Shown here: positions 1 through 64,000 of the stretch, piece after piece
Layout of the letters: the number at the start of each line of letters is the position of its first letter
Position numbering within the stretch: position 1 is the first letter of the stretch
Origin: Pseudokineococcus basanitobsidens
GTDB lineage: Bacteria > Actinomycetota > Actinomycetes > Actinomycetales > Quadrisphaeraceae
NCBI RefSeq assembly: GCF_037482545.1
Contig: NZ_JBBIAA010000001.1
Coordinates: 321,226-385,225, forward strand
DNA length: 64,000 nucleotides
Direction of reading: 5' to 3'
Notes under the pieces: model-generated
The model's database searches: none
Seen by the model: only the letters and a program-made list of their open reading frames with translations
Told to the model about the DNA's origin: nothing
Translations under genes and position numbers: made by a program

Positions 1-9
1 CAGGCCGCC

Positions 10-495
10 GTGGCCGACGACGAGAGGGACGACGTGAGCGACGCAGCAGCCCGGAGCGAGCCGGGGCTCGAGGACGACCCGGTGCTCGAGGACTACCCGG
101 TGCGGCGGGTCTTCCCCACCCGCTGGAACGACGACGACCGGTTCGGCCACCTCAACAACACCGTCTACTACTCGGCGATGGACACGACCATCACCGGCTG
201 GCTGCTGGCGGGGGACGACCTGGGGCTGCTCGACGGTGGGTTCCGGCCGGTCGTCGTGCAGTCCTCGTGCTCCTACCGACGGTCGGTGGGGTACCCGGAC
301 GTCCTGGAGGTCGGCCTGCGCTCCGTGCGCGTCGGGGGCTCGAGCATGACCTACGACCTGGGCATCTTCGTCCAGGCCGACGGCGGCCTCGTCGCCCGCG
401 GCACGTGGGTGCACGTCGGCGTCGACCCGGGCACCGGCCGTCCCGTGCCCGTGCCCGACAGCCTGCGCGAGCGGCTCGCGGGGATCACCGGCTGA
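10..495 (+). CDS. acyl-CoA thioesterase, hotdog fold (YbgC/4HBT-like)
   Basis: 161-aa ORF with high GC3. The core (RWNDDDRFGHLNNTVYYS...VVQSSCSYRR) is typical of 4HBT/YbgC hotdog thioesterases. The true start could lie upstream of the window. Confidence 0.6.
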   Translation: MADDERDDVSDAAARSEPGLEDDPVLEDYPVRRVFPTRWNDDDRFGHLNNTVYYSAMDTTITGWLLAGDDLGLLDGGFRPVVVQSSCSYRRSVGYPDVLEVGLRSVRVGGSSMTYDLGIFVQADGGLVARGTWVHVGVDPGTGRPVPVPDSLRERLAGITG

Positions 496-560
496 CGGGG
501 TCGCGAGGTCGTACGCTCCGCTGCCATGACGGACGACACGACCTCGCCCCGGGACTGACC

Positions 561-1052
561 GTGGCCGCCGAGTACCGGGTCGTGCGCGAGCTCCACGTGG
601 GGGCGCCGCCGGCCGTCGTCTACGAGCGCCTCGTCGACCTCCGCCGGTGGCGCGGGTGGTCGCCCTACGAGGACCTCGACCCCGACATGCGACGCACCTG
701 CTCGGGCGCCGGCTCGGGGGTCGGCGCCGTCTACGAGTGGTCGGGCGACCTCAAGGCCGGTGCGGGCCGGCTCGAGGTCGTCGAGGCCGTCCCGGACGAG
801 CGGGTGGTCGTCGAGCAGCAGAACCTCAAGCCTCTCCGCTCCCGGAGCACCACCGTCCTCGAGCTCGAGGAGACCGACGCGGGAACGCGGGTCACCTGGG
901 CCGTGACGGGCCGCCTGACCCCGCTGACGCGGGTCATGGGCCTGGTCGCGCCGATGGAGAAGCTGCTCGGCCCGATGCACGAGAAGGGGCTGGCCCGGCT
1001 GCGCGACGAGGTCGAGGGGGCCCGTCCCGCCGGCGGTCCGTCGAGCTCCTGA
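561..1052 (+). CDS. SRPBCC (START/Bet v1-like, polyketide cyclase/dehydrase-type) family protein
   Basis: GTG at 561, in frame with the long ORF 267..1052. The C-terminal 160 aa (AEYRVVRELHVGAPPAVVYERLVDLRRW...) fit the SRPBCC fold, while the N-terminal part of the long ORF is Arg/Pro-rich junk. Confidence 0.55.
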   Translation: MAAEYRVVRELHVGAPPAVVYERLVDLRRWRGWSPYEDLDPDMRRTCSGAGSGVGAVYEWSGDLKAGAGRLEVVEAVPDERVVVEQQNLKPLRSRSTTVLELEETDAGTRVTWAVTGRLTPLTRVMGLVAPMEKLLGPMHEKGLARLRDEVEGARPAGGPSSS

Positions 1053-1156
1053 CCGGCGGCGCCCCGACCCGGTGACGCCCCGACCCGGTGACGCCGTCGT
1101 CCACGACGAGCTCGCACACCCCGTCGCCCTCTCCCTCGACGCGGACCGGGCTCCGG

Positions 1157-1750
1157 TCAGCCCTGCCGGTCGCGCCACGACTCCTCGCGCAGGCGGTGCA
1201 GCACGTGCCGGCGCAGGCGGTGGCCGTCCGGCAGGGCCGGGTGGTCGAAGTCCTCGGCCGGGTCGCGGCTCATGCCGAGCCGGCCCATCACCGCGCGCGA
1301 GCGCTCGTTCGTGGTCGCCGTGAAGGAGACGACCTCGTCGAGCCCGACGTCCTCGAAGGCCACGCGCAGCGCCGCCCGCCCGGCCTCGGTGGCGTAGCCG
1401 CGGCCCCAGGCCCAGCGGGCGAGGCGCCAGCCGACCTCGACGCACGGCGTGAAGGCTGCCTCGAACCGGGGCACCGCGAGCCCGGTGAAGCCGGCGAGCC
1501 GACCGGCGTCCTCGCCCGCTGCGACCTCCACGGCCCACAGGCCCCAGCCGTGCTCGGCGAGGTGGGCGTCGGCCCGGTCGACGAGCGCGTCGCTGGCGTC
1601 GCGCTCCAGGGGGGCGGGGAAGTGCTCCATGACGAGCGGGTCGGCGGTGAGCGCGGCGAAGAGCTCCCGGTCCTGCGCGCGCCAGCGGCGCAGCAGCAGC
1701 CGCTCCGTGCGCAGATCGGTGCGGCCGTCGGGGTCCGCCGGGGCCCTCAC
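1157..1750 (-). CDS. GNAT family N-acetyltransferase (RimJ/RimL-like)
   Basis: 197 aa with a GNAT core (LRRWRAQDRELFAALTADP...EVGWRLARWAWGRGYATEA). Confidence 0.75.
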   Translation of the reverse strand: MRAPADPDGRTDLRTERLLLRRWRAQDRELFAALTADPLVMEHFPAPLERDASDALVDRADAHLAEHGWGLWAVEVAAGEDAGRLAGFTGLAVPRFEAAFTPCVEVGWRLARWAWGRGYATEAGRAALRVAFEDVGLDEVVSFTATTNERSRAVMGRLGMSRDPAEDFDHPALPDGHRLRRHVLHRLREESWRDRQG

Positions 1751-2253
1751 AGCTCCACCTTCATGCCGACGTGCGAGGCCGTGAAGCCCAGGCGGGCGTA
1801 GAACCGGTGCGCGTCCTGCCGGCTGGCGTGGCTCGTCAGCTGGACGACGGCGCTGCCGCGCCGGCGGGCGTCCTCGACGACCCAGCGGACGAGTGCCGTC
1901 CCGAGGCCGCGCGAGCGGTGCCGCCGGGCGACGCGGACGGCCTCCAGCTGGGTGCGCACGGCGCCGCGGCGCGACAGCCCCGCCAGGTGGGCGACCTGGA
2001 GCGTCGCCACGACCTCGCCGTCGTCCTCCGCGACGAGGAGCTCCTGGCAGGGGTCCGCGTCGACGGCGGCGAAGGCGCGGAGGTAGCCCGGGACGGCGCC
2101 CGGTCCTGTGTCCTCGCGCCCCGCCCCGAGCGGGTCGTCGGCCAGGAGGGCGACGACCGCGGGGACGTCCGCGGCGACGGCGCGCCGCAGGAGGAAGGGG
2201 TGACCGCCGACCACCACGTCGACGGGCAGGGCGGGGTCACCGGTCGCGTCCAC
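1747..2253 (-). CDS. GNAT family N-acetyltransferase
   Basis: The GNAT core (LQVAHLAGLSRRG...VARRHRSRGLGTALV...ARLGF) is preceded by an Arg-rich extension in the maximal ORF, which runs to 2391. The GTG at 2253 is the proposed start. There is a 4-nt overlap with the downstream GNAT start (1747..1750). Confidence 0.6.
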   Translation of the reverse strand: MDATGDPALPVDVVVGGHPFLLRRAVAADVPAVVALLADDPLGAGREDTGPGAVPGYLRAFAAVDADPCQELLVAEDDGEVVATLQVAHLAGLSRRGAVRTQLEAVRVARRHRSRGLGTALVRWVVEDARRRGSAVVQLTSHASRQDAHRFYARLGFTASHVGMKVEL

Positions 2254-2521
2254 GGCGCCATGCTCCCGCGCCGCCGAGCCCTCGCGTCGTCGAGCCCTCA
2301 CGTCGTCGAGCCCACGCGTCGTCGAGCCCACGCGTCGTCGAGATGGAGCCTGCCGCCGCCGGCAGGGCCCGGGGGCGGCGAGGACCTCCATCTCGACGGG
2401 CTCCGGTCGGGCACCTGCGTGCGGGCCGGGCGCTGCGGACGTCGGCCCGGGAGGACGATGCGCCGGCAGCCTCGGCGAGGGCTGAGACGGCCGTGGACGA
2501 CCGTCGAGGACGACCGGGGCC

Positions 2522-3088
2522 TCAGGACCGCGGCACCGCCGGCAGCCCGTCGATGCTCTCGGCGTTCTGCGTGCGCCAGTACTGCGGGTAGTAGTCCTCC
2601 CCGCTGCGCTCCTGCACGCGGTCGAGGACGTCGCGGTGCCCGCGGAAGTCCATGAGGGGCACCGAGAAGCCGCAGGAGTCGGAGATCCGCGAGACGTCCA
2701 CGACGACGACCGACCGCTGCCCGACGGTGCGCTCCTTGCCGAAGGCGGCCCGCAGCCCGGGGAACTCGGCGTCGGACGGGAGCACCACGCGGCCGCGGCC
2801 GTGCAGGCGGACGATCGTGGGCCGGCCGTCGAAGGCGGCGAACATGACGACGACGCGGCCGTTCTCGCGCACGTGCGCGATGGTCTCGGCGCCCGAGCCG
2901 CTGTAGTCGAGGTAGGCGACGGTGCGCCCGTCGAGGACGGCGAAGGTGCCGTCCATCCCCTTCGGCGAGACGTTGACGTGGCCGTCGGCGGCCAGCGGTG
3001 CGGTCGCGACGAAGTAGACGGGCTGGGCGCGCATCCACCCCGCCAGGTCGTCGCCGATGACGTCGTAGACCTTGCCCATGGGCGGCAC
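2522..3088 (-). CDS. pyridoxamine 5'-phosphate oxidase family FMN-binding protein
   Basis: 188 aa (YFVATAPLAADGHVNVSPKG...VVMFAAFDGRPTIVRLHGRG) with a PPOX-class split-barrel signature. Start is GTG at 3088 or ATG at 3079. Confidence 0.75.
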   Translation of the reverse strand: MPPMGKVYDVIGDDLAGWMRAQPVYFVATAPLAADGHVNVSPKGMDGTFAVLDGRTVAYLDYSGSGAETIAHVRENGRVVVMFAAFDGRPTIVRLHGRGRVVLPSDAEFPGLRAAFGKERTVGQRSVVVVDVSRISDSCGFSVPLMDFRGHRDVLDRVQERSGEDYYPQYWRTQNAESIDGLPAVPRS

Positions 3089-3115
3089 GCTAGGGCGTCG
3101 GCACCGCGGGTGGGG

Positions 3116-3730
3116 TCACGACCGGGCGAGCGGCCGGTCCCCGCGCGCCACCTCCGGCCGGCGGGCGACGAGCGCGGCGACGAGGAGCGAGGCCAGGAGC
3201 GCGCCGGTCGTCCCCAGCACCATGTCGCCGAGCGTGTCCGCGTAGGCGGTGGCCTCCTCGGGGCCGCCGCGGACGAAGGTCGCGTACTCGCCGACCTCCC
3301 ACACCAGCGCCGCCAGGCAGCCGCAGCCCGCGCCGAGCAGCACCCGCACCCACGTCGGCAGCGACCGCGGCAGCACCAGGGCCAACCCCGCCGCGAGCAG
3401 TCCCCAGTTGACCAGGTGCGCCGCGTCGTCGAACCACACCACGGCGTCGAAGAGGTCGAGCGCGTTACCCACGAGGTCGACCGCCCACGGCAGGCTGACG
3501 AGCAGGTCGGCGAGCGCGGGGAAGCGGACCGCGCGGCGCGCCCGGCGCCGCACGAGCGCCCACGCCACCGGCACGAGGAGCAGCCCCAGCGGGTAGACGA
3601 CGGCCCGTCCGGTCATCGCCTTGTCGGAGAACCGCTCCCAGCCGGGGAACGCGAGCGCGAGCGCCAGGAGCCCGAGCACCACGACCTTGACGGCGAGGTC
3701 GGCCACGAGGACGCGGCGGTCGGTGGTCAC
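3116..3730 (-). CDS. hypothetical integral membrane protein
   Basis: 204 aa with 5-6 hydrophobic helices and high GC3. It is co-oriented with the upstream secreted protein. Confidence 0.5.
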   Translation of the reverse strand: MTTDRRVLVADLAVKVVVLGLLALALAFPGWERFSDKAMTGRAVVYPLGLLLVPVAWALVRRRARRAVRFPALADLLVSLPWAVDLVGNALDLFDAVVWFDDAAHLVNWGLLAAGLALVLPRSLPTWVRVLLGAGCGCLAALVWEVGEYATFVRGGPEEATAYADTLGDMVLGTTGALLASLLVAALVARRPEVARGDRPLARS

Positions 3731-3842
3731 GTGCTCATCCTGGCCCGGGCCTGGTGCGACCTCGCGTCGTCCGGGTGCTGCTGCTCCCGAAGCATCCCGC
3801 GCGGTCGGGCCGAGCGGCCGGGCCCGGACGCGGCCCGGAGGC

Positions 3843-5669
3843 TCAGCGCTCGTAGAAGACCCCGAGCTCCGAGATCGACGTGAAGTGCGCCGAGCCGCCC
3901 GGCTGGCCGATGATCCGCACGCCGTCGCCCCACGTGCGGCGGAACCGCAAGGTGAAGGTGCGTCGCGGACCCGCCTCGGGCGAGAACGGGTAGTCGGGGG
4001 TGATGCGGAGGTCCTCGACGTCCGTCCACACGAAGTCGCGCCGCACCTGCACGCGCAGACCCCCCGCGAAGGCGGAGAACCAGCCGCCGTCGTCCGACAT
4101 CTCTCCGCTCGTGTAGTCGACCCGGTTCATCCGCACCGGCTCGGCGAGCGTGTAGCCCCAGTAGTCGATGCCCTTGTTCGTGCCGTCGAAGCTGTCCTCG
4201 CTGCCCTCGACGCTGCCGTCGTTGTAGAACTCGCGGTTGCCCCGGTGGGCGCACACCTCGAGGGGGGCGACGACGACGTGCCCGCGGACCAGGTTCTCCG
4301 CCTGCGAGGGCAGCCGCGCGCCGTTGCGAGGACGCTGCCGCGTCCACGGCGTCACCTGCACGCGCCGGAGGTTGAAGTTGTAGTTGTCCTCCGGCGACGG
4401 CAGCGGCGCCGTCCACCAGTTGCTCTGCATCCACATCGTCAGGCCGTCCACGCTGACGTACTTGGAGGGCAGCACCGTGCCGTAGCCGCCGTTCTTGGGC
4501 CGGTGGTCGGGGTCGCTCATCTGGTACCACTCGACGAGGCCGGCGCTGTGCACGTGGAACCTCCGCCACGGCCCCCACGGCCGTGGCGCCTCGTAGAGCT
4601 CGAACGTCGGGTCGCTCCACGACGCGTAGAGGAAGCGGTCCAGCGGCGCGTTGTACAGGACGTGCCCCTGCGAGACCACCGTCAGGGCGCCGTTCTTGCC
4701 GGGGCGCGTGTCGGGGAACCGGCGGAGCGGGTCGTGGAGCACGGGTGCCTTGTCCTCGATCCGCGGTGACCAGGAGGGGTGCCCGTCCCGGACACCGGTG
4801 AGGAACTCCCAGCTCTTCCGGTCCTGCACCGCGTCGCCGGGGACCCGCGCGAGGTAGAGGTCCACCGGGTCCGGCACCGTGCCGGCGTTCGACGTCCGCC
4901 AGTTCCAGTCCAGGCCGTAGGCGTAGACGTAGGCGCCGTCGACCGGCCCGAGCGTGGGGACGGCGTGCTCGGAGTCCCGACCGAGGTCGGCGAAGAAGAC
5001 GGTCGTGAAGCGGTGGTCGGTGAACATCGGCTCGTCGGTCGTCGTCCACGTCCGGCCGTGGTCGTCCGAGCGGCTGATGCTGGCGGCGGGCGCGTCGTCG
5101 AAGGCGGCCTCGCCGTACCGCAGGTCCTGGACCGCCAGGTAGAGCACCCCGCCGACGCAGACGATGCCCGTGGGCTTGCGGTTGTAGCGCTCCGGGTCGC
5201 TCCAGACGCGGGCGACCTCCTCGGACTCCGCGAGCTTCTCGCCGCGCAGCCCGGTCTCGGGGGTGCCCTGCACCCGGTTCACCACCAGGTCCCGGAAGGG
5301 CTCGTCGCTGAAGCCGCGGCCGTCGCCGTTGGCCGTGTACACCCAGTCGTCGTCACCCCAGGCGCACGGCCACAGGTCGCCGTCGCTGCCCGGTGCTGCG
5401 TAGGTGCCGGCCACCTCCACGGTCGCCGTCGCGAAGAAGGTGCTCGTCTCCTGGCGCAGGTCGCCCGGCTCGACGTCGTCACGGCGACCGCCCTCGGTCG
5501 GCGCCTGCTGCGGCACCTCATGGGTGACCTGTTGGGCCCACGCCGCCGGCGCCGCAGCCACGGCGCCGCCCGCGAGGGCTCCGCCGCCGAGGAAGCCGCG
5601 TCGCGACAGGCCGTGCCGCGGCTCGTCTCCGTGGTGTCCGTCCGAGCCGTGCACCTCGTGCTCCGCCAT
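3843..5669 (-). CDS. secreted (Tat signal) BNR/Asp-box beta-propeller protein, sialidase-like fold
   Basis: 608 aa. The N-terminus (SRRGFLGGGALAGGAVAAAPAAWA) is a twin-arginine signal, and SRSDDHGRTWT is a BNR/Asp-box motif. Likely an exported glycan-active protein. Confidence 0.7.
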   Translation of the reverse strand: MAEHEVHGSDGHHGDEPRHGLSRRGFLGGGALAGGAVAAAPAAWAQQVTHEVPQQAPTEGGRRDDVEPGDLRQETSTFFATATVEVAGTYAAPGSDGDLWPCAWGDDDWVYTANGDGRGFSDEPFRDLVVNRVQGTPETGLRGEKLAESEEVARVWSDPERYNRKPTGIVCVGGVLYLAVQDLRYGEAAFDDAPAASISRSDDHGRTWTTTDEPMFTDHRFTTVFFADLGRDSEHAVPTLGPVDGAYVYAYGLDWNWRTSNAGTVPDPVDLYLARVPGDAVQDRKSWEFLTGVRDGHPSWSPRIEDKAPVLHDPLRRFPDTRPGKNGALTVVSQGHVLYNAPLDRFLYASWSDPTFELYEAPRPWGPWRRFHVHSAGLVEWYQMSDPDHRPKNGGYGTVLPSKYVSVDGLTMWMQSNWWTAPLPSPEDNYNFNLRRVQVTPWTRQRPRNGARLPSQAENLVRGHVVVAPLEVCAHRGNREFYNDGSVEGSEDSFDGTNKGIDYWGYTLAEPVRMNRVDYTSGEMSDDGGWFSAFAGGLRVQVRRDFVWTDVEDLRITPDYPFSPEAGPRRTFTLRFRRTWGDGVRIIGQPGGSAHFTSISELGVFYER

Positions 5670-5743
5670 GCTCCTCGTCGCCCTTCGTCGCGCGCCGTGC
5701 TCGCCTCCTCCACGCCGTGACGTCGGTCTCCGGCTGCGACGGC

Positions 5744-5759
5744 GAGCAATCGATTGCTC
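5744..5759. promoter_or_regulatory. perfect 16-bp palindrome GAGCAATCGATTGCTC (candidate LacI-type operator)
   Basis: Read directly from the sequence. It lies in the 267-bp leader upstream of the substrate-binding protein gene at 5937 and shares the AATCGATT core with the 12-mers at 5889 and 19417. Confidence 0.5.
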
Positions 5760-5857
5760 GGACCGTAGGAGCCGGTGCTCGGCGTGTCAACGGAGTGCAG
5801 GACATCGCTCACCGCCGGTCGGGCGACGGGCTCGGGTGGAGGCCCCCGTCCGTCCTG

Positions 5858-5900
5858 TTGACGCCGGCACGGCGGCGTCCTAGCGTGTGAAATCGATTCC
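5858..5900 (+). promoter_or_regulatory. promoter (TTGACG-N17-TAGCGT) with adjacent GAAATCGATTCC operator-like 12-mer
   Basis: -35 TTGACG at 5858..5863, -10 TAGCGT at 5881..5886, and the 12-mer at 5889..5900, 36 bp upstream of the ATG at 5937. The 12-mer is identical to 19417..19428. Confidence 0.5.
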
Positions 5901-5936
5901 TCCGGCGCTGCCGGACCCGACGACGGGAGGTCGACG

Positions 5937-7295
5937 ATGACCCCGAGCTCGTCCCCGGGCGGTGGGCCGACGCGCCGCGCCGTCCTCGGTGGTGCCGTGG
6001 GTGCCCTCGCGACCGCGGCGTTCGCCGGGTGTGGCCGCAGCGGCGCGGGAGGCGACGGCCGACCGCTGGAGTTCTGGCAGTTCTACGCGCCGCAGTCGCA
6101 GACCCAGCCCGACCTCGCGGCCCAGAACGAGTGGTTCCTCTCGGCCGTCTCCGACTGGAACGCCGCGCACCCCGAGCAGGTGCGGCCCGTCTTCATCCCC
6201 AACTTCACCGATCCCTCGAACACCCGCCTGGCGACCGCCTTCGCCTCCGGCAGCGGCCCGGACGTGTTCCTCATCAGCCCGGGTGACTTCCTGCGCTACT
6301 ACAACGGCGGCGCGCTCCTGGACCTGCGTCCGTACATGGAGGCCGAGGCGGTCGACGACTTCATCGGCGAGGTGCTGGCGACGCGGGTCGTGGGGGACGG
6401 CGTCTACGCGCTGCCGATGGAGGTGGAGCCGCTCGTCATGTTCTACAGCCGCCCCGCGTGGGAGGCAGCCGGGCTCAGCGAGGGTGACATCCCGACGACG
6501 TGGGACGCGATGCTCGACGTCGCCGAGCGACTCACGACGCCGCAGCAGTCGGGGCTCGTCTTCGAGACGACGCCCGGCTACTTCCAGAACTTCACCTGGT
6601 ACCCGTGGCTCTGGCAGGGCGGCGGGGACGTCGTCGACCCGCGGACGCAGCAGGCCACCTTCGACAGCCCGGCGGCACGCCAGGCGCTGGATCTCTTCGG
6701 GTCCGCGATCCGGCGCGGGGTGGCGCCGCGGACCCTGCCGGCAGCGGGCGACGTCGCCGGCGCCTTCGCCGAGGGGTATGCGGCGACCTGGCAGTCGGGG
6801 ATCTGGCAGGTGGCCAACTTCCGCGCCAACCAGCCGGAGTTCGACTTCGGGGTCTTCACGCTGCCGACACCTCCCGACGGTGTCCCCCGGACGGTCCTCG
6901 GCGGGTGGGCCTGGTGCGTCAACGCGCGGGGACGGGACCCCGACGCGGCCGCCCGCTTCGTCGTCGAGACCATCGGCAGCACCTCGGACGCCTCCGTCGA
7001 GCGCCTCGTGCAGTGGTGCTCGGTGGCCAAGACGGACATGCCCCCACGGCAGTCCGTGGACCGGCGGATGCGGGCCGCCGGCGTCTACGACGACCCGGTC
7101 ATGGGCTTCTTCCGCGAGCAGGCGCTGCCGACCGGCAGGGGGGAACCGCGGTACCCACCGGTCCTCTACAAGGCGGTGTCCAACGCCATCCAACGGGTGC
7201 AGGCGGCCGGCGCCTCACCGGCCGAGCAGGCCGCCGAGGCCCAGGCGGCGGTCGAGGCCTTCCTGCGGACCTACGACGGAGGTTCCCTGGTATGA
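5937..7295 (+). CDS. sugar ABC transporter substrate-binding lipoprotein (CUT1 family)
   Basis: 452 aa. Has a signal peptide plus lipobox (AAFAGC) and the solute-binding family 1 fold. Leads an operon with two permeases. Confidence 0.85.
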   Translation: MTPSSSPGGGPTRRAVLGGAVGALATAAFAGCGRSGAGGDGRPLEFWQFYAPQSQTQPDLAAQNEWFLSAVSDWNAAHPEQVRPVFIPNFTDPSNTRLATAFASGSGPDVFLISPGDFLRYYNGGALLDLRPYMEAEAVDDFIGEVLATRVVGDGVYALPMEVEPLVMFYSRPAWEAAGLSEGDIPTTWDAMLDVAERLTTPQQSGLVFETTPGYFQNFTWYPWLWQGGGDVVDPRTQQATFDSPAARQALDLFGSAIRRGVAPRTLPAAGDVAGAFAEGYAATWQSGIWQVANFRANQPEFDFGVFTLPTPPDGVPRTVLGGWAWCVNARGRDPDAAARFVVETIGSTSDASVERLVQWCSVAKTDMPPRQSVDRRMRAAGVYDDPVMGFFREQALPTGRGEPRYPPVLYKAVSNAIQRVQAAGASPAEQAAEAQAAVEAFLRTYDGGSLV

Positions 7296-8257
7296 CCACC
7301 CTCACCTCGAGAGCCCGCACCGGAGGCGACGAGCCGGCGGCGCGAGGTCGTCGCCGCAGCGTCTCGCCCGCGAGCCGCGCCCGGCAGCGCCGGGAGACGC
7401 GCGCCGCGGTCCTGTTCCTGCTGCCGGACTCCCTCGGTCTGCTCGTCTTCGTCTTCGTGCCGATGGTGCTCGCCATCGCCCTGGGCTTCTTCTCCCTCGA
7501 CGGCTTCGGCAACCTCCGCTTCATCGGCGTGGCGAACTACGTCCGCATGGTCGGGGACCCCCAGTTCTTGCAGAGCGCGGTCGTCACGGTCACCTACCTC
7601 GTGGTGCTCGTGCCCGCCGTCTTCGTCGTCTCGCTGCTGCTGGCCCTCCTCGTGCAGCAGAAGGCGCCCTTCATGGGCGCCATCCGCAGCGCGCTGTTCG
7701 CCCCCTACGTGGTGAGCCTCGTCGTCGTCGGGCTGCTGTGGCAGTTCATGCTCGCCGACCGGGTCGGCATCCTGAACCGGATGCTCGCGACGGTCGGCGT
7801 CCGGGACGTCTCCTGGCTCGGCGACCCGCAGTACACCCTGGGCACGGTCGTGGTGATCAGCATCTGGTTCCAGATGGGTTACTACATGATCATCTTCCTG
7901 GCCGGGCTCCAGGACATCCCCGGCGAGTACTACGAGGCGGCGCGCATCGACGGCGCGAACGCCTGGCAGCGTTTCCGCTCCATCACCTGGCCGTTGCTGC
8001 GCCCCACGGCGCTCTTCGTGCTCATCACCCTGACCATCGCCGTCATCACCGGTGGCTTCGACCTCATCTACATCCTCACCGGCGGAGGTCCTGCGGGTTC
8101 GACCTCGCTGCTCGTCTACTTCGTCTACGAGCAGGCGTTCCTCTTCGGCGAGTACGGCTACGCGGCGGCGGTCGGGTCGGTCCTGGTCCTGGTCCTGCTG
8201 CTGTGGTCGGCGCTGATGTTCAAGCTCACGAGGGGAGGTCGGCTCGATGACGAGTGA
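7292..8257 (+). CDS. sugar ABC transporter permease (MalF-like)
   Basis: The ATG at 7292 overlaps the upstream stop (ATGA). Six TM segments and an EAA-type loop (EAARIDGANAWQRFRSITWPLL). Confidence 0.85.
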   Translation: MTTLTSRARTGGDEPAARGRRRSVSPASRARQRRETRAAVLFLLPDSLGLLVFVFVPMVLAIALGFFSLDGFGNLRFIGVANYVRMVGDPQFLQSAVVTVTYLVVLVPAVFVVSLLLALLVQQKAPFMGAIRSALFAPYVVSLVVVGLLWQFMLADRVGILNRMLATVGVRDVSWLGDPQYTLGTVVVISIWFQMGYYMIIFLAGLQDIPGEYYEAARIDGANAWQRFRSITWPLLRPTALFVLITLTIAVITGGFDLIYILTGGGPAGSTSLLVYFVYEQAFLFGEYGYAAAVGSVLVLVLLLWSALMFKLTRGGRLDDE

Positions 8258-9140
8258 CGCTGCCGCCCGGACAGGTCGGTCGGCGCGGTCCGAGGACGCG
8301 CGGACGGCGGGACCCGCGCGAGGAGACAGGCGGTGGACCCGTCGCTCGGTCGTGCTGCTCCTCGTCGGCGCGGGCGTCGGTCTGGTGACGGTCTTCCCGC
8401 TCGTCTACATGGTGCTCAGCGCCTTCAAGACGGCGGGCGACATCTACGGCACCTCCCTGCTGCCGCCGACGTGGACGCTGGAGAATTTCCGCTACGTCTT
8501 CACCGAGGTCCCTTTCGCCCGGTACATGCTCAACAGCCTCGTGGTGTCGGCGGTGGTGACGGTCGCGGCGCTGCTGTTCCACTCGATGGCGGCCTACGCG
8601 CTGGCGCGGCTGCGATTCCCCGGACGGGAGGCGGTGTTCCTCGTCATCTTCTCGACCCTCCTGGTGAGCCTGCCCGTGGTCCTCATCCCCTCCTTCGTCG
8701 TCGTGCGTTCGCTGGGGATGATCGACAGCTACGCCGGGCTCATCGTGCCGCCCATCTTCAGCGCCTTCGGCATCTTCCTCCTGCGGCAGTTCTACCTCTC
8801 GCTGCCGGCGGAGCTGGAGGAGGCCGCCCTCGTCGACGGGGCGGGCTACTGGCGGATCTACTGGAGCGTCGTCCTGCCGCTGTCACGCCCGATCCTCGCG
8901 GCGCTGGCGGTCTTCTTCTTCCTGGCCAACTGGAACTCCTTCGTCTGGCCGCTCACGATCACCGCCGACCCCGGCCTGCGCGTCGTCCAGGTGGGCATCA
9001 GCACCTTCCAGCAGCAGTACGCGTCCAGCCAGAACTACATCGTGGCGGCGTCCACCGTCGCCGCGCTGCCGACGATGCTGCTGTTCTTCTTCTTCCAGAA
9101 GCAGATCACCGAGTCCATCAAGACCTCCGGCCTCAAGTGA
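8247..9140 (+). CDS. sugar ABC transporter permease (MalG-like)
   Basis: 297 aa with an EAALVDGAGYWRIYWSVVLPLSRP motif. Its start overlaps the end of the previous permease. Confidence 0.85.
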   Translation: MTSDAAARTGRSARSEDARTAGPARGDRRWTRRSVVLLLVGAGVGLVTVFPLVYMVLSAFKTAGDIYGTSLLPPTWTLENFRYVFTEVPFARYMLNSLVVSAVVTVAALLFHSMAAYALARLRFPGREAVFLVIFSTLLVSLPVVLIPSFVVVRSLGMIDSYAGLIVPPIFSAFGIFLLRQFYLSLPAELEEAALVDGAGYWRIYWSVVLPLSRPILAALAVFFFLANWNSFVWPLTITADPGLRVVQVGISTFQQQYASSQNYIVAASTVAALPTMLLFFFFQKQITESIKTSGLK

Positions 9141-9168
9141 GGCGCCTCCCCACCCGCAGGAGCTACCC

Positions 9169-10233
9169 GTGAACCCGCTCGACCTCATGGCCACGCTGCG
9201 TCCTGACGCCAGGACGCGGTCGGCGAGCCCGGAGAACCCCGCCGGCGAGCCCGGGGGCGGGGGTGGCGCCACCGACGGCACGGGGGCCGCGGCGGCGCGC
9301 GACCTGGGTCGGGGCTGGAAGGTGTCGCCCTCGGTCGAGGTCGCCCCCGGCGCCACCCACCCCCTGCTGGAGGCAACGGGCAGCGGTGTCGTGCAGCACC
9401 TGTGGGTGACGACGCACCCGCGCCACTGGCGCGAGCTCGTGCTGCGCATGCACTGGGACGGCGACCCGGCGCCGGCCGTGGAGGTGCCTCTCGGCGACTT
9501 CTTCGGCCAGGGCTGGGGCGAGTTCGCCCAGCTCTCCTCGCAGGTCGTGGCGGCCAACCCCCACGGCGGTCTCAACAGCTACTGGCGCATGCCCTTCCGT
9601 CGCGGCGCGCGCATCACCCTGGACAACCTCGGCGCCGACGCCGCGGTCGTCTACTACCAGGTCACCTGGTCGGAGGAGGAGGTCGGCGAGCACGAGGGGT
9701 ACCTGCACGCCCAGTGGCGCCGCGACCACCCCCTGGAGCGCGGGCGTACCCACGTCCTCCTCGACGGTGTGGAGGGCGCAGGGCACTACGTCGGCACCTA
9801 CCTCGCGTGGGGCGTCAACTCCTCCGGCTGGTGGGGCGAGGGCGAGGTGAAGTTCTACCTCGACGACGACGACGACCTGGCGAGCGTGTGTGGCACCGGC
9901 ACGGAGGACTACTTCGGCGGCGCCTGGAACTTCGACGTCCCCGGGCAGGGCTACACCACCTACTCGACCCCCTACCTCGGCCTGCACCAGGTGCTCCGGC
10001 CGGACGGGTTGTACCGCAGCCAGCAGCGCTTCGGCATGTACCGGTGGCACCTGCCCGACCCGGTGCGCTTCCGCAGCGCGCTGAGGGTGGACGTCCAGGC
10101 GCTCGGCTGGCGCTCCGGCGGCCGGTACCTGCCGCTCGCCGACGACATCGCCTCGACGGCCTTCCTCTACCTCGACCGGACGTCGACGTCGCGTCCGTCA
10201 GCGCCGGGGGTGGACGAGATGGAGGTGCTCTGA
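9169..10233 (+). CDS. GH172 / DUF2961 family glycoside hydrolase (difructose-dianhydride / alpha-furanosidase family)
   Basis: 354 aa. Shows DUF2961 hallmarks (WDGDPAPAVEVPLGDFFGQGWG, GTGTEDYFGGAWN) and is a paralog of 44724..45788. Last gene of the ABC operon. Confidence 0.8.
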   Translation: MNPLDLMATLRPDARTRSASPENPAGEPGGGGGATDGTGAAAARDLGRGWKVSPSVEVAPGATHPLLEATGSGVVQHLWVTTHPRHWRELVLRMHWDGDPAPAVEVPLGDFFGQGWGEFAQLSSQVVAANPHGGLNSYWRMPFRRGARITLDNLGADAAVVYYQVTWSEEEVGEHEGYLHAQWRRDHPLERGRTHVLLDGVEGAGHYVGTYLAWGVNSSGWWGEGEVKFYLDDDDDLASVCGTGTEDYFGGAWNFDVPGQGYTTYSTPYLGLHQVLRPDGLYRSQQRFGMYRWHLPDPVRFRSALRVDVQALGWRSGGRYLPLADDIASTAFLYLDRTSTSRPSAPGVDEMEVL

Positions 10234-11252
10234 CACGTCCGCGCATCCACCCCTGCGGGTCGGCGGGAGCTGCCCCGCACGAGCAGCCGCGCGTCGAGCA
10301 CCACCGTCCGTGCGGGGACGTCCGTAGCCTCGCCGCGCACCCGCTCCAGGAGCAGCTGCGCCGCACGCGTCCCGAGCTCGTAGGCCGGCTGCGCCACGAC
10401 CGTGACGGCCGGCTCGACCAGCGTGCTCCAAGGGGCGTCGTCGAAGGCGACCAGCCCGACGTCCGCTCCCATCCGGAGCCCATGGTCCGCCAGGGCCCGC
10501 AGGACGCCGAGCGCCATGAGCGAGTTGGCGACGAGGAGGGCGTCCGGCGGCTCGTCGGAGTCCAGCAGCGAGGCAGCGGCCGACCGACCGCCTTCCACGG
10601 TGAAGGGCGCCCTCCGGACCAGCGACCCGTCGGCCGACGGCGCCCCCACGGCGTCGCGGTACCCCCGCAGCCGCTCCTCCGCCGTGGCCACCCCCTCGGG
10701 GCCCGTGACGCAGGCCACACGGCCCCACCCCTCCTCGAGGAGGTGCCGTGCGGCGGCCCCGGCCGCCCCCCGCGAGTCGACGAGCACCGCGTCGACGGCG
10801 TCGGGCGACGGTCGGTCGACGCTCACGACCGGGATGCCCGACCGGACGAGCCGGGCGGCGCCGCACCCGGGCGCCGAGGGGGACAGGAGGACGCCGGCGA
10901 CCTGCTCCAGCTCGGCGACGGCGAGGTACTGCGCCTCCTTGGCGGCGTCCTCGTCGGTGTTGCAGAGCAGTACGGAGTAGCCGTTGGCCTGGGCGATGTC
11001 CTCGACGCCGCGGGCGACGGCGGTGAAGAACGGGTTGCTCACGTCGGCGATGAGCAGGGCCCAGACGTCGGTGCGCCGCCGCCGCAGGTTCCGCGCCACG
11101 CCGTTGGGCCGGTAGTCCAACGACGTGGCGGCCTCGAGCACCCGGCGCGCGAGCGCCGGGTCCACGGTGCTGACGCCGTTGAGGGCGCGCGAGGCTGTCG
11201 CGGGGGAGACGCCGGCCATGCGCGCCACGTCCGACAGCTTGGTCACACCCAC
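10167..11252 (-). CDS. LacI family transcriptional regulator
   Basis: N-terminal HTH (LSDVARMAGVSPATASRALNG) plus a periplasmic-binding-fold sugar domain. Its 3' end overlaps the convergent GH172 gene by 67 bp. Confidence 0.8.
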   Translation of the reverse strand: MGVTKLSDVARMAGVSPATASRALNGVSTVDPALARRVLEAATSLDYRPNGVARNLRRRRTDVWALLIADVSNPFFTAVARGVEDIAQANGYSVLLCNTDEDAAKEAQYLAVAELEQVAGVLLSPSAPGCGAARLVRSGIPVVSVDRPSPDAVDAVLVDSRGAAGAAARHLLEEGWGRVACVTGPEGVATAEERLRGYRDAVGAPSADGSLVRRAPFTVEGGRSAAASLLDSDEPPDALLVANSLMALGVLRALADHGLRMGADVGLVAFDDAPWSTLVEPAVTVVAQPAYELGTRAAQLLLERVRGEATDVPARTVVLDARLLVRGSSRRPAGVDARTCQSTSISSTPGADGRDVDVRSR

Positions 11253-11369
11253 CTCCCCCTCCGGCCCTCGCGGTCCACGACGGCGTGATCGGCCACCGAG
11301 CGTACTGAGTGCCCGCAGGGGGCAGGTGCTCTCGCGGGAGGACCTCGACCCCGGAGAGGTGGTCGAAGA

Positions 11370-11390
11370 TTACGTTGACGACCGACGTAA
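11370..11390. promoter_or_regulatory. AT-rich inverted repeat TTACGT-N9-ACGTAA (candidate operator)
   Basis: A locally AT-rich island 35 bp upstream of the GAGAGGAG Shine-Dalgarno of the substrate-binding protein gene at 11425. It lies between the divergent LacI gene and the ABC operon. Confidence 0.4.
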
Positions 11391-11424
11391 AGAGGCCTAC
11401 CGTCCTGCCCGACCGAGAGGAGCG

Positions 11425-12738
11425 ATGGAGCTCATGCCTGTCACCCCAGCGCGCCGAGCGCGCCCCCGTACCTCGACCCGGTCGGCCCTCGTCCGACTCA
11501 CCGCCGCGCTCGCGGCCGTCGCCGCCGGGACGACCGGCTGCACCTTCTCCAGTGCCGAGGCCGGCTCGGGCGACACCGTGCTGACCTTCTGGCACTACTT
11601 CCAGGGCGCCCAGCAGGAGTGGCTCGAGCGGCAGGTCGCCGACTTCGAGGCGGACCACCCCGGCGTCGACATCCAGCTCGTCGAGACCGTCGGGAGCCAG
11701 CACGTGCAGCGGCTGCTCGCCTCGACCGTCACGGGGACCACCCCGGACCTCTTCATCAACAACATCGTCGTCGACTACCCGACCCTGACGTCGGCCGGCG
11801 TGATGCTGGACCTGTCCCCCTACTGGGACGACTACGCCGACGCGGACCAGTTCCCCTCCTCCGCGGTCTGGCGCTCGGGGGACGCGGTCTACGACCTGCT
11901 CCCGTACAACAACCTGCTGGGCCTCTACATGAACACGGACGTGGCCGGTCGGTACGGGATCACCGAGCCCCCCGCGACGCTTCCCGAGCTCGCCCAGGAC
12001 CTCGCCGCGGTCACCGACGGCGGTGACGGCGGGCTCGCCCTGTCCGCGGCACCGTCCGTGGAGGGGGCGTGGCTCTTCGCCCCCGAGCTCCTGGGCGAGG
12101 GCATCGGGTACTGCAACTTCTCCGGACCGCAGGTCGTCGACAGCTTCACGCGCCTCGCCGACTGGGCCCGGGACGGGTACGTCCCGCAGGCGGCGGCCAC
12201 CTGGGACCAGAACGCCTCCTGGCAGCAGTTCATGACGGGGCGCTACGCCTTCGCCCTCAACGGGAACTGGCAGCTCGGCAACGTCGGGTCGGCCGACTTC
12301 GGCTACGTGACGGCGCAGTACCCGGCACCGGCGGACGGCTCCAGCACCGTCTACCCCGGCGGGGAGGGCTTCGCGATCGGCGCGACGAGCGAGCACCCCG
12401 ACCTCGCCTGGGAGTTCCTGCAGGACGAGGTGCTCTCCCGCGACGGCCTGCTGTCCCTGTACGAGGCGGCCGGCTCCATCCCCCTGCGCGCCGACCTGGC
12501 GGACTCCCCGCAGCTCGCCGACGACCCGGACGTGCAGCCCTTCGTCCGCGCGACCCGGAGCACGGCCGAGTGGCCGGACAACACGAGCACCGCGGAGATG
12601 CAGACGGCGCTCGGGGAGGCCGTCAGCGCCACCGTCTCCGGCCAGCTCGGCGGCCGCGCGGCGGCGCGGCAGGCGGTGGCGGACATCGGGCAGGCCCGGT
12701 CCGAGGGCGACGTCGTCGGCGGGGAGGCGTGCTCGTGA
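11425..12738 (+). CDS. sugar ABC transporter substrate-binding lipoprotein
   Basis: The ATG is preceded by GAGAGGAGCG. Has a signal peptide and lipobox (TTGCT) with the family-1 solute-binding fold. Confidence 0.8.
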   Translation: MELMPVTPARRARPRTSTRSALVRLTAALAAVAAGTTGCTFSSAEAGSGDTVLTFWHYFQGAQQEWLERQVADFEADHPGVDIQLVETVGSQHVQRLLASTVTGTTPDLFINNIVVDYPTLTSAGVMLDLSPYWDDYADADQFPSSAVWRSGDAVYDLLPYNNLLGLYMNTDVAGRYGITEPPATLPELAQDLAAVTDGGDGGLALSAAPSVEGAWLFAPELLGEGIGYCNFSGPQVVDSFTRLADWARDGYVPQAAATWDQNASWQQFMTGRYAFALNGNWQLGNVGSADFGYVTAQYPAPADGSSTVYPGGEGFAIGATSEHPDLAWEFLQDEVLSRDGLLSLYEAAGSIPLRADLADSPQLADDPDVQPFVRATRSTAEWPDNTSTAEMQTALGEAVSATVSGQLGGRAAARQAVADIGQARSEGDVVGGEACS

Positions 12739-13664
12739 CCACGCTCGGCGGGCGCACCCTCCCCGCGGCGACGAGGACCCCGAGGCGGCGTCCCGGACGC
12801 GTCCGCCGCCGGCCGCCGGTGGTGTTCCTGCTGCCGACGGCGGTGCTGCTCGTCGTCTTCGGCGCCTACCCGCTCCTCGTGCTCGTCCAGATGTCCTTCA
12901 GCGACGTCGGCCCCGCCACCATCATCGGACCCTGGGACTTCGTGGGCCTCGACAACTACGCCGACGTCCTCGGCGGGGCGGAGGTCTGGCGCTCCCTGCT
13001 GCGCACGGTGGCCGTCGCGGCCGTGCTGCTCCTGAGCAACCTCGTGCTGGGCTTCGTCGTGGCGTCCCTGCTGTCCTTCGAGGGGCGCGTGACCTCCCTC
13101 GTCCTCAGCGTCATGGTCTTCATCTGGGCCCTGCCCCCGCTGGTCAGCGGCAGCACCTGGCGCTTCCTCCTCGACGACACGGGGCTGGTCAACGCGGTCC
13201 TCGGCCTGGTCGGGGTGGGGCCGGTCCCCTGGCTCTCGGAGCCGCGGCTCGCGCTGTGGAGCGTGACCGCCGTCATCGCCTGGGGGGCGCTGCCCTTCTC
13301 GGCCCTGATCCTGCGGGGCGGCCTGCTCGCGGTCGACCCCCAGGTGGTCGAGGCGGCGGCCATCGACGGGGCCGGCTACTGGCGGACCCAGGTGCAGGTG
13401 GTGCTGCCGCTCCTACGGCCCACCCTGTGGATCCTCGGCATCCTCACCGTGCTCTACGCCTTCAAGAGCTTCGACTACTTCTACGTGCTCACCCAGGGCG
13501 GACCCGGCACGGCCACGAACACCCTGCCGGTGCAGTCCTACTACGCGGCCTTCACCGACTTCGACATGAGCACCGGTGCGACCGTCGCCGTGGTCGCGAT
13601 GGCCGTCGTCGTCGCCCTCGCCGTGCCGTACGTGCGCAGCCTCCGGCGGGAGGGGGACGCGTGA
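12735..13664 (+). CDS. sugar ABC transporter permease
   Basis: GTG start overlapping the upstream stop (GTGA). Has TM segments and an EAAAIDGAGYWRTQVQVVLPLLRP loop. Confidence 0.8.
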   Translation: MTTLGGRTLPAATRTPRRRPGRVRRRPPVVFLLPTAVLLVVFGAYPLLVLVQMSFSDVGPATIIGPWDFVGLDNYADVLGGAEVWRSLLRTVAVAAVLLLSNLVLGFVVASLLSFEGRVTSLVLSVMVFIWALPPLVSGSTWRFLLDDTGLVNAVLGLVGVGPVPWLSEPRLALWSVTAVIAWGALPFSALILRGGLLAVDPQVVEAAAIDGAGYWRTQVQVVLPLLRPTLWILGILTVLYAFKSFDYFYVLTQGGPGTATNTLPVQSYYAAFTDFDMSTGATVAVVAMAVVVALAVPYVRSLRREGDA

Positions 13665-14497
13665 ACCGCTTCGTCAGCGGCCCGACGAAGGGCCTCTTCG
13701 CCGTGCTGCGCGTCGTGCTCGCGCTCGCCTACCTCGTCCCGCTCGCCTGGGTCGTGGTGACGTCGCTCAAGAGCGGCCCCGAGGTGCTGCGGTCGCCCAA
13801 CGCCCTGCTCTTCACCCCCACGCTCGACACCTACCGGGACGTCGTGGGGGACGGGCTGGAGGCCATCGCCACGTCGCTGCAGATCGCGGTGCTCGTGACG
13901 CTCGTCGTCCTCGTCGTCGCGGTGCCCGCCGCCTTCGCGCTGGCCCGGCGGATCTCGCCGGTGTGGGAGCGGGTCATCGCGGTCGGGCTCGCCGTCCTGC
14001 TCGTGCTGCAGATGGTGCCGCAGCCGATGACGGTCATCCCGCTGTTCAGCGTGCTGGCGCAGTGGGGCCTGCTCGGGAACCTCGCCGGGCTGGTGCTCGC
14101 CGACATCGCCCTGCTCCTGCCCTTCGGGGTCATGCTGCTGCGCCCCTTCGCGCTGGCCATCTCTCCGAGCCTCTACGAGGCGGCCGAGATCGACGGCGCG
14201 TCCACCGTGCAGAGCTTCCGGCTCATCACCGTGCCGATGCTCTCGAACGGCATCTTCACGGTGATGAGCGTCATCTTCATCACGGCCTGGGGTGAGTTCG
14301 TCTACGCCATCAACTTCCTGCCCCTCGGCGTCGTCCCGCCGGTCTCCGGCCTCCTGGCGCAGCAGAACACCACCTACGCCGCCAACTGGAACGACCTCAT
14401 GGCGCTGGCTGTGCTCACCTCGCTGCCGCTGCTGGTCGTCTTCGTCCTCTCGCAGCGACGGCTGCGCAGCGGGCTGTCGCTGGGGGCGGTGAAGTGA
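13661..14497 (+). CDS. sugar ABC transporter permease
   Basis: GTGA-type overlap with the previous permease. Has an EAAEIDGASTVQSFRLITVPML loop. Confidence 0.8.
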   Translation: MNRFVSGPTKGLFAVLRVVLALAYLVPLAWVVVTSLKSGPEVLRSPNALLFTPTLDTYRDVVGDGLEAIATSLQIAVLVTLVVLVVAVPAAFALARRISPVWERVIAVGLAVLLVLQMVPQPMTVIPLFSVLAQWGLLGNLAGLVLADIALLLPFGVMLLRPFALAISPSLYEAAEIDGASTVQSFRLITVPMLSNGIFTVMSVIFITAWGEFVYAINFLPLGVVPPVSGLLAQQNTTYAANWNDLMALAVLTSLPLLVVFVLSQRRLRSGLSLGAVK

Positions 14498-15756
14498 CGG
14501 CGGCGGAGCCGGACGGGCAGCGGCCCGTCGTCGTCCTCGTGGGGGCGCTGGACACCAAGGCCGCCGAGTACGAGCACCTGCGGGACCGTCTCGAGTCCTC
14601 CGGCGTGCGCGCCGCGGTGGTGGACGTCGGGGTCCTCGGCCCGGTGCGCGCCGACGTCGAGGTCGACCGGCGTGCCGTCGCGGCCGCCGCTGGCGCGGAG
14701 CTCGACGCCCTCGTGGCCGCCGGCGACCGCGGCGCGGCCGTCACCGCCATGGCGCGGGGGGCTGCGGCCGTGGTCGCCCGGATGCACGCGGAGGGGAGGC
14801 TGCACGGCCTCCTGGTGGCGGGTGGGTCCGGCGCGGCGCACGTCATGAGCCGCTGCGCTCAAGCGCTCCCGCTCGGGTGCCCGAAGGTCCTCGTCTCGAC
14901 CGTCGTCGCCGGGGACACGCGGCCGTACGTGGGGACGAGCGACCTCGTGATGATGCACTCCGTCGTCGACCTCACCGGCGTCGACTCCATCAGCGCCGTC
15001 GTGCTGGCGAGGGCGGCGGACGCGTGCGCCGGCATGGTGTTCGGTGCCGTCGCTGCCCCGCCCACGGCGCCGGTGCCGGCGGACGTCGTCGCGTGCTCGG
15101 TCCTCGGGGTCACGACGGCCGGGACGGTCGCCGTCTCCGGCGACCTCCGACGCCGCGGCCTCGAGGTCCACGCGTTCCACGCCAACGGGACCGGCGGCCG
15201 CTGCCTCGAGGCGCTCGTGCGCTCCGGCCTCGTCACGGCCGTGGCGGACCTCACGCCGGGCGAGGTGGCGGACGAGGTGTGCGGGGGGGCCTTCAGCGCC
15301 GGCCCAGGCCGGATGGAGGCGGCGGGGGAGCGGGGCGTCCCCCAGGTGGTGAGCACCGGCGGGCTGGACATGGTGAAGTTCGGCCCCCGCGAGACACTCC
15401 CGGAGGCGGTGGCCGGGCGCCGGCTGCACGTCCACAACCCTGCGGTGACCCTCGTGCGCACCGACGCCCGGGAGTGCGCCGCGATCGGCGCCGTCGTCGC
15501 GGAGAAGCTGAACCGCGCCACCGGTCCGGTAGAGGTGCACGTGCCCCTCGGCGGCTGGTCCGAGCTGTCCGTCCCCGGCGGGCCCTTCCACGACCCCGAC
15601 GCCGACGCGGCGCTGGTGGACGCCCTGCGCGACGGTCTCGCTCCGCGCGTGGAGGTCCACCTGCACGAGGGCGACGTCAACGACCCGGTCTTCGCCACCG
15701 CCGTCGCCGCGGCGCTGGCGCGGACCGTCGAGCAGGACCACCGACCGAGGAGCTGA
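14494..15756 (+). CDS. UPF0261 / Tm-1-like ATP-binding family protein
   Basis: 420 aa. The N-terminus (PVVVLVGALDTKAAEY) is typical of the Tm-1-like family. GTGA overlap with the permease stop. Confidence 0.65.
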   Translation: MTAAEPDGQRPVVVLVGALDTKAAEYEHLRDRLESSGVRAAVVDVGVLGPVRADVEVDRRAVAAAAGAELDALVAAGDRGAAVTAMARGAAAVVARMHAEGRLHGLLVAGGSGAAHVMSRCAQALPLGCPKVLVSTVVAGDTRPYVGTSDLVMMHSVVDLTGVDSISAVVLARAADACAGMVFGAVAAPPTAPVPADVVACSVLGVTTAGTVAVSGDLRRRGLEVHAFHANGTGGRCLEALVRSGLVTAVADLTPGEVADEVCGGAFSAGPGRMEAAGERGVPQVVSTGGLDMVKFGPRETLPEAVAGRRLHVHNPAVTLVRTDARECAAIGAVVAEKLNRATGPVEVHVPLGGWSELSVPGGPFHDPDADAALVDALRDGLAPRVEVHLHEGDVNDPVFATAVAAALARTVEQDHRPRS

Positions 15757-15762
15757 GACGCG

Positions 15763-16665
15763 ATGGCAGCAGAGACCGACGGACCCACCGACGAGCGGGC
15801 GCACCGGGACGGCGCCGCGCCGCCGGGGCGACGCCTGGCCGAGCGGCTGCGGGCCAAGGTCGCCGCGGGGTCGCCGATCATCGGCGGCGGCGCGGGGACA
15901 GGCCTGTCCGCCAAGTGCTCCGAGGCCGCGGGTCTCGACTTCGTCGTCGTGTACAACTCCGGCCGCTACCGGATGGCGGGCCGCAGCTCGATGGCCGGTC
16001 TCATGCCGTACGGGGACGCCAACGCCATCGTCATGGAGATGGGCCAGGAGGTGCTGCCGGTCGTGCGCGACCTGCCGGTCGTCGCCGGCGTCTGCGGGAC
16101 CGACCCCTTCCGGCTCATGCCCGTCTTCCTCCGGCAGGTGCGCGACGCCGGCTTCTGCGGGGTTCAGAACTACCCGACCGTGTGCCTCTTCGAGGGCGTC
16201 ATCAGGGCGAACCTGGAGGAGACGGGGCTGGGCTTCGACCGTGAGGTGGCGATGATCGCGACGGCGCGCGAGCTCGACCTCTTCACCGCCAGCTACGTGG
16301 CCAACCCCGACGAGGCGGAGGCCATGGCTGCCGCCGGTGCCGACGTCGTCGTCGCCCACATGGGCCTGACGACCTCGGGGATGGTCGGCGCGCAGACCGC
16401 GATGACGCTGGAGCAGGCCAAGGCGAAGGTGGGGGAGCTCGCCCGCGCGGCGCGCTCGGCGCGGCCGGACGTGCTCGTCGTCTGCCACGGCGGCCCGGTC
16501 CACGGCCCGCAGGAGGCCGCCGCCGTCATCGCCGACGTGCCCGAGGTCGTCGGCTTCCTCGGCGCCTCGAGCATGGAGAGGCTCCCCACCGAGACGGCCA
16601 TGGTCGACCACATGCGCAGCTTCACGGAGATCGGGATGCCCGCCGGGCGCGGGGGCGGCTCGTGA
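15763..16665 (+). CDS. phosphoenolpyruvate hydrolase-like (TIM-barrel) protein, usual partner of UPF0261
   Basis: 300 aa (IIGGGAGTGLSAKCSEAAGLDFVVVYNSGRYRMAGRSS). The UPF0261 plus PEP-hydrolase-like pairing is a known but uncharacterised gene pair. Confidence 0.65.
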   Translation: MAAETDGPTDERAHRDGAAPPGRRLAERLRAKVAAGSPIIGGGAGTGLSAKCSEAAGLDFVVVYNSGRYRMAGRSSMAGLMPYGDANAIVMEMGQEVLPVVRDLPVVAGVCGTDPFRLMPVFLRQVRDAGFCGVQNYPTVCLFEGVIRANLEETGLGFDREVAMIATARELDLFTASYVANPDEAEAMAAAGADVVVAHMGLTTSGMVGAQTAMTLEQAKAKVGELARAARSARPDVLVVCHGGPVHGPQEAAAVIADVPEVVGFLGASSMERLPTETAMVDHMRSFTEIGMPAGRGGGS

Positions 16666-16976
16666 GCCACCGCATGGTCATCGTCTACGGGGCGCCCGAG
16701 GACCCGGCCGCGTTCCGCCGCTACTACGAGGACCACCACGTGCCGCTGGCCCGGGCCATGGCCGGGCTGACCCGGTGGGACCTCGTCTGGCTGGACCGCG
16801 GTGGCGACGGGGACGGCCGGTACGCGCTGGTGGCCGAGCTGACCGCGGAGAGCGCCGAGGCGATGGACCGGGTGCTCGCCACGCCCGAGGGCCGCGCCGC
16901 CCGGGACGACCTCGAGCGCTTCGTCACCGGGACGGTCGACTTCCTGCGCGGGGACGTCGAGGAGGTCGCGCTGTGA
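16662..16976 (+). CDS. EthD-like / Dabb-fold small protein
   Basis: 104 aa (MVIVYGAPEDPAAFRRYYEDHHVPLA). GTGA overlap upstream and downstream. Confidence 0.55.
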   Translation: MSHRMVIVYGAPEDPAAFRRYYEDHHVPLARAMAGLTRWDLVWLDRGGDGDGRYALVAELTAESAEAMDRVLATPEGRAARDDLERFVTGTVDFLRGDVEEVAL

Positions 16977-18118
16977 GCGGCGCCGGCCTCGTCGTCGCCG
17001 TCGCAGGCCTCGGCTTCGGTGCGGAGTTCGTCCCGATCTACCGGCGGCATCCCGAGGTCGCCGACGTCGTCCTCGTCGAGCCGGACGCCGCGCGGCGCGC
17101 GGCGGCCGCAGAGCGCTTCGGGCTGGGCCCCGGCTGCGCCGACGTCGCCGACGTGCTCGCGGACCCCCGGGTGGACGCGGTGCACCTGCTCGCGCCCGTG
17201 CCGCTGCACGCGGACCTGGCGGTCGCCGTGCTCGAGGCGGGCAAGCACTGCGCCAGCGCCGTACCCGCCGCCACGAGCCTGGAGGACCTCGACCGCCTCG
17301 TCGCGGCAGAGCGGGCGTCCGGACGCTCCTACATGATGATGGAGACGACGGTCTACGCCCGCGAGCTCCTGGCGGTCCGGGAGATGCACGAGCGCGGCGA
17401 GCTCGGCGAGCCGACGCTGTACCGCGGGTGCCACCTCCAGCAGCTCGACGGTTTCCCCGTGTACTGGCAGGGATTCCCGCCGATGCACTACGCCACCCAC
17501 GCGCTCGCCCCGGTGCTGTCCCTGCTCGGCACGACGGTCGAGCGCGTCAGCGCCCGCGGTGCCGGTCGTCTCACTCCGGAGCGCCGGACCGGCGGCTTCG
17601 ACAACCCGTTCCCGGCCGAGGCCGGCCTCTTCGCCCTGCGCGGTAGCGACGTCCTCGCGGACGTGACGGTCTCCTTCTTCCAGACCGCGCGCAGCTACGT
17701 CGAGGGCTTCTGCCTCTACGGCGACCGCCGCGGGGTGGAGTGGCCGGAGGACAACGAGGGCGACCTCACCGTCCACGACATGTCAGGTCCGGCGCCGGGC
17801 TCGCGGGGCAACCGGGTCGTGACGCGCCGGCTGGCCCCTCGCGACCGCCCCGAGCTCCTGCCCGAGCCGCTGCGGCCCTTCGTCCGGCCGACGGAGGTCC
17901 ACCTGCCGGGAGCGCCCGCACCGACGCGGGTCGGCGCCGACCACGGGGGGTCCCATCCCTTCCTCGTCGACGAGTTCGTCCGCAGCGCCGTGGAGGGTCG
18001 TCCCGCCGCCGTGGACGCCCGGACCGCCGCGGCGTGGACGGCGCCCGGCGTCTGCGCGCACACCTCGGCCCTCGAGGGCGGGCGGTGGGTGGAGGTGCCG
18101 GACTACCGGTCCTCCTGA
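16973..18118 (+). CDS. Gfo/Idh/MocA family oxidoreductase
   Basis: GTG start with a 4-nt overlap. Has an N-terminal Rossmann fold (LVVAVAGLGFGAEFVPIYRRHPEVADVVLVEPD) and a C-terminal GFO_IDH_MocA domain. Confidence 0.75.
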   Translation: MSGAGLVVAVAGLGFGAEFVPIYRRHPEVADVVLVEPDAARRAAAAERFGLGPGCADVADVLADPRVDAVHLLAPVPLHADLAVAVLEAGKHCASAVPAATSLEDLDRLVAAERASGRSYMMMETTVYARELLAVREMHERGELGEPTLYRGCHLQQLDGFPVYWQGFPPMHYATHALAPVLSLLGTTVERVSARGAGRLTPERRTGGFDNPFPAEAGLFALRGSDVLADVTVSFFQTARSYVEGFCLYGDRRGVEWPEDNEGDLTVHDMSGPAPGSRGNRVVTRRLAPRDRPELLPEPLRPFVRPTEVHLPGAPAPTRVGADHGGSHPFLVDEFVRSAVEGRPAAVDARTAAAWTAPGVCAHTSALEGGRWVEVPDYRSS

Positions 18119-19347
18119 CGGGCCGGCGCCTCGAGGCCCTCCCCGCGCCCGGGCGGCGCCACGACCGGGGCGGCCGCCAGCCAGGAGCCGGTGACGAGGA
18201 AGCGGTCGACGACGTCGGGGGCGAGGACGTGCTCGAGCACGAGCCGGGCGGCCCCACGGACGCCGGCCAGCGCCCCCAGGCGCGCGGTGACGACCTCGCA
18301 GCCCGGGGCGTCCGTGCTCCGGGCGTCGTCCAGCGCCTCCCGCAGCCCCTCGCGCAGGCCCGGCAGCAGGTGCTCCTCGGCCTCGGCGAGGTAGCCCCAC
18401 ACCACGACGACCTGCGGGTCGAGGAGGGCTACCGAGGGGGCGAGCGCCCGGCCCACGGCCGCGCCCGCGCCCCGGACCGCCCGGCTCGCGGGGCCGGACC
18501 CCCGTCGCGCCAGGTCGACCACGTCCGCGACGTCGGCGACGGGCAGCCCCTCGGCCGCCAGGCGCCGCACGAGCGCGGCCCCGCCGGCCTCGGCGGCGAG
18601 GCCACGCACCCCGCCGAGGTGCCCGGCCCGCCCGCTCGCCCCGCGCAACGGCACGTCGCGGACGACGACGGCGGCGTCGACGAGCGTGCCGAGCTTTACG
18701 CACACGAGGACTTCCGCGTCGGGCCAGGAGCGGCGTTCCTCGGCGAGGGCCAGCAGGTTCACGTCGCGGTCGAGGTGCACGGGCGCGTCGAAGTGCTCGC
18801 GCAGGAGGCGCTGGTGGGTGGGGCCCCAACTGAGGTCCGTGCCCGCGGGTGCGTCCGCGTAGTCCTCGAGCTCGACGGGGCTGGGAAGGCCGAGGCCGAT
18901 CCCGGCGACCTCCGAGAGACCCCGGCCGAGCGTGCGCAGCAGCCCTTCGAGACCCGCGACGACGTCGGCGACCGCGGCGTCGGCGCCGTCGGCCGCGTCG
19001 CCGTCGACGAGTGCGTGGGCGAGCACCTCGCCCGCGAGGTCGACGACGGCGAGGCGAGAGCCGGAGAGCCCCACCTGACCGACGAGCACGACGGCGCCGC
19101 CCGGCGCCAGAGACGCGTGCGCGGCGGGACGCCCCCGCGCCGACGAGCGCGGGCCGTCGAGGACGACGAGCCCGTGCTCGACGAGGAGGTCGAGGCGTTG
19201 GCGGACCGTCGACCGCGAGGCGCCCACCGCGGCCGCCAGCTCGGAGACCGTCGTCGCCGACGCGGACCGCACGAGCTGCAGCAGCCGACCGGCGCCGTCG
19301 ACGGCGAGCTGTGGTCGGGCGGTGGTGCGCGGGGCCGAGGCGGTCAC
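18103..19347 (-). CDS. ROK family transcriptional regulator
   Basis: 414 aa with an N-terminal wHTH (LLQLVRSASATTVSELAAAVGASRSTVRQRLDLLVEHGLV) plus the ROK sugar-kinase-like domain. Confidence 0.8.
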   Translation of the reverse strand: MTASAPRTTARPQLAVDGAGRLLQLVRSASATTVSELAAAVGASRSTVRQRLDLLVEHGLVVLDGPRSSARGRPAAHASLAPGGAVVLVGQVGLSGSRLAVVDLAGEVLAHALVDGDAADGADAAVADVVAGLEGLLRTLGRGLSEVAGIGLGLPSPVELEDYADAPAGTDLSWGPTHQRLLREHFDAPVHLDRDVNLLALAEERRSWPDAEVLVCVKLGTLVDAAVVVRDVPLRGASGRAGHLGGVRGLAAEAGGAALVRRLAAEGLPVADVADVVDLARRGSGPASRAVRGAGAAVGRALAPSVALLDPQVVVVWGYLAEAEEHLLPGLREGLREALDDARSTDAPGCEVVTARLGALAGVRGAARLVLEHVLAPDVVDRFLVTGSWLAAAPVVAPPGRGEGLEAPARQEDR

Positions 19348-19382
19348 AGCCGCCCATCCTCTCCGACACGGCTCCCGGGGTC

Positions 19383-19428
19383 TTGACGGTCCTCCGCCGT
19401 CGTCCTACGGTTCTCAGAAATCGATTCC
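19383..19428 (+). promoter_or_regulatory. promoter (TTGACG-N17-TACGGT) with GAAATCGATTCC 12-mer
   Basis: -35 at 19383..19388, -10 at 19406..19411, 12-mer at 19417..19428. The GGAGGGGG Shine-Dalgarno and GTG at 19449 follow. The site sits in the region divergent from the ROK regulator gene. Confidence 0.5.
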
Positions 19429-19448
19429 TCACCACGGAGGGGGCTCGG

Positions 19449-20366
19449 GTGCCGAGCGATGCCACCGCCCTGCGTGCCCACCCCGCCCCGCGCCTCGCCG
19501 ACCGGGCGGTCGTCGGGGTCGTCGTCGCCGACATCGCGGACCCCCACTTCGCGCAGCTGGCGCACAGCATCGGCGAGGTGGCGGCCGCCGCCGGCCACCG
19601 GGTGGTCATCGGCAGCACGGGGGAGGACCCGGCCCGGCAGCGCAGCTGCCTGCGGGGGCTGGTCGACGACGGCGTGGCCGGTGTCGTCCTCGTCCCCACC
19701 GGCGACGACGGCACCGACGTCCGGACGGTCCTCGACGGCGGCGTCCCCGTGGTGGCGCTCGACCGCCCCGTGGCCGACCTGCGCGCCGACTCGGTCCGGG
19801 TGGACGACGAGGCGGCGGGACGGGTGGCGACCGCGCACCTGCTCTCGCTCGGGCACCGGGCGACCGCGTTCGTCGGCGGCCCGGCCGACGTCGCCACCGC
19901 CGCGGGCCGGCTGCGTGGCTACGAGGTAGCGGTCGCCGCTGCGGGCAGGGAGCCCCGGAGCGCTTCCGGGCCCTTCACGGTGGACGGCGGGAGGTGCACC
20001 ACCCGGTCGCTCCTCGCCGGCGACCCGCTGCTGACGGCGGTCGTCGCCGCGAGCGACCTCGTCGCGGTCGGCGTCGTCCAGGCCCTGCGCGCGGCAGGGC
20101 GCCGGATCCCCGAGGACGTCGCGGTGGCGACGGTCGACGACCCCTTCTACAGCGCGTGCGTCGACCCGCCCTTGACGTCGGTGGCCCAGCCCGTCCGCCG
20201 CCTCGCGGAGAGGTCCGTGCACCTGCTGCTGGAGCGGTGCCGCGGTGAGCGCGCCGAGCCGGTGCACGAGGTGCTCGGCGTCAAGCTGGTCGTGCGCGCC
20301 TCCAGCGGCGGCAGCGTGTGGGCCGCTGCGGTCTCCGGCGCCCCGGGGCGCCGAGGAAGGTCGTGA
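19449..20366 (+). CDS. LacI-family periplasmic-binding-fold protein lacking the N-terminal HTH
   Basis: Begins directly at the sugar-domain motif (AVVGVVVADIADPHFAQLAHSIGEVAAAAGHRVVIGST) and runs through the C-terminal dimerisation region. No HTH is encoded in any frame upstream. Confidence 0.6.
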   Translation: MPSDATALRAHPAPRLADRAVVGVVVADIADPHFAQLAHSIGEVAAAAGHRVVIGSTGEDPARQRSCLRGLVDDGVAGVVLVPTGDDGTDVRTVLDGGVPVVALDRPVADLRADSVRVDDEAAGRVATAHLLSLGHRATAFVGGPADVATAAGRLRGYEVAVAAAGREPRSASGPFTVDGGRCTTRSLLAGDPLLTAVVAASDLVAVGVVQALRAAGRRIPEDVAVATVDDPFYSACVDPPLTSVAQPVRRLAERSVHLLLERCRGERAEPVHEVLGVKLVVRASSGGSVWAAAVSGAPGRRGRS

Positions 20367-20413
20367 GCGGGACACCGCCGCACCTGGACCCCACCACCCG
20401 ACCGGAGGACGAG

Positions 20414-22069
20414 ATGTCGACCGACAGCGCTGCCCGTTACACCCTGCCGACCGCCCTCCAGCGCCCGGACGCGAAGCCCGGCACGGTGTACACGGTGGCC
20501 AGCGGCGACCTGCGCCCCACCGCCAACATCACCTGCTGGCCCGCGCAGCAACGGCTCGAGGAGCTCTTCGCGACGGCGGTGCGTGGGCTCGGCTGGACGG
20601 TCGAGCGAGGCCACCCGGTCGACCCGGACAAGGGGCACGGCTTCGTCGACAGCCAGCGAGCGGGCATCGAGGTCTTCCGCCGGATCCCTCTCGACGCGCC
20701 GCTCGTCGTCGTCGAGGCCGTCTGGCAGTACAGCCACCACGTGCTCGCCGGGCTGCGCGACCACCGCGGGCCCGTGCTGCTCGTCGCCAACTGGGAGGGC
20801 GAGTTCCCCGGCCTGGTCGGCCTGCTCAACCTCACCGCGAGCCTGACGAAGGCCGACATCTCGCACTCGGTCCTCTGGAGCGAGGACTTCACGGACGACT
20901 GGGCGCTCGGACGGCTGCGCGAGTGGCTCGAGACAGGCCGGGTGGAGCACGACCTCAGCCACGTCCGGGACCTCGGCGACCTCCCGGCCTGCGCGGAGGT
21001 GGACCTGGGTCGGGCCCTCGGACGCCAGCTCCGGGAGGAGAAGGCGATCATCGGCGTCTTCGACGAGGGCTGCATGGGCATGTACAACGCGATCATCGAC
21101 GACGAGCTGCTCAACCCGCTGGGCATCTACAAGGAGCGCCTCTCGCAGAGCGCGCTGGTCGCCGAGATGGGTCGGGTGACCGACGAGGAGGCGTCCGCCG
21201 TCCGCCGGTGGTTGGACGACGCGGGCCTCGACTTCCGCACGGGGACGGACGAGGCCACCGAGCTCACGGACGCCCAGGTCCTGAGCCAGCTGACGATGTA
21301 CGTGGCGGCGCTGCGCATCGCCGACGACTTCGGGTTGGACGCCGTCGGGATCCAGTACCAGCAGGGGCTCAAGGACGTCGTCCCGGCGAGCGACCTCGCC
21401 GAGGGGCTGCTCAACAACGTGTCCCGCCCGCCCGTGCGCAGCCGGGACGGCGCGCGCGAGCTCTACGCCGGCGTTCCGCTGCCGCACTTCAACGAGGTCG
21501 ACGAGGGGGTGGCCGTCGACGCGCTCGTGACCAACCGCGTCTGGTCCGCCATGGGCCTCGACCCGGCGACGACGTTGCACGACGTCCGGTGGGGCGCCGA
21601 GCACGACGGCCGCTTCGTCTGGGTCCTCGAGATCTCCGGCTCCGTGCCCGCCTCCCACCACGGGGGGTACGACCGGTCCTGGAGCATGCGCCAGCCACCG
21701 ATGTTCTTCCCGCTGGGCGGAGGGACGCTCTCGGGCGTCAGCCGACCCGGCCCCGTCGTCTGGTCCCGCGTCTTCCTCATGGACGGCGCACTGCACGTGG
21801 ATCTCGGGCGGGCGAGCGCCGTGGAGCTGCCGGAGGAGGAGACGACCCGCCGGCTCGAGGCGACGAACCGGGAGTGGCCGATCATGCACGCGGTGCTGCA
21901 CGGCGTGTCCCGTGACCAGTTCATGGCGCGGCATAAGGCCAACCACCTCACCGTCGCGTACGGGCAGGACGAGGTGTCCGCTGACCGGGCGCTCCTCGCG
22001 AAGGCTGCCGTCTTCCGCGACCTCGGCGTGCGAGTGCACCTCGTGGGGGACGTGGACCTCGGGCGCTGA
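20414..22069 (+). CDS. L-fucose isomerase family protein (aldose-ketose isomerase)
   Basis: 551 aa. The ATG is preceded by CCGGAGGACGAG. Has a flavodoxin-like N-terminal domain and a C-terminal region (EWPIMHAVLHGVSRDQFMARHKANH) like the FucI/AraA C-domain. Confidence 0.6.
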   Translation: MSTDSAARYTLPTALQRPDAKPGTVYTVASGDLRPTANITCWPAQQRLEELFATAVRGLGWTVERGHPVDPDKGHGFVDSQRAGIEVFRRIPLDAPLVVVEAVWQYSHHVLAGLRDHRGPVLLVANWEGEFPGLVGLLNLTASLTKADISHSVLWSEDFTDDWALGRLREWLETGRVEHDLSHVRDLGDLPACAEVDLGRALGRQLREEKAIIGVFDEGCMGMYNAIIDDELLNPLGIYKERLSQSALVAEMGRVTDEEASAVRRWLDDAGLDFRTGTDEATELTDAQVLSQLTMYVAALRIADDFGLDAVGIQYQQGLKDVVPASDLAEGLLNNVSRPPVRSRDGARELYAGVPLPHFNEVDEGVAVDALVTNRVWSAMGLDPATTLHDVRWGAEHDGRFVWVLEISGSVPASHHGGYDRSWSMRQPPMFFPLGGGTLSGVSRPGPVVWSRVFLMDGALHVDLGRASAVELPEEETTRRLEATNREWPIMHAVLHGVSRDQFMARHKANHLTVAYGQDEVSADRALLAKAAVFRDLGVRVHLVGDVDLGR

Positions 22070-22131
22070 CGTGCGGACCGGTGGACGGTGCCCGGTCCAG
22101 GTGCTGACGACGGACGGTCGGTCGTGCATGT

Positions 22132-22165
22132 CCTGACAAGCGGACCCATGGCGACGGTTGTCAGG
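22132..22165. promoter_or_regulatory. inverted repeat CCTGACAA-N18-TTGTCAGG
   Basis: Lies in the 178-bp gap between the isomerase-family gene and the DHQS-like gene. Could be an operator or a weak terminator. Confidence 0.35.
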
Positions 22166-22247
22166 TCGCGCGACTACCGTGCCCGCGCACGCCAGGAGCA
22201 CCCGCCGAGCCCTCCGGCACGGGCGGTACCGAGCGCGGGAGGACCCG

Positions 22248-23417
22248 ATGAGCGCCACCACCGACCGGAGCACCGCACGGGTGCACCGGACGTCGTTCGC
22301 CCTCGGCGACGACGTCGTCCCCTACGCCTACGGCGACGGGTGCACCGACGAGCTGGTGAGCCTGCTCGGCGAGGAGCTGCGCGGCGCCGACCGCGTCGTC
22401 CTCGTGCACGACGCCGTGGCCGAGGACCTGGCGCGACGCGTCGCCGACGGGCTCGCGGCGTCCCGGCCGGGCGGGCTGCCGGTCGCGGCGCTGGCCTGCA
22501 CCGCCCGCGAGGACCGCAAGACGCTCGGCACGGTCCTCGACCTGGCGGAGCAGGCGGTCGCGGGCGGGGCGACGCGCGGCTCGACCGTCGTCGCGCTCGG
22601 GGGCGGGCTCGTCGGCAACGTCGCGGGCATGGTCGCGGCGACGCTCTTCCGCGGGCTGCCGCTCGTGCACCTGCCGACGACGCCGGTCGCCGCCTTCGAC
22701 GCCGTCCTGTCCGCCAAGCAGGGGGTCAACCTCTCCGCGGGCAAGAACATGGTGGGCACCTTCTGGACGCCCGCGTCGGTCTGGTGCGACCTGGGCTGGC
22801 TGCGCGGCGTCGACGCGCGGCAGCTGCTCACGGGCACGGCCGAGATGGCGAAGAACGTCCTCGCCGTGCTGCCCGACCGCGAGGAGGACCTCCGCACCGC
22901 GGTGGCCGAGATGGCGGACGACTCCTCCGACGCGCTCGCGCGGCTCCTGCAGATCGGGGTCGACGCCAAGGCCCCGCTGCTCGCCGCCGACCCGCACGAG
23001 CGCCGCGAGGCGCTCGTCTTCGAGTACGGCCACACCGTCGGCCACGCCGTCGAGCTGGCCTCCCGCGGTGCGCTGTCGCACGGGGCCTCGGTGGGCTGGG
23101 GGATGCTCGTCGCGGCCGAGGTCGCCCAGCGCCTCGGCCACCTGGACGGCGCGGCGGTCGACGCCCACGCCCGCGTGCTGGCCCCGCTGGGGGTGCGTGA
23201 GGAGGAACGGCCGGTGCTGGACCGCGCCCTCGTGCACCGGCTGCTGCTGCGTGACAACAAGCGCGGCTACCTGCCCGGCATCGGCGACGACGTCGTCCCG
23301 ATGGTGCTGCTCGGCGCGCTCGGCCGGCCGCTCGTGGACGAGCGGGGCCGGCCCCTCATGCCCGTGCCCACCCGGGTCGTGCACGAGGCGGTCGACGCGG
23401 TGCTGCGGCCGGTCTGA
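22248..23417 (+). CDS. 3-dehydroquinate synthase-like sugar-phosphate cyclase superfamily protein
   Basis: GGGLVGNVAGMVAATLFRGLPLVHLPTT and GKNMVGTFWTPASVWCDL match the DHQS/EEVS/DOIS nucleotide and metal motifs. The HTVGHAVE...HGASVGWGM metal-binding histidines are present. Confidence 0.75.
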   Translation: MSATTDRSTARVHRTSFALGDDVVPYAYGDGCTDELVSLLGEELRGADRVVLVHDAVAEDLARRVADGLAASRPGGLPVAALACTAREDRKTLGTVLDLAEQAVAGGATRGSTVVALGGGLVGNVAGMVAATLFRGLPLVHLPTTPVAAFDAVLSAKQGVNLSAGKNMVGTFWTPASVWCDLGWLRGVDARQLLTGTAEMAKNVLAVLPDREEDLRTAVAEMADDSSDALARLLQIGVDAKAPLLAADPHERREALVFEYGHTVGHAVELASRGALSHGASVGWGMLVAAEVAQRLGHLDGAAVDAHARVLAPLGVREEERPVLDRALVHRLLLRDNKRGYLPGIGDDVVPMVLLGALGRPLVDERGRPLMPVPTRVVHEAVDAVLRPV

Positions 23418-23462
23418 CGGCGCGGCCCCGCCGATGCCCCCGCGGACGGCGGGCGACGCCGC

Positions 23463-25080
23463 TCAGCTCCGCGCGGACGACCAGTCGTCGAGGTCGACCG
23501 GCAGGTCGTCGTCGAGGTCCCGCAACGCCTCGAAGGTGCCCTCGAGCGCCGCGTAGAGGCCGGCGTGCACGGGCAGCAGTCGCGCGTAGAGGGCCGCGGC
23601 GGCCGGGTCCGGCCGGACGACGTCGGAGACCTCGACGCGGTCGGCGGCCACCTCGACGCTCGGCACGAGCCCGAGCGCCGTCATGGCGATGACGGCGGCG
23701 CCGTAGCCGGAGCCCTGCGTCCCGCTGGGGAAGGAGATCTCCATCCCCAGGACGTCGGCGAGCATCTGGCGCCACACCGCCGAGCGGGCGAAGCCGCCCG
23801 TCGCGCGGACCTCGGTGATGTCGTGCCCCGCCTCGCGCAGGGAAGCCAGGACGAGGGCGAGCTGCTGGCAGACGCCCTCGAGCGCCGCGCGCACGAGGTG
23901 CTCGCGGCCGTGGTGGCGCTGCAGGCCGACGTAGGCGCCCCGCGGCAGCGACGTCCAGTACGGCGCCCGCTCGCTCAGCAGGTAGGGGAGCATCAGCAGG
24001 CCGCCGCAGCCGGGCGGGGCCAGCGCCGCCAGGTCGGTGAGCGCCTCCTCGGGCTCGTCGCCCAGCTCGTCGGCGAGCAGCTCCATGTCGGGCGCGAGCG
24101 CGTCGCCGACCCAGCGCAGGACGACCCCGCCGTTGGTGATCGCCCCGCCGACGGCCCACAGGTCGTCGGTGAGCGCGTAGCAGAACGTGCGGCCGGCAGG
24201 GTCGACGCCCGGGCGGTCGACCACGACGCGCAGGGCGCCGCTCGTGCCGATGGAGACGCTCGCGATGCCGGGGCGGACCGCGCCGACGCCGAGGTTGGCG
24301 AGCGGGCCGTCCCCGCCGCCGACGACGAGCGGGACGTCGCGCCCGAGGCCGAGGTCGTCGGCCACCCCGGGCATCAGGCGCAGGCGGTGCGTCACCGGGA
24401 CGGGACGGGGCAGCTGCTCCGGGGTGGTGCTCGCCAGCTCGAGCGCCTCGGGGTCCCAGTCGAGGGTGCGCAGGTCGAGCAGCCCGTTGCCGGACGCCAT
24501 CGAGTGGTCGACCACCCACTCGCCCGACCAGGCGTGGAGCAGCAGCTCCTTGATGCCGACCCAGTGCGCGACGCGGGCGGCGACCTCCGGGCGCTCCTCG
24601 GCGAACCACGCGAGCTTCGGCAGCGGGGACATGGGGTGCACCGGCGTCCCCGTCCGGCGGTGCACCCCCGGCCCGGGTCCCCGCCGGATCCGGTCGGCCT
24701 GCGGCGTCGCGCGTCGGTCGGCCCAGGTGACGACGGCCGTCAGGGGCACGTCGTCCGCGTCCACCCCGATGAGGCTGTGCATCGCCCCGCTGACGCCGAG
24801 CCCGACGACGCGGCCCGCGCCGTCCACCCGGCGCACCACGGTGCGCACGGCCTCGGCCGCGGCGGCCAGGATCGCGGCGGGGTCCTGCTCGGCCCAGCCC
24901 GGCTCCGGCTCGTCGAGGGAGTACTCCACCTCGGCCTCCGCGACGGCGTCGCCCGCGGTCGTGAAGGCGGCGACCTTCGTCGCCGTCGTCCCGAGGTCCA
25001 CCCCCAGGACGAGCGGTCGCCCCCCCGCGGCGTCCGTGGCGGGCGGGGGGCTCGTCGTGGGGGAGGGCACGACCGCCATC
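23463..25080 (-). CDS. FGGY family carbohydrate kinase
   Basis: LVLGVDLGTTATKVAAF sits at the N-terminus and a second actin-like domain follows. Convergent with the DHQS-like gene. Confidence 0.8.
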
Positions 25081-25193
25081 CTGGCGCACGCGACCGGCCC
25101 GGTCGGCGTCCTGCCGGGGGCCGGCGCGCGGGCCGGGCCCCGCCGACGGACCGCGCCCCGGCCGCCGGGGGGCTGCTGCCTACGCTGCGCCGC

Positions 25194-26012
25194 ATGGTCG
25201 TCCCCGAGCCGCCGGTCGACGCCGGGCGACCCCTGCGCGGCACGCCGCCGGCCCCGCGCCCGTCGGCGCCGGAGCGCTCGCGCCTGCGCCTGGAGGTCTT
25301 CCTCGTCCTGGCGCTCAGCCTCGGCGCCTCGGCGGTCTACGCCGTCGTGAGCCTCGTGGGCACGCTGACCCGGGGGCCCCTGCGCGAGGCGACGGCGACG
25401 CTCAACGCCTCCCGCAGCGATCGCCCGTGGTTCGACCTGACCTACCAGCTGCTGGCGACGGCGACGGCGCTCGTCCCGGTCGTCCTGGCGCTGGCGCTGC
25501 TGGGGTGGAGCCGCGGGTGGACCCCGCGGGCGGCCGCCCGCTCGCTCGGGTTCGACCTGCGCCGCCCCGGCCGCGACCTCCTGCAGGGCCTCGGCCTGGC
25601 CGCGCTGATCGGCGTCCCCGGGCTCGGGCTCTACCTCGCCGGCCGGGCGCTCGGCGTCACCGCCGACGTGGACCCCGCCGCGCTCGACACGTACTGGTGG
25701 ACGGTGCCGGTGCTGCTGCTCTCGGCCGTCAAGAACGGCGTCCTCGAGGAGGTCGTCGTCGTGGGATGGCTGCTGCGGCGGCTGCACGACCTGCGCTGGG
25801 GCCCCGTCGCGGCCATCGCCGCCAGCGCGCTGCTGCGGGGCAGCTACCACCTGTACCAGGGGGTCGGACCCTTCGTGGGCAACGCCGTCATGGGCGTCGT
25901 CTTCGCGCTCGTCTACCGCCGCACGGGCCGGGTGATGCCGCTCGTCGTCGCGCACACGCTCATCGACGCCGTCGCGTTCGTCGGCTACGCCGCCGTGCGG
26001 CCGTACCTCTGA
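25194..26012 (+). CDS. CPBP (CAAX/Abi) family intramembrane metalloprotease
   Basis: Polytopic, with EEVVVVGWLLRRL and HTLIDAVAF motifs. Confidence 0.7.
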   Translation: MVVPEPPVDAGRPLRGTPPAPRPSAPERSRLRLEVFLVLALSLGASAVYAVVSLVGTLTRGPLREATATLNASRSDRPWFDLTYQLLATATALVPVVLALALLGWSRGWTPRAAARSLGFDLRRPGRDLLQGLGLAALIGVPGLGLYLAGRALGVTADVDPAALDTYWWTVPVLLLSAVKNGVLEEVVVVGWLLRRLHDLRWGPVAAIAASALLRGSYHLYQGVGPFVGNAVMGVVFALVYRRTGRVMPLVVAHTLIDAVAFVGYAAVRPYL

Positions 26013-26148
26013 GCCCCCCCGCCTCCACGCGCCCCCCGCCGCCACCGCGGCGGCGGTGGTCCGCTGCTCCGTCCGGGTGGTCCGCGGCCGGCGGGACGTG
26101 GCGGCGCGTCATCACTCTGGGGCGTTTTCGAACACGACGCGTGACGAC

Positions 26149-27939
26149 ATGGCCGGAGGCTGGGAGGGTAGCGGCGTGCGGCGACGACATCAGGTGCGCT
26201 CCCGGCGCCCCGGGGCGGGCGTGGACGAGGCGGGCGCGGGTCCCGGCCCGCTCGTGGTCGGCACCGCCGCGGTGGTCCTGCTCCTGTGCGCCGCCCTCGC
26301 CACCCTCTGCACGGTCTTCCCCGGCGAGGGGCGGACGAGGGCGCTGACCGCCGCGGCCGCGCTCGCCGGGGGTGCCGCCGGACTGGTGCTGCTGCGCCGG
26401 CGGTCGGTCGTGGGGTGGCGGGCGCTGCGGGCGACCGTGGTCGCCGCGGAGGTCGTCCTCGCCGTCCTGGCCCTCGACATCACCGGGGACGAGGCGCGCC
26501 TCGTCGCGACGACGGGCCTGTTCGTCCTCGCCGTGCTCCCCGGCGCGATCCTCCTGCGGCGCCTGGCCGCGACCGTCCACCTGGTCGCCGTCCTCGCCGT
26601 CGTCGGGGCCCTCCTCCTCGTGCGGCCGGGGCCGCCCCTCGTGGCGGAGGCGGCCCTCCTGCTCGCGACCCTGGGGGCGACCTCGCTCATCGGCGCCGTC
26701 GTGAGCCGCTCCGTGGTCCGCGCCGAGGTGGACGAGCTCACGCAGCTGCCCAACCGGAGGGCCCTGGAGCGCCGCCTGGACGCCGACGTCGCCGCCGGGC
26801 GCGCGGGCGACGTCGCGCTCGCGATGCTCGACCTCGACGGCTTCAAGGAGGTCAACGACGTCCACGGCCACGCGGCGGGGGACGCGCGCCTCGTCGCCGT
26901 GGCGCGCCACCTGCGGGCGGGGCTCGACGGCGAGGGGCTGCTGGCCCGGCTCGGCGGCGACGAGTTCGTCTGGGTCGCCGAGGGCGCCGAGGGCCGCGTC
27001 CGCCATCGTCTGGCCGCCGCGGTCGCGGACCTGCCCCAGGGGCAGCGGGCCTCGTTCGGCGTCGCCGTGCTCGACCCCGCGGACTCCGCGGCCACGTGGC
27101 GCCAGCGTGCCGACGCGGACCTCTACGACGCCAAGCGCCGCCGCCGCGGGCTCCTCCCGGCGAGCCTGGACACGCCCGAGGCGGAGGACCTGCTGCGCGC
27201 CATCACCGACGGCCAGCTCGTCGTCCGGTACCAACCGGTCGTCGACCTCGCGACGGGCGACCTCGCGGGCGTCGAGGCGCTCGTGCGCTGGCAGCACCCG
27301 CGCCGCGGGCTCCTGGGGCCGGACGCCTTCCTGCCCCTGGCGGAGGCGACCGGCGTCGTCGAACTCCTCGGCGCGCGGGTGCTGCGCGCGGCCTGCCACG
27401 AGGTGCGCGCCTGGCAGCGGCGCACGGGTACCCGGGCGGGCGTGGCCGTCAACGTCTCGGCCGCCGAGCTCGCCGAGCCGGCCTACCCCGCGCGCGTCCT
27501 GCGCGCGCTCGCCGACAGCGGCCTCCCGGCCGCCGACCTCGTGCTCGAGGTCACCGAGACGGCCTTCGCCGACGTCCCGACCATGACGCGGTCCCTGCGC
27601 GAGCTGCGGACGGCCGGCGTCCGGGTGGCGGTCGACGACTTCGGCACGGGCTGGTCGACGCTCTCGCGGCTGGACCAGCTGCCCGTCGACGTGCTCAAGC
27701 TCGACAAGTCCTTCGTGGACCGGGTCGTCCCGGGGCAGGGCTGCACGCCGGTCGTGGACGCGGTCCTGGCCATGGCGCGGGCCCTGGACCTGGCGGTCAC
27801 CGCCGAGGGCGTCGAGCACGCCCACCAGGTCGCCGCCCTGCGGGACGCGGGGTGCGACACCGCGCAGGGCTACCACCTGCAGCGACCGGTCCCGCTGGAC
27901 GAGGTCGACCTCGCCCGCCGCGTCCGCGTCCCCGCCTGA
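26149..27939 (+). CDS. membrane-anchored GGDEF-EAL signalling protein (diguanylate cyclase/phosphodiesterase)
   Basis: About six N-terminal TM helices, then intact GGDEF (RLGGDEFVWV) and EAL (VEALVRWQHP) motifs. Confidence 0.8.
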   Translation: MAGGWEGSGVRRRHQVRSRRPGAGVDEAGAGPGPLVVGTAAVVLLLCAALATLCTVFPGEGRTRALTAAAALAGGAAGLVLLRRRSVVGWRALRATVVAAEVVLAVLALDITGDEARLVATTGLFVLAVLPGAILLRRLAATVHLVAVLAVVGALLLVRPGPPLVAEAALLLATLGATSLIGAVVSRSVVRAEVDELTQLPNRRALERRLDADVAAGRAGDVALAMLDLDGFKEVNDVHGHAAGDARLVAVARHLRAGLDGEGLLARLGGDEFVWVAEGAEGRVRHRLAAAVADLPQGQRASFGVAVLDPADSAATWRQRADADLYDAKRRRRGLLPASLDTPEAEDLLRAITDGQLVVRYQPVVDLATGDLAGVEALVRWQHPRRGLLGPDAFLPLAEATGVVELLGARVLRAACHEVRAWQRRTGTRAGVAVNVSAAELAEPAYPARVLRALADSGLPAADLVLEVTETAFADVPTMTRSLRELRTAGVRVAVDDFGTGWSTLSRLDQLPVDVLKLDKSFVDRVVPGQGCTPVVDAVLAMARALDLAVTAEGVEHAHQVAALRDAGCDTAQGYHLQRPVPLDEVDLARRVRVPA

Positions 27940-27951
27940 GGACGGCGCTCG

Positions 27952-27971
27952 GCCCCGGCGGCTCCCGGGGC
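27952..27971. terminator. GC-rich hairpin GCCCCGG-N6-CCGGGGC between convergent genes
   Basis: Sits in the 54-bp convergent gap between the GGDEF-EAL gene (+) and the PP2C gene (-). No U-tract, as is typical of actinobacterial terminators. Confidence 0.4.
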
Positions 27972-27993
27972 GTCGTCCGGGGGTGACGGGCGG

Positions 27994-30111
27994 CTACGGA
28001 CGCCGGCGGACGACGAGCACGCACGTGTCGTCGTCGAGGTCCGAGCCGCCGTCGGCGAAGTGCTCCACCACCAGGTCGCGCAGCGAGGCGGCGTCGTGGT
28101 CGTCGGGGCAGCCGGCGAGCAGCTGCTCCAGCTCGTCGAGCCCCTGCCGCAGGGGGCGGTCCCGCCGCTCCAGCAGCCCGTCGGTGAACAGCACCAAGGA
28201 GGCGCCGCGCGGCATGTCGACCTCGGCCTGGTCGACCACCGTCCGCGGCCCGGCGACGCCGATGGGGGTGGTGAGCGCCTGGTCGAGGCGGTGGACGACG
28301 CCCTCGGGCGTGCGGAGCATCGGCGGCGGGTGACCGGCCTTCGCGTAGGTCACGGCGCAGCCGTCACCCGTCTCGGCGCAGACGACGCGGGCGTAGACGC
28401 AGGTGGCCAGCCCGGCCATCCCGAGGCCGCGCACGAGCAGGTCCAGCCGGCGGAGCACGGCCCCGGGCTCGTCCCCGCCCCAGGCGTAGGAGCGCAGGAC
28501 CGAGCGCAGCTGGCCCATCGCGGCGGCCGCCCGGAGGTCGTGCCCCATGACGTCGCCGATGGCGACGCCGAGCCCGCCGTCGGGCAGGTCCAGGACGTCG
28601 AACCAGTCGCCGCCGACCTCGGCGCCGACGGCCGCGGGCAGGTAGGTGGCCGCGAGGTCGAAGTCCTCGACCTCGGGGAGGTCGGGGAGCAGGTCGCGCT
28701 GCAGGGTGAGGGCCGCCGCGTGCTCCCGCTCGTACAGCCGCGCGTTGTCGACGGCGAGGCCCGCACGCAGCCCGACGTCCGCCATCGTGGCGAGGTCCGT
28801 GCTGCTCGGGGGCGGCGCGTCGCCGAGGACGAGCCCGAGGACGGCGGTGGTGCGGCCACGGGCGCGCAGCGGGACCAGGACCGTGCGCCCGGCGCCCATC
28901 GCGCGCAGCGCCTGCGCGGCCGCGGCGTCGCCGAGCCGGCCGGCGGCCTGCTCCGTGTCCACGTGCAGGCTCGTCGGCGTCGTCACCGCACCGGTGAGCA
29001 GGTCCGACAGGACGGGCAGCTGTGCCAGCCCGTGCCCCGGCTCCCGCGCCAGGGCCTGCGCGCTGGCCGCGAGCGCCTCGTCGGCGTGCGCGACGTGGAG
29101 GCGGGACGCCCGCCCCGGCTCGTCGGCGACCAGGGCGAAGGCCCACCTGGCCAGGTCGGGCACCACCAGGCCGGGCAGGACGGCGAGCGCGCCGTCGCTG
29201 TCCAGCCGGCTGGCCAGGGCGGTGCTCACCCGCGCCAGCGCCTCGAGCCGGGCGTTCGCGCGTCGGGCCTCCTCGAGCGCCCGGTCGCGCTCCGCCGCCG
29301 CCTCCACCCTGGCGGTGACGTCGGACTGCACCCCCACGTGGTGGGTCAGGCGCCCGTCCGCGTCGAACACCGGGCTGATGACCACCTCGTTCCAGAAGGC
29401 CGTGCCGTCCTTGCGGAAGTTCAGCAGCACCTCGGTGACCGGCTCGTCCTCGGCGAGCGCCCGGGCGATGCGGGCGACGGCGTCCCGGTCGGTGCCCGGG
29501 CCCTGGAGGAACCGGCAGTTGGAGCCGGTGACGTCGGCGGAGGAGTAGCCCGTGGTGCGCTCGAACGCGGGGTTGACCCAGACGAGCGGGTTGTCCGGGG
29601 CGTGGGGGTCGCTGATGCTGAAGGACAGGTCGCTCGCGATGACGGCCCGGTGCCGCAGGTCGCCGGACTCCTGGAGCCGCGCGACGGCGGCGTGCTCGCG
29701 CAGCGGCAGCATCACGACGAGCGCCTGCGAGGCGAGCGGCGGGGGCGCGTCGGTGAGCGGGATGCCGACGACCCACATCTGCTCCCGGGCGGTGGTGGCG
29801 TCGGACCCGCGGGCGGCCGAGACGGCCTCGCCCGCCACCGGCTCGCCGGCGGCGACCCGGCGCAGCGGCGCCGGCCCGTCCTCCATGTCCTCGCCGCTCC
29901 CGTCGTGCAGCCCGGCCTCGCGCGACCACCGCGCGATGCCCGCCGGCAGGCGGGTGCCCGGGGACAGCTGCTGGGCCAGGGCGTTGGCGTAGACGACCTC
30001 GCCGCGGTCGAGGTCGACGAGGAGCACCGCGGCGGGGGTGTCCCGGACCACCGGGGGCAGCGCCGCCCCCGCGAGGGGCTGCACGGCCTCCAGTCCGGTG
30101 GTGTCGGTCAC
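27994..30111 (-). CDS. PAS-GAF-PP2C (SpoIIE/RsbU-type) serine phosphatase
   Basis: 705 aa. Has a PAS domain (VWVNPAFERTTGYSSADVTGSNCRFLQGPGTD), a GAF-like middle and a C-terminal PP2C domain (GGDWFDVLDLPDGGLGVAIGDVMGHD). Confidence 0.8.
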   Translation of the reverse strand: MTDTTGLEAVQPLAGAALPPVVRDTPAAVLLVDLDRGEVVYANALAQQLSPGTRLPAGIARWSREAGLHDGSGEDMEDGPAPLRRVAAGEPVAGEAVSAARGSDATTAREQMWVVGIPLTDAPPPLASQALVVMLPLREHAAVARLQESGDLRHRAVIASDLSFSISDPHAPDNPLVWVNPAFERTTGYSSADVTGSNCRFLQGPGTDRDAVARIARALAEDEPVTEVLLNFRKDGTAFWNEVVISPVFDADGRLTHHVGVQSDVTARVEAAAERDRALEEARRANARLEALARVSTALASRLDSDGALAVLPGLVVPDLARWAFALVADEPGRASRLHVAHADEALAASAQALAREPGHGLAQLPVLSDLLTGAVTTPTSLHVDTEQAAGRLGDAAAAQALRAMGAGRTVLVPLRARGRTTAVLGLVLGDAPPPSSTDLATMADVGLRAGLAVDNARLYEREHAAALTLQRDLLPDLPEVEDFDLAATYLPAAVGAEVGGDWFDVLDLPDGGLGVAIGDVMGHDLRAAAAMGQLRSVLRSYAWGGDEPGAVLRRLDLLVRGLGMAGLATCVYARVVCAETGDGCAVTYAKAGHPPPMLRTPEGVVHRLDQALTTPIGVAGPRTVVDQAEVDMPRGASLVLFTDGLLERRDRPLRQGLDELEQLLAGCPDDHDAASLRDLVVEHFADGGSDLDDDTCVLVVRRRP

Positions 30112-30186
30112 GGCCGCGATCCTACGAGGGGGCCCGGGGCCCGGGACGGCCGTGACGACCGCCCCGGCGACGGCGGGCGCCGGGCG

Positions 30187-31167
30187 TCACGCGGGCGGTC
30201 GTCGCCCCTCCCGCACCGCGTCGAGCCAGGCGCGGGCGTCGCCGAAGGCGGCCTCGTCCGTCCCCGGCCGCACGGTGACCGGGCGACCGTCCGCGCGCGG
30301 GTAGGAGCCCAGGAAGCGGACCTGCGCGCAGAAGCGGTGCAGGCCCAGCAGCGCCTCGGCGACCCGCGCGTCCTGCACGTGCCCCTCGGCGTCGATGGCG
30401 AAGCAGTAGCGGCCGAGGGCGTCCCCGGTCGGGCGGGACTCGATCCGGGTGAGGTTCACCCCGCGGGAGGCGAACTGCTCGAGCAGCTCCAGCAGCATGC
30501 CGGGGTGGTCCTGCGGCTGGAAGGCGATGACGGTCGTGCGGTCGGCGCCCGTCGGCGGCGGGGGAGCCGTCGGCCGGCCCACGAGGACGAAGCGGGTGAC
30601 GGCGCCGGCGGTGTCGCCGACGTCGCGCGCGAGCACCTCGAGCCCGTAGCGCTCGGCGGCCACGCCGGCGCACAGGGCGGCGTCGTAGCCGGTGGCGGCC
30701 GCTCCCGGGGCAAGGCCGGCCGCCGCCGCGGCGGTGGAGGAGCTCGGCACGTACTGGGCGCGGGGGAGGTGCTCGGCGAGCCAGCCGCGGCACTGGGCGT
30801 GCGCGTGCGTGTGGGTGCTGACGACGGCGACGTCCTCGAGCCGCGTGCCCGGGCGGGCGCCCAGGACGAACGTGACGGGCACCAGCGCCTCGGCCACGAC
30901 GACGAGCGGGTCGCCGCCCGCCAGCCCGTCCAGGGTCGCGGCGACGCCGCCCTCCACGGAGTTCTCCATCGGCACCATCGCGGCGTCGAGGTCGCCCGCG
31001 CGCACCGCGGCGAGAGCGGCGTCCACGCTGGCCGCGGGGACACGCTCCGCGTCGTCCTCGCCGCGCCGGACGAGGACGTCGCCCAGCGCGGCGTCGGTGA
31101 AGGTCCCCTCGGGCCCGAGGTAGCCGTAGCGGCGGGGGCGGGCCGGCGCGTCCGTCCCGGGGCTCAC
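30187..31167 (-). CDS. pheA: prephenate dehydratase
   Basis: PDT domain (YGYLGPEGTFTDAA...ENSVEGGV) plus a C-terminal ACT domain. The GTG start overlaps the flotillin stop (GTGA). Confidence 0.8.
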   Translation of the reverse strand: MSPGTDAPARPRRYGYLGPEGTFTDAALGDVLVRRGEDDAERVPAASVDAALAAVRAGDLDAAMVPMENSVEGGVAATLDGLAGGDPLVVVAEALVPVTFVLGARPGTRLEDVAVVSTHTHAHAQCRGWLAEHLPRAQYVPSSSTAAAAAGLAPGAAATGYDAALCAGVAAERYGLEVLARDVGDTAGAVTRFVLVGRPTAPPPPTGADRTTVIAFQPQDHPGMLLELLEQFASRGVNLTRIESRPTGDALGRYCFAIDAEGHVQDARVAEALLGLHRFCAQVRFLGSYPRADGRPVTVRPGTDEAAFGDARAWLDAVREGRRPPA

Positions 31168-32837
31168 CCGTCCGCGCCGCCGCGCTCGCCGCTCGTCGCG
31201 CCCTCGTCCCCGGTGCCGAAGCCGCCCGGGGCGGCGCTGCTCGCGGGGGCGGGCGCCACCGGGGTGCGCGCGGGGCGCTCGCCCCGTCCGTCGGTGTCCC
31301 GTCCGCCCGTGCCCCGTCCGTCCGTGCTCCCGCCGCCGATCAGCGACAGGAGGTCGACGCCCGTCGTGCGGCGCACCGTCTCGAGCGTCTCGTGGAGGTT
31401 GCCGGCGACCGACCGCGAGAGCGCGCCGGCGCCGTCGTTGGAGATGACGGTGAGGTCGTCGATGGAGCCCAGCGGCCGGGCGAGCGCCTCGGCCATGGCG
31501 GGCAGGACCTCGACGACCATCTGCAGCCGGGCGGCCTCGCCGTAGTGCGCGAAGGCCTCGGCGGACTGACGGCGGGCCTCCGCCTCGGCGCGGCCGCGGG
31601 CCGCGATGTTCGCGGCCTCCGCGCGCCCGCGGGCCTCGGTCGCCGCGGCCTCGGCCTCGCCCTCGAGGCGTGCGGCGTCGGCCTGGGCGGTGCGCCGCGC
31701 CAGCTCGGCCTCGGCCGCGAGCCGCACCGAGCGGGCCTCGGCCTCGGCGCTGATGCGCAGGCGCTGGGCGTCGGCGTCGGCCGACAGGCGGGTCCGCTCG
31801 GCGGCGGCCTTCGCGTCCTGCACGGAGGAGCTCGCGCGGCCCTCGGCCTCGTACTGGACGGCGCTGCGGCGCGCCTGCGCCTCCTGCTCCGTCTTGTAGC
31901 GCGCGGCGTCGGCGGGCTTGCGGACGTCGGTGTCCAGCTGGGTCTCGGTCAGGGCGGCCCGGCGCTGGGCGACCCGCTCCTGGGAGGTGAGGACCTCCTG
32001 GTCCTGCGCCGCCTTCGCGAGGGAGCCGGCGGCCTCCGCCTCCGCCTGGGCCTTGTCGGTGTCCGCGCGGAACGTCGCCTGCCGCAGGGCGAGGTCGCGC
32101 TCGGCCTCGGCGACGAGCTGCTGCGCCTGCGCCTCCCGCTGGGACGACTCGCGCTGGGCGTCGGCCTCGGCGATGGCGGCGGTGCGCGCCGCGGCGGCGG
32201 CCTCGGGCCGGCCGAGGTCGCGCAGGTAGTTGCTGTCGTCGGAGACGTCCTGGATCTGGAAGGTGTCGAGGACGAGGCCCTGGTTGTTGAGCGAGGACAC
32301 CGACTCGTCGGCGACCTGGCGGGCGAAGGCCGCGCGGTCGCGGATGATCTCGTCCACCGTCAGCGTGCCGACGATCGAGCGCAGCGAGCCGGCGAGGACC
32401 TCCTGGGTGAAGGACTCGATCTCGTCCTGCTGGTGCAGGAACCGCTGGGCCGCGGCGCGCACGTTGTTCTCCGTGCCGCCGACCTTGACGATCGCGACGG
32501 CGTCGAGGTTGAGCCGGATGCCCTGCTGGGAGACGGCGCCGCGGATCTGCACGCGGATGGAGCGCGAGGCGAGCGAGAGCGCGTAGGCCTGCTCGACGAA
32601 GGGCTTGACGAAGACACCGCCGCCCATGACGACCCGCTGGCCGGAGAGGTCCATCGAGGACTCCCCGGTCTCCGGGTTGAGCACGGGCTTGCCGCCCTTG
32701 CGGCCCACGACGACGAGGGCCTCGGACGGGTTGGCGATCTTGTAGCGGCGCACCGCCGAGATGGCCACCACGAGGAGGACGACGACCACCACCGCGACGA
32801 CCACGAGGGTGACGAGCGTTCCGATCGCGAGTTCCAT
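31164..32837 (-). CDS. flotillin / SPFH (band 7) family protein
   Basis: N-terminal TM helix, SPFH domain, and a long Ala/Glu/Arg-rich coiled-coil with a Gly-rich tail. Confidence 0.8.
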   Translation of the reverse strand: MELAIGTLVTLVVVAVVVVVLLVVAISAVRRYKIANPSEALVVVGRKGGKPVLNPETGESSMDLSGQRVVMGGGVFVKPFVEQAYALSLASRSIRVQIRGAVSQQGIRLNLDAVAIVKVGGTENNVRAAAQRFLHQQDEIESFTQEVLAGSLRSIVGTLTVDEIIRDRAAFARQVADESVSSLNNQGLVLDTFQIQDVSDDSNYLRDLGRPEAAAAARTAAIAEADAQRESSQREAQAQQLVAEAERDLALRQATFRADTDKAQAEAEAAGSLAKAAQDQEVLTSQERVAQRRAALTETQLDTDVRKPADAARYKTEQEAQARRSAVQYEAEGRASSSVQDAKAAAERTRLSADADAQRLRISAEAEARSVRLAAEAELARRTAQADAARLEGEAEAAATEARGRAEAANIAARGRAEAEARRQSAEAFAHYGEAARLQMVVEVLPAMAEALARPLGSIDDLTVISNDGAGALSRSVAGNLHETLETVRRTTGVDLLSLIGGGSTDGRGTGGRDTDGRGERPARTPVAPAPASSAAPGGFGTGDEGATSGERGGADG

Positions 32838-32990
32838 GGGTCTGCGGCGCTCCTCGTGCGTCGTCGGGCCGGCCCCGGCGGCCGGCCGTGCGCCGTCCCC
32901 GGCGCGGGCGACAGTGTGGCGCAGCGGCGCCCGGCGTGGGGCGGGCTGTGGACGGCGCACCCGGCCGGGCGGCGCGTCCCCCCGGACGAG

Positions 32991-33488
32991 TCAGCCGGGA
33001 GCGCCGTGCGGGCCGTCCGGTCGCCGGGCGACCGCGGCGGCGGCCTCGTCCAGGAAGCGCTCCAGGAGCGACAGCTCGGCGGGCGTGTAGCCGGCCAGGA
33101 CGGACGCGAGCTCCACGGCCATCGGGCCGAAGACCGCCCGGCCCAGGTCCTGCGCCGAACCCGTCGCCTCGACGACGACCCGGCGGCGGTCGGTCGCGCT
33201 GCGCACCCGTCGTACGTGCCCGGCGCGCTCCAGGCGGTCGAGCATGGCGGACGTGGCGGGCGAGCTCAGCCCGAGGTCGCGGGCGAGGCTGCCGGGGCTG
33301 TGCTCCTGACTGCGCTCGGCGGCCTCCAGGAGAGCGGCCACCGCCGCCAGGTCCGTCGGCCCGCTGCCGTGGGCCGACCCCACCCGCTGCACGTAGCGGT
33401 CGGTCTCCGTCGTCACGCGACGCAGCGCGTGGAGCACCCGCAGGGCAGCGGGCGCGCCGTCCTCGGTGCCGGACGTGTCGACGGGCAC
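32991..33488 (-). CDS. MarR family transcriptional regulator
   Basis: wHTH region (SPGSLARDLGLSSPATSAMLDRLERAGHVRRVRS). GTG start with a GGGAGAGAGGAG Shine-Dalgarno. The maximal ORF runs to 33722. Confidence 0.7.
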   Translation of the reverse strand: MPVDTSGTEDGAPAALRVLHALRRVTTETDRYVQRVGSAHGSGPTDLAAVAALLEAAERSQEHSPGSLARDLGLSSPATSAMLDRLERAGHVRRVRSATDRRRVVVEATGSAQDLGRAVFGPMAVELASVLAGYTPAELSLLERFLDEAAAAVARRPDGPHGAPG

Positions 33489-33549
33489 GGCCGCTCCTCT
33501 CTCCCGCCGCCGGGTGCGACGGCTCCGGGACCACCGTAGTGTCTCCACC

Positions 33550-34413
33550 ATGGAGAAGCTCAGCAGTGGAAGCAGGTCACCGTCGCGGGGGGACCGGACC
33601 CGGCGGTGGGTGGTGCTCGGCGCGGCCGTCGTCGCGGTCGTCGTGTCGACGGTCGGCTCGGGGGCCTTCGGCGGCACGCCGGTCGACGAGGCGGCGGGCG
33701 GGGCCCTGTCGGCGACGGCCACGCTCGTGGCCCCCGCCGGGCCGGCCTTCTCGATCTGGGGGGTGATCTACGCCGGGCTCGTGGCGTACGCGGTCTGGCA
33801 GCTCGTCGCGGCCAGGCCCGACGACGCCCGGCAGCGCGCGGCGGGCTGGTGGCTCGTCGCGTCCCTCCTGCTCAACGCCGCCTGGATCACCGTCGTCCAG
33901 GCCGGCTCCGTGGGCGTGTCCGTCGTCGTCATCGCCGCGCTCGCCGCCGTCCTCGGCGTCGCCCTCGCGCGGCTGCAGCGCACGGAGCCCCGTGGGTGGC
34001 CGGAGGCGCTGCTGGTCGACGGCGTCACCGGGCTGTACCTCGGCTGGGTCCTCGTCGCGACGGTGGCGAACGTCTCCGCGTGGCTCGCGCAGGCGGGCGT
34101 CGGCGGCCTCGGGCTCGGCGAGGCCACCTGGGCGGTCGTCGTGCTCGTCGTCGCGGCGGCGATCGGGGTCGGCGTCTGCCGGGGCACCGGGCGCCTCGCG
34201 CCCGCCCTGTCGCTCGGGTGGGGGCTGGCGTGGGTCGCGGTCGGGCGCTCCTCCGGGCCGGACTCCTCGGCGGTGGTCGCCGTCGTGGCCGCGGTGCTGT
34301 CCGTCGCCGTCGTGGCCGCGGTGCTGTCCGTCGCCGTCGTGGTGGCGGGCGTGGCCGCGCGGGCCCGACGCGCGCGGACGACGACCGCCCGCCGTCCCGC
34401 GCGCGTCTCCTGA
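33550..34413 (+). CDS. TspO/MBR-like tryptophan-rich membrane protein (tentative)
   Basis: Divergent from the MarR gene. Polytopic and Trp-rich (FSIWGVIYAGLVAYAVWQL; WITVVQAG). The 3' part contains a 27-bp tandem duplication. Confidence 0.45.
   Translation: MEKLSSGSRSPSRGDRTRRWVVLGAAVVAVVVSTVGSGAFGGTPVDEAAGGALSATATLVAPAGPAFSIWGVIYAGLVAYAVWQLVAARPDDARQRAAGWWLVASLLLNAAWITVVQAGSVGVSVVVIAALAAVLGVALARLQRTEPRGWPEALLVDGVTGLYLGWVLVATVANVSAWLAQAGVGGLGLGEATWAVVVLVVAAAIGVGVCRGTGRLAPALSLGWGLAWVAVGRSSGPDSSAVVAVVAAVLSVAVVAAVLSVAVVVAGVAARARRARTTTARRPARVS
34276..34340 (+). repeat. 27-bp tandem repeat (about 2.4 copies) gtcgccgtcgtggccgcggtgctgtcc
   Basis: Read directly. It is in-frame and encodes VAVVAAVLS x2 in the C-terminal tail of the membrane protein. 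Confidence 0.8.
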
Positions 34414-34431
34414 CGTCCGGCGTCCCCCGGA

Positions 34432-35035
34432 CTACAGGACGAGGGCGTCGACCAGCAGCCAGGCGCCGATGAGCAGGAAGAGGACGCCCGCGCCGATCCT
34501 GACGGCGCGCTCGGGCAGCCGGCGCCCCAGGTGGTACCCGAGGACGATGGCGAGGGCGTCGGCGGCGACCATGCCCAGCGTCGACCCCAGCCAGGTGCCG
34601 GCGATCTCGGCGACGCCCTCGTCACGGGCGGACAGCGTGATCGTCGCGAGCATCGTCTTGTCACCGAGCTCGGCGAGGAGGAAGGCGACGGCCACGGTGA
34701 CGAAGACGGAGCGGCCGGGCCGGTCGGCGCGGCTCTCCTCGTCCTCGTCGAGGCTGTCCCCGCGGAAGGTCCACAGGCCGAAGCCGACGAAGGCCAGCCC
34801 CGCCACCACGGCGATCGCCGTCGTCGGCAGGGCGGCGCCGACCGCGGCGCCGAGCACCACCGACGCGAGGTGGACCAGCGCGGTCGAGGCCGTGATCGCC
34901 ACGACGATCGGCCACGGGCGGTACCGCGTGGCGAAGGTGAGCGCCATGAGCTGGGACTTGTCGCCCAGCTCGGCGACGAAGATGACGCCGAAGCCGACGG
35001 CGGTCGCGATGACGAAGGGGGTCACGGGTCCTCGG
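34432..35035 (-). CDS. UPF0016 / GDT1 (TMEM165) family cation transporter
   Basis: Two E-x-G-D-K-[ST] signature motifs (ELGDKSQ, ELGDKTM) in a 6-TM protein. GTG start; the maximal ORF runs to 35151. Confidence 0.7.
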
Positions 35036-35311
35036 GGGTGACGAGCGCGCCCGACCGGCTGCGCGGGGACGCCTCCGGCCGCGCGCGCAGGTGGGCGCTG
35101 GCCGAAGGTCTCGCCCACCCGGGCCCGCTGGGCGGTCCGGGTCCGCGGCACCGGGTGCCTCCGCCGGGGCGGGGGCGGCCAGTGTGTCGACGCCGCGGTT
35201 GGGGGCTACTCCCCTTCGTGAACGCGTCGAGGCTACCGCAGCCGTCCGCCCGCCCTCGGTGCCGTCCGCCGCCGCACGGGCCCGACCGGGTCCGCCACCT
35301 ACCCTCGCCGT

Positions 35312-37687
35312 GTGCCGTCGGTCCTCGTGCTCGTCGCCCTCCTGCTCGCGGGCCTCGTGGGACCGGTGGTGGGCCCGGTAGTAGGCCCGGTAGCAGGCCC
35401 GGTGGTGGGACCGGTGGTGGGTGAGGGCCCGGCGCAGGCGCGCGCGACGGGGGACGCGCGCGGCGTCCCCGGGCCGGTCGTCCTCGTCGGTGTCCCCGGG
35501 CTCCGGTGGGCGGACGTGACGCCGGTCGACGCGGACGGGCAGCCGCTGGCGCAGGAGGTCCAGGAGGGCGAGGGCCCCTCCGGCGTGCCGCAGCGTGCGG
35601 CGTCGACGCCCGTGCTCGGCGCGCTCCTGCGTGACGCCGGCGTCGGCGACGTGGCGGTCCGCGGCGTCACCTCGAGCGCGTGCCCCGCCGACGGCTGGCT
35701 GGCGCTCTCGTCGGGCTCGCGGGCCCTCGACCCGCGCCCGGGCATGGAGGTGGCCGCCGCCGACGGGGCGGCCACCGAGCCGGACCCCCAGGAGGTCCTC
35801 ACCCGCTGCACGGCCCTGGCCGAGCCCCGGGACGGCGTGGTGGGGCGCTGGCCCGTCTACGAGGCCGCCGTCGCCGAGCAGGACTACGACGCCCGGCTCG
35901 GGCTGCTCGGCGACGCCCTCGAGGACGCCGGCGTCGCCGCGGCGTCGGTCGGGCCGGGCGCCGCCGTGGCGCTCGCGAGGTCGGACGGGTCGCTGGCCGG
36001 CCCGCACGTGGACCGCCCGCAGGGCGCCGACGACCTCGGCGCCGCCGTCGAGGGGCTCCTGACCGACGGCGCCGGGCTCGTCGTCGTCGACGCCGGCAGC
36101 CTGCTGGCGGACGCCCGCCCGGACGACGACGGCGGCGGCGTGGTGCCCGAGGAGGCGGCCGCCGCCACGGTCGAGGCCCTGGACGCCCGGGTCGGCGCCG
36201 TCCTGGCCGCCGTCCCCGACGACGCGACCGTCCTCGTCGCGAGCACCGCGGACGCGACGGCGACGGCCCACCTCGGCGCCTTCGCCGCCGTGGGGCCGGC
36301 GGCGGGCGGTGTCGCGGACGCCTACGGCGGCACGCTCGTCGGCTCGCTGTCGACCCGCCAGGACGGGCTCCTGCAGACGACGGACCTGGCGCCCACGCTC
36401 CTCGACGCGCTCGGGGTCGAGGGGCCGGGCGGGCTGGTCGGGGCGCCGGTGCTGCCCGTGGACGCCGGGCTGGACGCCGAGGAGCGCCGCGCCGTGGTGC
36501 TCGACCTCTCGCGCGCCGCCCTCGAGGTCCGACCGGTGGTCGGGCCGTTCTTCTACGTGCTCTACGGCTCGCAGCTGCTGCTGTACGGCGCCGGCGTGCT
36601 GGCCCTGCGTCGCCGCTGGGGCGGGCCGTACGGGCGCCGCCGGGTCCTGGCGTGGCTGCGGCGGGTCTCCGTCGTGTCGGCGTCCGTGCCCGTCGCGACC
36701 TTCCTCGCCGGCCTGCTGCCGTGGTGGCGGAGCGACGCCTCCGCGCTCGTCCTCGTCCTCGCCGTCGCCGCGTGGACCGCCGTCGTGGCCGCGCTCGCCC
36801 TGCTGGGGCCGTGGCGGCGCGGGGTGCTCGGTCCGCTCGGGGTGGTGGCGGGCACGACGGCGCTCGTCCTCGCCGTCGACGTCGTGACCGGCTCGACCCT
36901 CCAGCTCTCCAGCCTCATGGGCCCGAACCCGATCGTGGCGGGCCGCTTCTACGGGCTGGGCAACCCGCCGTTCGCGCTCTTCGCGACCGGCTGCCTGCTG
37001 CTCGCGACGGCGCTCGCCGACCGGCTGCTGCGCAGCGGCCGCGCCCGGTGGGCCGTCGCCGTCGTCGCGCTCCTCGGCGCCGCGGCGGCGGTGCTCGACG
37101 GGACCCCGGGCCTCGGGAGCGACTTCGGCGGCCCGCCCGCGATCGTCCCGGCCTTCGCCGTCCTGGCCCTGCTCGTCGCCGGCGTGCGCATCACCTGGCG
37201 GCGCGTCCTGCTCATCGGCGGGGGCACCCTCGTCGTGATGTCGCTGCTGGCCGTCCTCGACTACGCGCGCCCGCCGGCGGACCGCACCCACCTGGGCCGC
37301 TTCGTCGAGACCGTGCTCGACGGCGGGGCGCTGGACGTCGTGGGCCGCAAGCTCGCCGCCAACCTGTCGGTGCTGACGGGCAACCCCCAGGGCCTGCTCG
37401 TGCCGGTCGCGGCCCTCTTCGTCGCGCTGGTGCTGCTGCGGCCGGGGGCGTCCGGGCCGCCCGCGCTGCGCCGGGCCTTCGACCGCACCCCGGCGCTGCG
37501 GGCGGGCTTCGCGGCCTGGCTGGTGCTCGTGCTCATCGGCTTCGCCGTCAACGACTCGGGGACGTCGATCCCGGCCGTCGCCGCGACGCTGATGGTCCCG
37601 CTGCTCACCGCCGCCGGGGCCCGGGCGCTCGAGGACGACGAGGCCGGCGCGCCCGCGACGGCACCGGTCGAGCGCCTGCGCGCCTGA
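35312..37687 (+). CDS. large membrane protein: N-terminal exported domain plus C-terminal polytopic domain (function unknown)
   Basis: 791 aa. A signal-like N-terminus is followed by a (GPVV)5 repeat, a soluble domain of about 400 aa and at least ten C-terminal TM helices. Confidence 0.6.
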   Translation: MPSVLVLVALLLAGLVGPVVGPVVGPVAGPVVGPVVGEGPAQARATGDARGVPGPVVLVGVPGLRWADVTPVDADGQPLAQEVQEGEGPSGVPQRAASTPVLGALLRDAGVGDVAVRGVTSSACPADGWLALSSGSRALDPRPGMEVAAADGAATEPDPQEVLTRCTALAEPRDGVVGRWPVYEAAVAEQDYDARLGLLGDALEDAGVAAASVGPGAAVALARSDGSLAGPHVDRPQGADDLGAAVEGLLTDGAGLVVVDAGSLLADARPDDDGGGVVPEEAAAATVEALDARVGAVLAAVPDDATVLVASTADATATAHLGAFAAVGPAAGGVADAYGGTLVGSLSTRQDGLLQTTDLAPTLLDALGVEGPGGLVGAPVLPVDAGLDAEERRAVVLDLSRAALEVRPVVGPFFYVLYGSQLLLYGAGVLALRRRWGGPYGRRRVLAWLRRVSVVSASVPVATFLAGLLPWWRSDASALVLVLAVAAWTAVVAALALLGPWRRGVLGPLGVVAGTTALVLAVDVVTGSTLQLSSLMGPNPIVAGRFYGLGNPPFALFATGCLLLATALADRLLRSGRARWAVAVVALLGAAAAVLDGTPGLGSDFGGPPAIVPAFAVLALLVAGVRITWRRVLLIGGGTLVVMSLLAVLDYARPPADRTHLGRFVETVLDGGALDVVGRKLAANLSVLTGNPQGLLVPVAALFVALVLLRPGASGPPALRRAFDRTPALRAGFAAWLVLVLIGFAVNDSGTSIPAVAATLMVPLLTAAGARALEDDEAGAPATAPVERLRA
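35359..35421 (+). repeat. 12-bp tandem repeat x5 encoding (GPVV)n
   Basis: Five units of ggaccggtggtg/ggcccggtagta, in-frame at the N-terminus of the large membrane protein. Confidence 0.8.
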
Positions 37688-37730
37688 CCCGGGCCGCGTG
37701 CCCGCCGGGCCGCCACGAGGCCGTCGTCCG

Positions 37731-38489
37731 TCAGCCGCGGTCGGGCAGGAGGGCCCGCAGCTGCCCGCGCGCGGCCAGGGCGCGGACGACGTCGCGGTAC
37801 TGCGCCGCGCGGTGCGCCTGCGCGCGCCACCCCCGGCCCGAGACCCGGTGCTGCAGCGCGCACGGCACCTCCACGACCCGCTGGCCGGCGCGCAGGAGGT
37901 CGACCGTCATCGCCGTCTCCACGCCCCAGCCGGGGGCGAGCGGGCGGGCGCTCTCGAACGCGTCGCGCGTGAGGCACCGCATGCCCGAGAGCGGCTGCGT
38001 CGGCGTCCAGCCCGTCGCCGCGAGGATCCCGCGGCGGGCGAGGCCGACCACGAGCCCGCGGCCCCCGCCCGGCGCGGACTGGCGGGGGAGCACGGCGATG
38101 CTGGCGTCGGCCGTCCCGGCCCGCACCGGTGCGGCGAGCGCGGCGGTGGCGGAGGCGGTCTCGCCGAGGTCGGCGTCCACGAGCAGCAGGGCCCGGGGGG
38201 TGCCCGTGGCCAGCGCGCGGCCGGCGGTGTCGTGGACGACGCCGGCCGGCGGGCGCTCGAGGTCGCGCACGAGGGCGCCGCCGCTCTCCAGCGCGGCGGC
38301 CTTGCCCCGGTTGCGGGGGTGGCGGACGACGCGGGCGCCGGCGGCGCGGGCGGTGACCGCGGTGCGGTCGGTGCTCCCGTCGTCCACGACGACGACGACG
38401 TCGACGCCATCGATCGAGCGGGCGGCCCGGACGGTCGCGGCGATCCGCTCCTCCTCGTCCTTGGCGGGGACCACGACGGCGAGGCGCAC
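37731..38489 (-). CDS. glycosyltransferase family 2 (polyprenol-phosphate sugar synthase-like)
   Basis: [12 protein letters not shown]...[12 protein letters not shown] and a DxD-region, typical of the GT2 Rossmann-like (GT-A) fold. Confidence 0.75.
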
Positions 38490-38572
38490 GCGGGCACGCT
38501 ATCCGGCACGGCGAGGCCGCCGCCGTCGGTGGTCCGGCCCCGGCGGCCGGGCCCACGGCTAGCCTCCGCGCC

Positions 38573-39841
38573 ATGCCGGACCCGTCGTCCTCCTCGGCCC
38601 CCGACCACGCAGCGGCCTCGCGCGGCGTCGGCAGCGAGGTGGGCGCGCTGCGGACGGTCGTGCTGCACCGGCCCGGCCCCGAGCTGGCCCGGCTGACGCC
38701 GCGGAACAACGACCGCCTGCTCTTCGACGCGATCCCGTGGGTGGCACGGGCGCAGGAGGAGCACGACGCCTTCGCCGAGGTCCTGCGCGGGCGCGGCGTC
38801 GACGTCCTCTACCTCACGGACCTCATCGCCGAGGCGCTCGAGGTCCCCGCCGCCCGGGAGGAGTCGGTCGCTGCGGTGCTGGCCGACCCGTCGCTCGGGC
38901 GTTCCCTGGGGGGACGCGTGGGCGCGCACCTGCACTCGTTGGCGCCGGCGGACCTCGCCGACGCCCTCGTCGCCGGACTGCGCCTCGACGAGCTCGACGT
39001 CGCCCGCCCCGAGCGCGAGCCCGGTCTCGTGGCCGCGCTGCGCGCCGCGGGGGACTTCGTCGTCGAGCCGCTGCCGAACCTGCTCTTCACGCGTGACTCC
39101 TCGGCGTGGGTCGGCGGCTCCGTCGTCGTCTCGTCGCTGGCGATGCCGGCCCGGCACCGCGAGACGTCGCTGACGCGCGTCGTCTACGCCCACCACCCGC
39201 GCTTCGCCGGGACCGAGCTGCTCTACGAGCCCGGGCTCGAGCACGTCGAGGGCGGCGACGTCATGGTGCTCGCCGACGGCGTCCTCGCGGTCGGCACGGG
39301 GGAGCGGACGACGCCCGCGGGCGTGGAGCGCCTGGCGGAGCGGGCGTTCCGCAGCGGGGCGGCGCGGTGCGTCCTCGCGGTCCCCGTCGCCCAGGAGCGC
39401 GCGACCATGCACCTGGACACGGTCTGCACGATGGTCGACGTCGACCAGGTCGTGATGTACCCCTCGATCGCGCACTCCCTCGAGGCCTACGCGCTGACGC
39501 CCGTCGACGAGCACGACCCCGGGGCGGGGGTGCACGTCGGCGCCGCGCGGCCCTTCCTCGCCGCCGCCGCGCAGGCCATGGGCATCGACGAGCTGCGCGT
39601 CGTCGACACGGGCCTCGACGAGGTGACCGCCGAGCGCGAGCAGTGGGACGACGGCAACAACACCCTGGCGCTGGCGCCGGGCGTCGTCGTGGCCTACGAG
39701 CGCAACACCCGCACCAACGCGCGGCTCGCGGCGCACGGCGTCGAGGTCCTGCCCATCCGCGGCTCCGAGCTCGGGTCCGGCCGCGGCGGCCCCCGGTGCA
39801 TGAGCTGCCCGGTCGTGCGAGACCCGCTGCCGAGGACCTGA
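38573..39841 (+). CDS. arcA: arginine deiminase
   Basis: 422 aa ending in the catalytic-cysteine motif [18 protein letters not shown]. The amidinotransferase fold runs throughout. Confidence 0.85.
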
Positions 39842-39861
39842 CCCGAGCCGGACGGCGCCGG

Positions 39862-40100
39862 GACGTCGCCGAGGTGTGGACGCGGCGGTCCGTTGTGCGC
39901 GAGAAGTCGCCGAAGTGCGGGTGGGGCGGTCTGTTGTGCGCGAGAAGTCGTCGAAGTGTGGGTGGGGCGGTCCGCTCAGCGCGAGAAGTCGTCGAAGTGC
40001 GGGTGGGGCGGTCTGTTGTGCGCGAGAAGTCGTCGAAGTGCGGGTGGGGCGGTCTGTTGTGCGCGAGAAGTCGTCGAAGTGCGGGTGGGGCGGTCGCCCC
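39862..40100. repeat. 41-bp tandem direct repeat, about 5.8 units (minisatellite)
   Basis: The unit gcgcgagaagtcgtcgaagtgcgggtggggcggtctgttgt recurs at 39896, 39937, 39978, 40019 and 40060 with occasional point changes, plus a degenerate leading copy. There are no intervening spacers and 41 is not a multiple of 3. It fills the convergent intergenic gap. Confidence 0.9.
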
Positions 40101-40101
40101 G

Positions 40102-41107
40102 TCAGCGCAGGGTGACCTGCCGGGAGACGACGCCCGCGCGGGCGCGGCGCTCGTCCAGGGTGAGCGGGTCGGTGACGGCCAGCGCCTCGTCGAGGGCGTC
40201 CCGCAGCGCGGCGGCCGGCTCCTCGACGTCGTCGGCGACCGCGCCGTGCGCCAGGTCCCACACGGGGACGACGAGGCCGTGGGAGCGGAAGGCACCGACG
40301 TACCGCGTGCCCTCGCCGAGGCCGTCGCGGCCCGCGGCGTGCAGCCGGGCGAGGGCGTCGAGCAGGGGTTCCTCGTCCTCGGTCATCGCCCAGCGCAGGT
40401 GGGTGCGCTCGCCGATCCGGCACCAGTAGGCGCCCTCGACGGTGGACAGCCGCTCCGTGGGCACGACGGCGGCGTCGGCCCGGGCCATGGACTCGCCGAC
40501 GACCCCCTCGGGCTCGGCGCCCTCGGGCAGCCAGAAGCCGAAGCCCTCGTGCACGCGGACGTCCAGCGGCCGCGAGAGGTCGAGGAGGTCCTGCAGCCGC
40601 GGGGTCGCCGGCGTGACGTCGGGCCGCTGCGCGAGCTCCTCGCCCGGCCCCAGGTCGAGGACGGCGAGGAGCGCGGCGGCGAGGTCGCGGCTCGGGTCGC
40701 CGCTGGAGCCCGGCGACTGCAGGCCCAGCATCCGCTCGCCGTCGGCCCGGTGCAGACCCGGCCAGGCCAGCGGCAGGATCGTCGCGAGCGTGACGTCGGC
40801 GCCCCCGTGCCCGTCGGCCGGGTGCCCGTCGGCCAGCTTCTCGGCGGGCAGGTTCTCAGCGGGCACGTGCAGCGACGCCGTCGCGGCCGGGACCACCTCG
40901 CGCAGGCAGACCCAGTCGGCCTCGCCGGGCAGGCCCTCGAACGGCCGGCGGACGATCTCCGTCGCCGCGGCGCGGGCGGCGCGCCCGTGGCACAGCTTGT
41001 AGCGCTTGCCCGACCCGCACGGGCAGGGCTCGCGGGGGCCGACGACGGGCACGTCCTGCACCGCGGTCGGGCCGGTCGGGCGTCGTGCGGGGGACCTCTT
41101 CGCCATG
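40102..41107 (-). CDS. SEC-C motif ([14 protein letters not shown]) domain protein, DUF5926-like
   Basis: The N-terminus carries a SEC-C zinc-binding motif and the remainder is a conserved actinobacterial domain of unknown function. The maximal ORF runs to 41259. Confidence 0.65.
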
Positions 41108-41171
41108 GGCGCGACCCTACGCAGCCCGCGCGACGCGCCCGACCTCCCGGACAGGCCTCGGAGGACCGGCC

Positions 41172-41639
41172 TTAGAGGACGGGGCGTCGCCGGCGGGTCG
41201 GTCCGCCGAGGGCGGCCCAGACGGTGCGGCGCCCCTCGTCGTCCTCGACGACCCCCCACTCGTGGGCGAGGGAGCGCACGATCCGCAGGCCGCGCCCGGA
41301 CGTCGCGAGCGGGGAGGGGCGCTGGGGGCGGACCTCCTGGGGTGACCCGCCGTCGGTGACCTCGACGTCGACGACGTCGCCGCGGACCTGCCAGCGCACG
41401 AGCACGCGGCCGTCCTCGTCCGGCCGCGCGTGGCGCAGCGCGTTGCCGAGCAGCTCGCTGACGACGACGCTCACCTCGTGCGCCAGGTCGTCGTCTACCC
41501 GGCCGGCCACGTCGGCGGTGACGGTGCGCCGGGCGACGGGCACGGCGCCCGGGCGGTGGGCGACGGCGACGGCGCGGGCGTCGCCCCGCTGCCGCGAGTC
41601 GAGGACCGCCGGTGCGGTCGTCGGCGTGGCCACGGACAT
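41172..41639 (-). CDS. HATPase_c anti-sigma regulatory factor (RsbW-like Ser/Thr kinase)
   Basis: [24 protein letters not shown]...TDGG...SGRGLRIV is a GHKL ATPase signature. 155 aa from the ATG at 41639. Confidence 0.6.
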
Positions 41640-41769
41640 GGGTGCCTCCAGGGATCGCGCGCAGGGAGGGTCCCTGCCGAGGACCTGCCGACCTCGGTCG
41701 CCGTCCTCCGCGGGACAGACTGGACCCCGTGGCGCCGACCGGTCCAGCCCCCCGGAGCCCAGGGGAGAG

Positions 41770-41799
41770 GCGGGCGCGGGCGCGGGCGCGGGCGCGTGC
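41770..41799. repeat. GCGGGC hexamer x4-5 in divergent intergenic region
   Basis: Read directly. Lies between the RsbW-like gene and the sigma-factor gene. Confidence 0.7.
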
Positions 41800-41916
41800 G
41801 AGGACGGGGACACGGGCGCGGGCACGGACGGGCGCCGGGACGCCGCAGCCCCGGACGGCGGGCGCCGCCGTCCCACCACCCCCTCACACGGCGCGGGCGC
41901 CGCGCGTCCTCCTCCC

Positions 41917-42444
41917 GTGAGCGCACCCCCCTTCGCCCTCCTCGTCGAGGAGCACTGGCGCGACGTCGCCCGGCTCGCCCGGGCGCTCGCCGGCCCGGTC
42001 GACGGCGACGACGTCGCCCAGCAGGCGTGGGCGCAGGCGCTGGCGGCCTACCCGCCGGCGGGCCCGTTGCGCGACCCCCGCGCCTGGTTGCTCGTCATCA
42101 CGAGCCGCTGCGCGACCGACGTCCACCGCGCCCGGGCGCGGCGGCCGACGCCCGTGGAGGAGGTCCCCGACGTGCCCGCCGGCGGGGCGGACCCCGCGCT
42201 CGGGGAGCTCGCGGAGGCCGACCCGGTCCTGTGGGACGCCGTCCGCGCGCTCCCCGGGCGGCAGCGGACGGCGCTGGTGCTGCGGTACGTGGCGGACCTG
42301 GACCACGCGGGCGTCGCCGTCGCCCTCGGGACGACGCCGGGCGCGACACGGCGCCTGGTCAGCGACGCGCTCGGTGCGCTGCGCCGGGCGCTGGCGGAGG
42401 AGCAGGACGTGGACGGACGGACGACGAGCAGGAGGAGCCGGTGA
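41917..42444 (+). CDS. ECF-type RNA polymerase sigma factor
   Basis: Sigma-70 region 2 (DDVAQQAWAQA) and region 4 (RQRTALVLRYVADLDHAGVAVALGTTPGATRRLVSDALGALR). GTG start. Confidence 0.65.
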   Translation: MSAPPFALLVEEHWRDVARLARALAGPVDGDDVAQQAWAQALAAYPPAGPLRDPRAWLLVITSRCATDVHRARARRPTPVEEVPDVPAGGADPALGELAEADPVLWDAVRALPGRQRTALVLRYVADLDHAGVAVALGTTPGATRRLVSDALGALRRALAEEQDVDGRTTSRRSR

Positions 42445-43151
42445 CGACCCACGAGACGACGGGCGGGCCGACCGAGGGGCCGACCGAGGGGCCGACGGAG
42501 GGGCCGACGCGGGGGCAGGGCCCGCTCCCGCGGACCGCGGACGTCGAGGCGCGCCTGCGGGCCGACCGTGGTGCGCCGCTGCGGCGTCCACGGGTCCCGG
42601 TGACCGCCGAGGACGGGGCGGACGTCGCGTTCGCGGTGCGGGAGACCGAGATCGGGCGCGTGCTCCTGGCGGTAGGACCGGCGGGGGCGCTCGTGGCCTC
42701 CACCTTCGTCGCGGACGACGTCGCGCTCGAGCGGGTGCTGCGGCGTCTCGCGGACGCCGTCTCGCCCCGCGTCGTCGAGGCGCCGGGGCGGACGTCCGCG
42801 GTCGCCGACCAGCTGGCCGAGTACCTCGCGGGCGAGCGGCGCGGCTTCGACGTCGTCGTCGACCTCGCGCTCGCGACCCCCTTCCAGCGCGGGGTCCTCG
42901 AGCGCCTCCGCGGGGTCGGCTACGGGCAGCGGACGACGTACGGCGCGATCGCCCGCGACCTGGGACGTCCGAGCGCCTCCCGTGCCGTGGGCGCCGCGCT
43001 CGGCGCCAACCCCGTCTGCGTCGTCGTGCCGTGCCACCGCGTCGTCGCGGGCAGCGGTGCCCTCACCGGGTACGCCGGCGGGCTCGAGGCGAAGCGGCGC
43101 CTGCTCGGTCTCGAGCGGGGCCCGGAGGCGGCGCCGGCGTCGCCTGCCTAG
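42441..43151 (+). CDS. ogt: methylated-DNA--protein-cysteine methyltransferase
   Basis: The C-terminal PCHRVV active-site motif and the Ogt N-domain are present. There is an N-terminal (TEGP)3 extension of about 40 aa. GTG overlaps the sigma-factor stop (GTGA). Confidence 0.8.
   Translation: MTTHETTGGPTEGPTEGPTEGPTRGQGPLPRTADVEARLRADRGAPLRRPRVPVTAEDGADVAFAVRETEIGRVLLAVGPAGALVASTFVADDVALERVLRRLADAVSPRVVEAPGRTSAVADQLAEYLAGERRGFDVVVDLALATPFQRGVLERLRGVGYGQRTTYGAIARDLGRPSASRAVGAALGANPVCVVVPCHRVVAGSGALTGYAGGLEAKRRLLGLERGPEAAPASPA
42468..42515 (+). repeat. 12-bp tandem repeat x4 encoding (TEGP)n
   Basis: ccgaccgagggg units, in-frame in the ogt N-terminal extension. Confidence 0.8.
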
Positions 43152-43208
43152 CGTGCCGGGCGAGGTGCGGTGTCCCGACGCCGCACGTGGCCCGGCGAGA
43201 GGACGACC

Positions 43209-43499
43209 GTGAGCGAGCAGCCCGACGTAACCCCCGACCCCGACGCGGAGCCGTCCGCGGCGGTGACGCCCGGTGCGGGCGACGACGACCGGGCCGACGA
43301 CCGGGCCGACGACCGGGCCGACGACCGGGCCGACGACCCGGGCGCCCGGCCGGTGGACGAGGACGCCCCCGACGTCACCCAGCACGTCGGGCGCGACGAG
43401 TCCGTCGAGCGGGTCGGCGACGAGGACGCCTACGAGCGGGCCGAGGGGCGCGCCGGTGCCACGGGCGCCACGGGCGTCGCCCCGCCGACCCGGCCGTGA
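43209..43499 (+). CDS. small acidic low-complexity protein (hypothetical)
   Basis: GTG is preceded by GAGAGGA. High GC3 in this frame. Contains a (DDRA)4 repeat. 96 aa. Confidence 0.35.
   Translation: MSEQPDVTPDPDAEPSAAVTPGAGDDDRADDRADDRADDRADDPGARPVDEDAPDVTQHVGRDESVERVGDEDAYERAEGRAGATGATGVAPPTRP
43284..43343 (+). repeat. 12-bp tandem repeat x5 gacgaccgggcc encoding (DDRA)n
   Basis: Read directly. Confidence 0.8.
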
Positions 43500-43567
43500 G
43501 CGCGCCGGGCCGCCGACCCGTCGCGGGCTGAGGTGCGGGGGCGCGCGTCGGCGGGGAGCCTCGGGCC

Positions 43568-44635
43568 ATGTCCGCAGCGACCGACCAGACCACCGCGACC
43601 AGCCCCGCCGAGACCGCCCGCGCGGTCGTCTACACCGAGCACGGCGACCCCGACGTCCTGACCCTCCTCGCCCGGCCCGTCGACGCGCCCGGCCCGGGCG
43701 AGGTGCGCGTGCGGGTCCACCGCTCGGGGGTCAACCCGACCGACTGGAAGTCCCGCCGTGGGCGCGGGCCGGGGCCGGTCGACCCGCCGCAGGTGCCCGG
43801 CCAGGACGGCGCCGGCGTCGTCGACGCCGTGGGCGAGGGCGTTCCCGCGAGCCGGGTCGGCGAGCGGGTCTGGGTCTGGGAGGCCGCCTACGGCCGTCCG
43901 GGGGGCACCGCACAGGAGTACGCCAGCGTCCCGGCGGTGCAGGCGGTCCCCCTGCCCGACGAGGCCTCGTTCGACCTCGGGGCCAGCCTCGGCATCCCGT
44001 TCCTCACGGCGCACCGCTGCCTCACCGTGACCGAGGACGGGCCCCAGCGGCTCGGCCCCGGGACCCTGCGCGACCGGGTCGTCCTCGTCGCCGGGGGAGC
44101 GGGGGCCGTCGGCAACGCGGCGATCCAGCTCGCGCGGTGGTCCGACGCGACCGTCATCACGACCGTCAGCAGCGCCGAGAAGGCCCAGCACGCCGCGGCC
44201 GCCGGGGCCGACCACGTCGTCGACTACACGACGCAGGACGTCGCCGCCGTCGTGCGCGGCATCGCGCCGGACGGCGTGCACACGGTGGTGGAGGTCAACC
44301 CGTCGGCGAACGCCGCGCTCGACGCGGCCGTGCTGGCTCCCGGTGGCTCGGTCGCGGTCTACGCGAACGACGGCGGCGACGAGGTCACGTTCCCCGTCCT
44401 CGGGATGATGCCCGTCAACGCCCGCTGGCAGTTCGTACTCGTCTACACCGAGCCCCGCGAGGCGAAGCTGCGCGCCGTCGACGACCTGGCGGCCGCCGTC
44501 GCCGCCGGAGCCGTCCGGGTCGGCGCCGTCGCCGGGCTCCCGCTGCACCACCACCCGCTGGCGAGCACGGCGGAGGCGCACGCCGCCGTCGAGGGCTCGG
44601 CGGTCGGCAAGGTGCTCGTCGACGTCGTCGAGTAG
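43568..44635 (+). CDS. NADPH:quinone oxidoreductase / zinc-binding dehydrogenase (MDR) family
   Basis: GroES-like N-terminal domain plus a Rossmann fold (VVLVAGGAGAVGNAAIQLAR). Confidence 0.8.
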   Translation: MSAATDQTTATSPAETARAVVYTEHGDPDVLTLLARPVDAPGPGEVRVRVHRSGVNPTDWKSRRGRGPGPVDPPQVPGQDGAGVVDAVGEGVPASRVGERVWVWEAAYGRPGGTAQEYASVPAVQAVPLPDEASFDLGASLGIPFLTAHRCLTVTEDGPQRLGPGTLRDRVVLVAGGAGAVGNAAIQLARWSDATVITTVSSAEKAQHAAAAGADHVVDYTTQDVAAVVRGIAPDGVHTVVEVNPSANAALDAAVLAPGGSVAVYANDGGDEVTFPVLGMMPVNARWQFVLVYTEPREAKLRAVDDLAAAVAAGAVRVGAVAGLPLHHHPLASTAEAHAAVEGSAVGKVLVDVVE

Positions 44636-44653
44636 CCCGGGCACGCACCGACG

Positions 44654-44695
44654 AGCGGGGTGGCCGGAGGGCCACGACGACCTGCGGCCACCCCG
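44654..44695. terminator. 12-bp-stem hairpin GCGGGGTGGCCG-N18-CGGCCACCCCGC (bidirectional terminator candidate)
   Basis: Perfect inverted repeat in the convergent gap between the quinone oxidoreductase gene (+) and the GH172 gene (-). Confidence 0.55.
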
Positions 44696-44723
44696 CCCTG
44701 CGCCCTCGGTCCTCCGCCCTCGG

Positions 44724-45788
44724 TCAGGGCAGCCGCTGCTCCACGGGCGCGAGGCCGAAGGGCACGTGCGGCAGCTCCTGGTACCAGTAGGCGACCGAGG
44801 AGAGGTCGTCGCTGCGCCGGTTGGCGTGCCCGTGCTCGATGCTCACCCGGATCGAGCGGGTGAAGGGCACGGGGTCCTCGACGTGGAACCGGTACACCGA
44901 GATCTGCCCCGACCAGTTCGGCCCGCCCGGCAGCGTGATGCCGTGGTACGGCGCGCTGTAGGGCTCCGAGGGGCACCACGCGGTGTTCACGTAGTCCTCC
45001 GTGCCGGTCCCGTGCAGGGACGGCGGGAAGGGCTCGTCGTCGACGAAGATCATGTCGTCGCCCTCGCCGTACCAGTTGCCCTCGTCGGTCTCGCGGAGGT
45101 TGACGACGTTGAGCACGCAGCCGACGTAGTGCCCCCGGCCGCGCGCCTCGAGGATGGTGTAGTTCTCCGCCCCGGACAGGTTGGTGCCGCCGAACTGCAC
45201 CTCGTCGTTGGTCAGCCCCTGCTCGGAGATCCCCGGCGTCGGGTTGACCCGGCGCCACTGCGCGTGGAAGCGGCCGAGTCCCTCCTCGAGCTCGTCCAGC
45301 TCGTCGTAGTCGACGTAGTAGTAGACCCACATGTCCTGCTGCTCGCACTCGCTCACCAGCTCGAAGCGCGCGCCGTCGGAGAACGGCATGTGGAACCAGG
45401 AGTTGAAGCCCTTGCCGTCCTGCGGGCTCATCTGCAGCGGCGCCGAGACGAAGTTCGTCGTCCGGGCGTGGCCGACGCCGAAGAAGTCCCCGAGCGGCAC
45501 GAGGACGCTCGGGTGCTCGGCGCCGTCCCACGTGACCCGCAGCACGAGACGCCGCAGGTAGTCGGCGTCCGTGCCGGCGTCGAACCCGGCGGGGGCGACC
45601 GTCATCCAGACGTGGTTCACCGAGCCCGCGCCCGCGATGTCGGCGAGCACGACCGTCTCGCCGGGGCGCACCGTCACCCGGTCGTCGTTGCCGCCCGTGC
45701 GGTCCCAGCTGGACGCGCGGCGACGGCGCGAGGTCCGCAGCCGCGGCAGGTCCCGCAGGCTGCTGCCGAAGGTGCCGTATCCCGTCAT
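44724..45788 (-). CDS. GH172 / DUF2961 family glycoside hydrolase (second paralog)
   Basis: 354 aa with RVTWDGAEHPSVLVPLGDFFGVGH and HGTGTEDYVNTAW. Its ATG lies 1 nt after the sulfatase stop. Confidence 0.8.
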   Translation of the reverse strand: MTGYGTFGSSLRDLPRLRTSRRRRASSWDRTGGNDDRVTVRPGETVVLADIAGAGSVNHVWMTVAPAGFDAGTDADYLRRLVLRVTWDGAEHPSVLVPLGDFFGVGHARTTNFVSAPLQMSPQDGKGFNSWFHMPFSDGARFELVSECEQQDMWVYYYVDYDELDELEEGLGRFHAQWRRVNPTPGISEQGLTNDEVQFGGTNLSGAENYTILEARGRGHYVGCVLNVVNLRETDEGNWYGEGDDMIFVDDEPFPPSLHGTGTEDYVNTAWCPSEPYSAPYHGITLPGGPNWSGQISVYRFHVEDPVPFTRSIRVSIEHGHANRRSDDLSSVAYWYQELPHVPFGLAPVEQRLP

Positions 45789-45789
45789 G

Positions 45790-47265
45790 TCAGCTGCTCC
45801 TGCTCTCGGTGGGGGCCTCGGTGATGCCGGCCGGGACCGGCTGGCTGGGGTGCGGCACGTCGCCGAGCTCGTGCTGCCGGCGCCACATCCGCGCCTCGAG
45901 ATCGCGCCGCACGTCGGCGTAGGCCGGGTCGTCGGCGACGTTGCGCACCTCGTCCGGGTCCTCGGCGAGGTCGTAGAGCTCCCACTCCGGCGGGAAGGTC
46001 CCCGGTCCGGTGCCCGGGAGCCCCATGCCGTCGTTGTAGAAGTAGATGAGCTTGTACCGCTCGGTGCGGAACCCGTAGTGCGCCAGGGCGTGGTGGATCG
46101 GGTCGTCGTTCTCGTAGTAGCGGTAGTACATGCCGTCGACCTCCGGCTCCGGGTCCCCGCCGGTGAGGTCGGCCCAGAAGCTGCGCCCGTGCATCCGCGG
46201 GTGCGGCGCGACGCCGACGGCCTCGAGGACCGTCTGGGCGATGTCCACGTTCGTCACCGTGCCCGCGTGGACGGTGCCCGGGGGGACCGCCCGCGGGTAG
46301 GAGAGCACGAAGGGCATCCGCAGCGACTCCTCGTACATGAACCGCTTGTCGTACCAGCCGTGGTCGCCGAGGAAGAAGCCCTGGTCGGAGGTGTACACCA
46401 GCAGCGTGTCGTCGAAGAGCCCCCGTTCGCGCAGCCGGTCGGTGATTCGCCCGACGTTGTCGTCGACCGAGGCGACGCAGCGCAGGTAGTCCTCCATGTA
46501 GCGCTGGTACTTCCAGAGCGTCAGCTCCTCGCCGGACAAGCCTTCCGGCGGGTCTTGCTTGAGGTCGACGGGGTAGAGGTGGTCGGCGATCGTCATCGCC
46601 TGGTGCCGGGCGGCGAGCGACCTCGTCTCCCAGCCCGTGTCCCCGTCGTGGAAGGTCGCCGGCACCGGGATCGGGTCGGTGTACATGTCCGCGTGCTTCG
46701 CGTCGGGGAACCAGGAGCGGTGCGGCGCCTTGTGGTGGACGAGGACGCACCACGGCGCGTCGCCGCCGAGGCCGTCCAGCCACTCGAGCGCGAGGTCGGT
46801 GATGACGTCGGTGGCGTAGCCGGGCCGCGTGACCATGCCCTCGGGGGTGCGGAACTCGGGGTCGACGTACCGACCCTGGTCGAGCAGCACCTCCCACCGG
46901 TCGAACGACTGCGGGTCGTGGCCCTCCCCGTGGCCGAGGTGCCACTTGCCGAAGACCGCCGTGCGGTAGCCGGCCTCCTTGAGCAGCGACACGAAGGTGG
47001 GCTGGCTCGCGTCGATCGGCGTCGACAGCGTCGTCACGCCGTTCACGTGGCTGTAGGTGCCCGTGAGGATCGAGGCGCGGCTCGGGGTGCAGATCGAGTT
47101 GGTGCAGAAGCAGCTCTCCAGGAGCGCACCCGCGCGGGCGATCTCGTCGATGCGCGGGGTCTCGTTGACGACCGAGCCGTACGCGCCGACGGCGTGCGCG
47201 GCGTGGTCGTCGGTGAGCACCACGACGACGTTCGGGCGGCGGTTGGGCGCCTGGTCCTGGGGCAC
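45790..47265 (-). CDS. sulfatase (formylglycine-dependent arylsulfatase family)
   Basis: Sulfatase signature CTPSRASILTG and GKWHLG. GTG at 47265 with a GGACGAGGAGG Shine-Dalgarno. The maximal ORF begins inside the palindrome at 47361. Confidence 0.8.
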   Translation of the reverse strand: MPQDQAPNRRPNVVVVLTDDHAAHAVGAYGSVVNETPRIDEIARAGALLESCFCTNSICTPSRASILTGTYSHVNGVTTLSTPIDASQPTFVSLLKEAGYRTAVFGKWHLGHGEGHDPQSFDRWEVLLDQGRYVDPEFRTPEGMVTRPGYATDVITDLALEWLDGLGGDAPWCVLVHHKAPHRSWFPDAKHADMYTDPIPVPATFHDGDTGWETRSLAARHQAMTIADHLYPVDLKQDPPEGLSGEELTLWKYQRYMEDYLRCVASVDDNVGRITDRLRERGLFDDTLLVYTSDQGFFLGDHGWYDKRFMYEESLRMPFVLSYPRAVPPGTVHAGTVTNVDIAQTVLEAVGVAPHPRMHGRSFWADLTGGDPEPEVDGMYYRYYENDDPIHHALAHYGFRTERYKLIYFYNDGMGLPGTGPGTFPPEWELYDLAEDPDEVRNVADDPAYADVRRDLEARMWRRQHELGDVPHPSQPVPAGITEAPTESRSS

Positions 47266-47345
47266 GGTGCCTCCTCGTCCTCGAGGGTCCGGCCGCCGGT
47301 CGTGACGGTCGGGTCGGTGGGTGGGGACGACGTCCCCGGCCGGAA

Positions 47346-47361
47346 ATGTACGCGCATACAT
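47346..47361. promoter_or_regulatory. 16-bp palindrome ATGTACGCGCATACAT (one mismatch) in divergent promoter region
   Basis: Lies between the sulfatase gene (-) and the sugar-phosphate isomerase gene (+). Near-identical to 50789..50804. Confidence 0.5.
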
Positions 47362-47488
47362 CGGTGTCCACGGCCAGGGCGGGCGAGGTCCGGGAGGGGA
47401 TTGACACCGCGTCCGCCGTGGTGGTCACCTGCGGCCTGCCGCGAGCCGTGCGGCGGGGACGTCGACGCGCGAGGGAGCCGGGTGGGCC

Positions 47489-48292
47489 GTGGTCGCCATC
47501 GGGGTGCAGCTCTGGACGGTGCGGGACCGCCTCGACGCCGACGTGGACGAGCTCTTCGCGGACCTCGCGTCCGCGGGCGCCGAGGTGGTGGAGCCCTTCG
47601 GGCTGGGCGACCCGGACGTCGCGCCGGGGACGCGGGTGGAGCAGGCCGGGCGGCTGGCGCGCAGCGCGGCCGCCGCGGGGCTCGCCGTCGTCTCCGCGCA
47701 CGCCTTCCTGCCCCCGGCGGACCGGGCCTCCGAGCTCGTCGACGAGATGGGGGCCCTGGGCGCGGGGACCGCGGTGGCCGCCACCCCCGACAGCCTCGCC
47801 GGCTTCTCGCGCGAGGCCCTGACGACCACCACGTCCGTGGTCCGCTACGCGCAGGCCCTCGACGCCCTGGCGGAGGCCTGCTCCGGCCAGGGGCTCCGGG
47901 TCGGCTACCACAACCACGCGTGGGAGTGGGCCCGGACGGAGGACGGGGAGCCGGCCTACGACCGCCTCTGGCGAGAGCTCTCCCCGCTCGTCGTCGCCGA
48001 GGTGGACCTGCTGTGGGCGGCCGCGGCCGGCCAGGACGTCGTCGAGGTCGTCGCGCGGCTGGGGGACCGCGTGCGCCTCCTGCACGCGGGGGACGCCTCG
48101 CCCGCCGGCAACCCGGAGCACCAGCTGCCGTCGGGGCAGGGCGACGTCCCGCTGGCGGCCGCGCTCGCGCGTGCGCCGGGGGTCGAGGCCCTCCTCGTCG
48201 AGGCGACGACGCCGCCGCCGGGCCGCACCGCCCTCGACCTCGTCCGGGACAGCATCACCTGGCTCGCCGCACGGGTGCCGCCGGCGCGCTGA
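47489..48292 (+). CDS. sugar phosphate isomerase/epimerase (xylose-isomerase-like TIM barrel, IolE/IolI-like)
   Basis: 267 aa with GLRVGYHNHAWEW and TIM-barrel AP-endonuclease-2 family features. Confidence 0.7.
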   Translation: MVAIGVQLWTVRDRLDADVDELFADLASAGAEVVEPFGLGDPDVAPGTRVEQAGRLARSAAAAGLAVVSAHAFLPPADRASELVDEMGALGAGTAVAATPDSLAGFSREALTTTTSVVRYAQALDALAEACSGQGLRVGYHNHAWEWARTEDGEPAYDRLWRELSPLVVAEVDLLWAAAAGQDVVEVVARLGDRVRLLHAGDASPAGNPEHQLPSGQGDVPLAAALARAPGVEALLVEATTPPPGRTALDLVRDSITWLAARVPPAR

Positions 48293-48378
48293 CCCCGTCC
48301 GCCCACCGGGCCGCGGACGCGTCCCGGTGAGGAGCGCCCGCGCGGTGCTCGACCGCACCCGACGACACAGGAGGACCC

Positions 48379-49542
48379 GTGGACGACCCCGGTGACGCCC
48401 CCACCCGCGTGGCGCTCGTCGGCGCCGGCAACATCGCCGGCCCGTACGCGCAGAGCCTCGCCCGCCACCCCGAGCTCCGCCTCGTCGGCGTGCACGACGT
48501 CGACGGGGGCCGGGCCCGCGACCTCGCCGCCGCGACCGGCTGCCGGGCCTACGCGTCGCCGGCCGAGCTGGCCGACGACGGGGTCGACGTCGCGGTCAAC
48601 CTCACCAGCGCCCCGCACCACTTCGCGACCACGCGCGAGCTGGTCCGGCTCGGGCTCGACGTGTTCAGCGAGAAGCCGCTCGCGCTGAACGCGGAGGAGG
48701 CGCGCGAGCTGGTCGCCCTCGCGCGGGCGACGTCGGTCCGGGTCGCCTGCGCGCCCTCCCTGTGGCTGGGGCGCTCCTACCAGGAGGTCGGGGCCCGCCT
48801 GCGCGAGGGCGAGCTGGGGGCGGTCCGGCTCGTCACCGCGGAGGTGCACCAGGGACGCATCGAGACCTGGCACCCGTCGCCCGCCGCCTTCTTCCGCGTC
48901 GGGCCCGTCGTCGACACGGGCGTGTACGCGCTCGCGTACGTCACCGCGACGCTCGGGCCGGTCCGCCGCGTGCAGGCGACGTCCGCCAGGCTGCTGCCCG
49001 AGCGCACGTCCTCGGCGGGGGAGGCCGTCGAGACGGCCACCGACGACGCGTGGCTGGTGTCGGCCGTGCTGGGGAGCGGCGCGCTGCTCCGGCTGACCTG
49101 CGACTTCTACGTCGACGCCGAGACGGTGCCGCGGGGGGTCGCCTTCCACGGCGACCGCGGCAGCCTGCGCCTCCTCGACCTCTTCGCGCCGGACGCCGCC
49201 GTCGAGCGGGCGGTCGCGGGCGAGCCGTTCGTCGCCGAGGCCCCGGGCGACGCGCTCGAGCTGGACTGGGCCCTGGGGGTCCTCGACCTGGCGCGCGCCC
49301 GCCGGCGGGGGCGTCCCCACCGGCTGTCCGTCGAGCACGCCGGGCACGTCGTCGACGTGCTCGAGGCGGTGGGCCGCTCCGCGGCGACGGGGGCGGCGGT
49401 GGAGGTCACGTCGTCCTTCGAGCTGCCGGCCCTCGACCCGCCCGCGCGTCGCGACGACCCGCTCGGCACCGACGGCCCGCTCGGAGCCGACCGCCCGGCG
49501 GGCGCGGGCACGGGGGAGGAGGAGGGGGCGCGCCCGGGCTGA
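48379..49542 (+). CDS. Gfo/Idh/MocA family oxidoreductase (inositol-dehydrogenase-like)
   Basis: RVALVGAGNIAGPYAQSLARHPELRLVGVHD Rossmann N-terminus. GTG preceded by CAGGAGGACCC. Confidence 0.75.
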   Translation: MDDPGDAPTRVALVGAGNIAGPYAQSLARHPELRLVGVHDVDGGRARDLAAATGCRAYASPAELADDGVDVAVNLTSAPHHFATTRELVRLGLDVFSEKPLALNAEEARELVALARATSVRVACAPSLWLGRSYQEVGARLREGELGAVRLVTAEVHQGRIETWHPSPAAFFRVGPVVDTGVYALAYVTATLGPVRRVQATSARLLPERTSSAGEAVETATDDAWLVSAVLGSGALLRLTCDFYVDAETVPRGVAFHGDRGSLRLLDLFAPDAAVERAVAGEPFVAEAPGDALELDWALGVLDLARARRRGRPHRLSVEHAGHVVDVLEAVGRSAATGAAVEVTSSFELPALDPPARRDDPLGTDGPLGADRPAGAGTGEEEGARPG

Positions 49543-49625
49543 GCGACGGGGCCGGTGCCCTCCGCCGGCCCCCCGGGGGTGCACACTCCCCGCCGGACAC
49601 CCGGGACGAGCGGAAGGGGCTGGCG

Positions 49626-50729
49626 GTGGCGACGACGCGCTCGTCCCGCCCCACCGTCTACGACGTCGCCGACCGGGCCGGCGTCTCCATCGCCACGGTC
49701 TCGCGCGTCCTCCGCCGCCCGGAGACGGTCTCGCCGGGGGCGACGCGACGCGTGCTGGACGCGGTCCGCGACCTCGGCTACGTCCCCAGCGGGAGCGCCC
49801 GCGGCCTCGCCGCCCGGCGGTCCGGCGCCATCGGCGTCGCCTTCCCCGCCTTCGACGACGTCGCGGAGATCGACCCGGTGCCACTGTCCGACGTCCCCGC
49901 CACCATGCGCCTGGACCCGGCGGAGGCGGCCGAGCCCGTCACCAACCTCTACATGGGCGAGGTGACGCGGGGTGTCGAGCTCGAGGCGTGGCGGCACGGC
50001 CTGTTCGCCACGGTCGCGGTCGCGCGCGGGGAGCGTCGCGACGCCGCCCTGGAGGACCTGGCCGGCCGCGTCGACGGGCTGGTCGTCCTGGCGGGGACGA
50101 CGCCCCCCGAGGTTCTCGTCCGCGTCGCCCGCAGCACGCCCGTCGTCGTCGTCGCGAGCCCCCGGGGGGAGGACCCCCTCGACCACGTGCGGACGGCCAA
50201 CGGCCCCGGCATGCGAGCGCTCGTCGAGCACCTGCTCGACCACCACGGGCTGCGCGACGTCGCCTTCGTGGGCGGTGTCGCGGACGTCCCGGACGACCTC
50301 GAGCGCTTCGCCGGGTTCGGCGAGGCCCTCGCCTCCCGGGGCCTGCCCGTGCCCGCGGCGCCGCTGCTGCGGGGGGACTTCACCGAGGAGCGCGGCCGTG
50401 CCCTCGCGCGAGGGCTCGTCGACGCGGGGCGGGTGCCGGAGGCCCTCGTCTGCTCCAACGACCAGACGGCACTGGGCGTCGTCGACGTGCTGCAGCGTGC
50501 CGGCGTCCGCGTCCCCGGGGACGTCGTCGTCACCGGTTTCGACGGCATCGACGCCGCGGGCCGCTCGCGACCGCGCTTGACGACGGTGCACCAGCCCATG
50601 GCGGAGCTCGGGCGCGTCGCCGTCGACGTCCTCCTGCGCCGGCTGGCCGACCCCGCGGCGCCGCTCGAGGACAGGGTGCTGCCCGTCCAGGTGCTCCTGC
50701 GCGAGAGCTGCGGCTGCCTGCGCGCCTGA
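49626..50729 (+). CDS. LacI family transcriptional regulator
   Basis: HTH (TVYDVADRAGVSIATVSRVLR) plus a sugar-binding domain. The GTG start is in frame with the long ORF 48762..50729. Confidence 0.8.
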   Translation: MATTRSSRPTVYDVADRAGVSIATVSRVLRRPETVSPGATRRVLDAVRDLGYVPSGSARGLAARRSGAIGVAFPAFDDVAEIDPVPLSDVPATMRLDPAEAAEPVTNLYMGEVTRGVELEAWRHGLFATVAVARGERRDAALEDLAGRVDGLVVLAGTTPPEVLVRVARSTPVVVVASPRGEDPLDHVRTANGPGMRALVEHLLDHHGLRDVAFVGGVADVPDDLERFAGFGEALASRGLPVPAAPLLRGDFTEERGRALARGLVDAGRVPEALVCSNDQTALGVVDVLQRAGVRVPGDVVVTGFDGIDAAGRSRPRLTTVHQPMAELGRVAVDVLLRRLADPAAPLEDRVLPVQVLLRESCGCLRA

Positions 50730-50788
50730 GTCGTCCACATCTGCGGGCACCCGCCCGGGGGGCTGTCGCCCGCCCCTTGCCCCGGTGG

Positions 50789-50804
50789 ATGTATGCGCAT
50801 ACAT
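50789..50804. promoter_or_regulatory. perfect 16-bp palindrome ATGTATGCGCATACAT upstream of ABC operon
   Basis: Lies 71 bp upstream of the substrate-binding protein ATG at 50875 and 60 bp downstream of the LacI gene stop. Confidence 0.55.
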
Positions 50805-50874
50805 TCACGGCACGACACGGCGGGCGCCGACGACGGCGCCCCCGCTCGCGTGACGACGACGACACGGAGGAGAC

Positions 50875-52548
50875 GTGCCCATGAGGTCCACGAGGACGAC
50901 CACCCGCCCGCGACGCCTCACGGCGGCGACGGGCGTCGCGCTCGCCGCGGCGCTCGTCGTGAGCGGCTGCACCGGCGCGCAGGGGCCGCAGGGCTCCGGC
51001 GGGGCGGACGCCGCGGGGACGATGCTCTTCGCCGGCGACAACGGCTCGCCCAACTTCACGCGGAACTTCAACCCGTTCAACCCGACGGGGCGCAAGGGCG
51101 CGTTCCACATCTACGAGCCCCTGACGGTGCTCAACACGATCGACGGCGAGTCGACGCCCTTCCTCGCCGAGTCCGTCGAGCAGGTGGACCCGCAGACGGC
51201 CGTGTTCACGCTGCGCGAGGGCGTCACGTGGTCCGACGGCGAGCCGTTCACGGCCGACGACGTCACCTTCACGTTCCAGATGCTCAAGGACTTCCCGGCG
51301 CTCGACCTCGACGGCGTGTGGCAGCGGCTCGACTCCGTCGAGGCGGACGGCATGGACGTCACCATGCACTTCTCCGAGCCGGACGTCCCGGCCACGGACA
51401 TCGTCGGCGGCACCGTGATCGTCCCGCAGCACCTGTGGGCCGACGTCGAGGACCCGGTCTCCTACGCGGACGAGGACCCGGTGGGCACGGGGCCCTTCAC
51501 GCTCGGCAGCTACTCGGACACGCAGTACACGCTCGAGAAGAACCCGGACTACTGGCAGGCCGACCAGGTGGCGGCGGACGAGCTCGTCATCCCCGCCTCC
51601 AACGAGCAGCTGGACCTCGTCAACAAGGGGTACGACTGGGCCTACGCCTTCATCTCCGACGTCGAGAACACCTGGGTGGCCGCGAACGAGGGCAACACGT
51701 ACTGGTTCCCGCCGGGCGGGACCATCTCGCTGTACCCGAACCTCACGCAGGCGCCCTTCGACGACGTGGACTTCCGGCGAGGGCTGTCCCTGGCGCTGGA
51801 CCGCGAGTCCATCGCCGAGACCGCCGAGGAGGGCTACGTCGACGCCGCACCGCAGACGGGCCTTCTCCTGCCGGGCCAGGAGGACCTGACCGACGGCGAC
51901 ATCCCGAACGGCGGGGAGGTCGCGCAGGACACGGACGCGGCGCTGGAGGCCTTCGCCGCCGCCGGCTACACCCAGCAGGGCGGCACGCTCGTCGGGCCGG
52001 ACGGGCAGCCCGTGACGCTGTCCATCACGACGGCGAACGGCTACACGGACTGGCTGCGCGGCGTCCAGGAGGTGCAGCGGCAGCTGCAGGCGATCGGCAT
52101 CGCCGTGACGATCGAGCAGCCGCAGGCCGCCGCCTACCAGCAGGCGATCAACAACGGCGACTTCCAGCTCGCCATGGGCGGCTTCGGCGGGACCGGCTCG
52201 TACTACCGCGACATGAACCAGCTGCTGAGCAGCGAGTTCCTCCAGCCCGTCGGCACGGCCGCGTCCTCGAACTTCCAGCGCTTCTCGGACCCGCAGGTGG
52301 ACGAGATCCTCGCGCAGTACCAGGCGGCGACCGACCCGGCCGAGCAGGCGGAGCTGGCCGGGCAGCTGCAGGAGGTCATGTACGACCAGGTCCCCGTGAT
52401 CGCCATGTTCTACGGCGGGCTGTGGGGCCTGTTCAGCGACGAGAAGTTCACCGGGTGGCCCTCGGACGAGGACCCGTACGCGACGCCCATCACGTACGAC
52501 TCCAACGTGCTGCTCATCGACACGAACCTCGAGCGCGCCGGGAGCTGA
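50875..52548 (+). CDS. ABC transporter substrate-binding lipoprotein, family 5 (Opp/Dpp-type, oligosaccharide/peptide)
   Basis: 557 aa. Has a signal peptide plus lipobox (VVSGCT) and the SBP_bac_5 fold. Confidence 0.85.
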   Translation: MPMRSTRTTTRPRRLTAATGVALAAALVVSGCTGAQGPQGSGGADAAGTMLFAGDNGSPNFTRNFNPFNPTGRKGAFHIYEPLTVLNTIDGESTPFLAESVEQVDPQTAVFTLREGVTWSDGEPFTADDVTFTFQMLKDFPALDLDGVWQRLDSVEADGMDVTMHFSEPDVPATDIVGGTVIVPQHLWADVEDPVSYADEDPVGTGPFTLGSYSDTQYTLEKNPDYWQADQVAADELVIPASNEQLDLVNKGYDWAYAFISDVENTWVAANEGNTYWFPPGGTISLYPNLTQAPFDDVDFRRGLSLALDRESIAETAEEGYVDAAPQTGLLLPGQEDLTDGDIPNGGEVAQDTDAALEAFAAAGYTQQGGTLVGPDGQPVTLSITTANGYTDWLRGVQEVQRQLQAIGIAVTIEQPQAAAYQQAINNGDFQLAMGGFGGTGSYYRDMNQLLSSEFLQPVGTAASSNFQRFSDPQVDEILAQYQAATDPAEQAELAGQLQEVMYDQVPVIAMFYGGLWGLFSDEKFTGWPSDEDPYATPITYDSNVLLIDTNLERAGS

Positions 52549-52634
52549 TCCCGCCCCCGTCCCCGCGCGGCCGGCCGTCCCCCGCGGCCGGCCACGCGGC
52601 CCCTCCCTCGCCCTCACGAGAGGTGGTGGTCCCC

Positions 52635-53615
52635 GTGCGCTACTTCGCGCGCCGGCTCGGCCTGTTCGCGCTCACCGCGTGGGCCGCGATCACGCTGAAC
52701 TTCCTCCTGCCCCGGCTGATGCCGGGCTCCCCGGCCGACGCCGCCATCGCCCGGCTGGCCCAGAACGGGCCCGTCGACGCCGCGACCCGCGCCGCGATCG
52801 AGTCCCAGCTCGGCGTCCCCACCGGGAGCACGCTCGCGCAGTACTGGGACTACCTCGGCAACGTCGTGACGCTCGACTTCGGCGTCTCCTACACCTTCTT
52901 CCCGCAGACGGTGTCCTCGCTCGTCGCCGGCGCGCTGCCCTTCACGCTCGTGCTCGTCGGGCTCGTCACGATCGCCGCCTTCGTCCTGGGCACCCTCGTC
53001 GGCGTCCTCGCGGCGTGGCGGCGCGGGACCCGGCTGGACGCGCTGCCGACGCTGACGGGGAGCTTCCTCGCCGCCTTCCCGTACTTCTGGACGGCGCTGC
53101 TGCTCCTGTTCCTCCTCGGCTACACGCTCGGCCTGTTCCCGACGTCGGGCGCCTACAGCCCGTACACGACGCCGGGGCTCAACGCGCCCTTCCTCTCCGA
53201 CGCCGTCGCGCACGCGGCGCTGCCGGCGCTGACGATCCTCATCACCTCGCTCGGCGGGTGGATCCTCGGCATGCGCAACGCGATGATCGGCACGCTCGGG
53301 GACGACTACGTCACCTTCGCCGAGGCGAACGGGCTGCGGTCGCGGACCGTGGCGCTGCGCTACGCCGCCCGCAACGCCATCCTCCCGAACCTCACCGGCT
53401 TCGGCCTCGCGCTCGGCGGGGTGGTCGGCGGGTCGCTGCTCGTGGAGCAGGTCTTCGCCTACCCCGGCGTCGGGTACCTGCTCTACAACGCGGTGACCAA
53501 CCAGGACTACCCGCTCATGCAGGCCCTGTTCCTGATGATCACGTTGAGCGTCCTCGTCGCGAACGTCGTCGTCGACACGCTCTACGGGATCCTCGACCCG
53601 AGGACTCGCCGATGA
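52635..53615 (+). CDS. ABC transporter permease (DppB/OppB-like)
   Basis: GTG after GAGAGG. Six TM helices in the BPD_transp_1 arrangement. Confidence 0.85.
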   Translation: MRYFARRLGLFALTAWAAITLNFLLPRLMPGSPADAAIARLAQNGPVDAATRAAIESQLGVPTGSTLAQYWDYLGNVVTLDFGVSYTFFPQTVSSLVAGALPFTLVLVGLVTIAAFVLGTLVGVLAAWRRGTRLDALPTLTGSFLAAFPYFWTALLLLFLLGYTLGLFPTSGAYSPYTTPGLNAPFLSDAVAHAALPALTILITSLGGWILGMRNAMIGTLGDDYVTFAEANGLRSRTVALRYAARNAILPNLTGFGLALGGVVGGSLLVEQVFAYPGVGYLLYNAVTNQDYPLMQALFLMITLSVLVANVVVDTLYGILDPRTRR

Positions 53616-54577
53616 CCACGCCCACGACGCTCCCCGACCCCGGCGGTGCCGAGAGCGAGCGCCCCGCAGGGGCTCCCGACTCGGCGCCGCCGGACCTGCC
53701 GACCGGCGCGCCGCCCCGGTGGAAGGTCGTCACCCGCGCCGGCGCCACGATCTGGGTCAACCGGAAGGCGCGGCTCGGCCTGGTCGTCCTCGCCTTCTTC
53801 CTGCTCGTCGCCGTCCTGGCGCCGGTGCTGGCGCCCTACGGGCCGACCGTCAACGACTTCGAGCGCAGCGCGGGGCCGAGCGGCGCCCACTGGTTCGGGA
53901 CGACGGCGGCCGGCGAGGACGTGCTGTCGCAGGTGATCTACGGCGCCCGGATCTCGCTGCTCGTCGGCTTCGTCGCCGGCGCGCTGTCCACGGTCGTCGC
54001 CGTCGTCGTCGGCCTGTCCTGGGGCTACGTGCGGGGCTGGGCCGCCGACGTCGTCAACTTCGTCGTCAACCTGTTCCTCGTCATCCCCGGGCTGCCGCTG
54101 ATGATCGTCATCGCGGCCTACCTGCAGAACAGCGGGCTCGGCATGATCATCTTCGTCGTCGTCCTCACCGGCTGGGCGTTCGGGGCCCGGGTGCTGCGGT
54201 CGCAGACCCAGTCCCTGCGCGGGCGGGACTTCGTGACGGCCGCCCAGTTCTCCGGCGAGAGCTCGGCCCGGGTGGTCTTCCGGGAGATCTTGCCGAACAT
54301 GACGTCCATCATCGCGAGCAGCTTCTTCGGCGCCGCGACGGCGGCGATCCTCGCCGAGTCCGGCCTGTCCTTCCTCGGCCTCGGGGACACCACCCAGGTG
54401 AGCTGGGGGACGATGCTGTTCTGGGCGCAGAACTCCAACGCGCTGCTCACCGGCCAGTGGGTGCTGCTGCTCGCGCCGGGCCTGTGCATCGCCCTGCTGG
54501 CGACCTCGCTGTCCCTCGTCAACTTCGGGGTGGACGGCCTGTCCAACCCCCGCCTGCGGGAGGGGAGCGGACGATGA
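53612..54577 (+). CDS. ABC transporter permease (DppC/OppC-like)
   Basis: ATGA overlap with the upstream stop. Has an OppC N-terminal region and TM helices. Confidence 0.85.
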   Translation: MTTPTTLPDPGGAESERPAGAPDSAPPDLPTGAPPRWKVVTRAGATIWVNRKARLGLVVLAFFLLVAVLAPVLAPYGPTVNDFERSAGPSGAHWFGTTAAGEDVLSQVIYGARISLLVGFVAGALSTVVAVVVGLSWGYVRGWAADVVNFVVNLFLVIPGLPLMIVIAAYLQNSGLGMIIFVVVLTGWAFGARVLRSQTQSLRGRDFVTAAQFSGESSARVVFREILPNMTSIIASSFFGAATAAILAESGLSFLGLGDTTQVSWGTMLFWAQNSNALLTGQWVLLLAPGLCIALLATSLSLVNFGVDGLSNPRLREGSGR

Positions 54578-56262
54578 GCCTGCTCGAGGTCCAGGACCTG
54601 TCCGTCGTCTACGAGCCGTCCGACGCGCCGGCCACGCACGCCGTCCGCGACGTCTCCTTCTCCCTCGAGAAGGGCGAGTTCGTCGGCCTCGTCGGCGAGT
54701 CCGGCTCCGGCAAGTCGACGCTCGGCTTCGCGCTCACCCGCCTCGCCAAGCCGCCGGCCCGGATCTCCGGCGGGCGCATCCTCTTCGGCGGCGAGGACGT
54801 CGCCGCCCTCGAGGACGAGGCGCTGCGCGCCCAGCGCCGGGGCGGCTTCGCCATGGTGCTGCAGTCCGGCATGAACGCCCTCAACCCGGTGCGGACCGTG
54901 GCGAACCACTTCCGCGACGTCTTCGCCGCCCACGGCCACGTGCCGCGCGAGCGCCGCGACGCCCGGGCGCAAGAGCTGGTCGAGAAGGTCGAGCTGTCGC
55001 CCTCGGTGCTGACCCGCTACCCCGGAGAGCTGTCCGGCGGCATGCGCCAGCGCGTGTCGATCGCGCTGGCGCTGGCGCTCGAGCCGCAGCTCATGGTCTT
55101 CGACGAGCCGACGACGGCGCTCGACGTCCTCGTCCAGCACGCCGTCATGGGCACCATCCGCGACCTCCAGGCCGAGGAGGGCTTCACCGCCCTGCTCATC
55201 AGCCACGACCTCGGGGTCGTGCTGGAGTCGACCTCGCGCGTCATGGTCATGCACGAGGGGGAGATGGTCGAGGACGCCCCGAGCCGTGCGGTGCTGCGGG
55301 ACCCCCAGGACGACTACACGCGGATGCTGCTCAGCCACTACGCCGACCCCCGGGCCGAGGTCGTCGAGCTGCCGGGCCTGTCCGCCCGCGGCGGGGAGCT
55401 CGTGACGTCGTCGGGCTCCGCGGCGGAGCGCGGAGGCGGCGTCGCGCGCGCCGGGCGCACCGCGCACGAGCCCGTCGTCGTCGACGGAGTCAGCAAGATC
55501 TACCCCCCGCCGCGGCGCGGGGCCGCCGAGGTGGTTGCCCTCGACGACGTGTCGGTCCGGCTGGAGCCGGGGCGCTCGATGGCGCTCGTGGGGGCCAGCG
55601 GGTCCGGCAAGTCGACGCTCGCCCAGCTCATCACCGGGGTCACGCGCCCGACCTCCGGCACGATCTCCTTCGGGGACGTGCGGGTGGACCGGCTGCGGCG
55701 GCGCGGCCTGCGCGAGCTGCGGCGCGACGTCCAGATGGTCTTCCAGGACCCGTACGCGGCGCTCAACCCGCTGCACACCGTGGAGTACTCGCTCACCCGC
55801 CCGGTGATGAACTACACGGGCCGGGACCGGCGCGAGGCCCGCACCCGGGTCCTCGAGCTGCTGGAGACGGTGGGGCTCACGCCCGTCGAGCAGTTCGCCG
55901 CCAAGCTGCCGCACCAGCTCTCGGGCGGCCAGCGCCAGCGCGTCGTCATCGCCCGGGCGCTCGCGAGCGACCCGCAGGTCATCGTCGCGGACGAGCCGGT
56001 CTCGATGCTCGACGTCTCGCTGCGCGCCGGCGTGCTCGCTCTGCTGGAGGACCTGAGGGTGCAGCACGGCGTCTCGATGCTGTACATCACGCACGACCTG
56101 CTCTCGGCGCGGGTCGTCACCGACGAGATCGTCGTGCTGCACGACGGCCGGGTCGTCGAGCGCGGCGAGACCTCGCAGGTCCTGCGCTTCCCGCAGGACC
56201 CGTACACCGTCGAGCTGCTCGACGCCGTGCCGCAGCCGGGCCGGGCGGAGGGGGCGGCGTGA
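54574..56262 (+). CDS. ABC transporter ATP-binding protein, fused tandem ATPase (DppD-DppF type)
   Basis: Two Walker A motifs (GESGSGKST, GASGSGKST) and two LSGG signature motifs. Translationally coupled upstream and downstream. Confidence 0.85.
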   Translation: MSLLEVQDLSVVYEPSDAPATHAVRDVSFSLEKGEFVGLVGESGSGKSTLGFALTRLAKPPARISGGRILFGGEDVAALEDEALRAQRRGGFAMVLQSGMNALNPVRTVANHFRDVFAAHGHVPRERRDARAQELVEKVELSPSVLTRYPGELSGGMRQRVSIALALALEPQLMVFDEPTTALDVLVQHAVMGTIRDLQAEEGFTALLISHDLGVVLESTSRVMVMHEGEMVEDAPSRAVLRDPQDDYTRMLLSHYADPRAEVVELPGLSARGGELVTSSGSAAERGGGVARAGRTAHEPVVVDGVSKIYPPPRRGAAEVVALDDVSVRLEPGRSMALVGASGSGKSTLAQLITGVTRPTSGTISFGDVRVDRLRRRGLRELRRDVQMVFQDPYAALNPLHTVEYSLTRPVMNYTGRDRREARTRVLELLETVGLTPVEQFAAKLPHQLSGGQRQRVVIARALASDPQVIVADEPVSMLDVSLRAGVLALLEDLRVQHGVSMLYITHDLLSARVVTDEIVVLHDGRVVERGETSQVLRFPQDPYTVELLDAVPQPGRAEGAA

Positions 56263-57209
56263 GCTCCGCCGGCGACCCCGAGGGCCTGCCGCCGGGCGTC
56301 CGCCGCGGCCGGCCGCTGGGGGCGCTGCCCGTGCCGGACGGCGTCGAGGTGCTCGTGCTCGACGCCGCCGTCGGTCCGTTGACGGCGGCGCGGGCCCGTC
56401 CGCGCGGCGCCGACGGAGCCCTCGTCGAGCCGCGTGGCGCCGCGGTGCTCGTGCCCGGCTTCACGGGCTCCAAGGAGGACTTCTTCGACCTGCTCCCGCG
56501 GCTCGCCGCCGCCGGGTGGGACGCGTGGGCGTACTCCCAACGCGGGCAGGCCGACTCGACGTGGTCGCCCGACGACGCCGGCGGCGGGCGCGGCACCGGC
56601 TACCTGCTACCGGACCTCGCCGGCGACGCCGTCGAGGTGTGCCGTCTCGTCGGGGCCGGAGCCGGCCCGCGGGGCGGGAGAGGGCAGCGCGTGCACCTGC
56701 TCGGCCACAGCTTCGGCGGTGTCGTCGCCCGGGCGGCCGCGGTGACGGCACCCGAGACGCTCGCCAGCCTGACGATGCTCTGCTCCGGGCCGCACGGCTG
56801 GCTCGGGCGCAAGGCGGACCTCCCGCCGCGCCTGGCCGCGGCCGGGGGCCGCAGCCTCTGGGCGCTGGAGGAGACCGAGCTCGCCGGGCGCCCGCCCGAG
56901 GACCTCGAGCCGCTCGACGCCTTCCTGCGCCTGCGCTCGGAGCGCACGTCCACGGCGGCGCTGCTCGGGGCCGTGCAGGTGCTCGCGAGCACGCAGGACA
57001 CGACGGACGTGCTCGCCGCGACCGGCCTGCCGGTGCTGGTCGCCCACGGCGAGGACGACGACGCCTGGCCGCAGCCGTGGCAGCGGGCCATGGCCGAGCG
57101 GCTGGGGGCCCGGCACGCCGTCGTCCCCGGCGCGGGCCACCTGCCCGCCGCGGAGAACCCGGCCGCCACCGCCGCCCTCCTCGACGACTTCTGGTCGGCG
57201 CTCGCCTAG
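56259..57209 (+). CDS. alpha/beta hydrolase fold protein
   Basis: GHSFGG nucleophile elbow. GTGA overlap with the ATPase stop. Confidence 0.7.
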   Translation: MSSAGDPEGLPPGVRRGRPLGALPVPDGVEVLVLDAAVGPLTAARARPRGADGALVEPRGAAVLVPGFTGSKEDFFDLLPRLAAAGWDAWAYSQRGQADSTWSPDDAGGGRGTGYLLPDLAGDAVEVCRLVGAGAGPRGGRGQRVHLLGHSFGGVVARAAAVTAPETLASLTMLCSGPHGWLGRKADLPPRLAAAGGRSLWALEETELAGRPPEDLEPLDAFLRLRSERTSTAALLGAVQVLASTQDTTDVLAATGLPVLVAHGEDDDAWPQPWQRAMAERLGARHAVVPGAGHLPAAENPAATAALLDDFWSALA

Positions 57210-57274
57210 GCGACGCCCCGGCCCGCCCGCACCGACCCCCGCGCCGACCCCGCACCGACACAGGAGCGCCACGC

Positions 57275-58441
57275 ATGCTGCAGTTCCCCGAGGGCTTCCG
57301 CTGGGGCGCGGCCACCGCCGCCCACCAGGTCGAGGGCGGCAACGTCGCCAGCGACTGGTGGGCCCGCGAGCACGCGCCCGGCACGACCGTCCCCGAGCCG
57401 AGCGGCGACGCCTGCGACAGCTACCACCGCTACCCCGAGGACATGCGGCTGCTCGCGGAGGCGGGCCTCGACACCTACCGCTTCTCGGTGGAGTGGGCCC
57501 GCGTCGAGCCCGAGCCGGGTCTCGTCTCCCGCGCGGCGCTGGACCACTACCGGCGCATGGTGGAGACGGCCCGGTCGCTCGGCGTCACGCCGATGGTGAC
57601 GCTGCACCACTTCACGCTGCCGCGGTGGCTCGCCGACCGCGGCGGGTGGCGGGCGCCCGAGGCCGTCGACGCCTTCGCGCGGTACACCGAGACGGTCCTG
57701 CCCGTCGTCGAGGACGTCGACCGCGTCTGCACGATCAACGAGCCCAACATGGTCGCGGTGATGGCGGGGGCCGACGGCGGGGAGAGCCTCGTGGCCGCGG
57801 GCCTGCCGGCGCCGGACCCCGTGGTCACGCAGGCGCTCGTCGCGGCCCACCGGCGCAGCCGCGAGGTCCTCTCCGCCGCCCCGCTCGTGCGCTCGGGCTG
57901 GACCGTCGCCACGCAGGACCACCAGCCCGAGCCCGGCTGCGAGCAGGTGGCGCACGAGTACGGCTACCCGCGCGACGCCCTCTTCCTCGAGGCGGCCGCC
58001 GACGACGACTGGGTCGGCGTGCAGGCCTACACGCGCACGAAGGTCGGGCCCGACGGCCCGCTCCCCGTCCCCGACGACGTCGAGACGACCCTGACGGGCT
58101 GGGAGTACTACCCGCCCGCCCTCGCCGACGGGGTCCGGCTGGCCGCCCGGTGGGCGCCCGGGGTCCCGGTGCTCGTCACGGAGAACGGCATCGCGACGGC
58201 CGACGACGGCCGTCGCGTCGACTACCTGCGCGACGCGCTGCGGGGGCTCCACGAGGTCATGGCCGAGGGCGTGGGCGTCCAGGGCTACCTGGCCTGGAGC
58301 CTGCTCGACAACTACGAGTGGGGTTCCTACGCACCGACGTTCGGGCTCGTGGCCGTCGACCGGACGACCTTCGCGCGCACGCCGAGGCCGAGCCTGCGCT
58401 GGCTGGGCGAGGTGGCCCGCGCCAACGCCCTGCCCGGCTGA
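57275..58441 (+). CDS. glycoside hydrolase family 1 beta-glucosidase
   Basis: FPEGFRWGAATAAHQVEGG, the NEP acid/base region (TINEPN) and the catalytic nucleophile VTENG. The ATG is preceded by AGGAG. Confidence 0.85.
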   Translation: MLQFPEGFRWGAATAAHQVEGGNVASDWWAREHAPGTTVPEPSGDACDSYHRYPEDMRLLAEAGLDTYRFSVEWARVEPEPGLVSRAALDHYRRMVETARSLGVTPMVTLHHFTLPRWLADRGGWRAPEAVDAFARYTETVLPVVEDVDRVCTINEPNMVAVMAGADGGESLVAAGLPAPDPVVTQALVAAHRRSREVLSAAPLVRSGWTVATQDHQPEPGCEQVAHEYGYPRDALFLEAAADDDWVGVQAYTRTKVGPDGPLPVPDDVETTLTGWEYYPPALADGVRLAARWAPGVPVLVTENGIATADDGRRVDYLRDALRGLHEVMAEGVGVQGYLAWSLLDNYEWGSYAPTFGLVAVDRTTFARTPRPSLRWLGEVARANALPG

Positions 58442-58490
58442 CCGCGCCCGCCGCCGCACCGACCGGCATCCCTGCCACGGAGGAGCTGAC

Positions 58491-61400
58491 GTGACCACGA
58501 CCGCCCCCGCGCCCGGCGCCGCCGGGAGCCCGCACGCCGACGGCCGTCCCCGGTCGCTCCCCGACGCCGGCCACGTGCTCCGGGCCGGCGGCACGAGCGT
58601 CGAGCTCACCGGTGCCGGGGACGTCCGGGCCGTGCGCACCGCCGACGGGCTGCTCGTGGGCGCCTACCTGCCCTCGCGGCACGACGCCGGCGTCAGCGGG
58701 GTGCTCCTGCGCCGTCACCACGGCCACGACGTCACGTGGACGCCCGTCACCGGGTCGGCCTCGGCGGCGGCCGTGTCCGTGGGTCCCACGTGGGTGCGCT
58801 GGTCCGGCGAGGCCCTGGGTGCCCGCTGCGCGGTGACGCTGTCGCTCGCGGACGACGGCGGCTCCTGGGTGTGGCGCACCGACCTGGCGGCCGGGCCGGG
58901 GTGGGACCCGCAGGACCGGTACGACGTCGTCGTCGCGCAGGACCTGGCGCTCGCGCCGGAGGCCGCCGTGCGCGCGAACGAGGCCTACACCTCGCACTAC
59001 CTCGCCCACCGCGTCGTGCCGCACCCGCGCGCCGGCGTCGTCGTCGCGAGCCGGCAGACCATGGCGTGCGCGCCGGTGCTGCCGCTGGCGCTGACGGCCC
59101 TCGTCGAGGGGGCGCGGGGGCACCACGTCGACGGCTTCGCGGTCCACGGCACGGCCGCCCGGGTCGGGCGGTCGGCGGCGCTGGAGGCGCCGGCGTGGTC
59201 GAGCGGCGCCCGGCAGTACGAGATGGCGATGCCGACCCTGCTCGGCCCCCTGCTCGACCTCGCCTCGCCGCGCACGGTGCACGCCGTGACGGCGGTCGTC
59301 GCCGACCACCGCGGAGACCTGCGGGACGCGCCGGCGGTCGTCCCCGGCCTCCTCGACGACGCCGTGGCGCTCGCCGCGCGCACCCACGAGGCGGCCGCCG
59401 CGGCGACGGCCGAGCAGCCCGTGCGCTCCCTGCTCGCCACGGCGCCCCTGCTGGCGGCGCGGGACCTCGACGAGGCCGAGCTGCTCGCCGTCGGCGGCGT
59501 GGACCTGGCGTCCGCCCGCTCGCCCGAGCGCGGCGCCGACGGCGCGCTGCGCTCGTACTTCACCGACGGGGCCACGCACGTCGTCTCCCGGGCCGCCGAG
59601 CTGGAGGCCGAGCGCTCGCACGGCACGGTGCTGCGCGCCGGCGACGACGTCGCGCCCACCGACGCCGTCCTGTCCACGACGACCTGGGCCGCCGGCGTCC
59701 TCGCCTCCCACGTCGCGATGGGCAGCACGGCCGCCAACACGCTCGTCTCGGTGCACCGCTCGTCGCTGGGCCTGCTGCGCTCCGCCGGCGTGCGGGCGCT
59801 CGTCCGGGATCCGGGCGGCACCTGGCACCTGCTCGGCGTGCCCTCGGCGCTCGCCCTCGACCTCGGGGGCACGCGGTGGGTCTACGCGTCCGACCTCGGC
59901 CGCGTCGACGTCCGGACGACGGTCCGCTCCGACGCGCCGGGCCTCGAGGTCCACGTCGCGACCGAGCGGCCGCTCGAGGTCCTCGTCACCGTGGACCTCG
60001 ACGGGGCCTGGGACTGCCGGCCCGTCGACGAGGAGGTGCTGACCGACGCGGAGGCGCGGGTCGACGAGGGGGCGCCGGTCGTGCGGGCCGTCGCGCTCAC
60101 GCCGTCCGCGGGCTCGGACGTCGCCGACCACTACCCGGGGCTGACGTACGTCCTCGCGACGACGGGCGCCCTCGGCGACGACGCACCGCTGCTCGCCGAC
60201 GCCACCGCCCGCGGCACCGGGGTGCTCACCGCGGCGCTCGCCGCCGGCGCGGGGGAGGGCGCCGGCACGAGCGGGCGGCTGCTCGTCACGGCCGACCTCG
60301 CCGACCGCGGCGCCGCCCTCGCCCTCGCCCGCGAGGGGCTCGGTGGCCTCGACGTCGCCGACCACCTCGGGCGCCACCGCGAGCACCTCGCGTCGCTGAC
60401 GAAGCACCTGCGCGTGCGGGGCGACGGGCGGCTCGCCGAGCTCGACCTCCTCGTGCCCTGGTACGCGCAGAACGCGATGGTGCACCTGCTCGTCCCGCAC
60501 GGGCTGGAGCAGTACACGGGGGCGGCGTGGGGGACGCGCGACGTCTGCCAGGGACCCCTCGAGCTCATGCTCGCCGTCGGTCGCCTCGACGTCGCCCGCC
60601 GGCTCGTGCTGACCGTCCTCGCCCACCAGGACGCCCGCGGCGAGCTGCCGCAGTGGTTCATGCCCGACGCCTACGCCGAGCGCTACGCCGACGACGCCCA
60701 CGGCGACGTCCCGGTCTGGCCCCTCGTGGCCCTCGCGGAGTACCTCGAGGCGTCCGGCGACGCGGGCGTCCTCGACGAGGTCGTCCCCTTCTGGGACGGG
60801 CAGGCCCGCCGCGCCGGCACCGCGCCCGCCACCGTGGCCGACCACGTGCGGGCGACGCTCGAGCACGCCCGCACCCACCGGGCGCCCGGCACGCAGCTGC
60901 TGGCCTACGGCCACGGGGACTGGGACGACACACTCCAGCCCGCTCAGGCCTCGATGCGGGAGCGGATGACGTCGTCGTGGACGGTCGCGCTGTGGCACCA
61001 GGCCGCGCGTCAGGCCTCCCGGCTCCTCGCCGGCACGGCCCACGCGGACCTCGGGGCCGACCTCGGCCGGGAGGCCGACGTCGTCGCGGTCGAGCTCGCC
61101 GAGCACCTGCTGCTCGACGGCGAGCTGGCCGGCTACCTCGTCGTCCCGCCGGAGGACGCCGCCGGGCGCGAGCCGGCGCGGCCGGTCCTGCACCCGCGGG
61201 ACGACGTCTCCCCGGGGCACCACCGGCTCATCCCGATGACGCAGGCCGTGCTCGCGCACCTGCTGACGCCGGAGCAGGCGGCGACGCACGAGGAGCTCGT
61301 GGAGCGGCACCTGCACTTCCCGGACGGCGTGCGGCTCATGGACGCCCCGGCGCCCTACGACGACGGCGTGACGCACGTCTTCCGCCGGGCGGAGCAGTCG

Positions 61401-62045
61401 GCGTTCTTCGGCCGCGAGGTCGGGCTCATGTACACGCACGCGCACCTGCGCTACGTCGAGGCGCTCGCCGTCCTCGGCCGCGAGCGCACGGCCGCGGAGC
61501 TGCTGCGGGTCAGCCCCGTCGAGCAGCGCCGGCGGCTGCCGGCGGCCGAGCCGCGGCAGCGCAACTGCTACTCCTCCTCCTCCGACGCCGCCTTCGACGA
61601 CCGGTACGAGGCGGCCGAGCGCTTCGACGAGCTGCGGACCGGCGCGGTGCCCGTGCGCGGCGGGTGGCGCGTCTACTCCAGCGGCCCGGGCATCTACCTG
61701 CGCCAGCTCGTCCAGAAGGTCCTCGGGGTGGTCGAGCGGGAGGGGGCGCTCGTCCTCGATCCCGTGCTGGCGCGCGAGGACGACGGCCTCGTCGTCGACC
61801 TCGACGTCCTCGGCGAGCCCCGGGAGCTGCGCTACCGCGTCGTGGACCCGGCGGACGCGCCGGAGGGGCCGTTGCGGGTGCTCGCCGACGGGCGGGAGGT
61901 CGGCGGCGTCGAGCTGGAGAACCCCTACCGCAGAGGCGGTCTGCTCGTCGACGCCGTCGACCTCGCGGGTACCCGTGTCCTCGAGATCACCGTGCCGGCC
62001 GGGCGCGGGGGGATGCCCGACACTGCGGTGGCGGCGCGCCGCTGA
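58491..62045 (+). CDS. large GH94-like glycoside phosphorylase (1,2-beta-oligoglucan phosphorylase-like, (alpha/alpha)6 barrel)
   Basis: 1184 aa. AYGHGDWDDTL resembles the GH94 catalytic GDWND motif. The size and domain order match long GH94 phosphorylases. Shares a context with the GH1 enzyme and the oligosaccharide ABC system. Confidence 0.6.
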   Translation: MTTTAPAPGAAGSPHADGRPRSLPDAGHVLRAGGTSVELTGAGDVRAVRTADGLLVGAYLPSRHDAGVSGVLLRRHHGHDVTWTPVTGSASAAAVSVGPTWVRWSGEALGARCAVTLSLADDGGSWVWRTDLAAGPGWDPQDRYDVVVAQDLALAPEAAVRANEAYTSHYLAHRVVPHPRAGVVVASRQTMACAPVLPLALTALVEGARGHHVDGFAVHGTAARVGRSAALEAPAWSSGARQYEMAMPTLLGPLLDLASPRTVHAVTAVVADHRGDLRDAPAVVPGLLDDAVALAARTHEAAAAATAEQPVRSLLATAPLLAARDLDEAELLAVGGVDLASARSPERGADGALRSYFTDGATHVVSRAAELEAERSHGTVLRAGDDVAPTDAVLSTTTWAAGVLASHVAMGSTAANTLVSVHRSSLGLLRSAGVRALVRDPGGTWHLLGVPSALALDLGGTRWVYASDLGRVDVRTTVRSDAPGLEVHVATERPLEVLVTVDLDGAWDCRPVDEEVLTDAEARVDEGAPVVRAVALTPSAGSDVADHYPGLTYVLATTGALGDDAPLLADATARGTGVLTAALAAGAGEGAGTSGRLLVTADLADRGAALALAREGLGGLDVADHLGRHREHLASLTKHLRVRGDGRLAELDLLVPWYAQNAMVHLLVPHGLEQYTGAAWGTRDVCQGPLELMLAVGRLDVARRLVLTVLAHQDARGELPQWFMPDAYAERYADDAHGDVPVWPLVALAEYLEASGDAGVLDEVVPFWDGQARRAGTAPATVADHVRATLEHARTHRAPGTQLLAYGHGDWDDTLQPAQASMRERMTSSWTVALWHQAARQASRLLAGTAHADLGADLGREADVVAVELAEHLLLDGELAGYLVVPPEDAAGREPARPVLHPRDDVSPGHHRLIPMTQAVLAHLLTPEQAATHEELVERHLHFPDGVRLMDAPAPYDDGVTHVFRRAEQSAFFGREVGLMYTHAHLRYVEALAVLGRERTAAELLRVSPVEQRRRLPAAEPRQRNCYSSSSDAAFDDRYEAAERFDELRTGAVPVRGGWRVYSSGPGIYLRQLVQKVLGVVEREGALVLDPVLAREDDGLVVDLDVLGEPRELRYRVVDPADAPEGPLRVLADGREVGGVELENPYRRGGLLVDAVDLAGTRVLEITVPAGRGGMPDTAVAARR

Positions 62046-62053
62046 CCGGCCGG

Positions 62054-62101
62054 GCGCCCACGACGGCGCCCACGACGGCGCCCACGACGGCGCCCGTGGC
62101 G
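62054..62101. repeat. 12-bp tandem repeat gcgcccacgacg x3-4, non-coding
   Basis: Read directly. Starts immediately 3' of the phosphorylase stop. Confidence 0.8.
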
Positions 62102-62164
62102 GCCAGGTGGGTGGTCCGCCGGTCCGCGCGCTCCGTCCGGGCGCCCGCCCGTGCCGTCGGCACC

Positions 62165-62458
62165 ATGCTGCTCCTCGTGCGGAGGACGGGGCTCCTGGTC
62201 GTGGCAGCAGCGCTGCTCGTCGTGGCGGGTGCCGTCGTGACGGCCACCGCGCCACCGACGTCCTTCGGCTGGTTCGCGTACGCCCCGTTCTCCGGCGACA
62301 GGTACGTCCCGCCCTCGCTCGACGACGGGGCCCTCTCCCCGGCCCTGCCGCTCGTCCTCGGGGGGCAGCAGCTGGTGGGCGCGGTCCTCGTGGTCCTGGG
62401 CCTGGTCGTCGCCGGCGTCGCCCTCGGGACCCGGCTCGGCCGTCGCCGGCCGCGCTGA
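62165..62458 (+). CDS. small two-TM membrane protein (hypothetical)
   Basis: 97 aa (MLLLVRRTGLLVVAAALLVVAGAVV...QLVGAVLVVLGLVVAGVALG). High GC3. Follows the phosphorylase. Confidence 0.35.
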   Translation: MLLLVRRTGLLVVAAALLVVAGAVVTATAPPTSFGWFAYAPFSGDRYVPPSLDDGALSPALPLVLGGQQLVGAVLVVLGLVVAGVALGTRLGRRRPR

Positions 62459-62467
62459 CCGCCTCGC

Positions 62468-63694
62468 TCAGTCCGGCGCGTGCTGCCGGAGGTACCGGCC
62501 GAAGTGGGGGACGGTGAAGGCGATCCGGCCGCGCTCGGCGCTCCAGACGAGCCCCTTCTTGAGCAGCGCGTCACGGGCGGGGGAGAGGGACTGCGGCTTG
62601 CGGCCCAGCCGGCTCGCGACGTCCGACGTCGCGACGGCGCCGTCGCCGTTCTCCGCGCCGAGGTCGGCCATGGCGCGCATGTACTCGCGCTCGGCGGGGG
62701 TCGCCCGCTCGTAGCGCGAGCCGAAGAAGCCGACGGCGAGCTCGGCCTCCGCCTGCGGCGCCGCCACGGCGACGTCCTCGGCCGTGATGGGCGAGGCCGT
62801 CGCGACGTCCCAGACCGCCTTGCCGTAGGCCTGGACGAAGTACGGGTACCCGTCGGTGGCCACGTGCAGGGCCTCCAGGGCCTCGGGGGCGAAGTCGGCG
62901 TCCTCCTCCTGCGCCGGCGCCCGCAGGGCGCGGTCGGCCTGGTCGCGGTCGAGGGCGCCGATGCTGACGTACCGGAAGAGCCTCTCGCTGTAGGACTTCG
63001 ACGCGGACAGCACGGCCGGCAGGTGCGGCAGGCCCGCGCCGACGACGAGCAGCGGGAGGCCCTGCTGGCTCAGCTCGTGGCAGGCGGCGCACAGCGCGGA
63101 GACGTCCTCGGGCATCAGGTCCTGCATCTCGTCGATGCAGACCGCGATGCCGCGGCCGGCGCTCTGGGCGAGCCCGGCGACGTCGGTGAGGAGCTCGACG
63201 AGGTCGATCTCGACGTCGCCGGAGTCCGCGCGGCCGACGGCGGCGGGGACGTCGATGCCGGGCTGCCAGCGGTCGCGCAGCCTCGGCGCCGACCGCCCGC
63301 GCGCGCCCGCGCCCACCGGCTGCGGCTCGGCCGCGCGCAGCGCGAAGGCCTTGACGACGCCGAGGACCTCGGCCGCCTCGTCGGGGTGGCGGCCGGACAG
63401 CTCGCGCACCGCCTGGTGCAGCGCGGCGGCCAGGGGGCGGCGCAGCGGCTGGTCCGGGCGGGCCTCGAGCTTGCCGGTGCCCCAGCCGCGCCGGACGGCC
63501 GCCGAGCGCAGCGCGCCGAGCAGCACCGTCTTGCCGACCCCGCGCAGCCCGGTGAGGACGACGGACCGCTCGGGGCGCCCGCGCGCGAGCCGCTCGAGGA
63601 TGACGTCGAAGGCCTCGGTCTCCCGGTCGCGGCCCGCGAGCTCGGGCGGGCGCTGCCCGGCGCCGGGGGCGTAGGGGTTGCGCACGGGGTCCAC
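62468..63694 (-). CDS. AAA+ ATP-binding protein with C-terminal wHTH (ORC/Cdc6-like prokaryotic ATPase family)
   Basis: Walker A (GLRGVGKTVLL), Walker B (VCIDEMQDL) and a C-terminal winged-helix domain. Confidence 0.7.
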   Translation of the reverse strand: MDPVRNPYAPGAGQRPPELAGRDRETEAFDVILERLARGRPERSVVLTGLRGVGKTVLLGALRSAAVRRGWGTGKLEARPDQPLRRPLAAALHQAVRELSGRHPDEAAEVLGVVKAFALRAAEPQPVGAGARGRSAPRLRDRWQPGIDVPAAVGRADSGDVEIDLVELLTDVAGLAQSAGRGIAVCIDEMQDLMPEDVSALCAACHELSQQGLPLLVVGAGLPHLPAVLSASKSYSERLFRYVSIGALDRDQADRALRAPAQEEDADFAPEALEALHVATDGYPYFVQAYGKAVWDVATASPITAEDVAVAAPQAEAELAVGFFGSRYERATPAEREYMRAMADLGAENGDGAVATSDVASRLGRKPQSLSPARDALLKKGLVWSAERGRIAFTVPHFGRYLRQHAPD

Positions 63695-63745
63695 GCCGCG
63701 ACCGTAGGTGCGCGCCGGCGCCCGGGCGCGGACGTCTGGCGCCGT

Positions 63746-64000
63746 CTAGGCGTGTCGCCAGACGGCCGCAGAGTGCGGGACGGCCGGGTCAGGCCCGGGC
63801 CGTCGCCAGGTGCGAGAGGACGTGCACGGTCCCGGCGCCAGCCTCGGCCGGCTGCGGGACGGCCTGGAGGGCGACGAGGACAGGGCGCCGGGCTCGAAGA
63901 CGAGGCAGTGGGTGCTGCCGCCGAACTGGAAGTAGCCGATCTCCTCGCCCTTCGCGACGTGCTGCCCCGGCTCGACGACCGTCACGCACGAGGAGACGTC
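63746..64000 (-). CDS. psd: phosphatidylserine decarboxylase, C-terminal part (gene continues beyond window end)
   Basis: The VAKGEEIGYFQFGGSTHCLVFEPGA motif matches the Psd C-terminal GSTV region. The frame after FEPGA is uncertain, with a competing frame 63789..63989. Confidence 0.5.
   Translation of the reverse strand, partial: DVSSCVTVVEPGQHVAKGEEIGYFQFGGSTHCLVFEPGALSSSPSRPSRSRPRLAPGPCTSSRTWRRPGPDPAVPHSAAVWRHA

What the first reader, a model, noticed from the sequence alone, without database searches (positions are those of the whole stretch)
5744..5900. Identical 12-mer GAAATCGATTCC with matching promoter architecture at two distant loci, plus a perfect AATCGATT-core palindrome
TTGACG-N17-TA(G/C)(C/G)GT followed within 2-5 nt by GAAATCGATTCC occurs at 5858..5900, ahead of ABC operon 1, and again at 19383..19428, ahead of the LacI-like gene without an HTH and divergent from the ROK regulator. 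A perfect 16-bp palindrome GAGCAATCGATTGCTC with the same AATCGATT core sits at 5744..5759. Exact 12-nt identity in 72%-GC non-coding DNA is very unlikely by chance. It implies one repressor controls both the GH172 importer operon and the cyclase locus. The repressor is probably the ROK protein or the LacI at 10167..11252.
Basis: seen in the sequence. Interest (0 to 1): 0.65.

Follow-up and report, generated by a model that had tools for sequence, protein, structure and literature searches.

The report
LacI operator of a D-arabinan regulon
The repeated GAAATCGATTCC sequence is most likely the binding site of a LacI-type sugar repressor that controls three promoters for genes this actinobacterium uses to degrade D-arabinan, a mycobacterial cell-wall polymer; the mechanism is ordinary, but I found no description of this regulator and site for that pathway in the literature I could search.

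Summary
GAAATCGATTCC, in fact the 14-mer GAAATCGATTCCTC, occurs at 5889 and 19417. A perfect 18-bp palindrome with the same AATCGATT core lies at 5743..5760. These are the only AATCGATT copies in the 64 kb. All three sit 0-3 nt after the -10 box of a TTGAC(A/G)-N17-TAnnGT promoter. The palindrome's promoter is on the minus strand, ahead of a secreted DUF4185 (GH183-like) gene.

The window comes from Pseudokineococcus basanitobsidens. In 61 high-GC GH172 loci from other genomes, the motif (consensus TGAAATCGATTTCA) gives 82 sites in 37 loci, against 0 in simulations. None lies inside an identified gene. The sites precede GH172, DUF4185, GH116, ABC-transporter, FucI-like isomerase, FGGY kinase and LacI genes, which make up the published D-arabinan degradation cluster.

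An ortholog of the LacI at 10167..11252 is present in 27 of the 37 motif-bearing loci. No ROK homolog is present in any locus. ROK orthologs instead pair with the second ABC operon and a different 21-bp box, present at 11370..11390.

Verdict: this is a LacI-family operator of a D-arabinan/D-arabinose regulon, a new member of a known kind. The "cyclase" is probably not a direct target. The gene directly downstream of site 2 is an orphan LacI paralog without an HTH, whose role is unexplained.

The parts
5887..5902 (.). Operator O1, GTGAAATCGATTCCTC (12-mer core 5889..5900). Its centre lies 42.5 nt upstream of the SBP1 start codon.
5858..5886 (+). Promoter of the SBP1-permease-permease-GH172 operon: -35 TTGACG 5858..5863, 17-nt spacer, -10 TAGCGT 5881..5886. 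The operator begins directly after the -10 box.
   Evidence: sequence-based prediction; the transcription start was not mapped
5743..5760 (.). Operator O3, a perfect 18-bp palindrome CGAGCAATCGATTGCTCG. Its centre lies 82.5 nt upstream of the DUF4185 start codon.
5762..5790 (-). Promoter of the DUF4185 gene on the minus strand: -35 TTGACA 5790..5785, 17-nt spacer, -10 TACGGT 5767..5762, then 2 nt before O3.
19415..19430 (.). Operator O2, CAGAAATCGATTCCTC (12-mer core 19417..19428). Its centre lies 26.5 nt upstream of the LacI' start codon and 75.5 nt upstream of the ROK start codon.
19383..19411 (+). Promoter of the LacI'-isomerase operon: -35 TTGACG 19383..19388, 17-nt spacer, -10 TACGGT 19406..19411, then 3 nt before O2.
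10167..11252 (-). Full-length LacI-family repressor, proposed to bind O1-O3. It has the HTH AGVSPATASRALN and the hinge PNGVARNLRRRR, and lies convergent with the 3' end of the GH172 gene.
3843..5669 (-). DUF4185 (GH183-like) protein with a twin-arginine signal peptide (SRRGFL...AWA). Candidate secreted endo-D-arabinanase and target of O3.
5937..10233 (+). Operon controlled by O1: lipoprotein SBP1 (5937..7295), two permeases (about 7300..8250 and 8247..9140), and GH172 (9169..10233). The GH172 is an ortholog of an exo-alpha-D-arabinofuranosidase.
19449..20366 (+). LacI', a LacI-family effector-binding domain without an HTH, and the first gene after O2. It is an orphan: the best non-self homolog is 40% identical.
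20414..22069 (+). FucI-like isomerase, a candidate D-arabinose isomerase. It starts 47 nt after LacI' ends and is the conserved regulon member downstream of O2.

Best explanation
The three AATCGATT-core sites are operators of a LacI/GalR-family repressor, most likely the product of 10167..11252. Together they define a local regulon for using D-arabinan or D-arabinofuranosides.

Proposed mechanism:
- Each operator is a 16-18 bp even palindrome with a central CG.
- Each begins 0-3 nt after the -10 hexamer of a near-consensus promoter, so a bound dimer would cover the predicted transcription start and block initiation.
- Without substrate, the repressor holds three units off: the secreted DUF4185/GH183-like arabinanase, the SBP1 ABC importer with the GH172 exo-alpha-D-arabinofuranosidase, and the LacI'-FucI-like isomerase operon.
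- A pathway sugar, probably D-arabinose or a D-arabino-oligosaccharide, would bind the effector domain and release the repressor.

Shown here:
- The sites and their promoter geometry.
- Conservation of the motif in front of the same gene families in many actinobacterial genera.
- Co-occurrence of the motif with orthologs of this LacI.
- Co-variation between the HTH and hinge sequence and the operator flanks.

Inferred, not shown: DNA binding itself, the sign of regulation, and the identity of the inducer.
For: 1. Motif type. The sites are even palindromes with a central CG. That is the signature of 1173 of 1303 LacI-family motifs in PMC4052901.

2. Conservation. In 61 high-GC GH172 loci there are 82 sites of at least 18 bits, in 37 loci, against 0 in five Markov simulations. 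None of the 82 lies inside an identified gene. The consensus is TGAAATCGATTTCA.

3. Target genes. Genes directly downstream of sites are GH172 (39 site-gene pairs), LacI (23), FGGY kinase (16), SBPs, DUF4185, GH116 and FucI-like. This is the gene set of the published D-arabinan cluster (PMC10509167).

4. Co-occurrence with the regulator. 27 of 28 loci with a LacI at least 42% identical to 10167..11252 carry a site, against 10 of 33 without one (Fisher 5e-8).

5. Group membership of the window LacI. It keeps 72 of 80 effector-domain residues conserved in that group, against 33-55% for paralogs.

6. Closest homologs (59-73% identical):
- One lies convergent with GH172 (L088).
- Others lie next to GH116/ABC or FucI-like/FGGY genes, with related operators: L084 AGGTAATCGATTCCTC, L083 GGTAATCGTTTCCTC after TTGACG-N17-TAGAGT, and L089 CTGAAATCGATTACTG.

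7. Co-variation. Regulators with SR(A/T)LN + PNGVARNLR, the window type, go with GAG...CTC flanks. Those with SRVFN + PNRTARSLR go with TG...CA flanks. In the window, five of the six half-sites carry A at the flank position where the first group has A and the second has T (four read GAG).

8. Geometry. TTGAC lies 37-40 nt upstream of the operator centre at 23 of 85 sites, in more than 10 genera including the window.

9. Function. The GH172 matches PDB 8IC8, an exo-alpha-D-arabinofuranosidase, at E = 8e-158. D-arabinose induces the Microbacterium cluster.
Against: - No binding or expression data exist for this organism.
- The window LacI has no AATCGATT site in front of its own gene, whereas about three quarters of local LacI regulators are autoregulated. 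The closest homolog, L088, lacks one too.
- The window LacI is divergent from ABC operon 2, so on position alone it could have been that operon's regulator.
- The rest of the P. basanitobsidens genome could not be scanned, so another paralog might be the true binder.
- Nine Kribbella loci carry the motif but have no LacI within 10 kb.
- The genomes are related, so the Fisher test overstates independence. The PWM was trained on the same loci it was then used to count.
- O2 lies 26.5 nt from the start codon, just outside the usual -140..-30 range.
Confidence: 0.78

Rival explanations
1. The divergently encoded ROK regulator (18103..19347) binds the AATCGATT sites and controls both loci.
For: O2 lies in the 101-bp ROK/LacI' intergenic region, 75.5 nt from the ROK start. 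One related contig, L085, has a ROK ortholog about 3 kb from a motif site.
Against: - No ROK homolog (E <= 1e-10, at least 50% coverage) occurs in any of the 80 GH172 loci, 37 of which carry the motif.
- ROK orthologs in L085 and in L086 (Leifsonia poae) are divergent from SBP-permease-permease-UPF0261-PEP_hydrolase-EthD-GFO operons, the equivalent of the window's ABC operon 2.
- Those intergenic regions carry a different conserved box, TTA(C/T)(G/A)TTGAC...(C/T)(G/A)TAA. In the window it overlaps the SBP2 -35 at 11370..11390.
- The L085 motif site sits in front of an SBP1 ortholog (53% identical), not in front of the ROK gene.
- An even palindrome with a central CG is the LacI-family signature.
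Confidence: 0.04
2. The sites are LacI-family operators, but the binder is another LacI paralog. This could be one encoded elsewhere in the genome or the third LacI at 49626..50729. The LacI at 10167..11252 would then serve a different operon.
For: - The window LacI is not autoregulated through this motif and is divergent from ABC operon 2.
- The rest of the genome could not be searched.
- LacI paralogs abound: three LacI-like genes lie in this window alone.
Against: - The window LacI keeps 90% of the residues conserved in the motif-linked ortholog group.
- Its HTH and hinge type matches the GAG...CTC operator flank type found in the window.
- It sits next to the GH172 operon, as its orthologs do.
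- The third LacI is only 35% identical. It has its own perfect palindrome, ATGTATGCGCATACAT (50789..50804), in front of its neighbouring SBP gene.
- The SBP2 promoter carries the ROK-type box, not a LacI-type site.
Confidence: 0.12
3. The repeated sequence is a dispersed repeat or a duplication remnant with no regulatory role, or a chance match.
For: Exact 14-nt identity, plus a shared CGTCCTA just upstream of the -10 box, could suggest that a promoter segment was duplicated.
Against: - There are only three copies in 64 kb, all at the same position relative to a -10 box.
- Outside the -35 box, the -10 box and the operator, the two promoters are not alike.
- The motif is conserved in front of orthologous genes in many genera, where the flanking DNA is unrelated.
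- No shuffle approached the observed count.
Confidence: 0.02

Closest known systems
Local LacI/GalR-family sugar repressors and their operators (for example E. coli GalR, RbsR, PurR; regulon survey in PMC4052901)
   Same: - The regulator has an N-terminal LacI HTH and a periplasmic-binding-protein-like effector domain.
- The operator is a 16-18 bp even palindrome with a central CG, lying in the promoter of sugar-utilisation genes next to the regulator gene.
- From memory, the E. coli gal operator OE, GTGTAAACGATTCCAC, closely resembles GTGAAATCGATTCCTC.
   Different: - The window LacI is not an equivalog of any named regulator. Its best NCBIfam scores (CytR 201 bits, RbsR 188 bits, CcpA 176 bits) fall far below their cut-offs.
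- The regulon is D-arabinan/D-arabinose use.
- The window copy appears not to be autoregulated.
D-arabinan degradation gene cluster of Microbacterium arabinogalactanolyticum (Shimokawa et al. 2023, PMC10509167) and the GH172/GH183 enzymes of Al-Jourani et al. 2023 (PMC10115798)
   Same: - The gene families match: DUF4185/GH183, GH172 (E = 8e-158 to 8IC8), an ABC importer and a FucI-like isomerase.
- Microbacterium loci with the same gene order carry the motif before GH172, the LacI, the FGGY-GH116-isomerase unit, the SBP and DUF4185 genes.
- That cluster is induced by D-arabinose.
   Different: - The paper does not mention a regulator, repressor or LacI at all.
- The window lacks GH116 and a close ortholog of the kinase.
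- In the window the genes are split into two sites 13.5 kb apart, with an unrelated ROK-controlled operon between them.
CcpA-cre catabolite control in Firmicutes (cre consensus TGWAANCGNTNWCA, from memory)
   Same: The consensus TGAAATCGATTTCA fits the cre pattern, and CcpA is a LacI-family protein.
   Different: - This is a local regulon of a handful of promoters, with the regulator encoded in the locus.
- The organisms are Actinomycetota.
- Motif-like hits in the Bacillales loci may be true cre sites and were not used as evidence.
ROK-family repressors (NagC/Mlc type)
   Same: A ROK regulator with an N-terminal winged HTH is encoded next to O2.
   Different: Its orthologs go with another operon and another, odd-length box. 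It is not linked to the motif.

Membership tests
LacI/GalR-family repressor-operator system | Regulator with an N-terminal LacI-type HTH (PF00356) and a periplasmic-binding-protein-like effector domain | tested here: met
   In the 10167..11252 product, PF00356 covers residues 6-50 and Peripla_BP_1/3/4 cover residues 65-329.
LacI/GalR-family repressor-operator system | Operator is an even palindrome of 16-22 bp with a central CG | tested here: met
   O3 is a perfect 18-bp palindrome. O1 and O2 are 16-mers with 12 of 16 symmetric positions, and all three are centred on CG. The criterion comes from PMC4052901.
LacI/GalR-family repressor-operator system | Sites lie in promoter regions, typically 30-140 nt upstream of the start codon | tested here: met
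   The centres lie 42.5 and 82.5 nt upstream. O2, at 26.5 nt, is marginally outside the range. All three directly follow a predicted -10 box.
LacI/GalR-family repressor-operator system | Regulator gene and motif co-occur next to the same target genes across genomes | tested here: met
   27 of 28 loci with an ortholog carry a site. The HTH and operator flanks co-vary. The closest homologs have related sites.
LacI/GalR-family repressor-operator system | Specific DNA binding that is relieved by a sugar effector | not testable with these tools
   Needs EMSA or footprinting and effector titration.
D-arabinan utilisation cluster (GH183 / GH172 / GH116 type) | GH172 exo-alpha-D-arabinofuranosidase | tested here: met
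   E = 8e-158 over residues 4-353 to PDB 8IC8. The match to the difructose-dianhydride enzyme 7V1V is only 3e-31.
D-arabinan utilisation cluster (GH183 / GH172 / GH116 type) | DUF4185/GH183 endo-D-arabinanase | tested here: inconclusive
   Pfam DUF4185 matches at E = 2.4e-12. The protein is 44-65% identical to DUF4185 genes in related loci and has a Tat signal. It has no sequence match to any solved structure, and its activity is untested.
D-arabinan utilisation cluster (GH183 / GH172 / GH116 type) | GH116 exo-beta-D-arabinofuranosidase | tested here: not met
   tblastn with the L024 GH116 finds nothing in the 64-kb window. It could lie elsewhere in the genome.
D-arabinan utilisation cluster (GH183 / GH172 / GH116 type) | [quoted passage not shown] | tested here: inconclusive
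   A FucI-like isomerase is present, 65-82% identical to the cluster-linked ones. The only FGGY kinase in the window is 28% identical to the cluster kinase and looks gluconokinase-like.
ROK regulator as the cognate factor | ROK gene co-occurs with the motif in related genomes | tested here: not met
   None of the 80 loci has a ROK homolog. ROK orthologs pair with a different operon and box.
Dispersed repeat element | Many copies, extended similarity, positions unrelated to promoters | tested here: not met
   There are three copies in 64 kb, all adjacent to a -10 box, and similarity is limited to the functional elements. A whole-genome count was not possible.

The most novel reading that the evidence does not exclude
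LacI' (19449..20366) may be a working part of the switch rather than debris. It is a LacI-family effector domain with no HTH, encoded as the first gene behind operator O2, and has no ortholog among 5.8 billion clustered proteins.

The idea is that LacI' is produced only after derepression. It would then form mixed dimers with the full-length LacI, or soak up the inducer, or partner with the adjacent ROK protein. Any of these would give positive or negative feedback on the D-arabinan regulon: an operator-controlled anti-repressor made from a beheaded repressor.

The evidence does not exclude this:
- Codon-position GC looks coding, and the gene has a ribosome-binding site.
- NCBI annotates it as an intact gene.
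- Among the motif-linked LacIs compared here, its closest relative is the window's own LacI (39%).
- A second HTH-less LacI-like gene lies next to a ROK gene in Leifsonia poae (L086).

Nothing positively supports it either, and a decaying duplicate is the simpler reading.
Probability: 0.08. Interest if true: 0.65.

Novelty: new member of a known kind. Interest (0 to 1): 0.4.

Why it matters
D-arabinan-degrading enzymes (GH183, GH172, GH116) were identified only in 2023. They are of interest because they cut mycobacterial arabinogalactan and lipoarabinomannan.

The papers I could search describe the enzymes and their induction by D-arabinose, but no regulator or operator. A conserved operator (TGAAATCGATTTCA) tied to a LacI ortholog group offers three practical gains:
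- It can delimit the regulon in any actinobacterial genome.
- It can flag uncharacterised members, such as the FucI-like isomerase family (no solved structure, no NCBIfam model), the transporters, and extra DUF4185 paralogs.
- It provides a candidate D-arabinose-responsive switch for high-GC hosts.

The mechanism itself is textbook, so the gain is a useful annotation rather than a new principle.

Tried and rejected
- **ROK as the binder.** Rejected after finding no ROK in 80 motif-bearing or related loci and a separate conserved ROK box with ABC operon 2.
- **Repeat element or chance.** Rejected.
- **E. coli-type promoter and terminator scan.** It found nothing at either site. The -10 boxes are of the actinobacterial TAnnnT type, so this says nothing against the promoters.
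- **Fetching the source contig.** An exact look-up of LacI' failed, so no genome-wide scan was possible. The organism was identified from 100% identical database proteins instead.
- **PDB sequence searches.** Searches for the DUF4185 protein and the FucI-like isomerase found nothing.
- **A remnant of an HTH-coding sequence upstream of LacI'.** Only noise-level hits appeared near 19.3-19.6 kb. That search did reveal the third LacI gene at 49.6 kb.
- **Whether LacI' keeps the effector-domain residues of the D-arabinan LacI group.** It keeps 53%, between true orthologs (90%) and unrelated paralogs (33-42%), which is not informative.
- **Literature.** No paper contains the operator sequence as a regulatory site. 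None links GH172, GH183 or D-arabinan to a LacI regulator, apart from a gene-list mention in Bifidobacterium.
- **The 'cyclase' as a direct target.** This is considered doubtful.

Full report
**Observation**

The 12-mer GAAATCGATTCC is at 5889..5900 and 19417..19428, and the identity runs to 14 nt, GAAATCGATTCCTC.

The palindrome GAGCAATCGATTGCTC is at 5744..5759, within a perfect 18-bp palindrome at 5743..5760. Allowing two mismatches, the 12-mer gives 7 strand-matches against 0.45 expected, and none of 100 shuffles reached that. AATCGATT occurs nowhere else in the 64 kb. A PWM built from the three sites scores them 28-29 bits, and the next best position scores 10.

On the minus strand the palindrome is preceded by TTGACA (5790..5785), a 17-nt spacer and TACGGT (5767..5762), followed by 2 nt. 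All three sites therefore sit 0-3 nt after the -10 box of a near-consensus promoter:
- one promoter for the DUF4185 gene (ATG at 5669, minus strand);
- one for the SBP1 operon (ATG at 5937);
- one for LacI' (GTG at 19449).

The promoter consensus is not specific to this regulon. The SBP2 promoter also reads TTGACG-N17-TACCGT (11375..11403) but carries a different inverted repeat.

**Organism and genes**

Three window proteins are 100% identical to proteins annotated from Pseudokineococcus basanitobsidens, order Kineosporiales. The window is 75.8% GC. The gene map below comes from codon-position GC, Pfam and NCBIfam.

| Coordinates | Strand | Product |
|---|---|---|
| 3843..5669 | - | DUF4185 protein with a Tat signal |
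| 5937..10233 | + | lipoprotein SBP1, two permeases, GH172 |
| 10167..11252 | - | full-length LacI |
| about 11425..18118 | + | SBP2, two permeases, UPF0261, PEP-hydrolase-like, GFO/IDH/MocA |
| 18103..19347 | - | ROK regulator |
| 19449..20366 | + | LacI', a LacI effector domain without an HTH |
| 20414..22069 | + | FucI-like isomerase |
| 22249..23417 | + | DHQ-synthase-like protein |
| 23463..about 25010 | - | FGGY kinase |

The GH172 matches the solved exo-alpha-D-arabinofuranosidase 8IC8 at E = 8e-158 over its full length. Its match to the difructose-dianhydride enzyme is only 3e-31.

DUF4185/GH183, GH172, GH116, an ABC importer, an isomerase and a kinase make up the D-arabinan cluster of Microbacterium arabinogalactanolyticum. 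That cluster is induced by D-arabinose and by mycobacterial envelope (PMC10509167).

**Conservation of the motif**

A scan of one genome per species with the GH172 protein returned 80 loci at 57-71% identity. In the 61 high-GC loci (1.1 Mb), a PWM built from the AATCGATT-core sites finds 82 sites of at least 18 bits in 37 loci. Five Markov simulations gave none, and none of the 82 sites lies inside an identified gene. The consensus is TGAAATCGATTTCA.

Genera with sites include Microbacterium, Promicromonospora, Sanguibacter, Planctomonas, Cryobacterium, Actinocatenispora, Flexivirga, Streptomyces and Kribbella.

Genes directly downstream of sites are GH172 (39 site-gene pairs), LacI (23), FGGY kinase (16), SBPs (11), DUF4185 (at least 8), GH116 (3) and FucI-like (2). 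The motif therefore marks the D-arabinan gene set.

TTGAC lies 37-40 nt upstream of the operator centre at 23 of 85 sites, across more than ten genera. The operator-after-the-(-10) geometry is therefore conserved, not peculiar to this window.

**Which regulator binds**

A LacI-family gene at least 42% identical to 10167..11252 is present in 28 of the 61 loci, and 27 of those carry a site. Among the 33 loci without such a gene, 10 carry a site, and nine of those ten are Kribbella (Fisher 5e-8; the genomes are not independent). In Microbacterium the LacI gene is divergent from GH172 with a site between them, and a second site precedes the kinase operon.

Further evidence for the window LacI:
- It keeps 72 of 80 effector-domain residues that are at least 85% conserved in this group. 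Unrelated paralogs keep 33-42%.
- Its closest database homolog (73%) is convergent with a GH172 gene, as in the window (L088).
- Its 59-62% homologs neighbour SBP-permease-GH116, FucI-like-FGGY or FGGY genes and have related operators:
  - L084: AGGTAATCGATTCCTC;
  - L083: GGTAATCGTTTCCTC, after TTGACG-N17-TAGAGT;
  - L089: CTGAAATCGATTACTG and CAGAAAACGATTTCAA;
  - L081: GGTAAACGATTACC.
- The regulator sequence and the operator flanks co-vary. Proteins with ...SR(A/T)LN and PNGVARNLR, the window type, go with GAG-AAATCGATTT-CTC. Proteins with ...SRVFN and PNRTARSLR go with TG...CA, with T at that flank position in 78 of 114 half-sites. In the window, five of the six half-sites carry A at that position (four read GAG).

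**The ROK alternative**

No ROK homolog is present in any of the 80 loci. ROK orthologs (49% identical) in an ENA contig (L085) and in Leifsonia poae (L086) are divergent from SBP-permease-permease-UPF0261-PEP_hydrolase-EthD-GFO operons, which is the content of the window's ABC operon 2.

Their intergenic DNA carries TTACGTTGACAGTCAACATTA and TTATATTGACAGTCAACATAA. The window has TTACGTTGACGACCGACGTAA at 11370..11390, overlapping the SBP2 -35 box. ROK therefore belongs with operon 2.

A third LacI gene in the window, at 49626..50729, is 35% identical to the first. It has its own perfect palindrome, ATGTATGCGCATACAT, at 50789..50804.

**The second locus**

O2 precedes LacI' and, 47 nt after LacI' ends, the FucI-like isomerase. 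The isomerase is 65-82% identical to those in the related clusters. In those clusters it is preceded by motif sites directly, or through the kinase or LacI gene.

The DHQ-synthase-like 'cyclase' starts 179 nt after the isomerase, behind an inverted repeat at 22132..22165. It has no counterpart in any related locus. It may be read through, but it is not a supported target.

LacI' is an orphan:
- The best non-self hit among 5.8 billion clustered proteins is 40% identical and has an HTH.
- Among the motif-linked LacIs compared, its best match is the window's own LacI, at 39%.
- No HTH remnant lies upstream of it.

In Promicromonospora the order is site-LacI-site-isomerase. LacI' may therefore be the positional remnant of an autoregulated copy.

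**Mechanism**

The sites, their geometry, their conservation and their link to the LacI group are shown. The rest is inferred. A LacI dimer on an operator that begins right after the -10 box would occlude the transcription start. A D-arabinan-derived sugar would release it, switching on the secreted arabinanase, the importer with the intracellular GH172, and the isomerase. D-arabinose is the first candidate inducer, by analogy with the Microbacterium induction data.

**Known versus new**

The motif meets the family criteria of PMC4052901: an even palindrome, a central CG and a promoter-proximal position. The protein is not an equivalog of any named regulator.

The D-arabinan papers do not mention a regulator. 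No searchable paper contains the operator or links these enzyme families to a LacI, apart from a gene list in Bifidobacterium. I class this as a new member of a known kind.

**Caveats**

- There are no experimental data.
- There was no whole-genome scan of the source organism.
- The related genomes inflate the statistics, and the PWM was trained and counted on the same loci.
- The window LacI lacks its own operator.
- The Kribbella loci lack a nearby LacI.
- Hits in the Bacillales loci may be CcpA cre sites and were not used.

Noticed in passing
window 11370..11390 (box) and 11375..11403 (promoter); L085 about 6724..6744; L086 8917..8937: A 21-bp inverted repeat, TTACGTTGACGACCGACGTAA, overlaps the -35 box of the SBP2 promoter. 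Close versions lie between ROK orthologs and SBP-permease-permease-UPF0261-PEP_hydrolase-EthD-GFO operons in two other genomes. This is probably the operator of the ROK regulator at 18103..19347.
   Followed up: partly
window 19449..20366: LacI' is a LacI-family effector domain with no HTH and is the first gene after operator O2. It has no ortholog anywhere: the best hit is 40% identical and has an HTH. It could be a remnant or a neofunctionalised modulator; which is unknown.
   Followed up: partly
window 49626..50729 and 50789..50804: A third LacI-family regulator, 35% identical to the one at 10167. It is followed by a perfect 16-bp palindrome, ATGTATGCGCATACAT, in front of an SBP gene starting at 50875. 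This looks like a separate repressor-operator pair.
   Followed up: partly
window 22070..22248 (inverted repeat 22132..22165) and 22249..23417: The DHQ-synthase-like or sugar-phosphate-cyclase-like gene scores 216 bits against aroB, below the cut-off of 305. It has a 179-nt leader with the inverted repeat CCTGACAAGCG-N12-CGGTTGTCAGG. It has no counterpart in the 80 related loci.
   Followed up: no
L086 15243..17287 (Leifsonia poae): Another HTH-less Peripla_BP_3 protein (262 aa) lies directly upstream of a second ROK gene, after an ABC transporter. It is only 27% identical to LacI'. This may be a recurring pairing of ROK with a headless LacI.
   Followed up: partly
L085 26..13440: The ROK/SBP2-type operon and an SBP1-type importer with a motif site (AAGCAATCGATTTCTC at 11278) are neighbours here, as they are in the window. 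The two modules may be functionally linked. The substrate of the UPF0261/PEP-hydrolase-like/GFO module is unknown.
   Followed up: no
L054, L056, L057, L064, L076, L058, L078 (Streptomyces): Besides canonical CAGAAATCGATTTCAG sites, these loci carry variants with a non-CG centre. GTGAAATGGATTTCAG lies before GH172, after a TTGACA-N17-TACGTT promoter. GTGAAAAGGATTTCAC lies before the LacI gene.
   Followed up: no
L002, L004, L005, L007-L010, L012, L015 (Kribbella): The motif lies about 90 nt upstream of GH172, but no LacI ortholog is found within 10 kb. In at least L015 the divergent gene is an ECF-type sigma factor.
   Followed up: no
window 23463..26045 (minus strand): The open frame holding the FGGY kinase has about 345 extra N-terminal codons with no Pfam hit. 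Either the start lies near 25010 or an unrecognised gene shares the frame. The kinase looks gluconokinase-like (450 bits, cut-off 649) and is only 28% identical to the cluster kinase.
   Followed up: no

What the first reader, a model, noticed from the sequence alone, without database searches (positions are those of the whole stretch)
9169..10233. Two divergent GH172 (DUF2961) paralogs within 36 kb, one fused to an importer operon and one coupled to a sulfatase
The GH172 family is small and recently defined. Its activities are difructose-dianhydride synthase/alpha-fructofuranosidase and alpha-arabinofuranosidase. Paralog 1 is the last gene of a CUT1 ABC operon. Paralog 2 (44724..45788) starts 1 nt after the stop of a formylglycine-type sulfatase. 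This suggests action on a sulfated furanoside, which is not a described GH172 substrate. Motif differences between the paralogs (DFFGQGWG versus DFFGVGHA) hint at distinct specificities.
Basis: partly seen in the sequence, partly recalled or inferred. Interest (0 to 1): 0.6.

Follow-up and report, generated by a model that had tools for sequence, protein, structure and literature searches.

The report
Two GH172 genes, one sulfatase-coupled
This actinobacterial DNA has two furanosidase (GH172) genes: one sits in an ordinary, already described locus for eating mycobacterial D-arabinan, and the other is fused into a rare but conserved two-gene operon with a sugar sulfatase, which points to a sulfated sugar substrate nobody has described.

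Summary
Both ORFs are full-length GH172/DUF2961 proteins, 36% identical, with both catalytic glutamates.

Paralog 1 (9169-10233) is 64% identical to ExoMA1, the characterised exo-alpha-D-arabinofuranosidase, and keeps its Asn specificity residue. It closes a CUT1 importer operon next to a Tat-secreted DUF4185/GH183 protein. This is a known kind of D-arabinan locus.

Paralog 2 (44724-45788, minus strand) belongs to a large, uncharacterised actinobacterial clade that usually sits in the same kind of locus.

Only a small monophyletic subclade (199/200 bootstraps; six sequences) is coupled to a sulfatase. The sulfatases co-diverge with it (100/100).

A 16-bp palindrome found only twice in the window lies upstream of the sulfatase-GH172 operon and of an SBP_5 importer/GH1 operon. 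I read it as a shared LacI operator.

The sulfatase keeps the S1_11 triad for 6-O-sulfated gluco-configured pyranoses. The sulfate is therefore probably on a hexopyranose, not on the furanoside.

The subclade has lost a Trp (W237G) beside the catalytic strand. The substrate remains unknown.

Verdict: one ordinary locus plus a new variant of a known kind. Interest is moderate.

The parts
3843..5669 (-). DUF4185 (GH183-type) protein with a Tat signal (SRRGFLGG...AWA/QQ). Candidate secreted endo-D-arabinanase, divergent from the paralog-1 operon.
   Evidence: Pfam PF13810 at 47.1 bits against a 39.5-bit cutoff. N-terminus read. Homologs of 44-69% identity sit next to GH172 genes in many loci. No PDB sequence hit, so it is distant from EndoMA1.
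5937..7295 (+). CUT1 solute-binding protein. The start is 5937 (ATG) or 5997.
   Evidence: SBP_bac_1 5e-31 and SBP_bac_8. Orthologs of 46-52% identity flank P2-type GH172 genes elsewhere.
7292..8257 (+). ABC permease 1 of the paralog-1 operon.
   Evidence: BPD_transp_1.
8247..9140 (+). ABC permease 2 of the paralog-1 operon.
   Evidence: BPD_transp_1.
9169..10233 (+). GH172 paralog 1. ExoMA1-type cytoplasmic exo-alpha-D-arabinofuranosidase (inferred).
   Evidence: E 8.4e-158 to PDB 8IC8 and 63.9% identity. It has GTGTED, WWGEG and GGAW-N, the Asn corresponding to ExoMA1 N253.
10167..11252 (-). LacI-family regulator convergent with paralog 1. The two 3' ends overlap by 67 nt.
   Evidence: LacI plus Peripla_BP domains.
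44724..45788 (-). GH172 paralog 2. Second gene of the sulfatase-GH172 operon. P2-type clade, sulfatase-linked subclade.
   Evidence: PF11175 at 286.6 bits. PDB hits 4KQ7, 7V1V and 8AH3 at E 1e-74 to 1e-80. Predicted fold matches GH172 structures at TM 0.73-0.74. Subclade monophyletic in 199/200 bootstraps. W237G and F155V are subclade-specific.
45790..47265 (-). Cytoplasmic formylglycine-type sulfatase, S1_11-like. First gene of the operon. The long ORF runs to 47361.
   Evidence: Sulfatase plus SGSH_C. CTPSR motif. Best PDB hits are 5G2V GlcNAc-6-sulfatase (6e-108), 7P24 and 7LHA. D306/R308/H391 triad conserved. No signal peptide.
47346..47361 (.). Operator-like palindrome ATGTACGCGCATACAT in the divergent promoter region upstream of the sulfatase.
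   Evidence: Only two sites in 64 kb, 0 expected by chance. Equivalent sites occur in L001 and L084.
47489..49542 (+). Xylose-isomerase-like TIM-barrel gene (47489-48292) and Gfo/Idh/MocA oxidoreductase gene (48379-49542). Present only in the window version of the locus, so not core.
   Evidence: Pfam. Absent from L001, L081, L082 and L084.
49626..50729 (+). LacI-family regulator of the locus. Conserved next to the module in all relatives.
   Evidence: LacI plus Peripla_BP_3. Orthologs of 44-76% identity in L001, L081, L082, L084 and L091.
50789..50804 (.). Perfect palindrome ATGTATGCGCATACAT upstream of the SBP_5 gene. Second copy of the operator-like site.
   Evidence: Equivalent sites upstream of the SBP_5 gene in L001, L081 and L084.
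50875..56262 (+). Opp-type (SBP_5) ABC importer: binding protein 50875-52548, permeases 52623-53615 and 53612-54577, double ATPase 54574-56262.
   Evidence: Pfam. The binding protein's closest solved relatives bind chitobiose, mannosides and cellobiose, not peptides.
56259..57209 (+). Alpha/beta-hydrolase (possible esterase). Present in the window and in L081 only.
   Evidence: Abhydrolase_6 and Hydrolase_4.
57275..58441 (+). GH1 beta-glucosidase, close homolog of the beta-1,2-glucosidase SGR_2426.
   Evidence: E 9.5e-149 to 8KAP. NEP and TENG catalytic Glu and the +1 subsite residues M171, Q229 and W291 are conserved. Orthologs in L001, L082 and L084.
58491..62045 (+). SOGP-like (GH94 superfamily) glycoside phosphorylase, 1184 aa. 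Present in the window and in L081.
   Evidence: SOGP_N 2.6e-45, SOGP_2nd, Glyco_hydro_94.

Best explanation
The window holds two separate sugar-utilisation systems, each using a GH172 retaining alpha-D-furanosidase.

System 1 (3.8-11.3 kb) is a D-arabinan locus of the Microbacterium arabinogalactanolyticum type.
- A Tat-secreted DUF4185/GH183 enzyme cuts D-arabinan outside the cell.
- A CUT1 ABC importer takes up the oligosaccharides.
- Cytoplasmic paralog 1, an ExoMA1 relative, removes terminal alpha-D-arabinofuranose.

System 2 (44.7-62 kb) is a LacI-controlled regulon.
- An SBP_5-type ABC transporter imports a small sulfated hetero-oligosaccharide or glycoside.
- A cytoplasmic S1_11-like exo-sulfatase removes a 6-O-sulfate from a gluco-configured pyranose.
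- Paralog 2 is translated from the same mRNA. It removes an alpha-D-arabinofuranosyl-type cap.
- A SGR_2426-like GH1, and in this genome an SOGP-like phosphorylase, break down the beta-glucoside part.

Paralog 2 comes from a clade that normally serves D-arabinan-type loci. In a small subclade it was recruited to the sulfatase and lost a Trp next to the catalytic strand (W237G). I read that loss as a remodelled plus-side subsite.

Shown: gene order, coupling, conservation, co-divergence, shared palindrome, conserved catalytic and specificity residues.
Inferred: every enzymatic activity, the order of steps and the nature of the substrate.
For: P1:
- E 8.4e-158 and 64% identity to ExoMA1, with Asn after the -1 Trp.
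- Neighbours are DUF4185 with a Tat signal and a CUT1 operon.

The P2 clade as a whole:
- At least 12 of 80 species loci have a DUF4185 homolog adjacent and 25 of 80 have a CUT1 binding protein. Three also have a P1-type GH172. Metagenome loci look the same.
- Cys at the alphaFFase1 Gly299 position, as in Dg79. Dg79 is an exo-alpha-1,5-D-arabinofuranosidase with no DFA I activity.

The coupling of P2 to the sulfatase:
- 1-nt spacer with an internal Shine-Dalgarno sequence.
- The same sulfatase-to-GH172 junction (1-nt gap or 4-nt overlap) in L081, L084 and L091, and adjacency in L001.
- GH172 subclade monophyletic in 199/200 bootstraps, sulfatase subclade in 100/100.
- Arthrobacter pigmenti carries an independent pair: a sulfatase of 58% identity joined to a P1-type GH172, in the same SBP_5/GH1 locus, which also holds a P2-type gene after GH1.

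Co-regulation:
- The palindrome ATGTA(C/T)GCGCATACAT occurs only at 47346 and 50789, with 0 expected.
- Related sites sit at the equivalent intergenic positions in L001, L084, L081 (SBP_5 only) and L082.

Sulfatase specificity:
- Best solved relatives are S1_11 exo-6-O-sulfatases.
- D306/R308/H391 equal the BT4656 triad D385/R387/H471.

GH1: NEP/TENG catalytic residues and the M171/Q229/W291 +1 subsite are conserved.

Subclade change: Gly at position 237 in 5 of 5 members, against Trp in 74 of 81 relatives. Residue 237 directly precedes predicted strand 238-242, which carries W239 and E242.
Against: - No member of the P2-type actinobacterial clade has been assayed. Its arabinofuranosidase activity rests on synteny and one specificity residue.
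- Many P2-type genes are orphans among housekeeping genes, for example next to uvrC-rapZ-whiA in L012.
- I know of no natural compound that combines alpha-D-Araf, a 6-sulfo-gluco-pyranose and a beta-glucoside. A literature search found nothing relevant.
- No formylglycine-generating enzyme is encoded in the window.
- Close sulfatase orthologs (about 70% identity) occur in unrelated contexts. These include SsuA/NMT1-like sulfur-scavenging operons and CUT1, fucose or GH35 loci. The sulfatase is therefore a portable part.
- L081 lacks a detectable operator upstream of its sulfatase.
- The window DUF4185 is too divergent to hit EndoMA1 by sequence. No GH116 beta-D-arabinofuranosidase is present in the window.
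- The structural model is of moderate quality (pLDDT 71.6) and poorest in the active-site loops.
Confidence: 0.6

Rival explanations
1. The sulfate sits on the furanoside itself, for example 5-O-sulfo-alpha-D-arabinofuranoside. The sulfatase unmasks the very sugar that paralog 2 then removes.
For: Translational coupling and co-divergence of exactly these two genes. S1_11 enzymes attack sulfate on a primary hydroxyl, and O5 of a furanose is also primary (inference). The subclade-specific W237G and F155V changes enlarge the region next to active-site residues.
Against: The sulfatase keeps the Asp/Arg/His triad that binds O4 and O3 of a gluco-configured pyranose in BT3177 and BT4656. The same triad is kept in about 70%-identical orthologs that have no GH172 partner. 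A GH1 beta-glucosidase is a conserved member of the module, so a gluco-pyranose is available as the sulfated residue.
Confidence: 0.15
2. The adjacency has no joint function. Paralog 2 is an ordinary D-arabinan exo-arabinofuranosidase that landed beside a portable sulfatase, and each enzyme acts on a different substrate.
For: The sulfatase family moves between very different contexts. The pairing is rare: 1 of 80 species loci and 0 of 80 metagenome loci. The rest of the P2 clade has no sulfatase. The window already has a full D-arabinan locus 35 kb away.
Against: The pair persists through several rearrangements of the surrounding locus in six sequences, from at least three actinobacterial genera (Pseudokineococcus, Brachybacterium, Arthrobacter) plus unnamed metagenome contigs. 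Both partners form matching monophyletic groups. Spacing is 1 nt or overlapping. A second, independent sulfatase-GH172 pair exists in A. pigmenti. The operator-like site is shared with the importer operon.
Confidence: 0.15
3. Paralog 2 is an alpha-D-fructofuranosidase / DFA I synthase-hydrolase like alphaFFase1.
For: 43.7% identity to alphaFFase1, as close as to Dg79. Placement relative to alphaFFase1 versus Dg79/BACUNI is unresolved (77/200). Gly237 matches alphaFFase1 Gly265 in the HMMER alignment.
Against: Cys272 occupies the Gly299 position. The equivalent Cys in BACUNI_00161 was judged to clash with fructofuranose O2. Dg79, which has the same Cys, shows no DFA I activity. The loop carrying the +1 residue Lys147 is absent. 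No GH32 or fructan genes are nearby.
Confidence: 0.05

Closest known systems
D-arabinan degradation locus of Microbacterium arabinogalactanolyticum (GH183 EndoMA1/2, ABC importer, GH172 ExoMA1, GH116 ExoMA2; PMC10509167)
   Same: Paralog 1 is 64% identical to ExoMA1 and has the same Asn specificity residue. The logic is the same: a secreted DUF4185/GH183 enzyme, an ABC importer and a cytoplasmic GH172 without a signal peptide.
   Different: No GH116 exo-beta-D-arabinofuranosidase was found in the window. The DUF4185 protein is too divergent to match EndoMA1 by sequence. Isomerase and kinase candidates are only weakly supported.
Dg79 (DG02479, PDB 8AH3) of Dysgonomonas gadei and BACUNI_00161 (4KQ7): GH172 members with Cys after the -1 Trp
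   Same: Paralog 2 shares the W-C-P motif, both catalytic Glu and the Ca-site residues. The predicted fold matches at TM 0.73-0.74. Dg79 is a selective exo-alpha-1,5-D-arabinofuranosidase.
   Different: Only 41-43% identity. Paralog 2 belongs to a separate actinobacterial clade (200/200 bootstraps). It has a 3-4 residue insertion before the catalytic strand and a GVGH motif instead of GQGW. It has only about 12 residues beyond the aligned core and no predicted long C-terminal helix; in BACUNI_00161 and alphaFFase1 that helix makes the hexamer contacts. None of the known enzymes is linked to a sulfatase.
alphaFFase1 of Bifidobacterium dentium (GH172 founding member, DFA I synthase/hydrolase; PMC8605356)
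   Same: Same family, same nucleophile and acid/base positions (E291/E270 equivalents). 43.7% identity to paralog 2.
   Different: Gly299 is replaced by Cys (P2) or Asn (P1). The Lys147 loop of the +1 subsite is absent. There is no fructan context.
S1_11 carbohydrate sulfatases (BT4656, BT3177, BT1628, exo-L-Gal-6-sulfatase 7LHA)
   Same: E 1e-97 to 6e-108. FGly motif, metal and catalytic residues and the Asp/Arg/His recognition triad are all conserved.
   Different: Cytoplasmic rather than periplasmic. Actinobacterial. It lacks the region that reads the C2 N-acetyl or N-sulfate group: about 40 residues are missing between the two aligned blocks. It is partnered with a GH172, which has not been described.
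SGR_2426 beta-1,2-glucooligosaccharide cluster of Streptomyces griseus (PMC12369401)
   Same: The window GH1 is a close homolog (E 9.5e-149) with the same +1 subsite residues. A SOGP-like phosphorylase follows it.
   Different: The importer here is SBP_5/Opp-type rather than the Lin1841-like CUT1 type. The S. griseus paper never mentions a sulfatase (0 occurrences), and the cluster genes it describes (SGR_2422-2427) are an esterase, an ABC transporter, the GH1 and a GH193, with no GH172.

Membership tests
GH172 (DUF2961), both paralogs | PF11175 domain above the gathering score. | tested here: met
   296.5 and 286.6 bits against a 27-bit cutoff.
GH172 (DUF2961), both paralogs | Catalytic nucleophile Glu in G-T-G-T-E-D and acid/base Glu in W-(W/Y)-G-E-G (alphaFFase1 E291/E270; Dg79 E277/E256). 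| tested here: met
   Both motifs are present in P1 and P2.
GH172 (DUF2961), paralog 2 | Double jelly-roll fold. | tested here: met
   The AlphaFold2 model (pTM 0.79, pLDDT 71.6) matches 7V1V, 8AH3 and 4KQ7 at TM 0.73-0.74. Viral double jelly-roll capsid proteins come next.
GH172 (DUF2961) | Oligomer with the active site at a protomer interface; retaining alpha-D-furanosidase activity. | not testable with these tools
   Needs multimer modelling or experiment.
ExoMA1-type exo-alpha-D-arabinofuranosidase (paralog 1) | Close full-length similarity to ExoMA1, and Asn at the position of N253 that blocks fructofuranose. | tested here: met
   E 8.4e-158, 63.9% identity, GGAW-N. Groups with ExoMA1 in 200/200 bootstraps.
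Actinobacterial D-arabinan utilisation locus (Microbacterium type) | Secreted GH183/DUF4185 endo-enzyme plus ABC importer plus cytoplasmic GH172. | tested here: met
   DUF4185 at 47.1 bits against 39.5, with a Tat signal. CUT1 operon ends in P1.
Actinobacterial D-arabinan utilisation locus (Microbacterium type) | GH116 exo-beta-D-arabinofuranosidase and D-arabinose isomerase/kinase in the locus. | tested here: not met
   No GH116 among the called genes of the window that I scanned. There is only a weak Fucose_iso_C hit below cutoff and an FGGY kinase about 10 kb away.
alphaFFase1-type DFA I synthase/hydrolase (paralog 2) | Small residue (Gly299) after the -1 Trp, and +1 residues Glu85'/Lys147'. 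| tested here: not met
   Cys272 takes the place of Gly299 and the Lys147 loop is absent.
S1 formylglycine sulfatases, subfamily S1_11 (sulfatase 45790-47265) | C-x-P-x-R FGly motif and conserved metal and catalytic residues. | tested here: met
   CTPSR, DDH, GKWH and DQG...DHG...DK all align with BT4656.
S1 formylglycine sulfatases, subfamily S1_11 (sulfatase 45790-47265) | Recognition triad Asp/Arg (O4) and His (O3) from the C-terminal part (BT4656 D385/R387/H471). | tested here: met
   D306, R308 and H391 align to the triad. They are conserved in 123-124 of 126 relatives.
S1 formylglycine sulfatases, subfamily S1_11 (sulfatase 45790-47265) | Formal assignment by SulfAtlas subfamily HMM or phylogeny; presence of a maturating FGE in the genome. 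| not tested
   SulfAtlas models are not available here. There is no FGE in the 64-kb window and the rest of the genome is unseen.
SGR_2426-type GH1 beta-1,2-glucosidase (57275-58441) | GH1 catalytic NEP/TENG glutamates and +1 subsite residues M171, Q229, W291. | tested here: met
   All are conserved in the alignment to 8KAP. N228 is replaced by Thr, but the paper itself says N228 is not conserved.

The most novel reading that the evidence does not exclude
A small group of Actinobacteria has built a dedicated regulon for a natural sulfated glycoside or oligosaccharide that has not been described. The group includes Pseudokineococcus, a Brachybacterium, Arthrobacter pigmenti and the organism of this window. 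The substrate would carry a 6-O-sulfo gluco-configured pyranose, beta-glucosyl residues and an alpha-D-arabinofuranosyl-type cap. The sulfatase-linked GH172 subclade would then be a new specificity within the family, with a plus-side subsite reshaped by the loss of Trp237. That would make it the first GH172 working on a sulfated glycan. It would also imply that D-arabinofuranose occurs in sulfated glycoconjugates outside the known mycobacterial polymers.
Probability: 0.3. Interest if true: 0.65.

Novelty: new variant of a known kind. Interest (0 to 1): 0.45.

Why it matters
GH172 has only two known activities: alpha-D-arabinofuranosidase and alpha-D-fructofuranosidase/DFA I synthase. All assayed members come from three organisms.

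The large actinobacterial P2-type clade is unassayed. Its sulfatase-coupled subclade gives a concrete, testable lead to a third substrate class, and to an unknown sulfated glycan that soil or surface Actinobacteria feed on.

The locus also supplies a candidate operator and regulator pair, which could be used to find the inducer.

The paralog-1 locus adds one more example of D-arabinan (mycobacterial cell-wall) scavenging by non-mycobacterial Actinobacteria. That is useful for enzyme discovery but not surprising.

Tried and rejected
- Exact look-up of paralog 2 in public assemblies found nothing. The source organism is known only by its nearest relative, Pseudokineococcus sp. 5B2Z-1, at 92% identity.
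- I searched for a formylglycine-generating enzyme in the window, using the L088 FGE as query. Only noise came back.
- The DUF4185 protein and the 583-aa isomerase-like protein gave no PDB sequence hits. NCBIfam gave no specific names for the GH172 proteins, the DUF4185 protein or the SOGP-like protein.
- The consensus promoter/terminator scan of the sulfatase-GH172 region was uninformative in this 75% GC DNA. The inverted-repeat tool missed the operator in the sulfatase upstream region. A direct pattern search found it.
- MAFFT misaligned the short segment after the -1 Trp, so the 'G299' column is wrong. I used the pairwise HMMER alignments and the block instead.
- Literature searches for DUF2961 plus sulfatase, for sulfated D-arabinofuranose in Actinobacteria, and for glucose 6-sulfate in bacteria gave nothing relevant.
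- I considered whether the GH172 target could be an L-fucofuranoside from fucoidan, because L084 carries a GH29 and a Planctomycete fucoidan locus lists a GH172. By stereochemistry, alpha-D-Araf corresponds to beta-L-Galf/Fucf. As far as I recall, the fucofuranose reported in fucoidan is the alpha-L form. I therefore dropped the idea (own reasoning, not tested).
- From memory, some rhizobial Nod factors carry a 6-O-sulfate on GlcNAc, D-arabinose and fucose. I thought of this but did not adopt it, because the conserved glycosidase is a beta-glucosidase-type GH1, not a hexosaminidase.
- The structure prediction could not place residue 237 relative to the active site.
Full report

Yes. The window is about 75% G+C. 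Third-codon-position composition gives a clean gene map.

- ORF 9169-10233 (+) and ORF 44724-45788 (-) each encode 354 aa.
- Both match Pfam DUF2961/PF11175 at 296.5 and 286.6 bits, against a 27-bit cutoff.
- They are 36% identical to each other.
- Paralog 1 follows an SBP_bac_1 gene and two permease genes on the same strand.
- Paralog 2 follows a Sulfatase+SGSH_C gene that carries a CTPSR formylglycine motif.
- The junction is TGA-C-ATG, with an AGGAG ribosome-binding site inside the sulfatase 3' end.

Two corrections to the finding. Paralog 2 and the sulfatase are on the minus strand. GH172 is recent but not small in sequence space: 7968 of 8000 scored candidates had E <= 1e-20.

**2. Paralog 1 is ordinary**

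- Its best solved relative is PDB 8IC8 (E 8.4e-158; 63.9% identity). This is ExoMA1, the exo-alpha-D-arabinofuranosidase of Microbacterium arabinogalactanolyticum (PMC10509167).
- ExoMA1 is specific for alpha-D-Araf because Asn253, the residue after the -1 subsite Trp, blocks the hydroxymethyl group of fructofuranose. Paralog 1 has the same GGAW-N.
- Divergently transcribed from its operon is a DUF4185 protein (47.1 bits against a 39.5-bit cutoff). It has a Tat signal, SRRGFLGG...AWA/QQ. DUF4185 is GH183, the endo-D-arabinanase family.
- The arrangement therefore reproduces the published model: a secreted endo-enzyme, an ABC importer and a cytoplasmic exo-GH172.
- Two parts of that model are missing. 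There is no GH116 beta-D-arabinofuranosidase in the window. The candidates for D-arabinose catabolism are only weakly supported: a 583-aa protein with a sub-threshold Fucose_iso_C hit, and an FGGY kinase.
- The DUF4185 protein is too divergent to hit EndoMA1 by sequence.

**3. What paralog 2 is**

- Its solved relatives are BACUNI_00161 (4KQ7, 1e-79), alphaFFase1 (7V1V, 5e-74) and Dg79 (8AH3, 1e-73). ExoMA1 is far behind at 3e-35. Identity to the first three is 41-44%.
- Both catalytic glutamates are present. They correspond to alphaFFase1 E291 and E270 and to Dg79 E277 and E256, as shown.
- At the Gly299 position of alphaFFase1 it has Cys272, as do BACUNI_00161 and Dg79. The alphaFFase1 authors judged that this Cys clashes with fructofuranose. 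Dg79 is a selective exo-alpha-1,5-D-arabinofuranosidase with no DFA I activity.
- The loop carrying the +1 residue Lys147 of alphaFFase1 is absent.
- An AlphaFold2 model (pTM 0.79, pLDDT 71.6) matches the GH172 structures at TM 0.73-0.74.

**4. Context of the clade**

I fetched 80 species-level loci with relatives of 58-85% identity and 80 metagenome loci.

- At least 12 of 80 genome loci have a homolog of the window's DUF4185 adjacent.
- 25 of 80 have a CUT1 binding protein. Several of these are 46-52% identical to the one in the paralog-1 operon.
- Three loci also carry a P1-type GH172. The metagenome loci look the same.
- In some genera the gene is an orphan among housekeeping genes.
- The orthologous sulfatase is adjacent in only one of the 160 loci: L001, Brachybacterium sp. 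107.

The P2-type clade as a whole therefore belongs to the D-arabinan world.

**5. The sulfatase link is rare but real**

Exact look-ups of the closest homologs found the same module four more times. All of these loci except L091, a 3.6-kb contig fragment, also carry a LacI gene, an SBP_5 ABC importer and a GH1.

- Pseudokineococcus sp. 5B2Z-1, L081, 92% identity.
- A Logan contig, L084, 83%.
- A second contig, L091, 79%.
- Arthrobacter pigmenti, L082, 81%.

Gene order and orientation differ between these loci. The sulfatase-to-GH172 junction stays at a 1-nt gap or a 4-nt overlap.

- In a neighbour-joining tree the five module-linked GH172 sequences form one group in 199/200 bootstraps. That group is nested inside GH183/CUT1-linked relatives.
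- The partnered sulfatases form one group in 100/100 bootstraps.
- The next relative at 78% identity (P0005) is back in a DUF4185/CUT1 locus.
- A. pigmenti adds an independent case. Its P2-type gene follows GH1. A more distant sulfatase (58% identity) overlaps a P1-type GH172 that has the ExoMA1 Asn.

**6. Co-regulation**

- The 16-bp palindrome ATGTA(C/T)GCGCATACAT occurs only twice in the 64-kb window, with 0 expected by chance. One copy is at 47346-47361, upstream of the sulfatase. The other is at 50789-50804, upstream of the SBP_5 gene.
- In 1.6 Mb of fetched loci, sites within 3 mismatches fall almost only at the equivalent intergenic positions. In L001 and L084 they lie upstream of both the sulfatase and the SBP_5 gene. 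In L081 a site lies upstream of the SBP_5 gene only.
- A related site lies in the shared divergent region of L082.
- I read this as the operator of the conserved LacI-family regulator (49626-50729). That reading is an inference.

**7. What the partners say about the substrate**

- The sulfatase has no signal peptide.
- Its best solved relatives are S1_11 exo-6-O-sulfatases. These are BT4656 (GlcNAc-6S/GlcNS-6S), a mucin-desulfating enzyme, and an exo-L-galactose-6-sulfatase, at E 1e-97 to 6e-108.
- S1_11 enzymes bind O4 through an Asp/Arg pair and O3 through a His. In BT4656 these are D385, R387 and H471. They align to D306, R308 and H391 of the window protein. They are conserved in 123-124 of 126 relatives.
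- The region that reads the C2 substituent in BT4656 is missing.
- This favours a 6-O-sulfated gluco-configured (or L-galacto-configured) pyranose as the sulfated residue, not a furanoside.
- The SBP_5 protein resembles oligosaccharide binders (chitobiose, mannoside, cellobiose), not peptide binders.
- The GH1 is a close homolog of SGR_2426, a beta-1,2-glucosidase (E 9.5e-149). It has the same +1 subsite residues.
- In the window and in L081 a SOGP-like phosphorylase follows the GH1.
- Orthologs of the sulfatase at about 70% identity sit in quite different loci. These include an SBP_5 importer plus GH35 in Isoptericola, CUT1 loci, fucose genes, and SsuA-like sulfur-scavenging operons. The sulfatase is a portable part, and what is specific here is its marriage to GH172.

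**8. A change in the enzyme**

- The sulfatase-linked subclade has Gly at position 237, where 74 of 81 relatives have Trp.
- It has Val at position 155, where 62 of 81 have Phe.
- It also has a shortened loop at residues 68-72.
- Residue 237 directly precedes the predicted strand 238-242. That strand carries W239, the -1/+1 subsite Trp, and E242, the acid/base.
- Residue 155 precedes Y156, which is equivalent to the -1 residue Tyr187' of alphaFFase1.
- Loss of two aromatic side chains beside the active site suggests a remodelled plus-side subsite. This is an inference, because the model is weakest in these loops.

**9. Most likely mechanism**

1. The SBP_5 transporter imports a small sulfated hetero-oligosaccharide or glycoside.
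2. The cytoplasmic sulfatase removes a 6-O-sulfate from a gluco-configured pyranose.
3. Paralog 2 removes an alpha-D-arabinofuranosyl-type residue.
4. GH1, and here the phosphorylase, dismantle the beta-glucoside part.

Gene order, coupling, conservation and residues are shown. All activities and the identity of the substrate are inferred. I know of no natural compound with this composition, and the searches found none.

**10. Novelty and verdict**

- The paralog-1 locus is a new member of a known kind.
- The sulfatase-GH172 operon is a new variant. No paper in the library links DUF2961/GH172 to a sulfatase, apart from a passing CAZyme listing in a fucoidan locus.
The two specificities are distinct in the sense of two clades, and the sulfatase coupling is real. 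The motif argument and the sulfated-furanoside idea are not supported.
- Interest is moderate at 0.45.

Noticed in passing
window 10167-10233: The 3' ends of paralog 1 (+) and of the convergent LacI-family ORF (-) overlap by 67 nt. The last roughly 30 residues of the LacI ORF lie outside its Pfam domains.
   Followed up: no
window 11578-18118: A second CUT1 ABC operon (binding protein plus two permeases) is followed by UPF0261 (N and C domains), a PEP_hydrolase-like protein, an EthD protein and a Gfo/Idh/MocA oxidoreductase. A divergent ROK regulator lies at 18103-19347. This is a conserved-looking sugar or acid catabolic set with no assigned substrate.
   Followed up: no
window 20318-25079: A 583-aa protein has only a sub-threshold L-fucose isomerase C-domain hit and no PDB or NCBIfam match. 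Next to it are a 3-dehydroquinate-synthase-like protein and an FGGY kinase that is gluconokinase/xylulokinase-like but below all cutoffs. These could be the D-arabinose isomerase and kinase expected for a D-arabinan locus.
   Followed up: partly
window 35414-37687: A 757-aa protein with strong coding signal (GC3 0.99) has no Pfam family at E <= 0.01.
   Followed up: no
window 50875-62045: A SGR_2426-like GH1 beta-1,2-glucosidase and a 1184-aa SOGP-like phosphorylase sit behind an SBP_5 (Opp-type) importer. Described beta-1,2-glucan loci use a Lin1841-like CUT1 importer instead.
   Followed up: partly
window 47489-49542: A xylose-isomerase-like TIM-barrel gene and a Gfo/Idh/MocA oxidoreductase gene are inserted between the sulfatase and the LacI gene, in this genome only. 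They share the operator-bearing divergent promoter region.
   Followed up: partly
L082 (Arthrobacter pigmenti) 601-3143 and 8788-11068: One locus holds two GH172 genes of different clades. A P1-type gene overlaps a divergent sulfatase (58% identity to the window's) by 1 nt. A P2-type gene starts 1 nt after the GH1. This is an apparently independent second sulfatase-GH172 pairing.
   Followed up: partly
L072, L074-L076, L079 (archaeal MAG contigs): Bathyarchaeia and Freyarchaeota MAG contigs encode P2-type GH172 proteins 57-65% identical to paralog 2. They branch inside the bacterial clade. This suggests transfer between domains, or mis-binned contigs.
   Followed up: no
L012 (Saccharopolyspora) 10001-11080 and L063 (Actinomycetospora): In these genera the P2-type GH172 is an isolated gene. 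In L012 it lies beside uvrC-rapZ-cofD-like-whiA. In L063 it lies between a TetR regulator and a short-chain dehydrogenase. From memory, these genera have arabinose- and galactose-containing walls, so the gene might act on the cell's own arabinan.
   Followed up: partly
L089 and L090 (Logan contigs): Sulfatases 72% identical to the window's sit in an operon with an NMT1/SsuA-like binding protein, a second unrelated sulfatase and a DUF202 protein. This looks like sulfur scavenging rather than sugar catabolism.
   Followed up: partly
window 41224-42444: A sigma-70-family ORF (regions 2 and 4 in its C-terminal third) has a roughly 230-residue N-terminal extension and unusual second-position G+C (0.73). 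The start may be mis-set. The Pseudokineococcus ortholog is only 170 aa (L081).
   Followed up: no

What the first reader, a model, noticed from the sequence alone, without database searches (positions are those of the whole stretch)
14494..18118. UPF0261 (Tm-1-like) plus PEP-hydrolase-like pair translationally coupled to a sugar ABC importer, an EthD-like protein and an oxidoreductase
Seven consecutive genes from 11425 to 18118 overlap by 4 nt (GTGA or ATGA), so they form one operon. The UPF0261 and PEP-hydrolase-like pair is widespread but has no assigned biochemical function. Embedded in an importer operon, it is well placed for functional discovery, for example an ATP-dependent modification of the imported sugar.
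Basis: partly seen in the sequence, partly recalled or inferred. Interest (0 to 1): 0.55.

Follow-up and report, generated by a model that had tools for sequence, protein, structure and literature searches.

The report
Tm-1-like enzyme pair in sugar cassette
A conserved actinobacterial operon couples a sugar importer to four poorly understood enzymes, including the bacterial form of the plant Tm-1 protein, and here it sits inside a locus for digesting mycobacterial-type cell-wall arabinan, which gives concrete substrates to test on this long-unexplained enzyme pair.

Summary
The seven genes are real and all domain calls hold. Five of the six junctions are GTGA overlaps. The UPF0261/TIM-barrel junction is a 6-nt spacer. 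The window comes from Pseudokineococcus basanitobsidens. The operon plus a ROK regulator is a self-contained cassette found intact in at least 12 other actinobacterial loci, with a conserved promoter and dyad. Here, and in Microbacterium sp. CIAB417, it lies inside a D-arabinan utilisation locus (GH183, ExoMA1-type GH172, FucI-like isomerase). GH172 lies within 10 kb in 4 of about 13 cassettes. "No assigned function" is outdated for UPF0261: MarK (2025) is an ADP-forming kinase, and its ATP-site and histidine residues are conserved here. The partner barrel resembles generic phosphate-binding TIM barrels, not PEP mutase or isocitrate lyase enzymes specifically. The oxidoreductase lacks the family's EKP motif (it has AVP), and its best fold match is GH109. 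The pair also occurs beside Liv-type importers or no detectable importer, with an almost unchanged pocket, so it may act on a shared intermediate rather than on the imported sugar. My best model is import, NAD-dependent conversion, ATP-dependent phosphorylation, then conversion of the phosphate ester by the barrel. The substrate is unknown.

The parts
11370..11403 (+). Operon promoter with overlapping dyad. The -35 is TTGACG (11375-11380), followed by 17 nt and the -10 TACCGT (11398-11403). The dyad is TTACGT (11370-11375) / ACGTAA (11385-11390). It is the probable ROK operator.
   Evidence: The same TTGAC(R)-N17/18-TA(C/G)NNT promoter, with a GTTGAC-N-CAAC(A/G)T dyad over the -35, lies upstream of the SBP gene in all 10 cassettes examined. 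An E. coli-type consensus scan does not detect it. Assignment of the dyad to ROK is inferred.
11425..12738 (+). Solute-binding protein of a CUT1-type ABC importer. It is a probable lipoprotein, with an RR-containing signal and a TTGC lipobox.
   Evidence: PF13416 scored 1.6e-32 and PF01547 4.5e-27. A GAGAGGAG ribosome-binding site lies before the ATG. Cassette orthologues are 55-63% identical. The nearest solved structures are remote (9XF5 cycloisomaltooligosaccharide binder at 8e-19).
12735..13664 (+). ABC permease 1 (MalF/UgpA-like).
   Evidence: PF00528 scored 3.7e-16. There is a GTGA overlap with the SBP gene. Cassette orthologues are 67-71% identical.
13661..14497 (+). ABC permease 2 (MalG/UgpE-like).
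   Evidence: PF00528 scored 1.2e-9. There is a GTGA overlap. Cassette orthologues are 69-77% identical. No ABC ATPase gene is in the operon.
14494..15756 (+). UPF0261 / Tm-1-like ATP-binding protein. It is the putative ATP-dependent (ADP-forming) kinase subunit.
   Evidence: Both Pfam domains were found, and NF002674 scored 452 bits against a cut-off of 335. Tm-1 matched at 1e-69 and MarK at 5e-57. MarK D14/T15/K16, G195, H219 and H304 correspond to D20/T21/K22, G205, H229 and H314. DTK and G205 are invariant in 136 homologues, H314 is present in 135 and H229 in 131.
15763..16665 (+). PF09370 'PEP hydrolase-like' (beta/alpha)8 barrel, the obligate partner of UPF0261. It is the putative phosphate-ester-converting enzyme.
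16662..16976 (+). EthD-family small alpha+beta barrel protein, possibly an isomerase, mutarotase or tautomerase.
   Evidence: PF07110 scored 2.1e-11 and TIGR02118 3.9e-20. 2FTR matched at 9e-9. It is present in most cassettes but absent in L081. The role is inferred only.
16973..18118 (+). Atypical GFO/IDH/MocA NAD(P)-binding enzyme with AVP in place of the EKP catalytic motif and a GH109-like fold.
18103..19347 (-). ROK-family regulator with an N-terminal HTH. It is the probable cognate repressor of the cassette, here convergent with a 16-nt overlap on the GFO gene.
   Evidence: PF00480 scored 5e-23, with HTH hits as well. A ROK gene is divergently adjacent to the SBP gene in all the other intact cassettes.
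10167..11252 (-). LacI-family regulator divergent from the operon. It is the orthologue of the LacI found in the Microbacterium D-arabinan locus.
   Evidence: The LacI HTH and Peripla_BP domains were found. It is 43% identical to the L170 LacI that sits between GH172 and GH116.
3843..10233 (.). Upstream half of the D-arabinan utilisation locus. It comprises GH183/DUF4185 3843-5669(-), a second CUT1 importer 5937-9140(+) and GH172 exo-alpha-D-arabinofuranosidase 9169-10233(+).
   Evidence: DUF4185 scored 2.8e-12. The SBP and permeases were confirmed. GH172 matched ExoMA1 8IC8 at 8.4e-158 and is 64% identical to the L170 GH172.
19417..25020 (.). Downstream half of the locus. It comprises the operator GAAATCGATTCC (19417-19428), an HTH-less LacI-like protein ending at 20366 (start probably GTG 19449), a FucI-like isomerase ending at 22069 (start uncertain, homology from 20438), a DHQS-like protein 22158-23417 and an FGGY kinase on the - strand from 23463 to about 25020.
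   Evidence: The FucI-like protein is 65% identical to that of L170. The same 12-mer operator lies at 5889-5900 but not upstream of the cassette.

Best explanation
Region 14494-18118 is the enzymatic half of a self-contained actinobacterial carbohydrate-utilisation cassette. The cassette has its own promoter and dyad operator, a ROK repressor, a CUT1 ABC importer (binding protein plus two permeases, with the ATPase supplied from elsewhere) and four cytoplasmic proteins. I propose the following steps. The importer brings in a small carbohydrate. In this genome, and in at least three others, that carbohydrate is probably a product of D-arabinan (mycobacterial-type cell-wall arabinan) breakdown. 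The atypical GFO enzyme carries out an NAD-dependent conversion, either oxidation to a keto sugar or a GH109-like redox-assisted cleavage. UPF0261 transfers the gamma-phosphate of ATP to a hydroxyl or enol held between His229 and His314, as MarK does, and forms ADP. The partner barrel binds the new phosphate ester through its HGGP/GASS phosphate site and isomerises or cleaves it. EthD acts as a small isomerase or mutarotase. The gene content, operon structure, conservation, promoter and dyad, locus context, conserved ATP-site and histidine residues, and fold relationships are shown. The order of the steps, kinase activity of this particular protein, the phosphate-ester role of the barrel, ROK as the dyad's binder and the substrate are inferred. 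My sub-probabilities are about 0.85 for an autonomous regulated uptake and catabolism unit, about 0.45 for the pair being a kinase plus a phosphate-ester-converting barrel, and about 0.35 for an arabinan-derived substrate.
For: The operon and its domains were confirmed. An identical gene order plus ROK occurs in Microbacteriaceae, Rathayibacter, Pseudonocardia, Leifsonia, Friedmanniella, Labedella, Brachybacterium, Microbacterium and metagenomic contigs, with unrelated flanks. Identities to the window proteins are SBP 55-63%, permeases 67-77%, UPF0261 55-62%, barrel 73-80%, EthD 55-62% and GFO 65-73%. The promoter and dyad are conserved in 10 of 10 cassettes examined. MarK provides a kinase precedent (PMC12624787), and its D-T-K ATP site and two pocket histidines are conserved here. 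The pair is adjacent on the same strand in 87 of 112 loci, and the identities of the two proteins co-vary (r = 0.72). Fused forms exist in plants (PMC5028733). The barrel's nearest folds after 2P10 are phosphate-binding barrels (TIM, IGPS, 4ML9, PdxS, KDPGal aldolase), and the beta7/beta8 glycine-rich motifs are invariant. No canonical sugar kinase or glycoside hydrolase is present in the cassette. On the arabinan link, the window holds GH183, an ExoMA1-type GH172, a FucI-like isomerase and an FGGY kinase around the cassette. L170 has the same gene set plus GH116 in a different order. GH172 directly follows the cassette in L081 and L082. Finding 4 of about 12 cassettes with a GH172 neighbour has p of about 5e-6 to 2e-3 if the chance of such a neighbour is 1-5%.
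Against: There is no experimental datum for this cassette. About two thirds of cassettes have no GH172 or GH183 within 10 kb. The cassette lacks the GAAATCGATTCC operator shared by the arabinan genes, so it responds to its own signal. The locus already has an isomerase and a kinase for D-arabinose. The UPF0261 pocket residues are almost the same in sugar-importer, Liv-importer and stand-alone contexts, and the barrel is 46-80% identical throughout, so the pair may act on one common metabolite unrelated to the imported compound. In MarK the ATP site and the acceptor site are about 25 A apart and the mechanism is unresolved. MarK works without a barrel partner. The phosphate-site argument for the barrel rests on a model and motifs, not on a ligand complex. 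The GFO enzyme lacks the family's catalytic lysine, so even dehydrogenase activity is uncertain.
Confidence: 0.42

Rival explanations
1. UPF0261, helped by the barrel, directly phosphorylates or otherwise ATP-modifies the imported sugar itself as the first cytoplasmic step, and so acts as the pathway's dedicated sugar kinase.
For: UPF0261 is translationally coupled (GTGA) to the last permease gene. No other kinase is in the cassette. MarK phosphorylates the pathway's entry substrate.
Against: The residues equivalent to MarK's substrate pocket are the same (V206, M293, N/K295, H229, H314, I/L358) in CUT1-sugar, Liv-type and stand-alone contexts. That is not expected if the pocket reads the specific imported compound. 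The barrel partner would also have no explained role.
Confidence: 0.2
2. The GFO protein is a redox-neutral, NAD-dependent glycosidase or isomerase (like GH109, GH188 or RgNanOx). It opens a glycoside that ordinary hydrolases of the arabinan locus cannot cleave, for example a substituted or beta-linked D-arabinofuranoside. The Tm-1-like pair and EthD then salvage the released unit.
Confidence: 0.15
3. The pair is not a catabolic enzyme but a ligand- or energy-sensing module, in line with the old 'TIM-barrel signal transduction protein' annotation. It would modulate transport or the neighbouring enzymes.
For: Some databases name the barrel a regulator (P0204). The ligand pocket is context-independent. 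Tm-1 acts by ATP-bridged protein binding rather than catalysis.
Against: MarK is a true catalyst. The barrel has about 60 invariant residues, including many charged ones at the barrel's C-terminal face. The genes are embedded between permease and enzyme genes with translational coupling. There is no DNA-binding or signalling output domain. The cassette already has a ROK regulator.
Confidence: 0.08
4. The neighbourhood with arabinan genes is incidental. The cassette is a mobile unit for a common soil sugar, polyol or sugar acid unrelated to D-arabinan.
For: Flanks differ completely between genomes, and most cassettes stand alone. The operator differs from the one shared by the arabinan genes.
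Against: GH172 is a rare family, yet it lies within 10 kb of 4 of about 13 cassettes in four genera. In two distant orders the cassette lies inside a full GH183/GH172/isomerase locus with a different gene order.
Confidence: 0.3

Closest known systems
MarK (Saro_1862) of Novosphingobium aromaticivorans, PDB 9MPY (PMC12624787)
   Same: It belongs to the same two-domain UPF0261 family (E 5e-57 over residues 10-408). The D-T-K ATP-site triad, Gly195, His219 and His304 are conserved. Its chemistry is ATP-dependent and ADP-forming, and it is the only catalytic activity shown for the family.
   Different: MarK stands alone in an acetovanillone carboxylase operon with no TIM-barrel partner. Its substrate-contact residues differ from the window protein (T196/F283/I285/H348 against V206/M293/K295/L358). 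Wild-type MarK carries Glu at the otherwise invariant Lys. The context here is a sugar importer, not aromatic catabolism.
Tomato Tm-1 and plant/fungal Tm-1-like proteins (PDB 3WRV-3WRY; PMC5028733)
   Same: They have the same two modules, UPF0261 plus the PF09370 barrel (E 1e-69 to the UPF0261 part). They bind ATP. The plant fusion supports a physical and functional unit.
   Different: In plants the two modules are fused into one polypeptide. The known role is inhibition of tobamovirus replication by binding, and the native enzymatic role is unknown. Here there are two separate, coupled genes in a catabolic operon.
Mll9387 of Mesorhizobium loti (PDB 2P10, structural genomics, 'putative phosphonopyruvate hydrolase')
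   Different: I found no functional data or publication for it. Its name implies PEP mutase or isocitrate lyase chemistry, which my fold comparison does not specifically support.
D-arabinan utilisation locus of Microbacterium arabinogalactanolyticum (PMC10509167)
   Same: The window holds a GH183/DUF4185 gene, an ExoMA1-type GH172 (E 8e-158 to 8IC8), a CUT1 importer, an isomerase and a kinase. L170 (Microbacterium sp. CIAB417) holds these plus GH116.
   Different: The published description does not mention a UPF0261/barrel/EthD/GFO cassette (main text and supplements searched). Here the cassette is inserted in the middle with its own regulator and operator. The window has no GH116.
GH109 alpha-N-acetylgalactosaminidase and other NAD-dependent glycosidases or isomerases with the GFO fold (2IXB, 6T2B, 8QC2, RgNanOx 6Z3C)
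   Same: They are the best structural matches to the cassette GFO model over almost its full length. They show that the GFO fold can be used for redox-assisted, net-neutral sugar chemistry.
Lsr (AI-2) and DUF1537/Otn acid-sugar pathways (analogy only, from my own knowledge)
   Same: They share the same logic: an ABC importer, a kinase, a small alpha+beta-barrel or TIM-type isomerase, and a TIM-barrel cleaving enzyme, with or without a dehydrogenase.
   Different: None of the proteins is homologous to those here. This is a 'works like' comparison, not membership.

Membership tests
UPF0261 / Tm-1-like ATP-binding family (MarK-type kinases) | Both Pfam domains (PF06792 N-terminal, PF23189 C-terminal) are present over their full length. 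| tested here: met
   The scores were 8.1e-52 (residues 12-182) and 2e-78 (198-410). NF002674 scored 452 bits against a cut-off of 335.
UPF0261 / Tm-1-like ATP-binding family (MarK-type kinases) | The ATP-site triad Asp-Thr-Lys is present (MarK D14/T15/K16, Tm-1 K20). | tested here: met
   D20/T21/K22 are present and invariant in 136 homologues.
UPF0261 / Tm-1-like ATP-binding family (MarK-type kinases) | The acceptor-pocket histidines are present (MarK H219 and H304). | tested here: met
   H229 is present in 131 of 136 homologues and H314 in 135 of 136.
UPF0261 / Tm-1-like ATP-binding family (MarK-type kinases) | The MarK substrate-specificity residues are present (T196, F283, I285, H348), implying aromatic ketone substrates. 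| tested here: not met
   The window protein has V206, M293, K295 and L358 instead. It is therefore not a MarK isofunctional orthologue.
UPF0261 / Tm-1-like ATP-binding family (MarK-type kinases) | The protein has ATP-dependent phosphotransfer activity. | not testable with these tools
   This needs an enzyme assay.
PF09370 'PEP hydrolase-like' barrel | There is a full-length match to the family model and to 2P10. | tested here: met
PEP mutase / isocitrate lyase superfamily (implied by the name) | The fold is specifically closer to PEPM/ICL enzymes than to other TIM barrels. | tested here: not met
Phosphate-binding (beta/alpha)8 barrels | A standard phosphate-binding site is formed by glycine-rich loops after beta7 and beta8. 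| tested here: inconclusive
   Invariant H242-G-G-P follows beta7 (238-242) and G267-A-S-S follows beta8 (264-266) in the model. There is no ligand complex, and the geometry was not inspected.
Single operon by translational coupling | All adjacent genes overlap by 4 nt. | tested here: not met
   Five of six junctions overlap (GTGA). The UPF0261/barrel junction is a 6-nt gap. The operon conclusion still holds, because the gaps are at most 6 nt, there are no internal signals and the order is conserved.
CUT1-type ABC sugar importer | There is an SBP_bac_1/8 binding protein and two BPD_transp_1 permeases. | tested here: met
   
CUT1-type ABC sugar importer | A dedicated ABC ATPase is encoded in the operon. 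| tested here: not met
   No ABC_tran gene lies between 11425 and 18118. A shared MsiK-type ATPase is usual in actinobacteria (established knowledge, not tested here).
GFO/IDH/MocA oxidoreductases | There is an N-terminal Rossmann fold with a GxGxxG motif. | tested here: met
   PF01408 scored 3.8e-14, and G12-L-G14-F-G16 is invariant.
GFO/IDH/MocA oxidoreductases | The conserved Glu-Lys-Pro catalytic motif is present. | tested here: not met
   A96-V97-P98 aligns with E-K-P of Zymomonas GFOR and is invariant in 20 orthologues.
GH109 NAD-dependent glycosidases | There is a specific C-terminal domain (PF21252) and matching active-site residues. | tested here: inconclusive
EthD family | There is a match to PF07110 / TIGR02118. 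| tested here: met
   The scores were 45.3 bits (cut-off 22) and 72.4 bits (cut-off 30.5).
D-arabinan utilisation locus (Microbacterium type) | The locus contains a GH183 endo-arabinanase, a GH172 exo-alpha-D-arabinofuranosidase, an importer, an isomerase and a kinase. | tested here: met
   
D-arabinan utilisation locus (Microbacterium type) | The locus contains a GH116 exo-beta-D-arabinofuranosidase. | tested here: not met
   tblastn of the L170 GH116 protein found no match in the 64-kb window.

The most novel reading that the evidence does not exclude
The UPF0261/TIM-barrel pair, together with the EKP-less GH109-like GFO protein and EthD, forms a previously undescribed hydrolase-free route for a D-arabinan-derived furanoside or pentose. 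This could be an alternative D-arabinose or D-arabinofuranoside pathway, or a route for a substituted arabinan fragment. It would give the first physiological and biochemical role for the Tm-1-like pair that is conserved from bacteria and archaea to fungi and plants.
Probability: 0.2. Interest if true: 0.8.

Novelty: new variant of a known kind. Interest (0 to 1): 0.55.

Why it matters
The UPF0261/PF09370 pair is very widespread. More than 8000 barrel homologues reached the scoring cap, and the pair is fused in plants as Tm-1. The pair as a unit still has no known reaction. This cassette offers a tractable entry point. It is a compact regulon with its own binding protein, repressor and operator. 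It occurs in culturable genera (Microbacterium, Rathayibacter, Leifsonia, Brachybacterium, Pseudokineococcus). Its genomic link to D-arabinan breakdown narrows the candidate substrates. It may also reveal a missing branch in the turnover of mycobacterial and corynebacterial cell-wall glycans in soil. The native chemistry could also explain what plant Tm-1-like proteins did before one of them was recruited for virus resistance.

Tried and rejected
1. Three home-made gene callers (GC3 filters, a greedy core method and a frame walker) were unreliable in these 73-78% GC loci. I replaced them with six-frame ORF clustering plus Pfam annotation of cluster representatives and with the gene calls returned by the look-up of encoding contigs.
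2. I tested co-regulation of the cassette with the arabinan genes through a shared LacI operator and rejected it. GAAATCGATTCC occurs at 5889-5900 and 19417-19428 but not upstream of the cassette.
3. An E. coli-type promoter and terminator scan found nothing. The promoter call rests on cross-genome conservation.
5. Assigning the GFO protein to GH109 by Pfam did not work, because the hit could not be reproduced.
6. Inferring the ligand from the nearest solved structures of the binding protein was not possible, because they are too remote.
7. I searched the Microbacterium arabinan paper and its 15 supplements for the cassette and found no mention.
8. Literature searches for a function of the pair or the barrel under six name variants found none beyond MarK and a phylogenetic-profile co-occurrence.
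9. The metagenome scan gave one further full cassette (L089) and one partial cassette (L094), because most contigs are short.
10. I considered a fused-chain structure prediction of the pair and dropped it, because the tool returns no interface information.

Full report
**Observation**

The window is about 75% G+C. GC3 frame analysis and ORF listing give seven consecutive + strand genes between 11425 and 18118. The junctions SBP/permease 1, permease 1/permease 2, permease 2/UPF0261, barrel/EthD and EthD/GFO are GTGA overlaps. The UPF0261/barrel junction is TGA-GACGCG-ATG, a 6-nt spacer with both genes in the same frame and a GAGGAG ribosome-binding site.

Pfam and NCBIfam confirm every domain call. 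The solved-structure search gives Tm-1 (1e-69) and MarK 9MPY (5e-57) for UPF0261, and Mll9387 2P10 (2.5e-93) for the barrel. No internal promoter-like or terminator-like site was found. Proteins 100% identical to the barrel and to the GFO enzyme are annotated in Pseudokineococcus basanitobsidens (Kineosporiales) on a 515-kb contig.

**A conserved cassette**

The closest UPF0261 homologues are only 55-62% identical. Every locus I could inspect around them has the same order: ROK(-) | SBP-permease-permease-UPF0261-barrel-(EthD)-GFO. The loci are:
- a Microbacteriaceae MAG (L081)
- Rathayibacter soli (L082)
- Pseudonocardia sichuanensis (L083)
- a 2.1-Mb assembled contig (L084)
- Leifsonia sp. 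L25 (L085)
- Friedmanniella endophytica (L086)
- a soil contig (L089)
- Labedella gwakjiensis (L168)
- Brachybacterium sacelli (L169)
- Microbacterium sp. CIAB417 (L170)
- another Microbacterium (L171/L172)
- the partial, more distant L094

The flanks beyond the eight genes are unrelated between genomes.

Upstream of the SBP gene, all ten cassettes I compared have TTGAC(R)-N17/18-TA(C/G)NNT with a dyad (GTTGAC-N-CAAC(A/G)T, perfect ATGTTGA-N3-TCAACAT in two) over the -35. In the window this lies at 11370-11403, about 20 nt before the start codon. A ROK gene accompanies every cassette, so I infer that ROK is the repressor acting at this dyad. In the window the ROK gene has moved to the 3' end (18103-19347, convergent), and a LacI gene occupies the divergent position.

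**Genomic setting**

The window around the operon is a D-arabinan utilisation locus of the kind described for Microbacterium arabinogalactanolyticum (PMC10509167). It contains:
- GH183/DUF4185 (3843-5669, - strand)
- a second CUT1 importer and a GH172 (5937-10233), the GH172 matching the exo-alpha-D-arabinofuranosidase ExoMA1 (8IC8) at 8.4e-158
- a FucI-like isomerase
- a DHQS-like protein
- an FGGY kinase

Microbacterium sp. CIAB417 (L170) has GH183, an importer, ROK, the cassette, an SDR, GH172, LacI, GH116 and FucI. That is the same content in another order and another taxonomic order. In L081 and L082 an ExoMA1-type GH172 (64-67% identical) follows the cassette. Four of about 13 cassettes therefore have this rare family within 10 kb. 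If the chance of such a neighbour is 1-5%, the probability of that count is 5e-6 to 2e-3.

Three points weigh against a simple link. Most cassettes stand alone. The locus already encodes an isomerase and a kinase for D-arabinose. The 12-mer GAAATCGATTCC lies just after the -10 of both the GH172 operon (5889-5900) and the isomerase operon (19417-19428), with 4 matches against 0.34 expected, but it is absent from the cassette promoter. The cassette is thus physically embedded in the locus but separately regulated.

**What is known about the parts**

MarK is a stand-alone UPF0261 protein. It phosphorylates acetovanillone and related phenols with ATP and produces ADP. Its structure shows the acceptor oxygen hydrogen-bonded to His219 in the C-terminal domain. 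The putative ATP site (D14-T15-K16) is about 25 A away in the N-terminal domain (PMC12624787).

In the window protein these residues are D20-T21-K22, G205, H229 and H314. DTK and G205 are invariant in 136 homologues, H314 is present in 135 and H229 in 131. The MarK contact residues T196, F283, I285 and H348 are V206, M293, K295 and L358 here. The protein therefore shares the machinery of a UPF0261 kinase but is not a MarK orthologue. I found no paper that assigns a reaction to the barrel or to the pair. One phylogenetic-profiling study lists COG5441/COG5564 as a strongly co-occurring pair in fungi. The plant fusion is described in PMC5028733.

**The pair as a unit**

Of 112 loci with enough flanking sequence, 87 have the barrel gene directly adjacent on the same strand, 81 of them downstream. 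The identities of the two proteins to the window pair co-vary (r = 0.72, n = 114). The exceptions are mostly a Streptomyces clade with UPF0261 alone.

**The barrel**

The name "PEP hydrolase-like" is therefore weakly founded. Invariant HGGP after beta7 and GASS after beta8 look like the standard phosphate site. About 60 residues are invariant over 95 homologues, many of them charged and lying after beta1 to beta6. This is the basis for proposing that the barrel works on the phosphate ester made by its kinase partner. It is an inference, not a demonstration.

**The GFO enzyme**

**Wider contexts of the pair**

I clustered six-frame ORFs from 87 loci and annotated the cluster representatives with Pfam. 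In about 17 loci (Thermoleophilia, Gaiellales, Solirubrobacterales and others) the pair follows a Liv-type importer (two BPD_transp_2 permeases plus Peripla_BP_6). Recurrent neighbours include Zn-ADH, a GlcD-like FAD oxidase with a CCG/Fe-S subunit, xylose-isomerase-like barrels, GFO, creatininase, SDR, molybdenum hydroxylase, GntR/FCD, ABM, FAA hydrolase, glyoxalase and enolase-superfamily proteins.

Of 52 pair loci with at least 6 kb on both sides, 24 have an ABC importer part within 7 kb. The pocket residues of UPF0261 are nearly the same in all three context classes, and the barrel stays 46-80% identical. I read this as follows. The pair performs one conserved reaction that is plugged into different uptake and oxidation pathways. 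Its substrate is more likely a common type of oxidised intermediate than the imported compound itself.

**Mechanistic proposal and its status**

Four things are shown:
- the operon, the cassette, the promoter and dyad, and the locus context
- the conserved kinase-type residues
- the obligate pairing of the two genes
- the generic phosphate-barrel fold of the partner and the atypical GFO motif

The sequence of steps is inferred. It runs from import, to NAD-dependent conversion by GFO, to ATP-dependent phosphorylation by UPF0261, to isomerisation or cleavage of the phosphate ester by the barrel, with EthD as a small isomerase or mutarotase. The logic resembles importer-kinase-isomerase-barrel pathways such as Lsr or the DUF1537/Otn acid-sugar routes. 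That comparison is an analogy from my own knowledge and involves no homology. My confidence in the pair-level mechanism is about 0.45 and in an arabinan-derived substrate about 0.35. The rivals are direct phosphorylation of the imported sugar, a GH109-like glycoside-opening route, a sensory role, and an incidental neighbourhood with the arabinan genes.

**Novelty and verdict**

The individual families are known, and one of them now has a demonstrated activity. The following are not described in the literature I could search:
- the eight-gene cassette and its conserved operator
- its repeated insertion into D-arabinan loci
- the EKP-less GFO partner
- the context-independent pocket of the pair

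I rate this a new variant of a known kind (a sugar catabolic operon built around uncharacterised enzymes). Interest is 0.55. It is not surprising in kind, but it makes the long-standing question of what Tm-1-like proteins do directly testable with a short list of substrates and culturable hosts.

Noticed in passing
window 5889-5900 and 19417-19428; also 5745-5760: An identical 12-mer, GAAATCGATTCC, lies just downstream of -10-like elements of the GH172 operon and of the isomerase operon. A related perfect palindrome, GAGCAATCGATTGCTC, lies before the GH183 gene. Together they look like a LacI-type regulon of the arabinan genes that excludes the cassette (4 matches against 0.34 expected).
   Followed up: partly
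window 19449-20366 (+): This LacI-family ORF appears to lack the DNA-binding HTH. Pfam hits only the Peripla_BP domains, and the L170 LacI aligns only from its residue 60. The promoter and operator lie immediately upstream, so the start is probably GTG at 19449.
   Followed up: partly
window 44724-50729: A second sugar cluster contains a GH172 paralogue (36% identical to the L170 GH172; the ORF 44724-45788 was not Pfam-scanned), a sulfatase (45790-47424, - strand), a xylose-isomerase-like barrel (47405-48292), a canonical GFO (48331-49542) and a LacI-like gene. A similar sulfatase/GFO/AP_endonuc_2 cluster in Microlunatus (L173) carries a lone orthologue of the cassette GFO.
   Followed up: no
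window 16973-18118 (residues 96-98): The cassette GFO has Ala-Val-Pro where the family has the catalytic Glu-Lys-Pro motif. This is invariant in 20 orthologues, and the C-terminal half has no sequence match to any solved structure.
   Followed up: partly
window 14494-15756 and loci L001-L094: The UPF0261 residues equivalent to MarK's substrate pocket are essentially the same in cassette, Liv-importer and stand-alone contexts. At two of them (K295, L358) the window protein matches the Streptomyces stand-alone clade rather than the other cassette members (N295, I358).
   Followed up: partly
window 14494-15756: The protein search returned 100% identical database entries for the barrel and the GFO enzyme of this genome. 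For UPF0261 it returned nothing above 62%, although the ORF is intact and full length. The source annotation may have missed it or marked it otherwise.
   Followed up: no
loci L020, L040, L036, L043, L091, L101, L133: Some loci carry a second, more divergent UPF0261 paralogue (38-44% identical) a few kb from the pair. It usually has no barrel of its own and lies next to FAD oxidase, xylose-isomerase-like and creatininase genes.
   Followed up: no
window 58095-62045 (+): An ORF of about 1316 aa has SOGP N-terminal, supersandwich and GH94-like catalytic domains and is a putative beta-1,2-glucan-type phosphorylase.
   Followed up: no
whole window, 1-64000: No GH116 exo-beta-D-arabinofuranosidase homologue is present in the 64-kb window, unlike the Microbacterium arabinan loci.
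   Followed up: yes
L081 8724-8813: One cassette, in a Microbacteriaceae MAG, lacks the EthD gene entirely, so EthD may be dispensable or encoded elsewhere.
   Followed up: no
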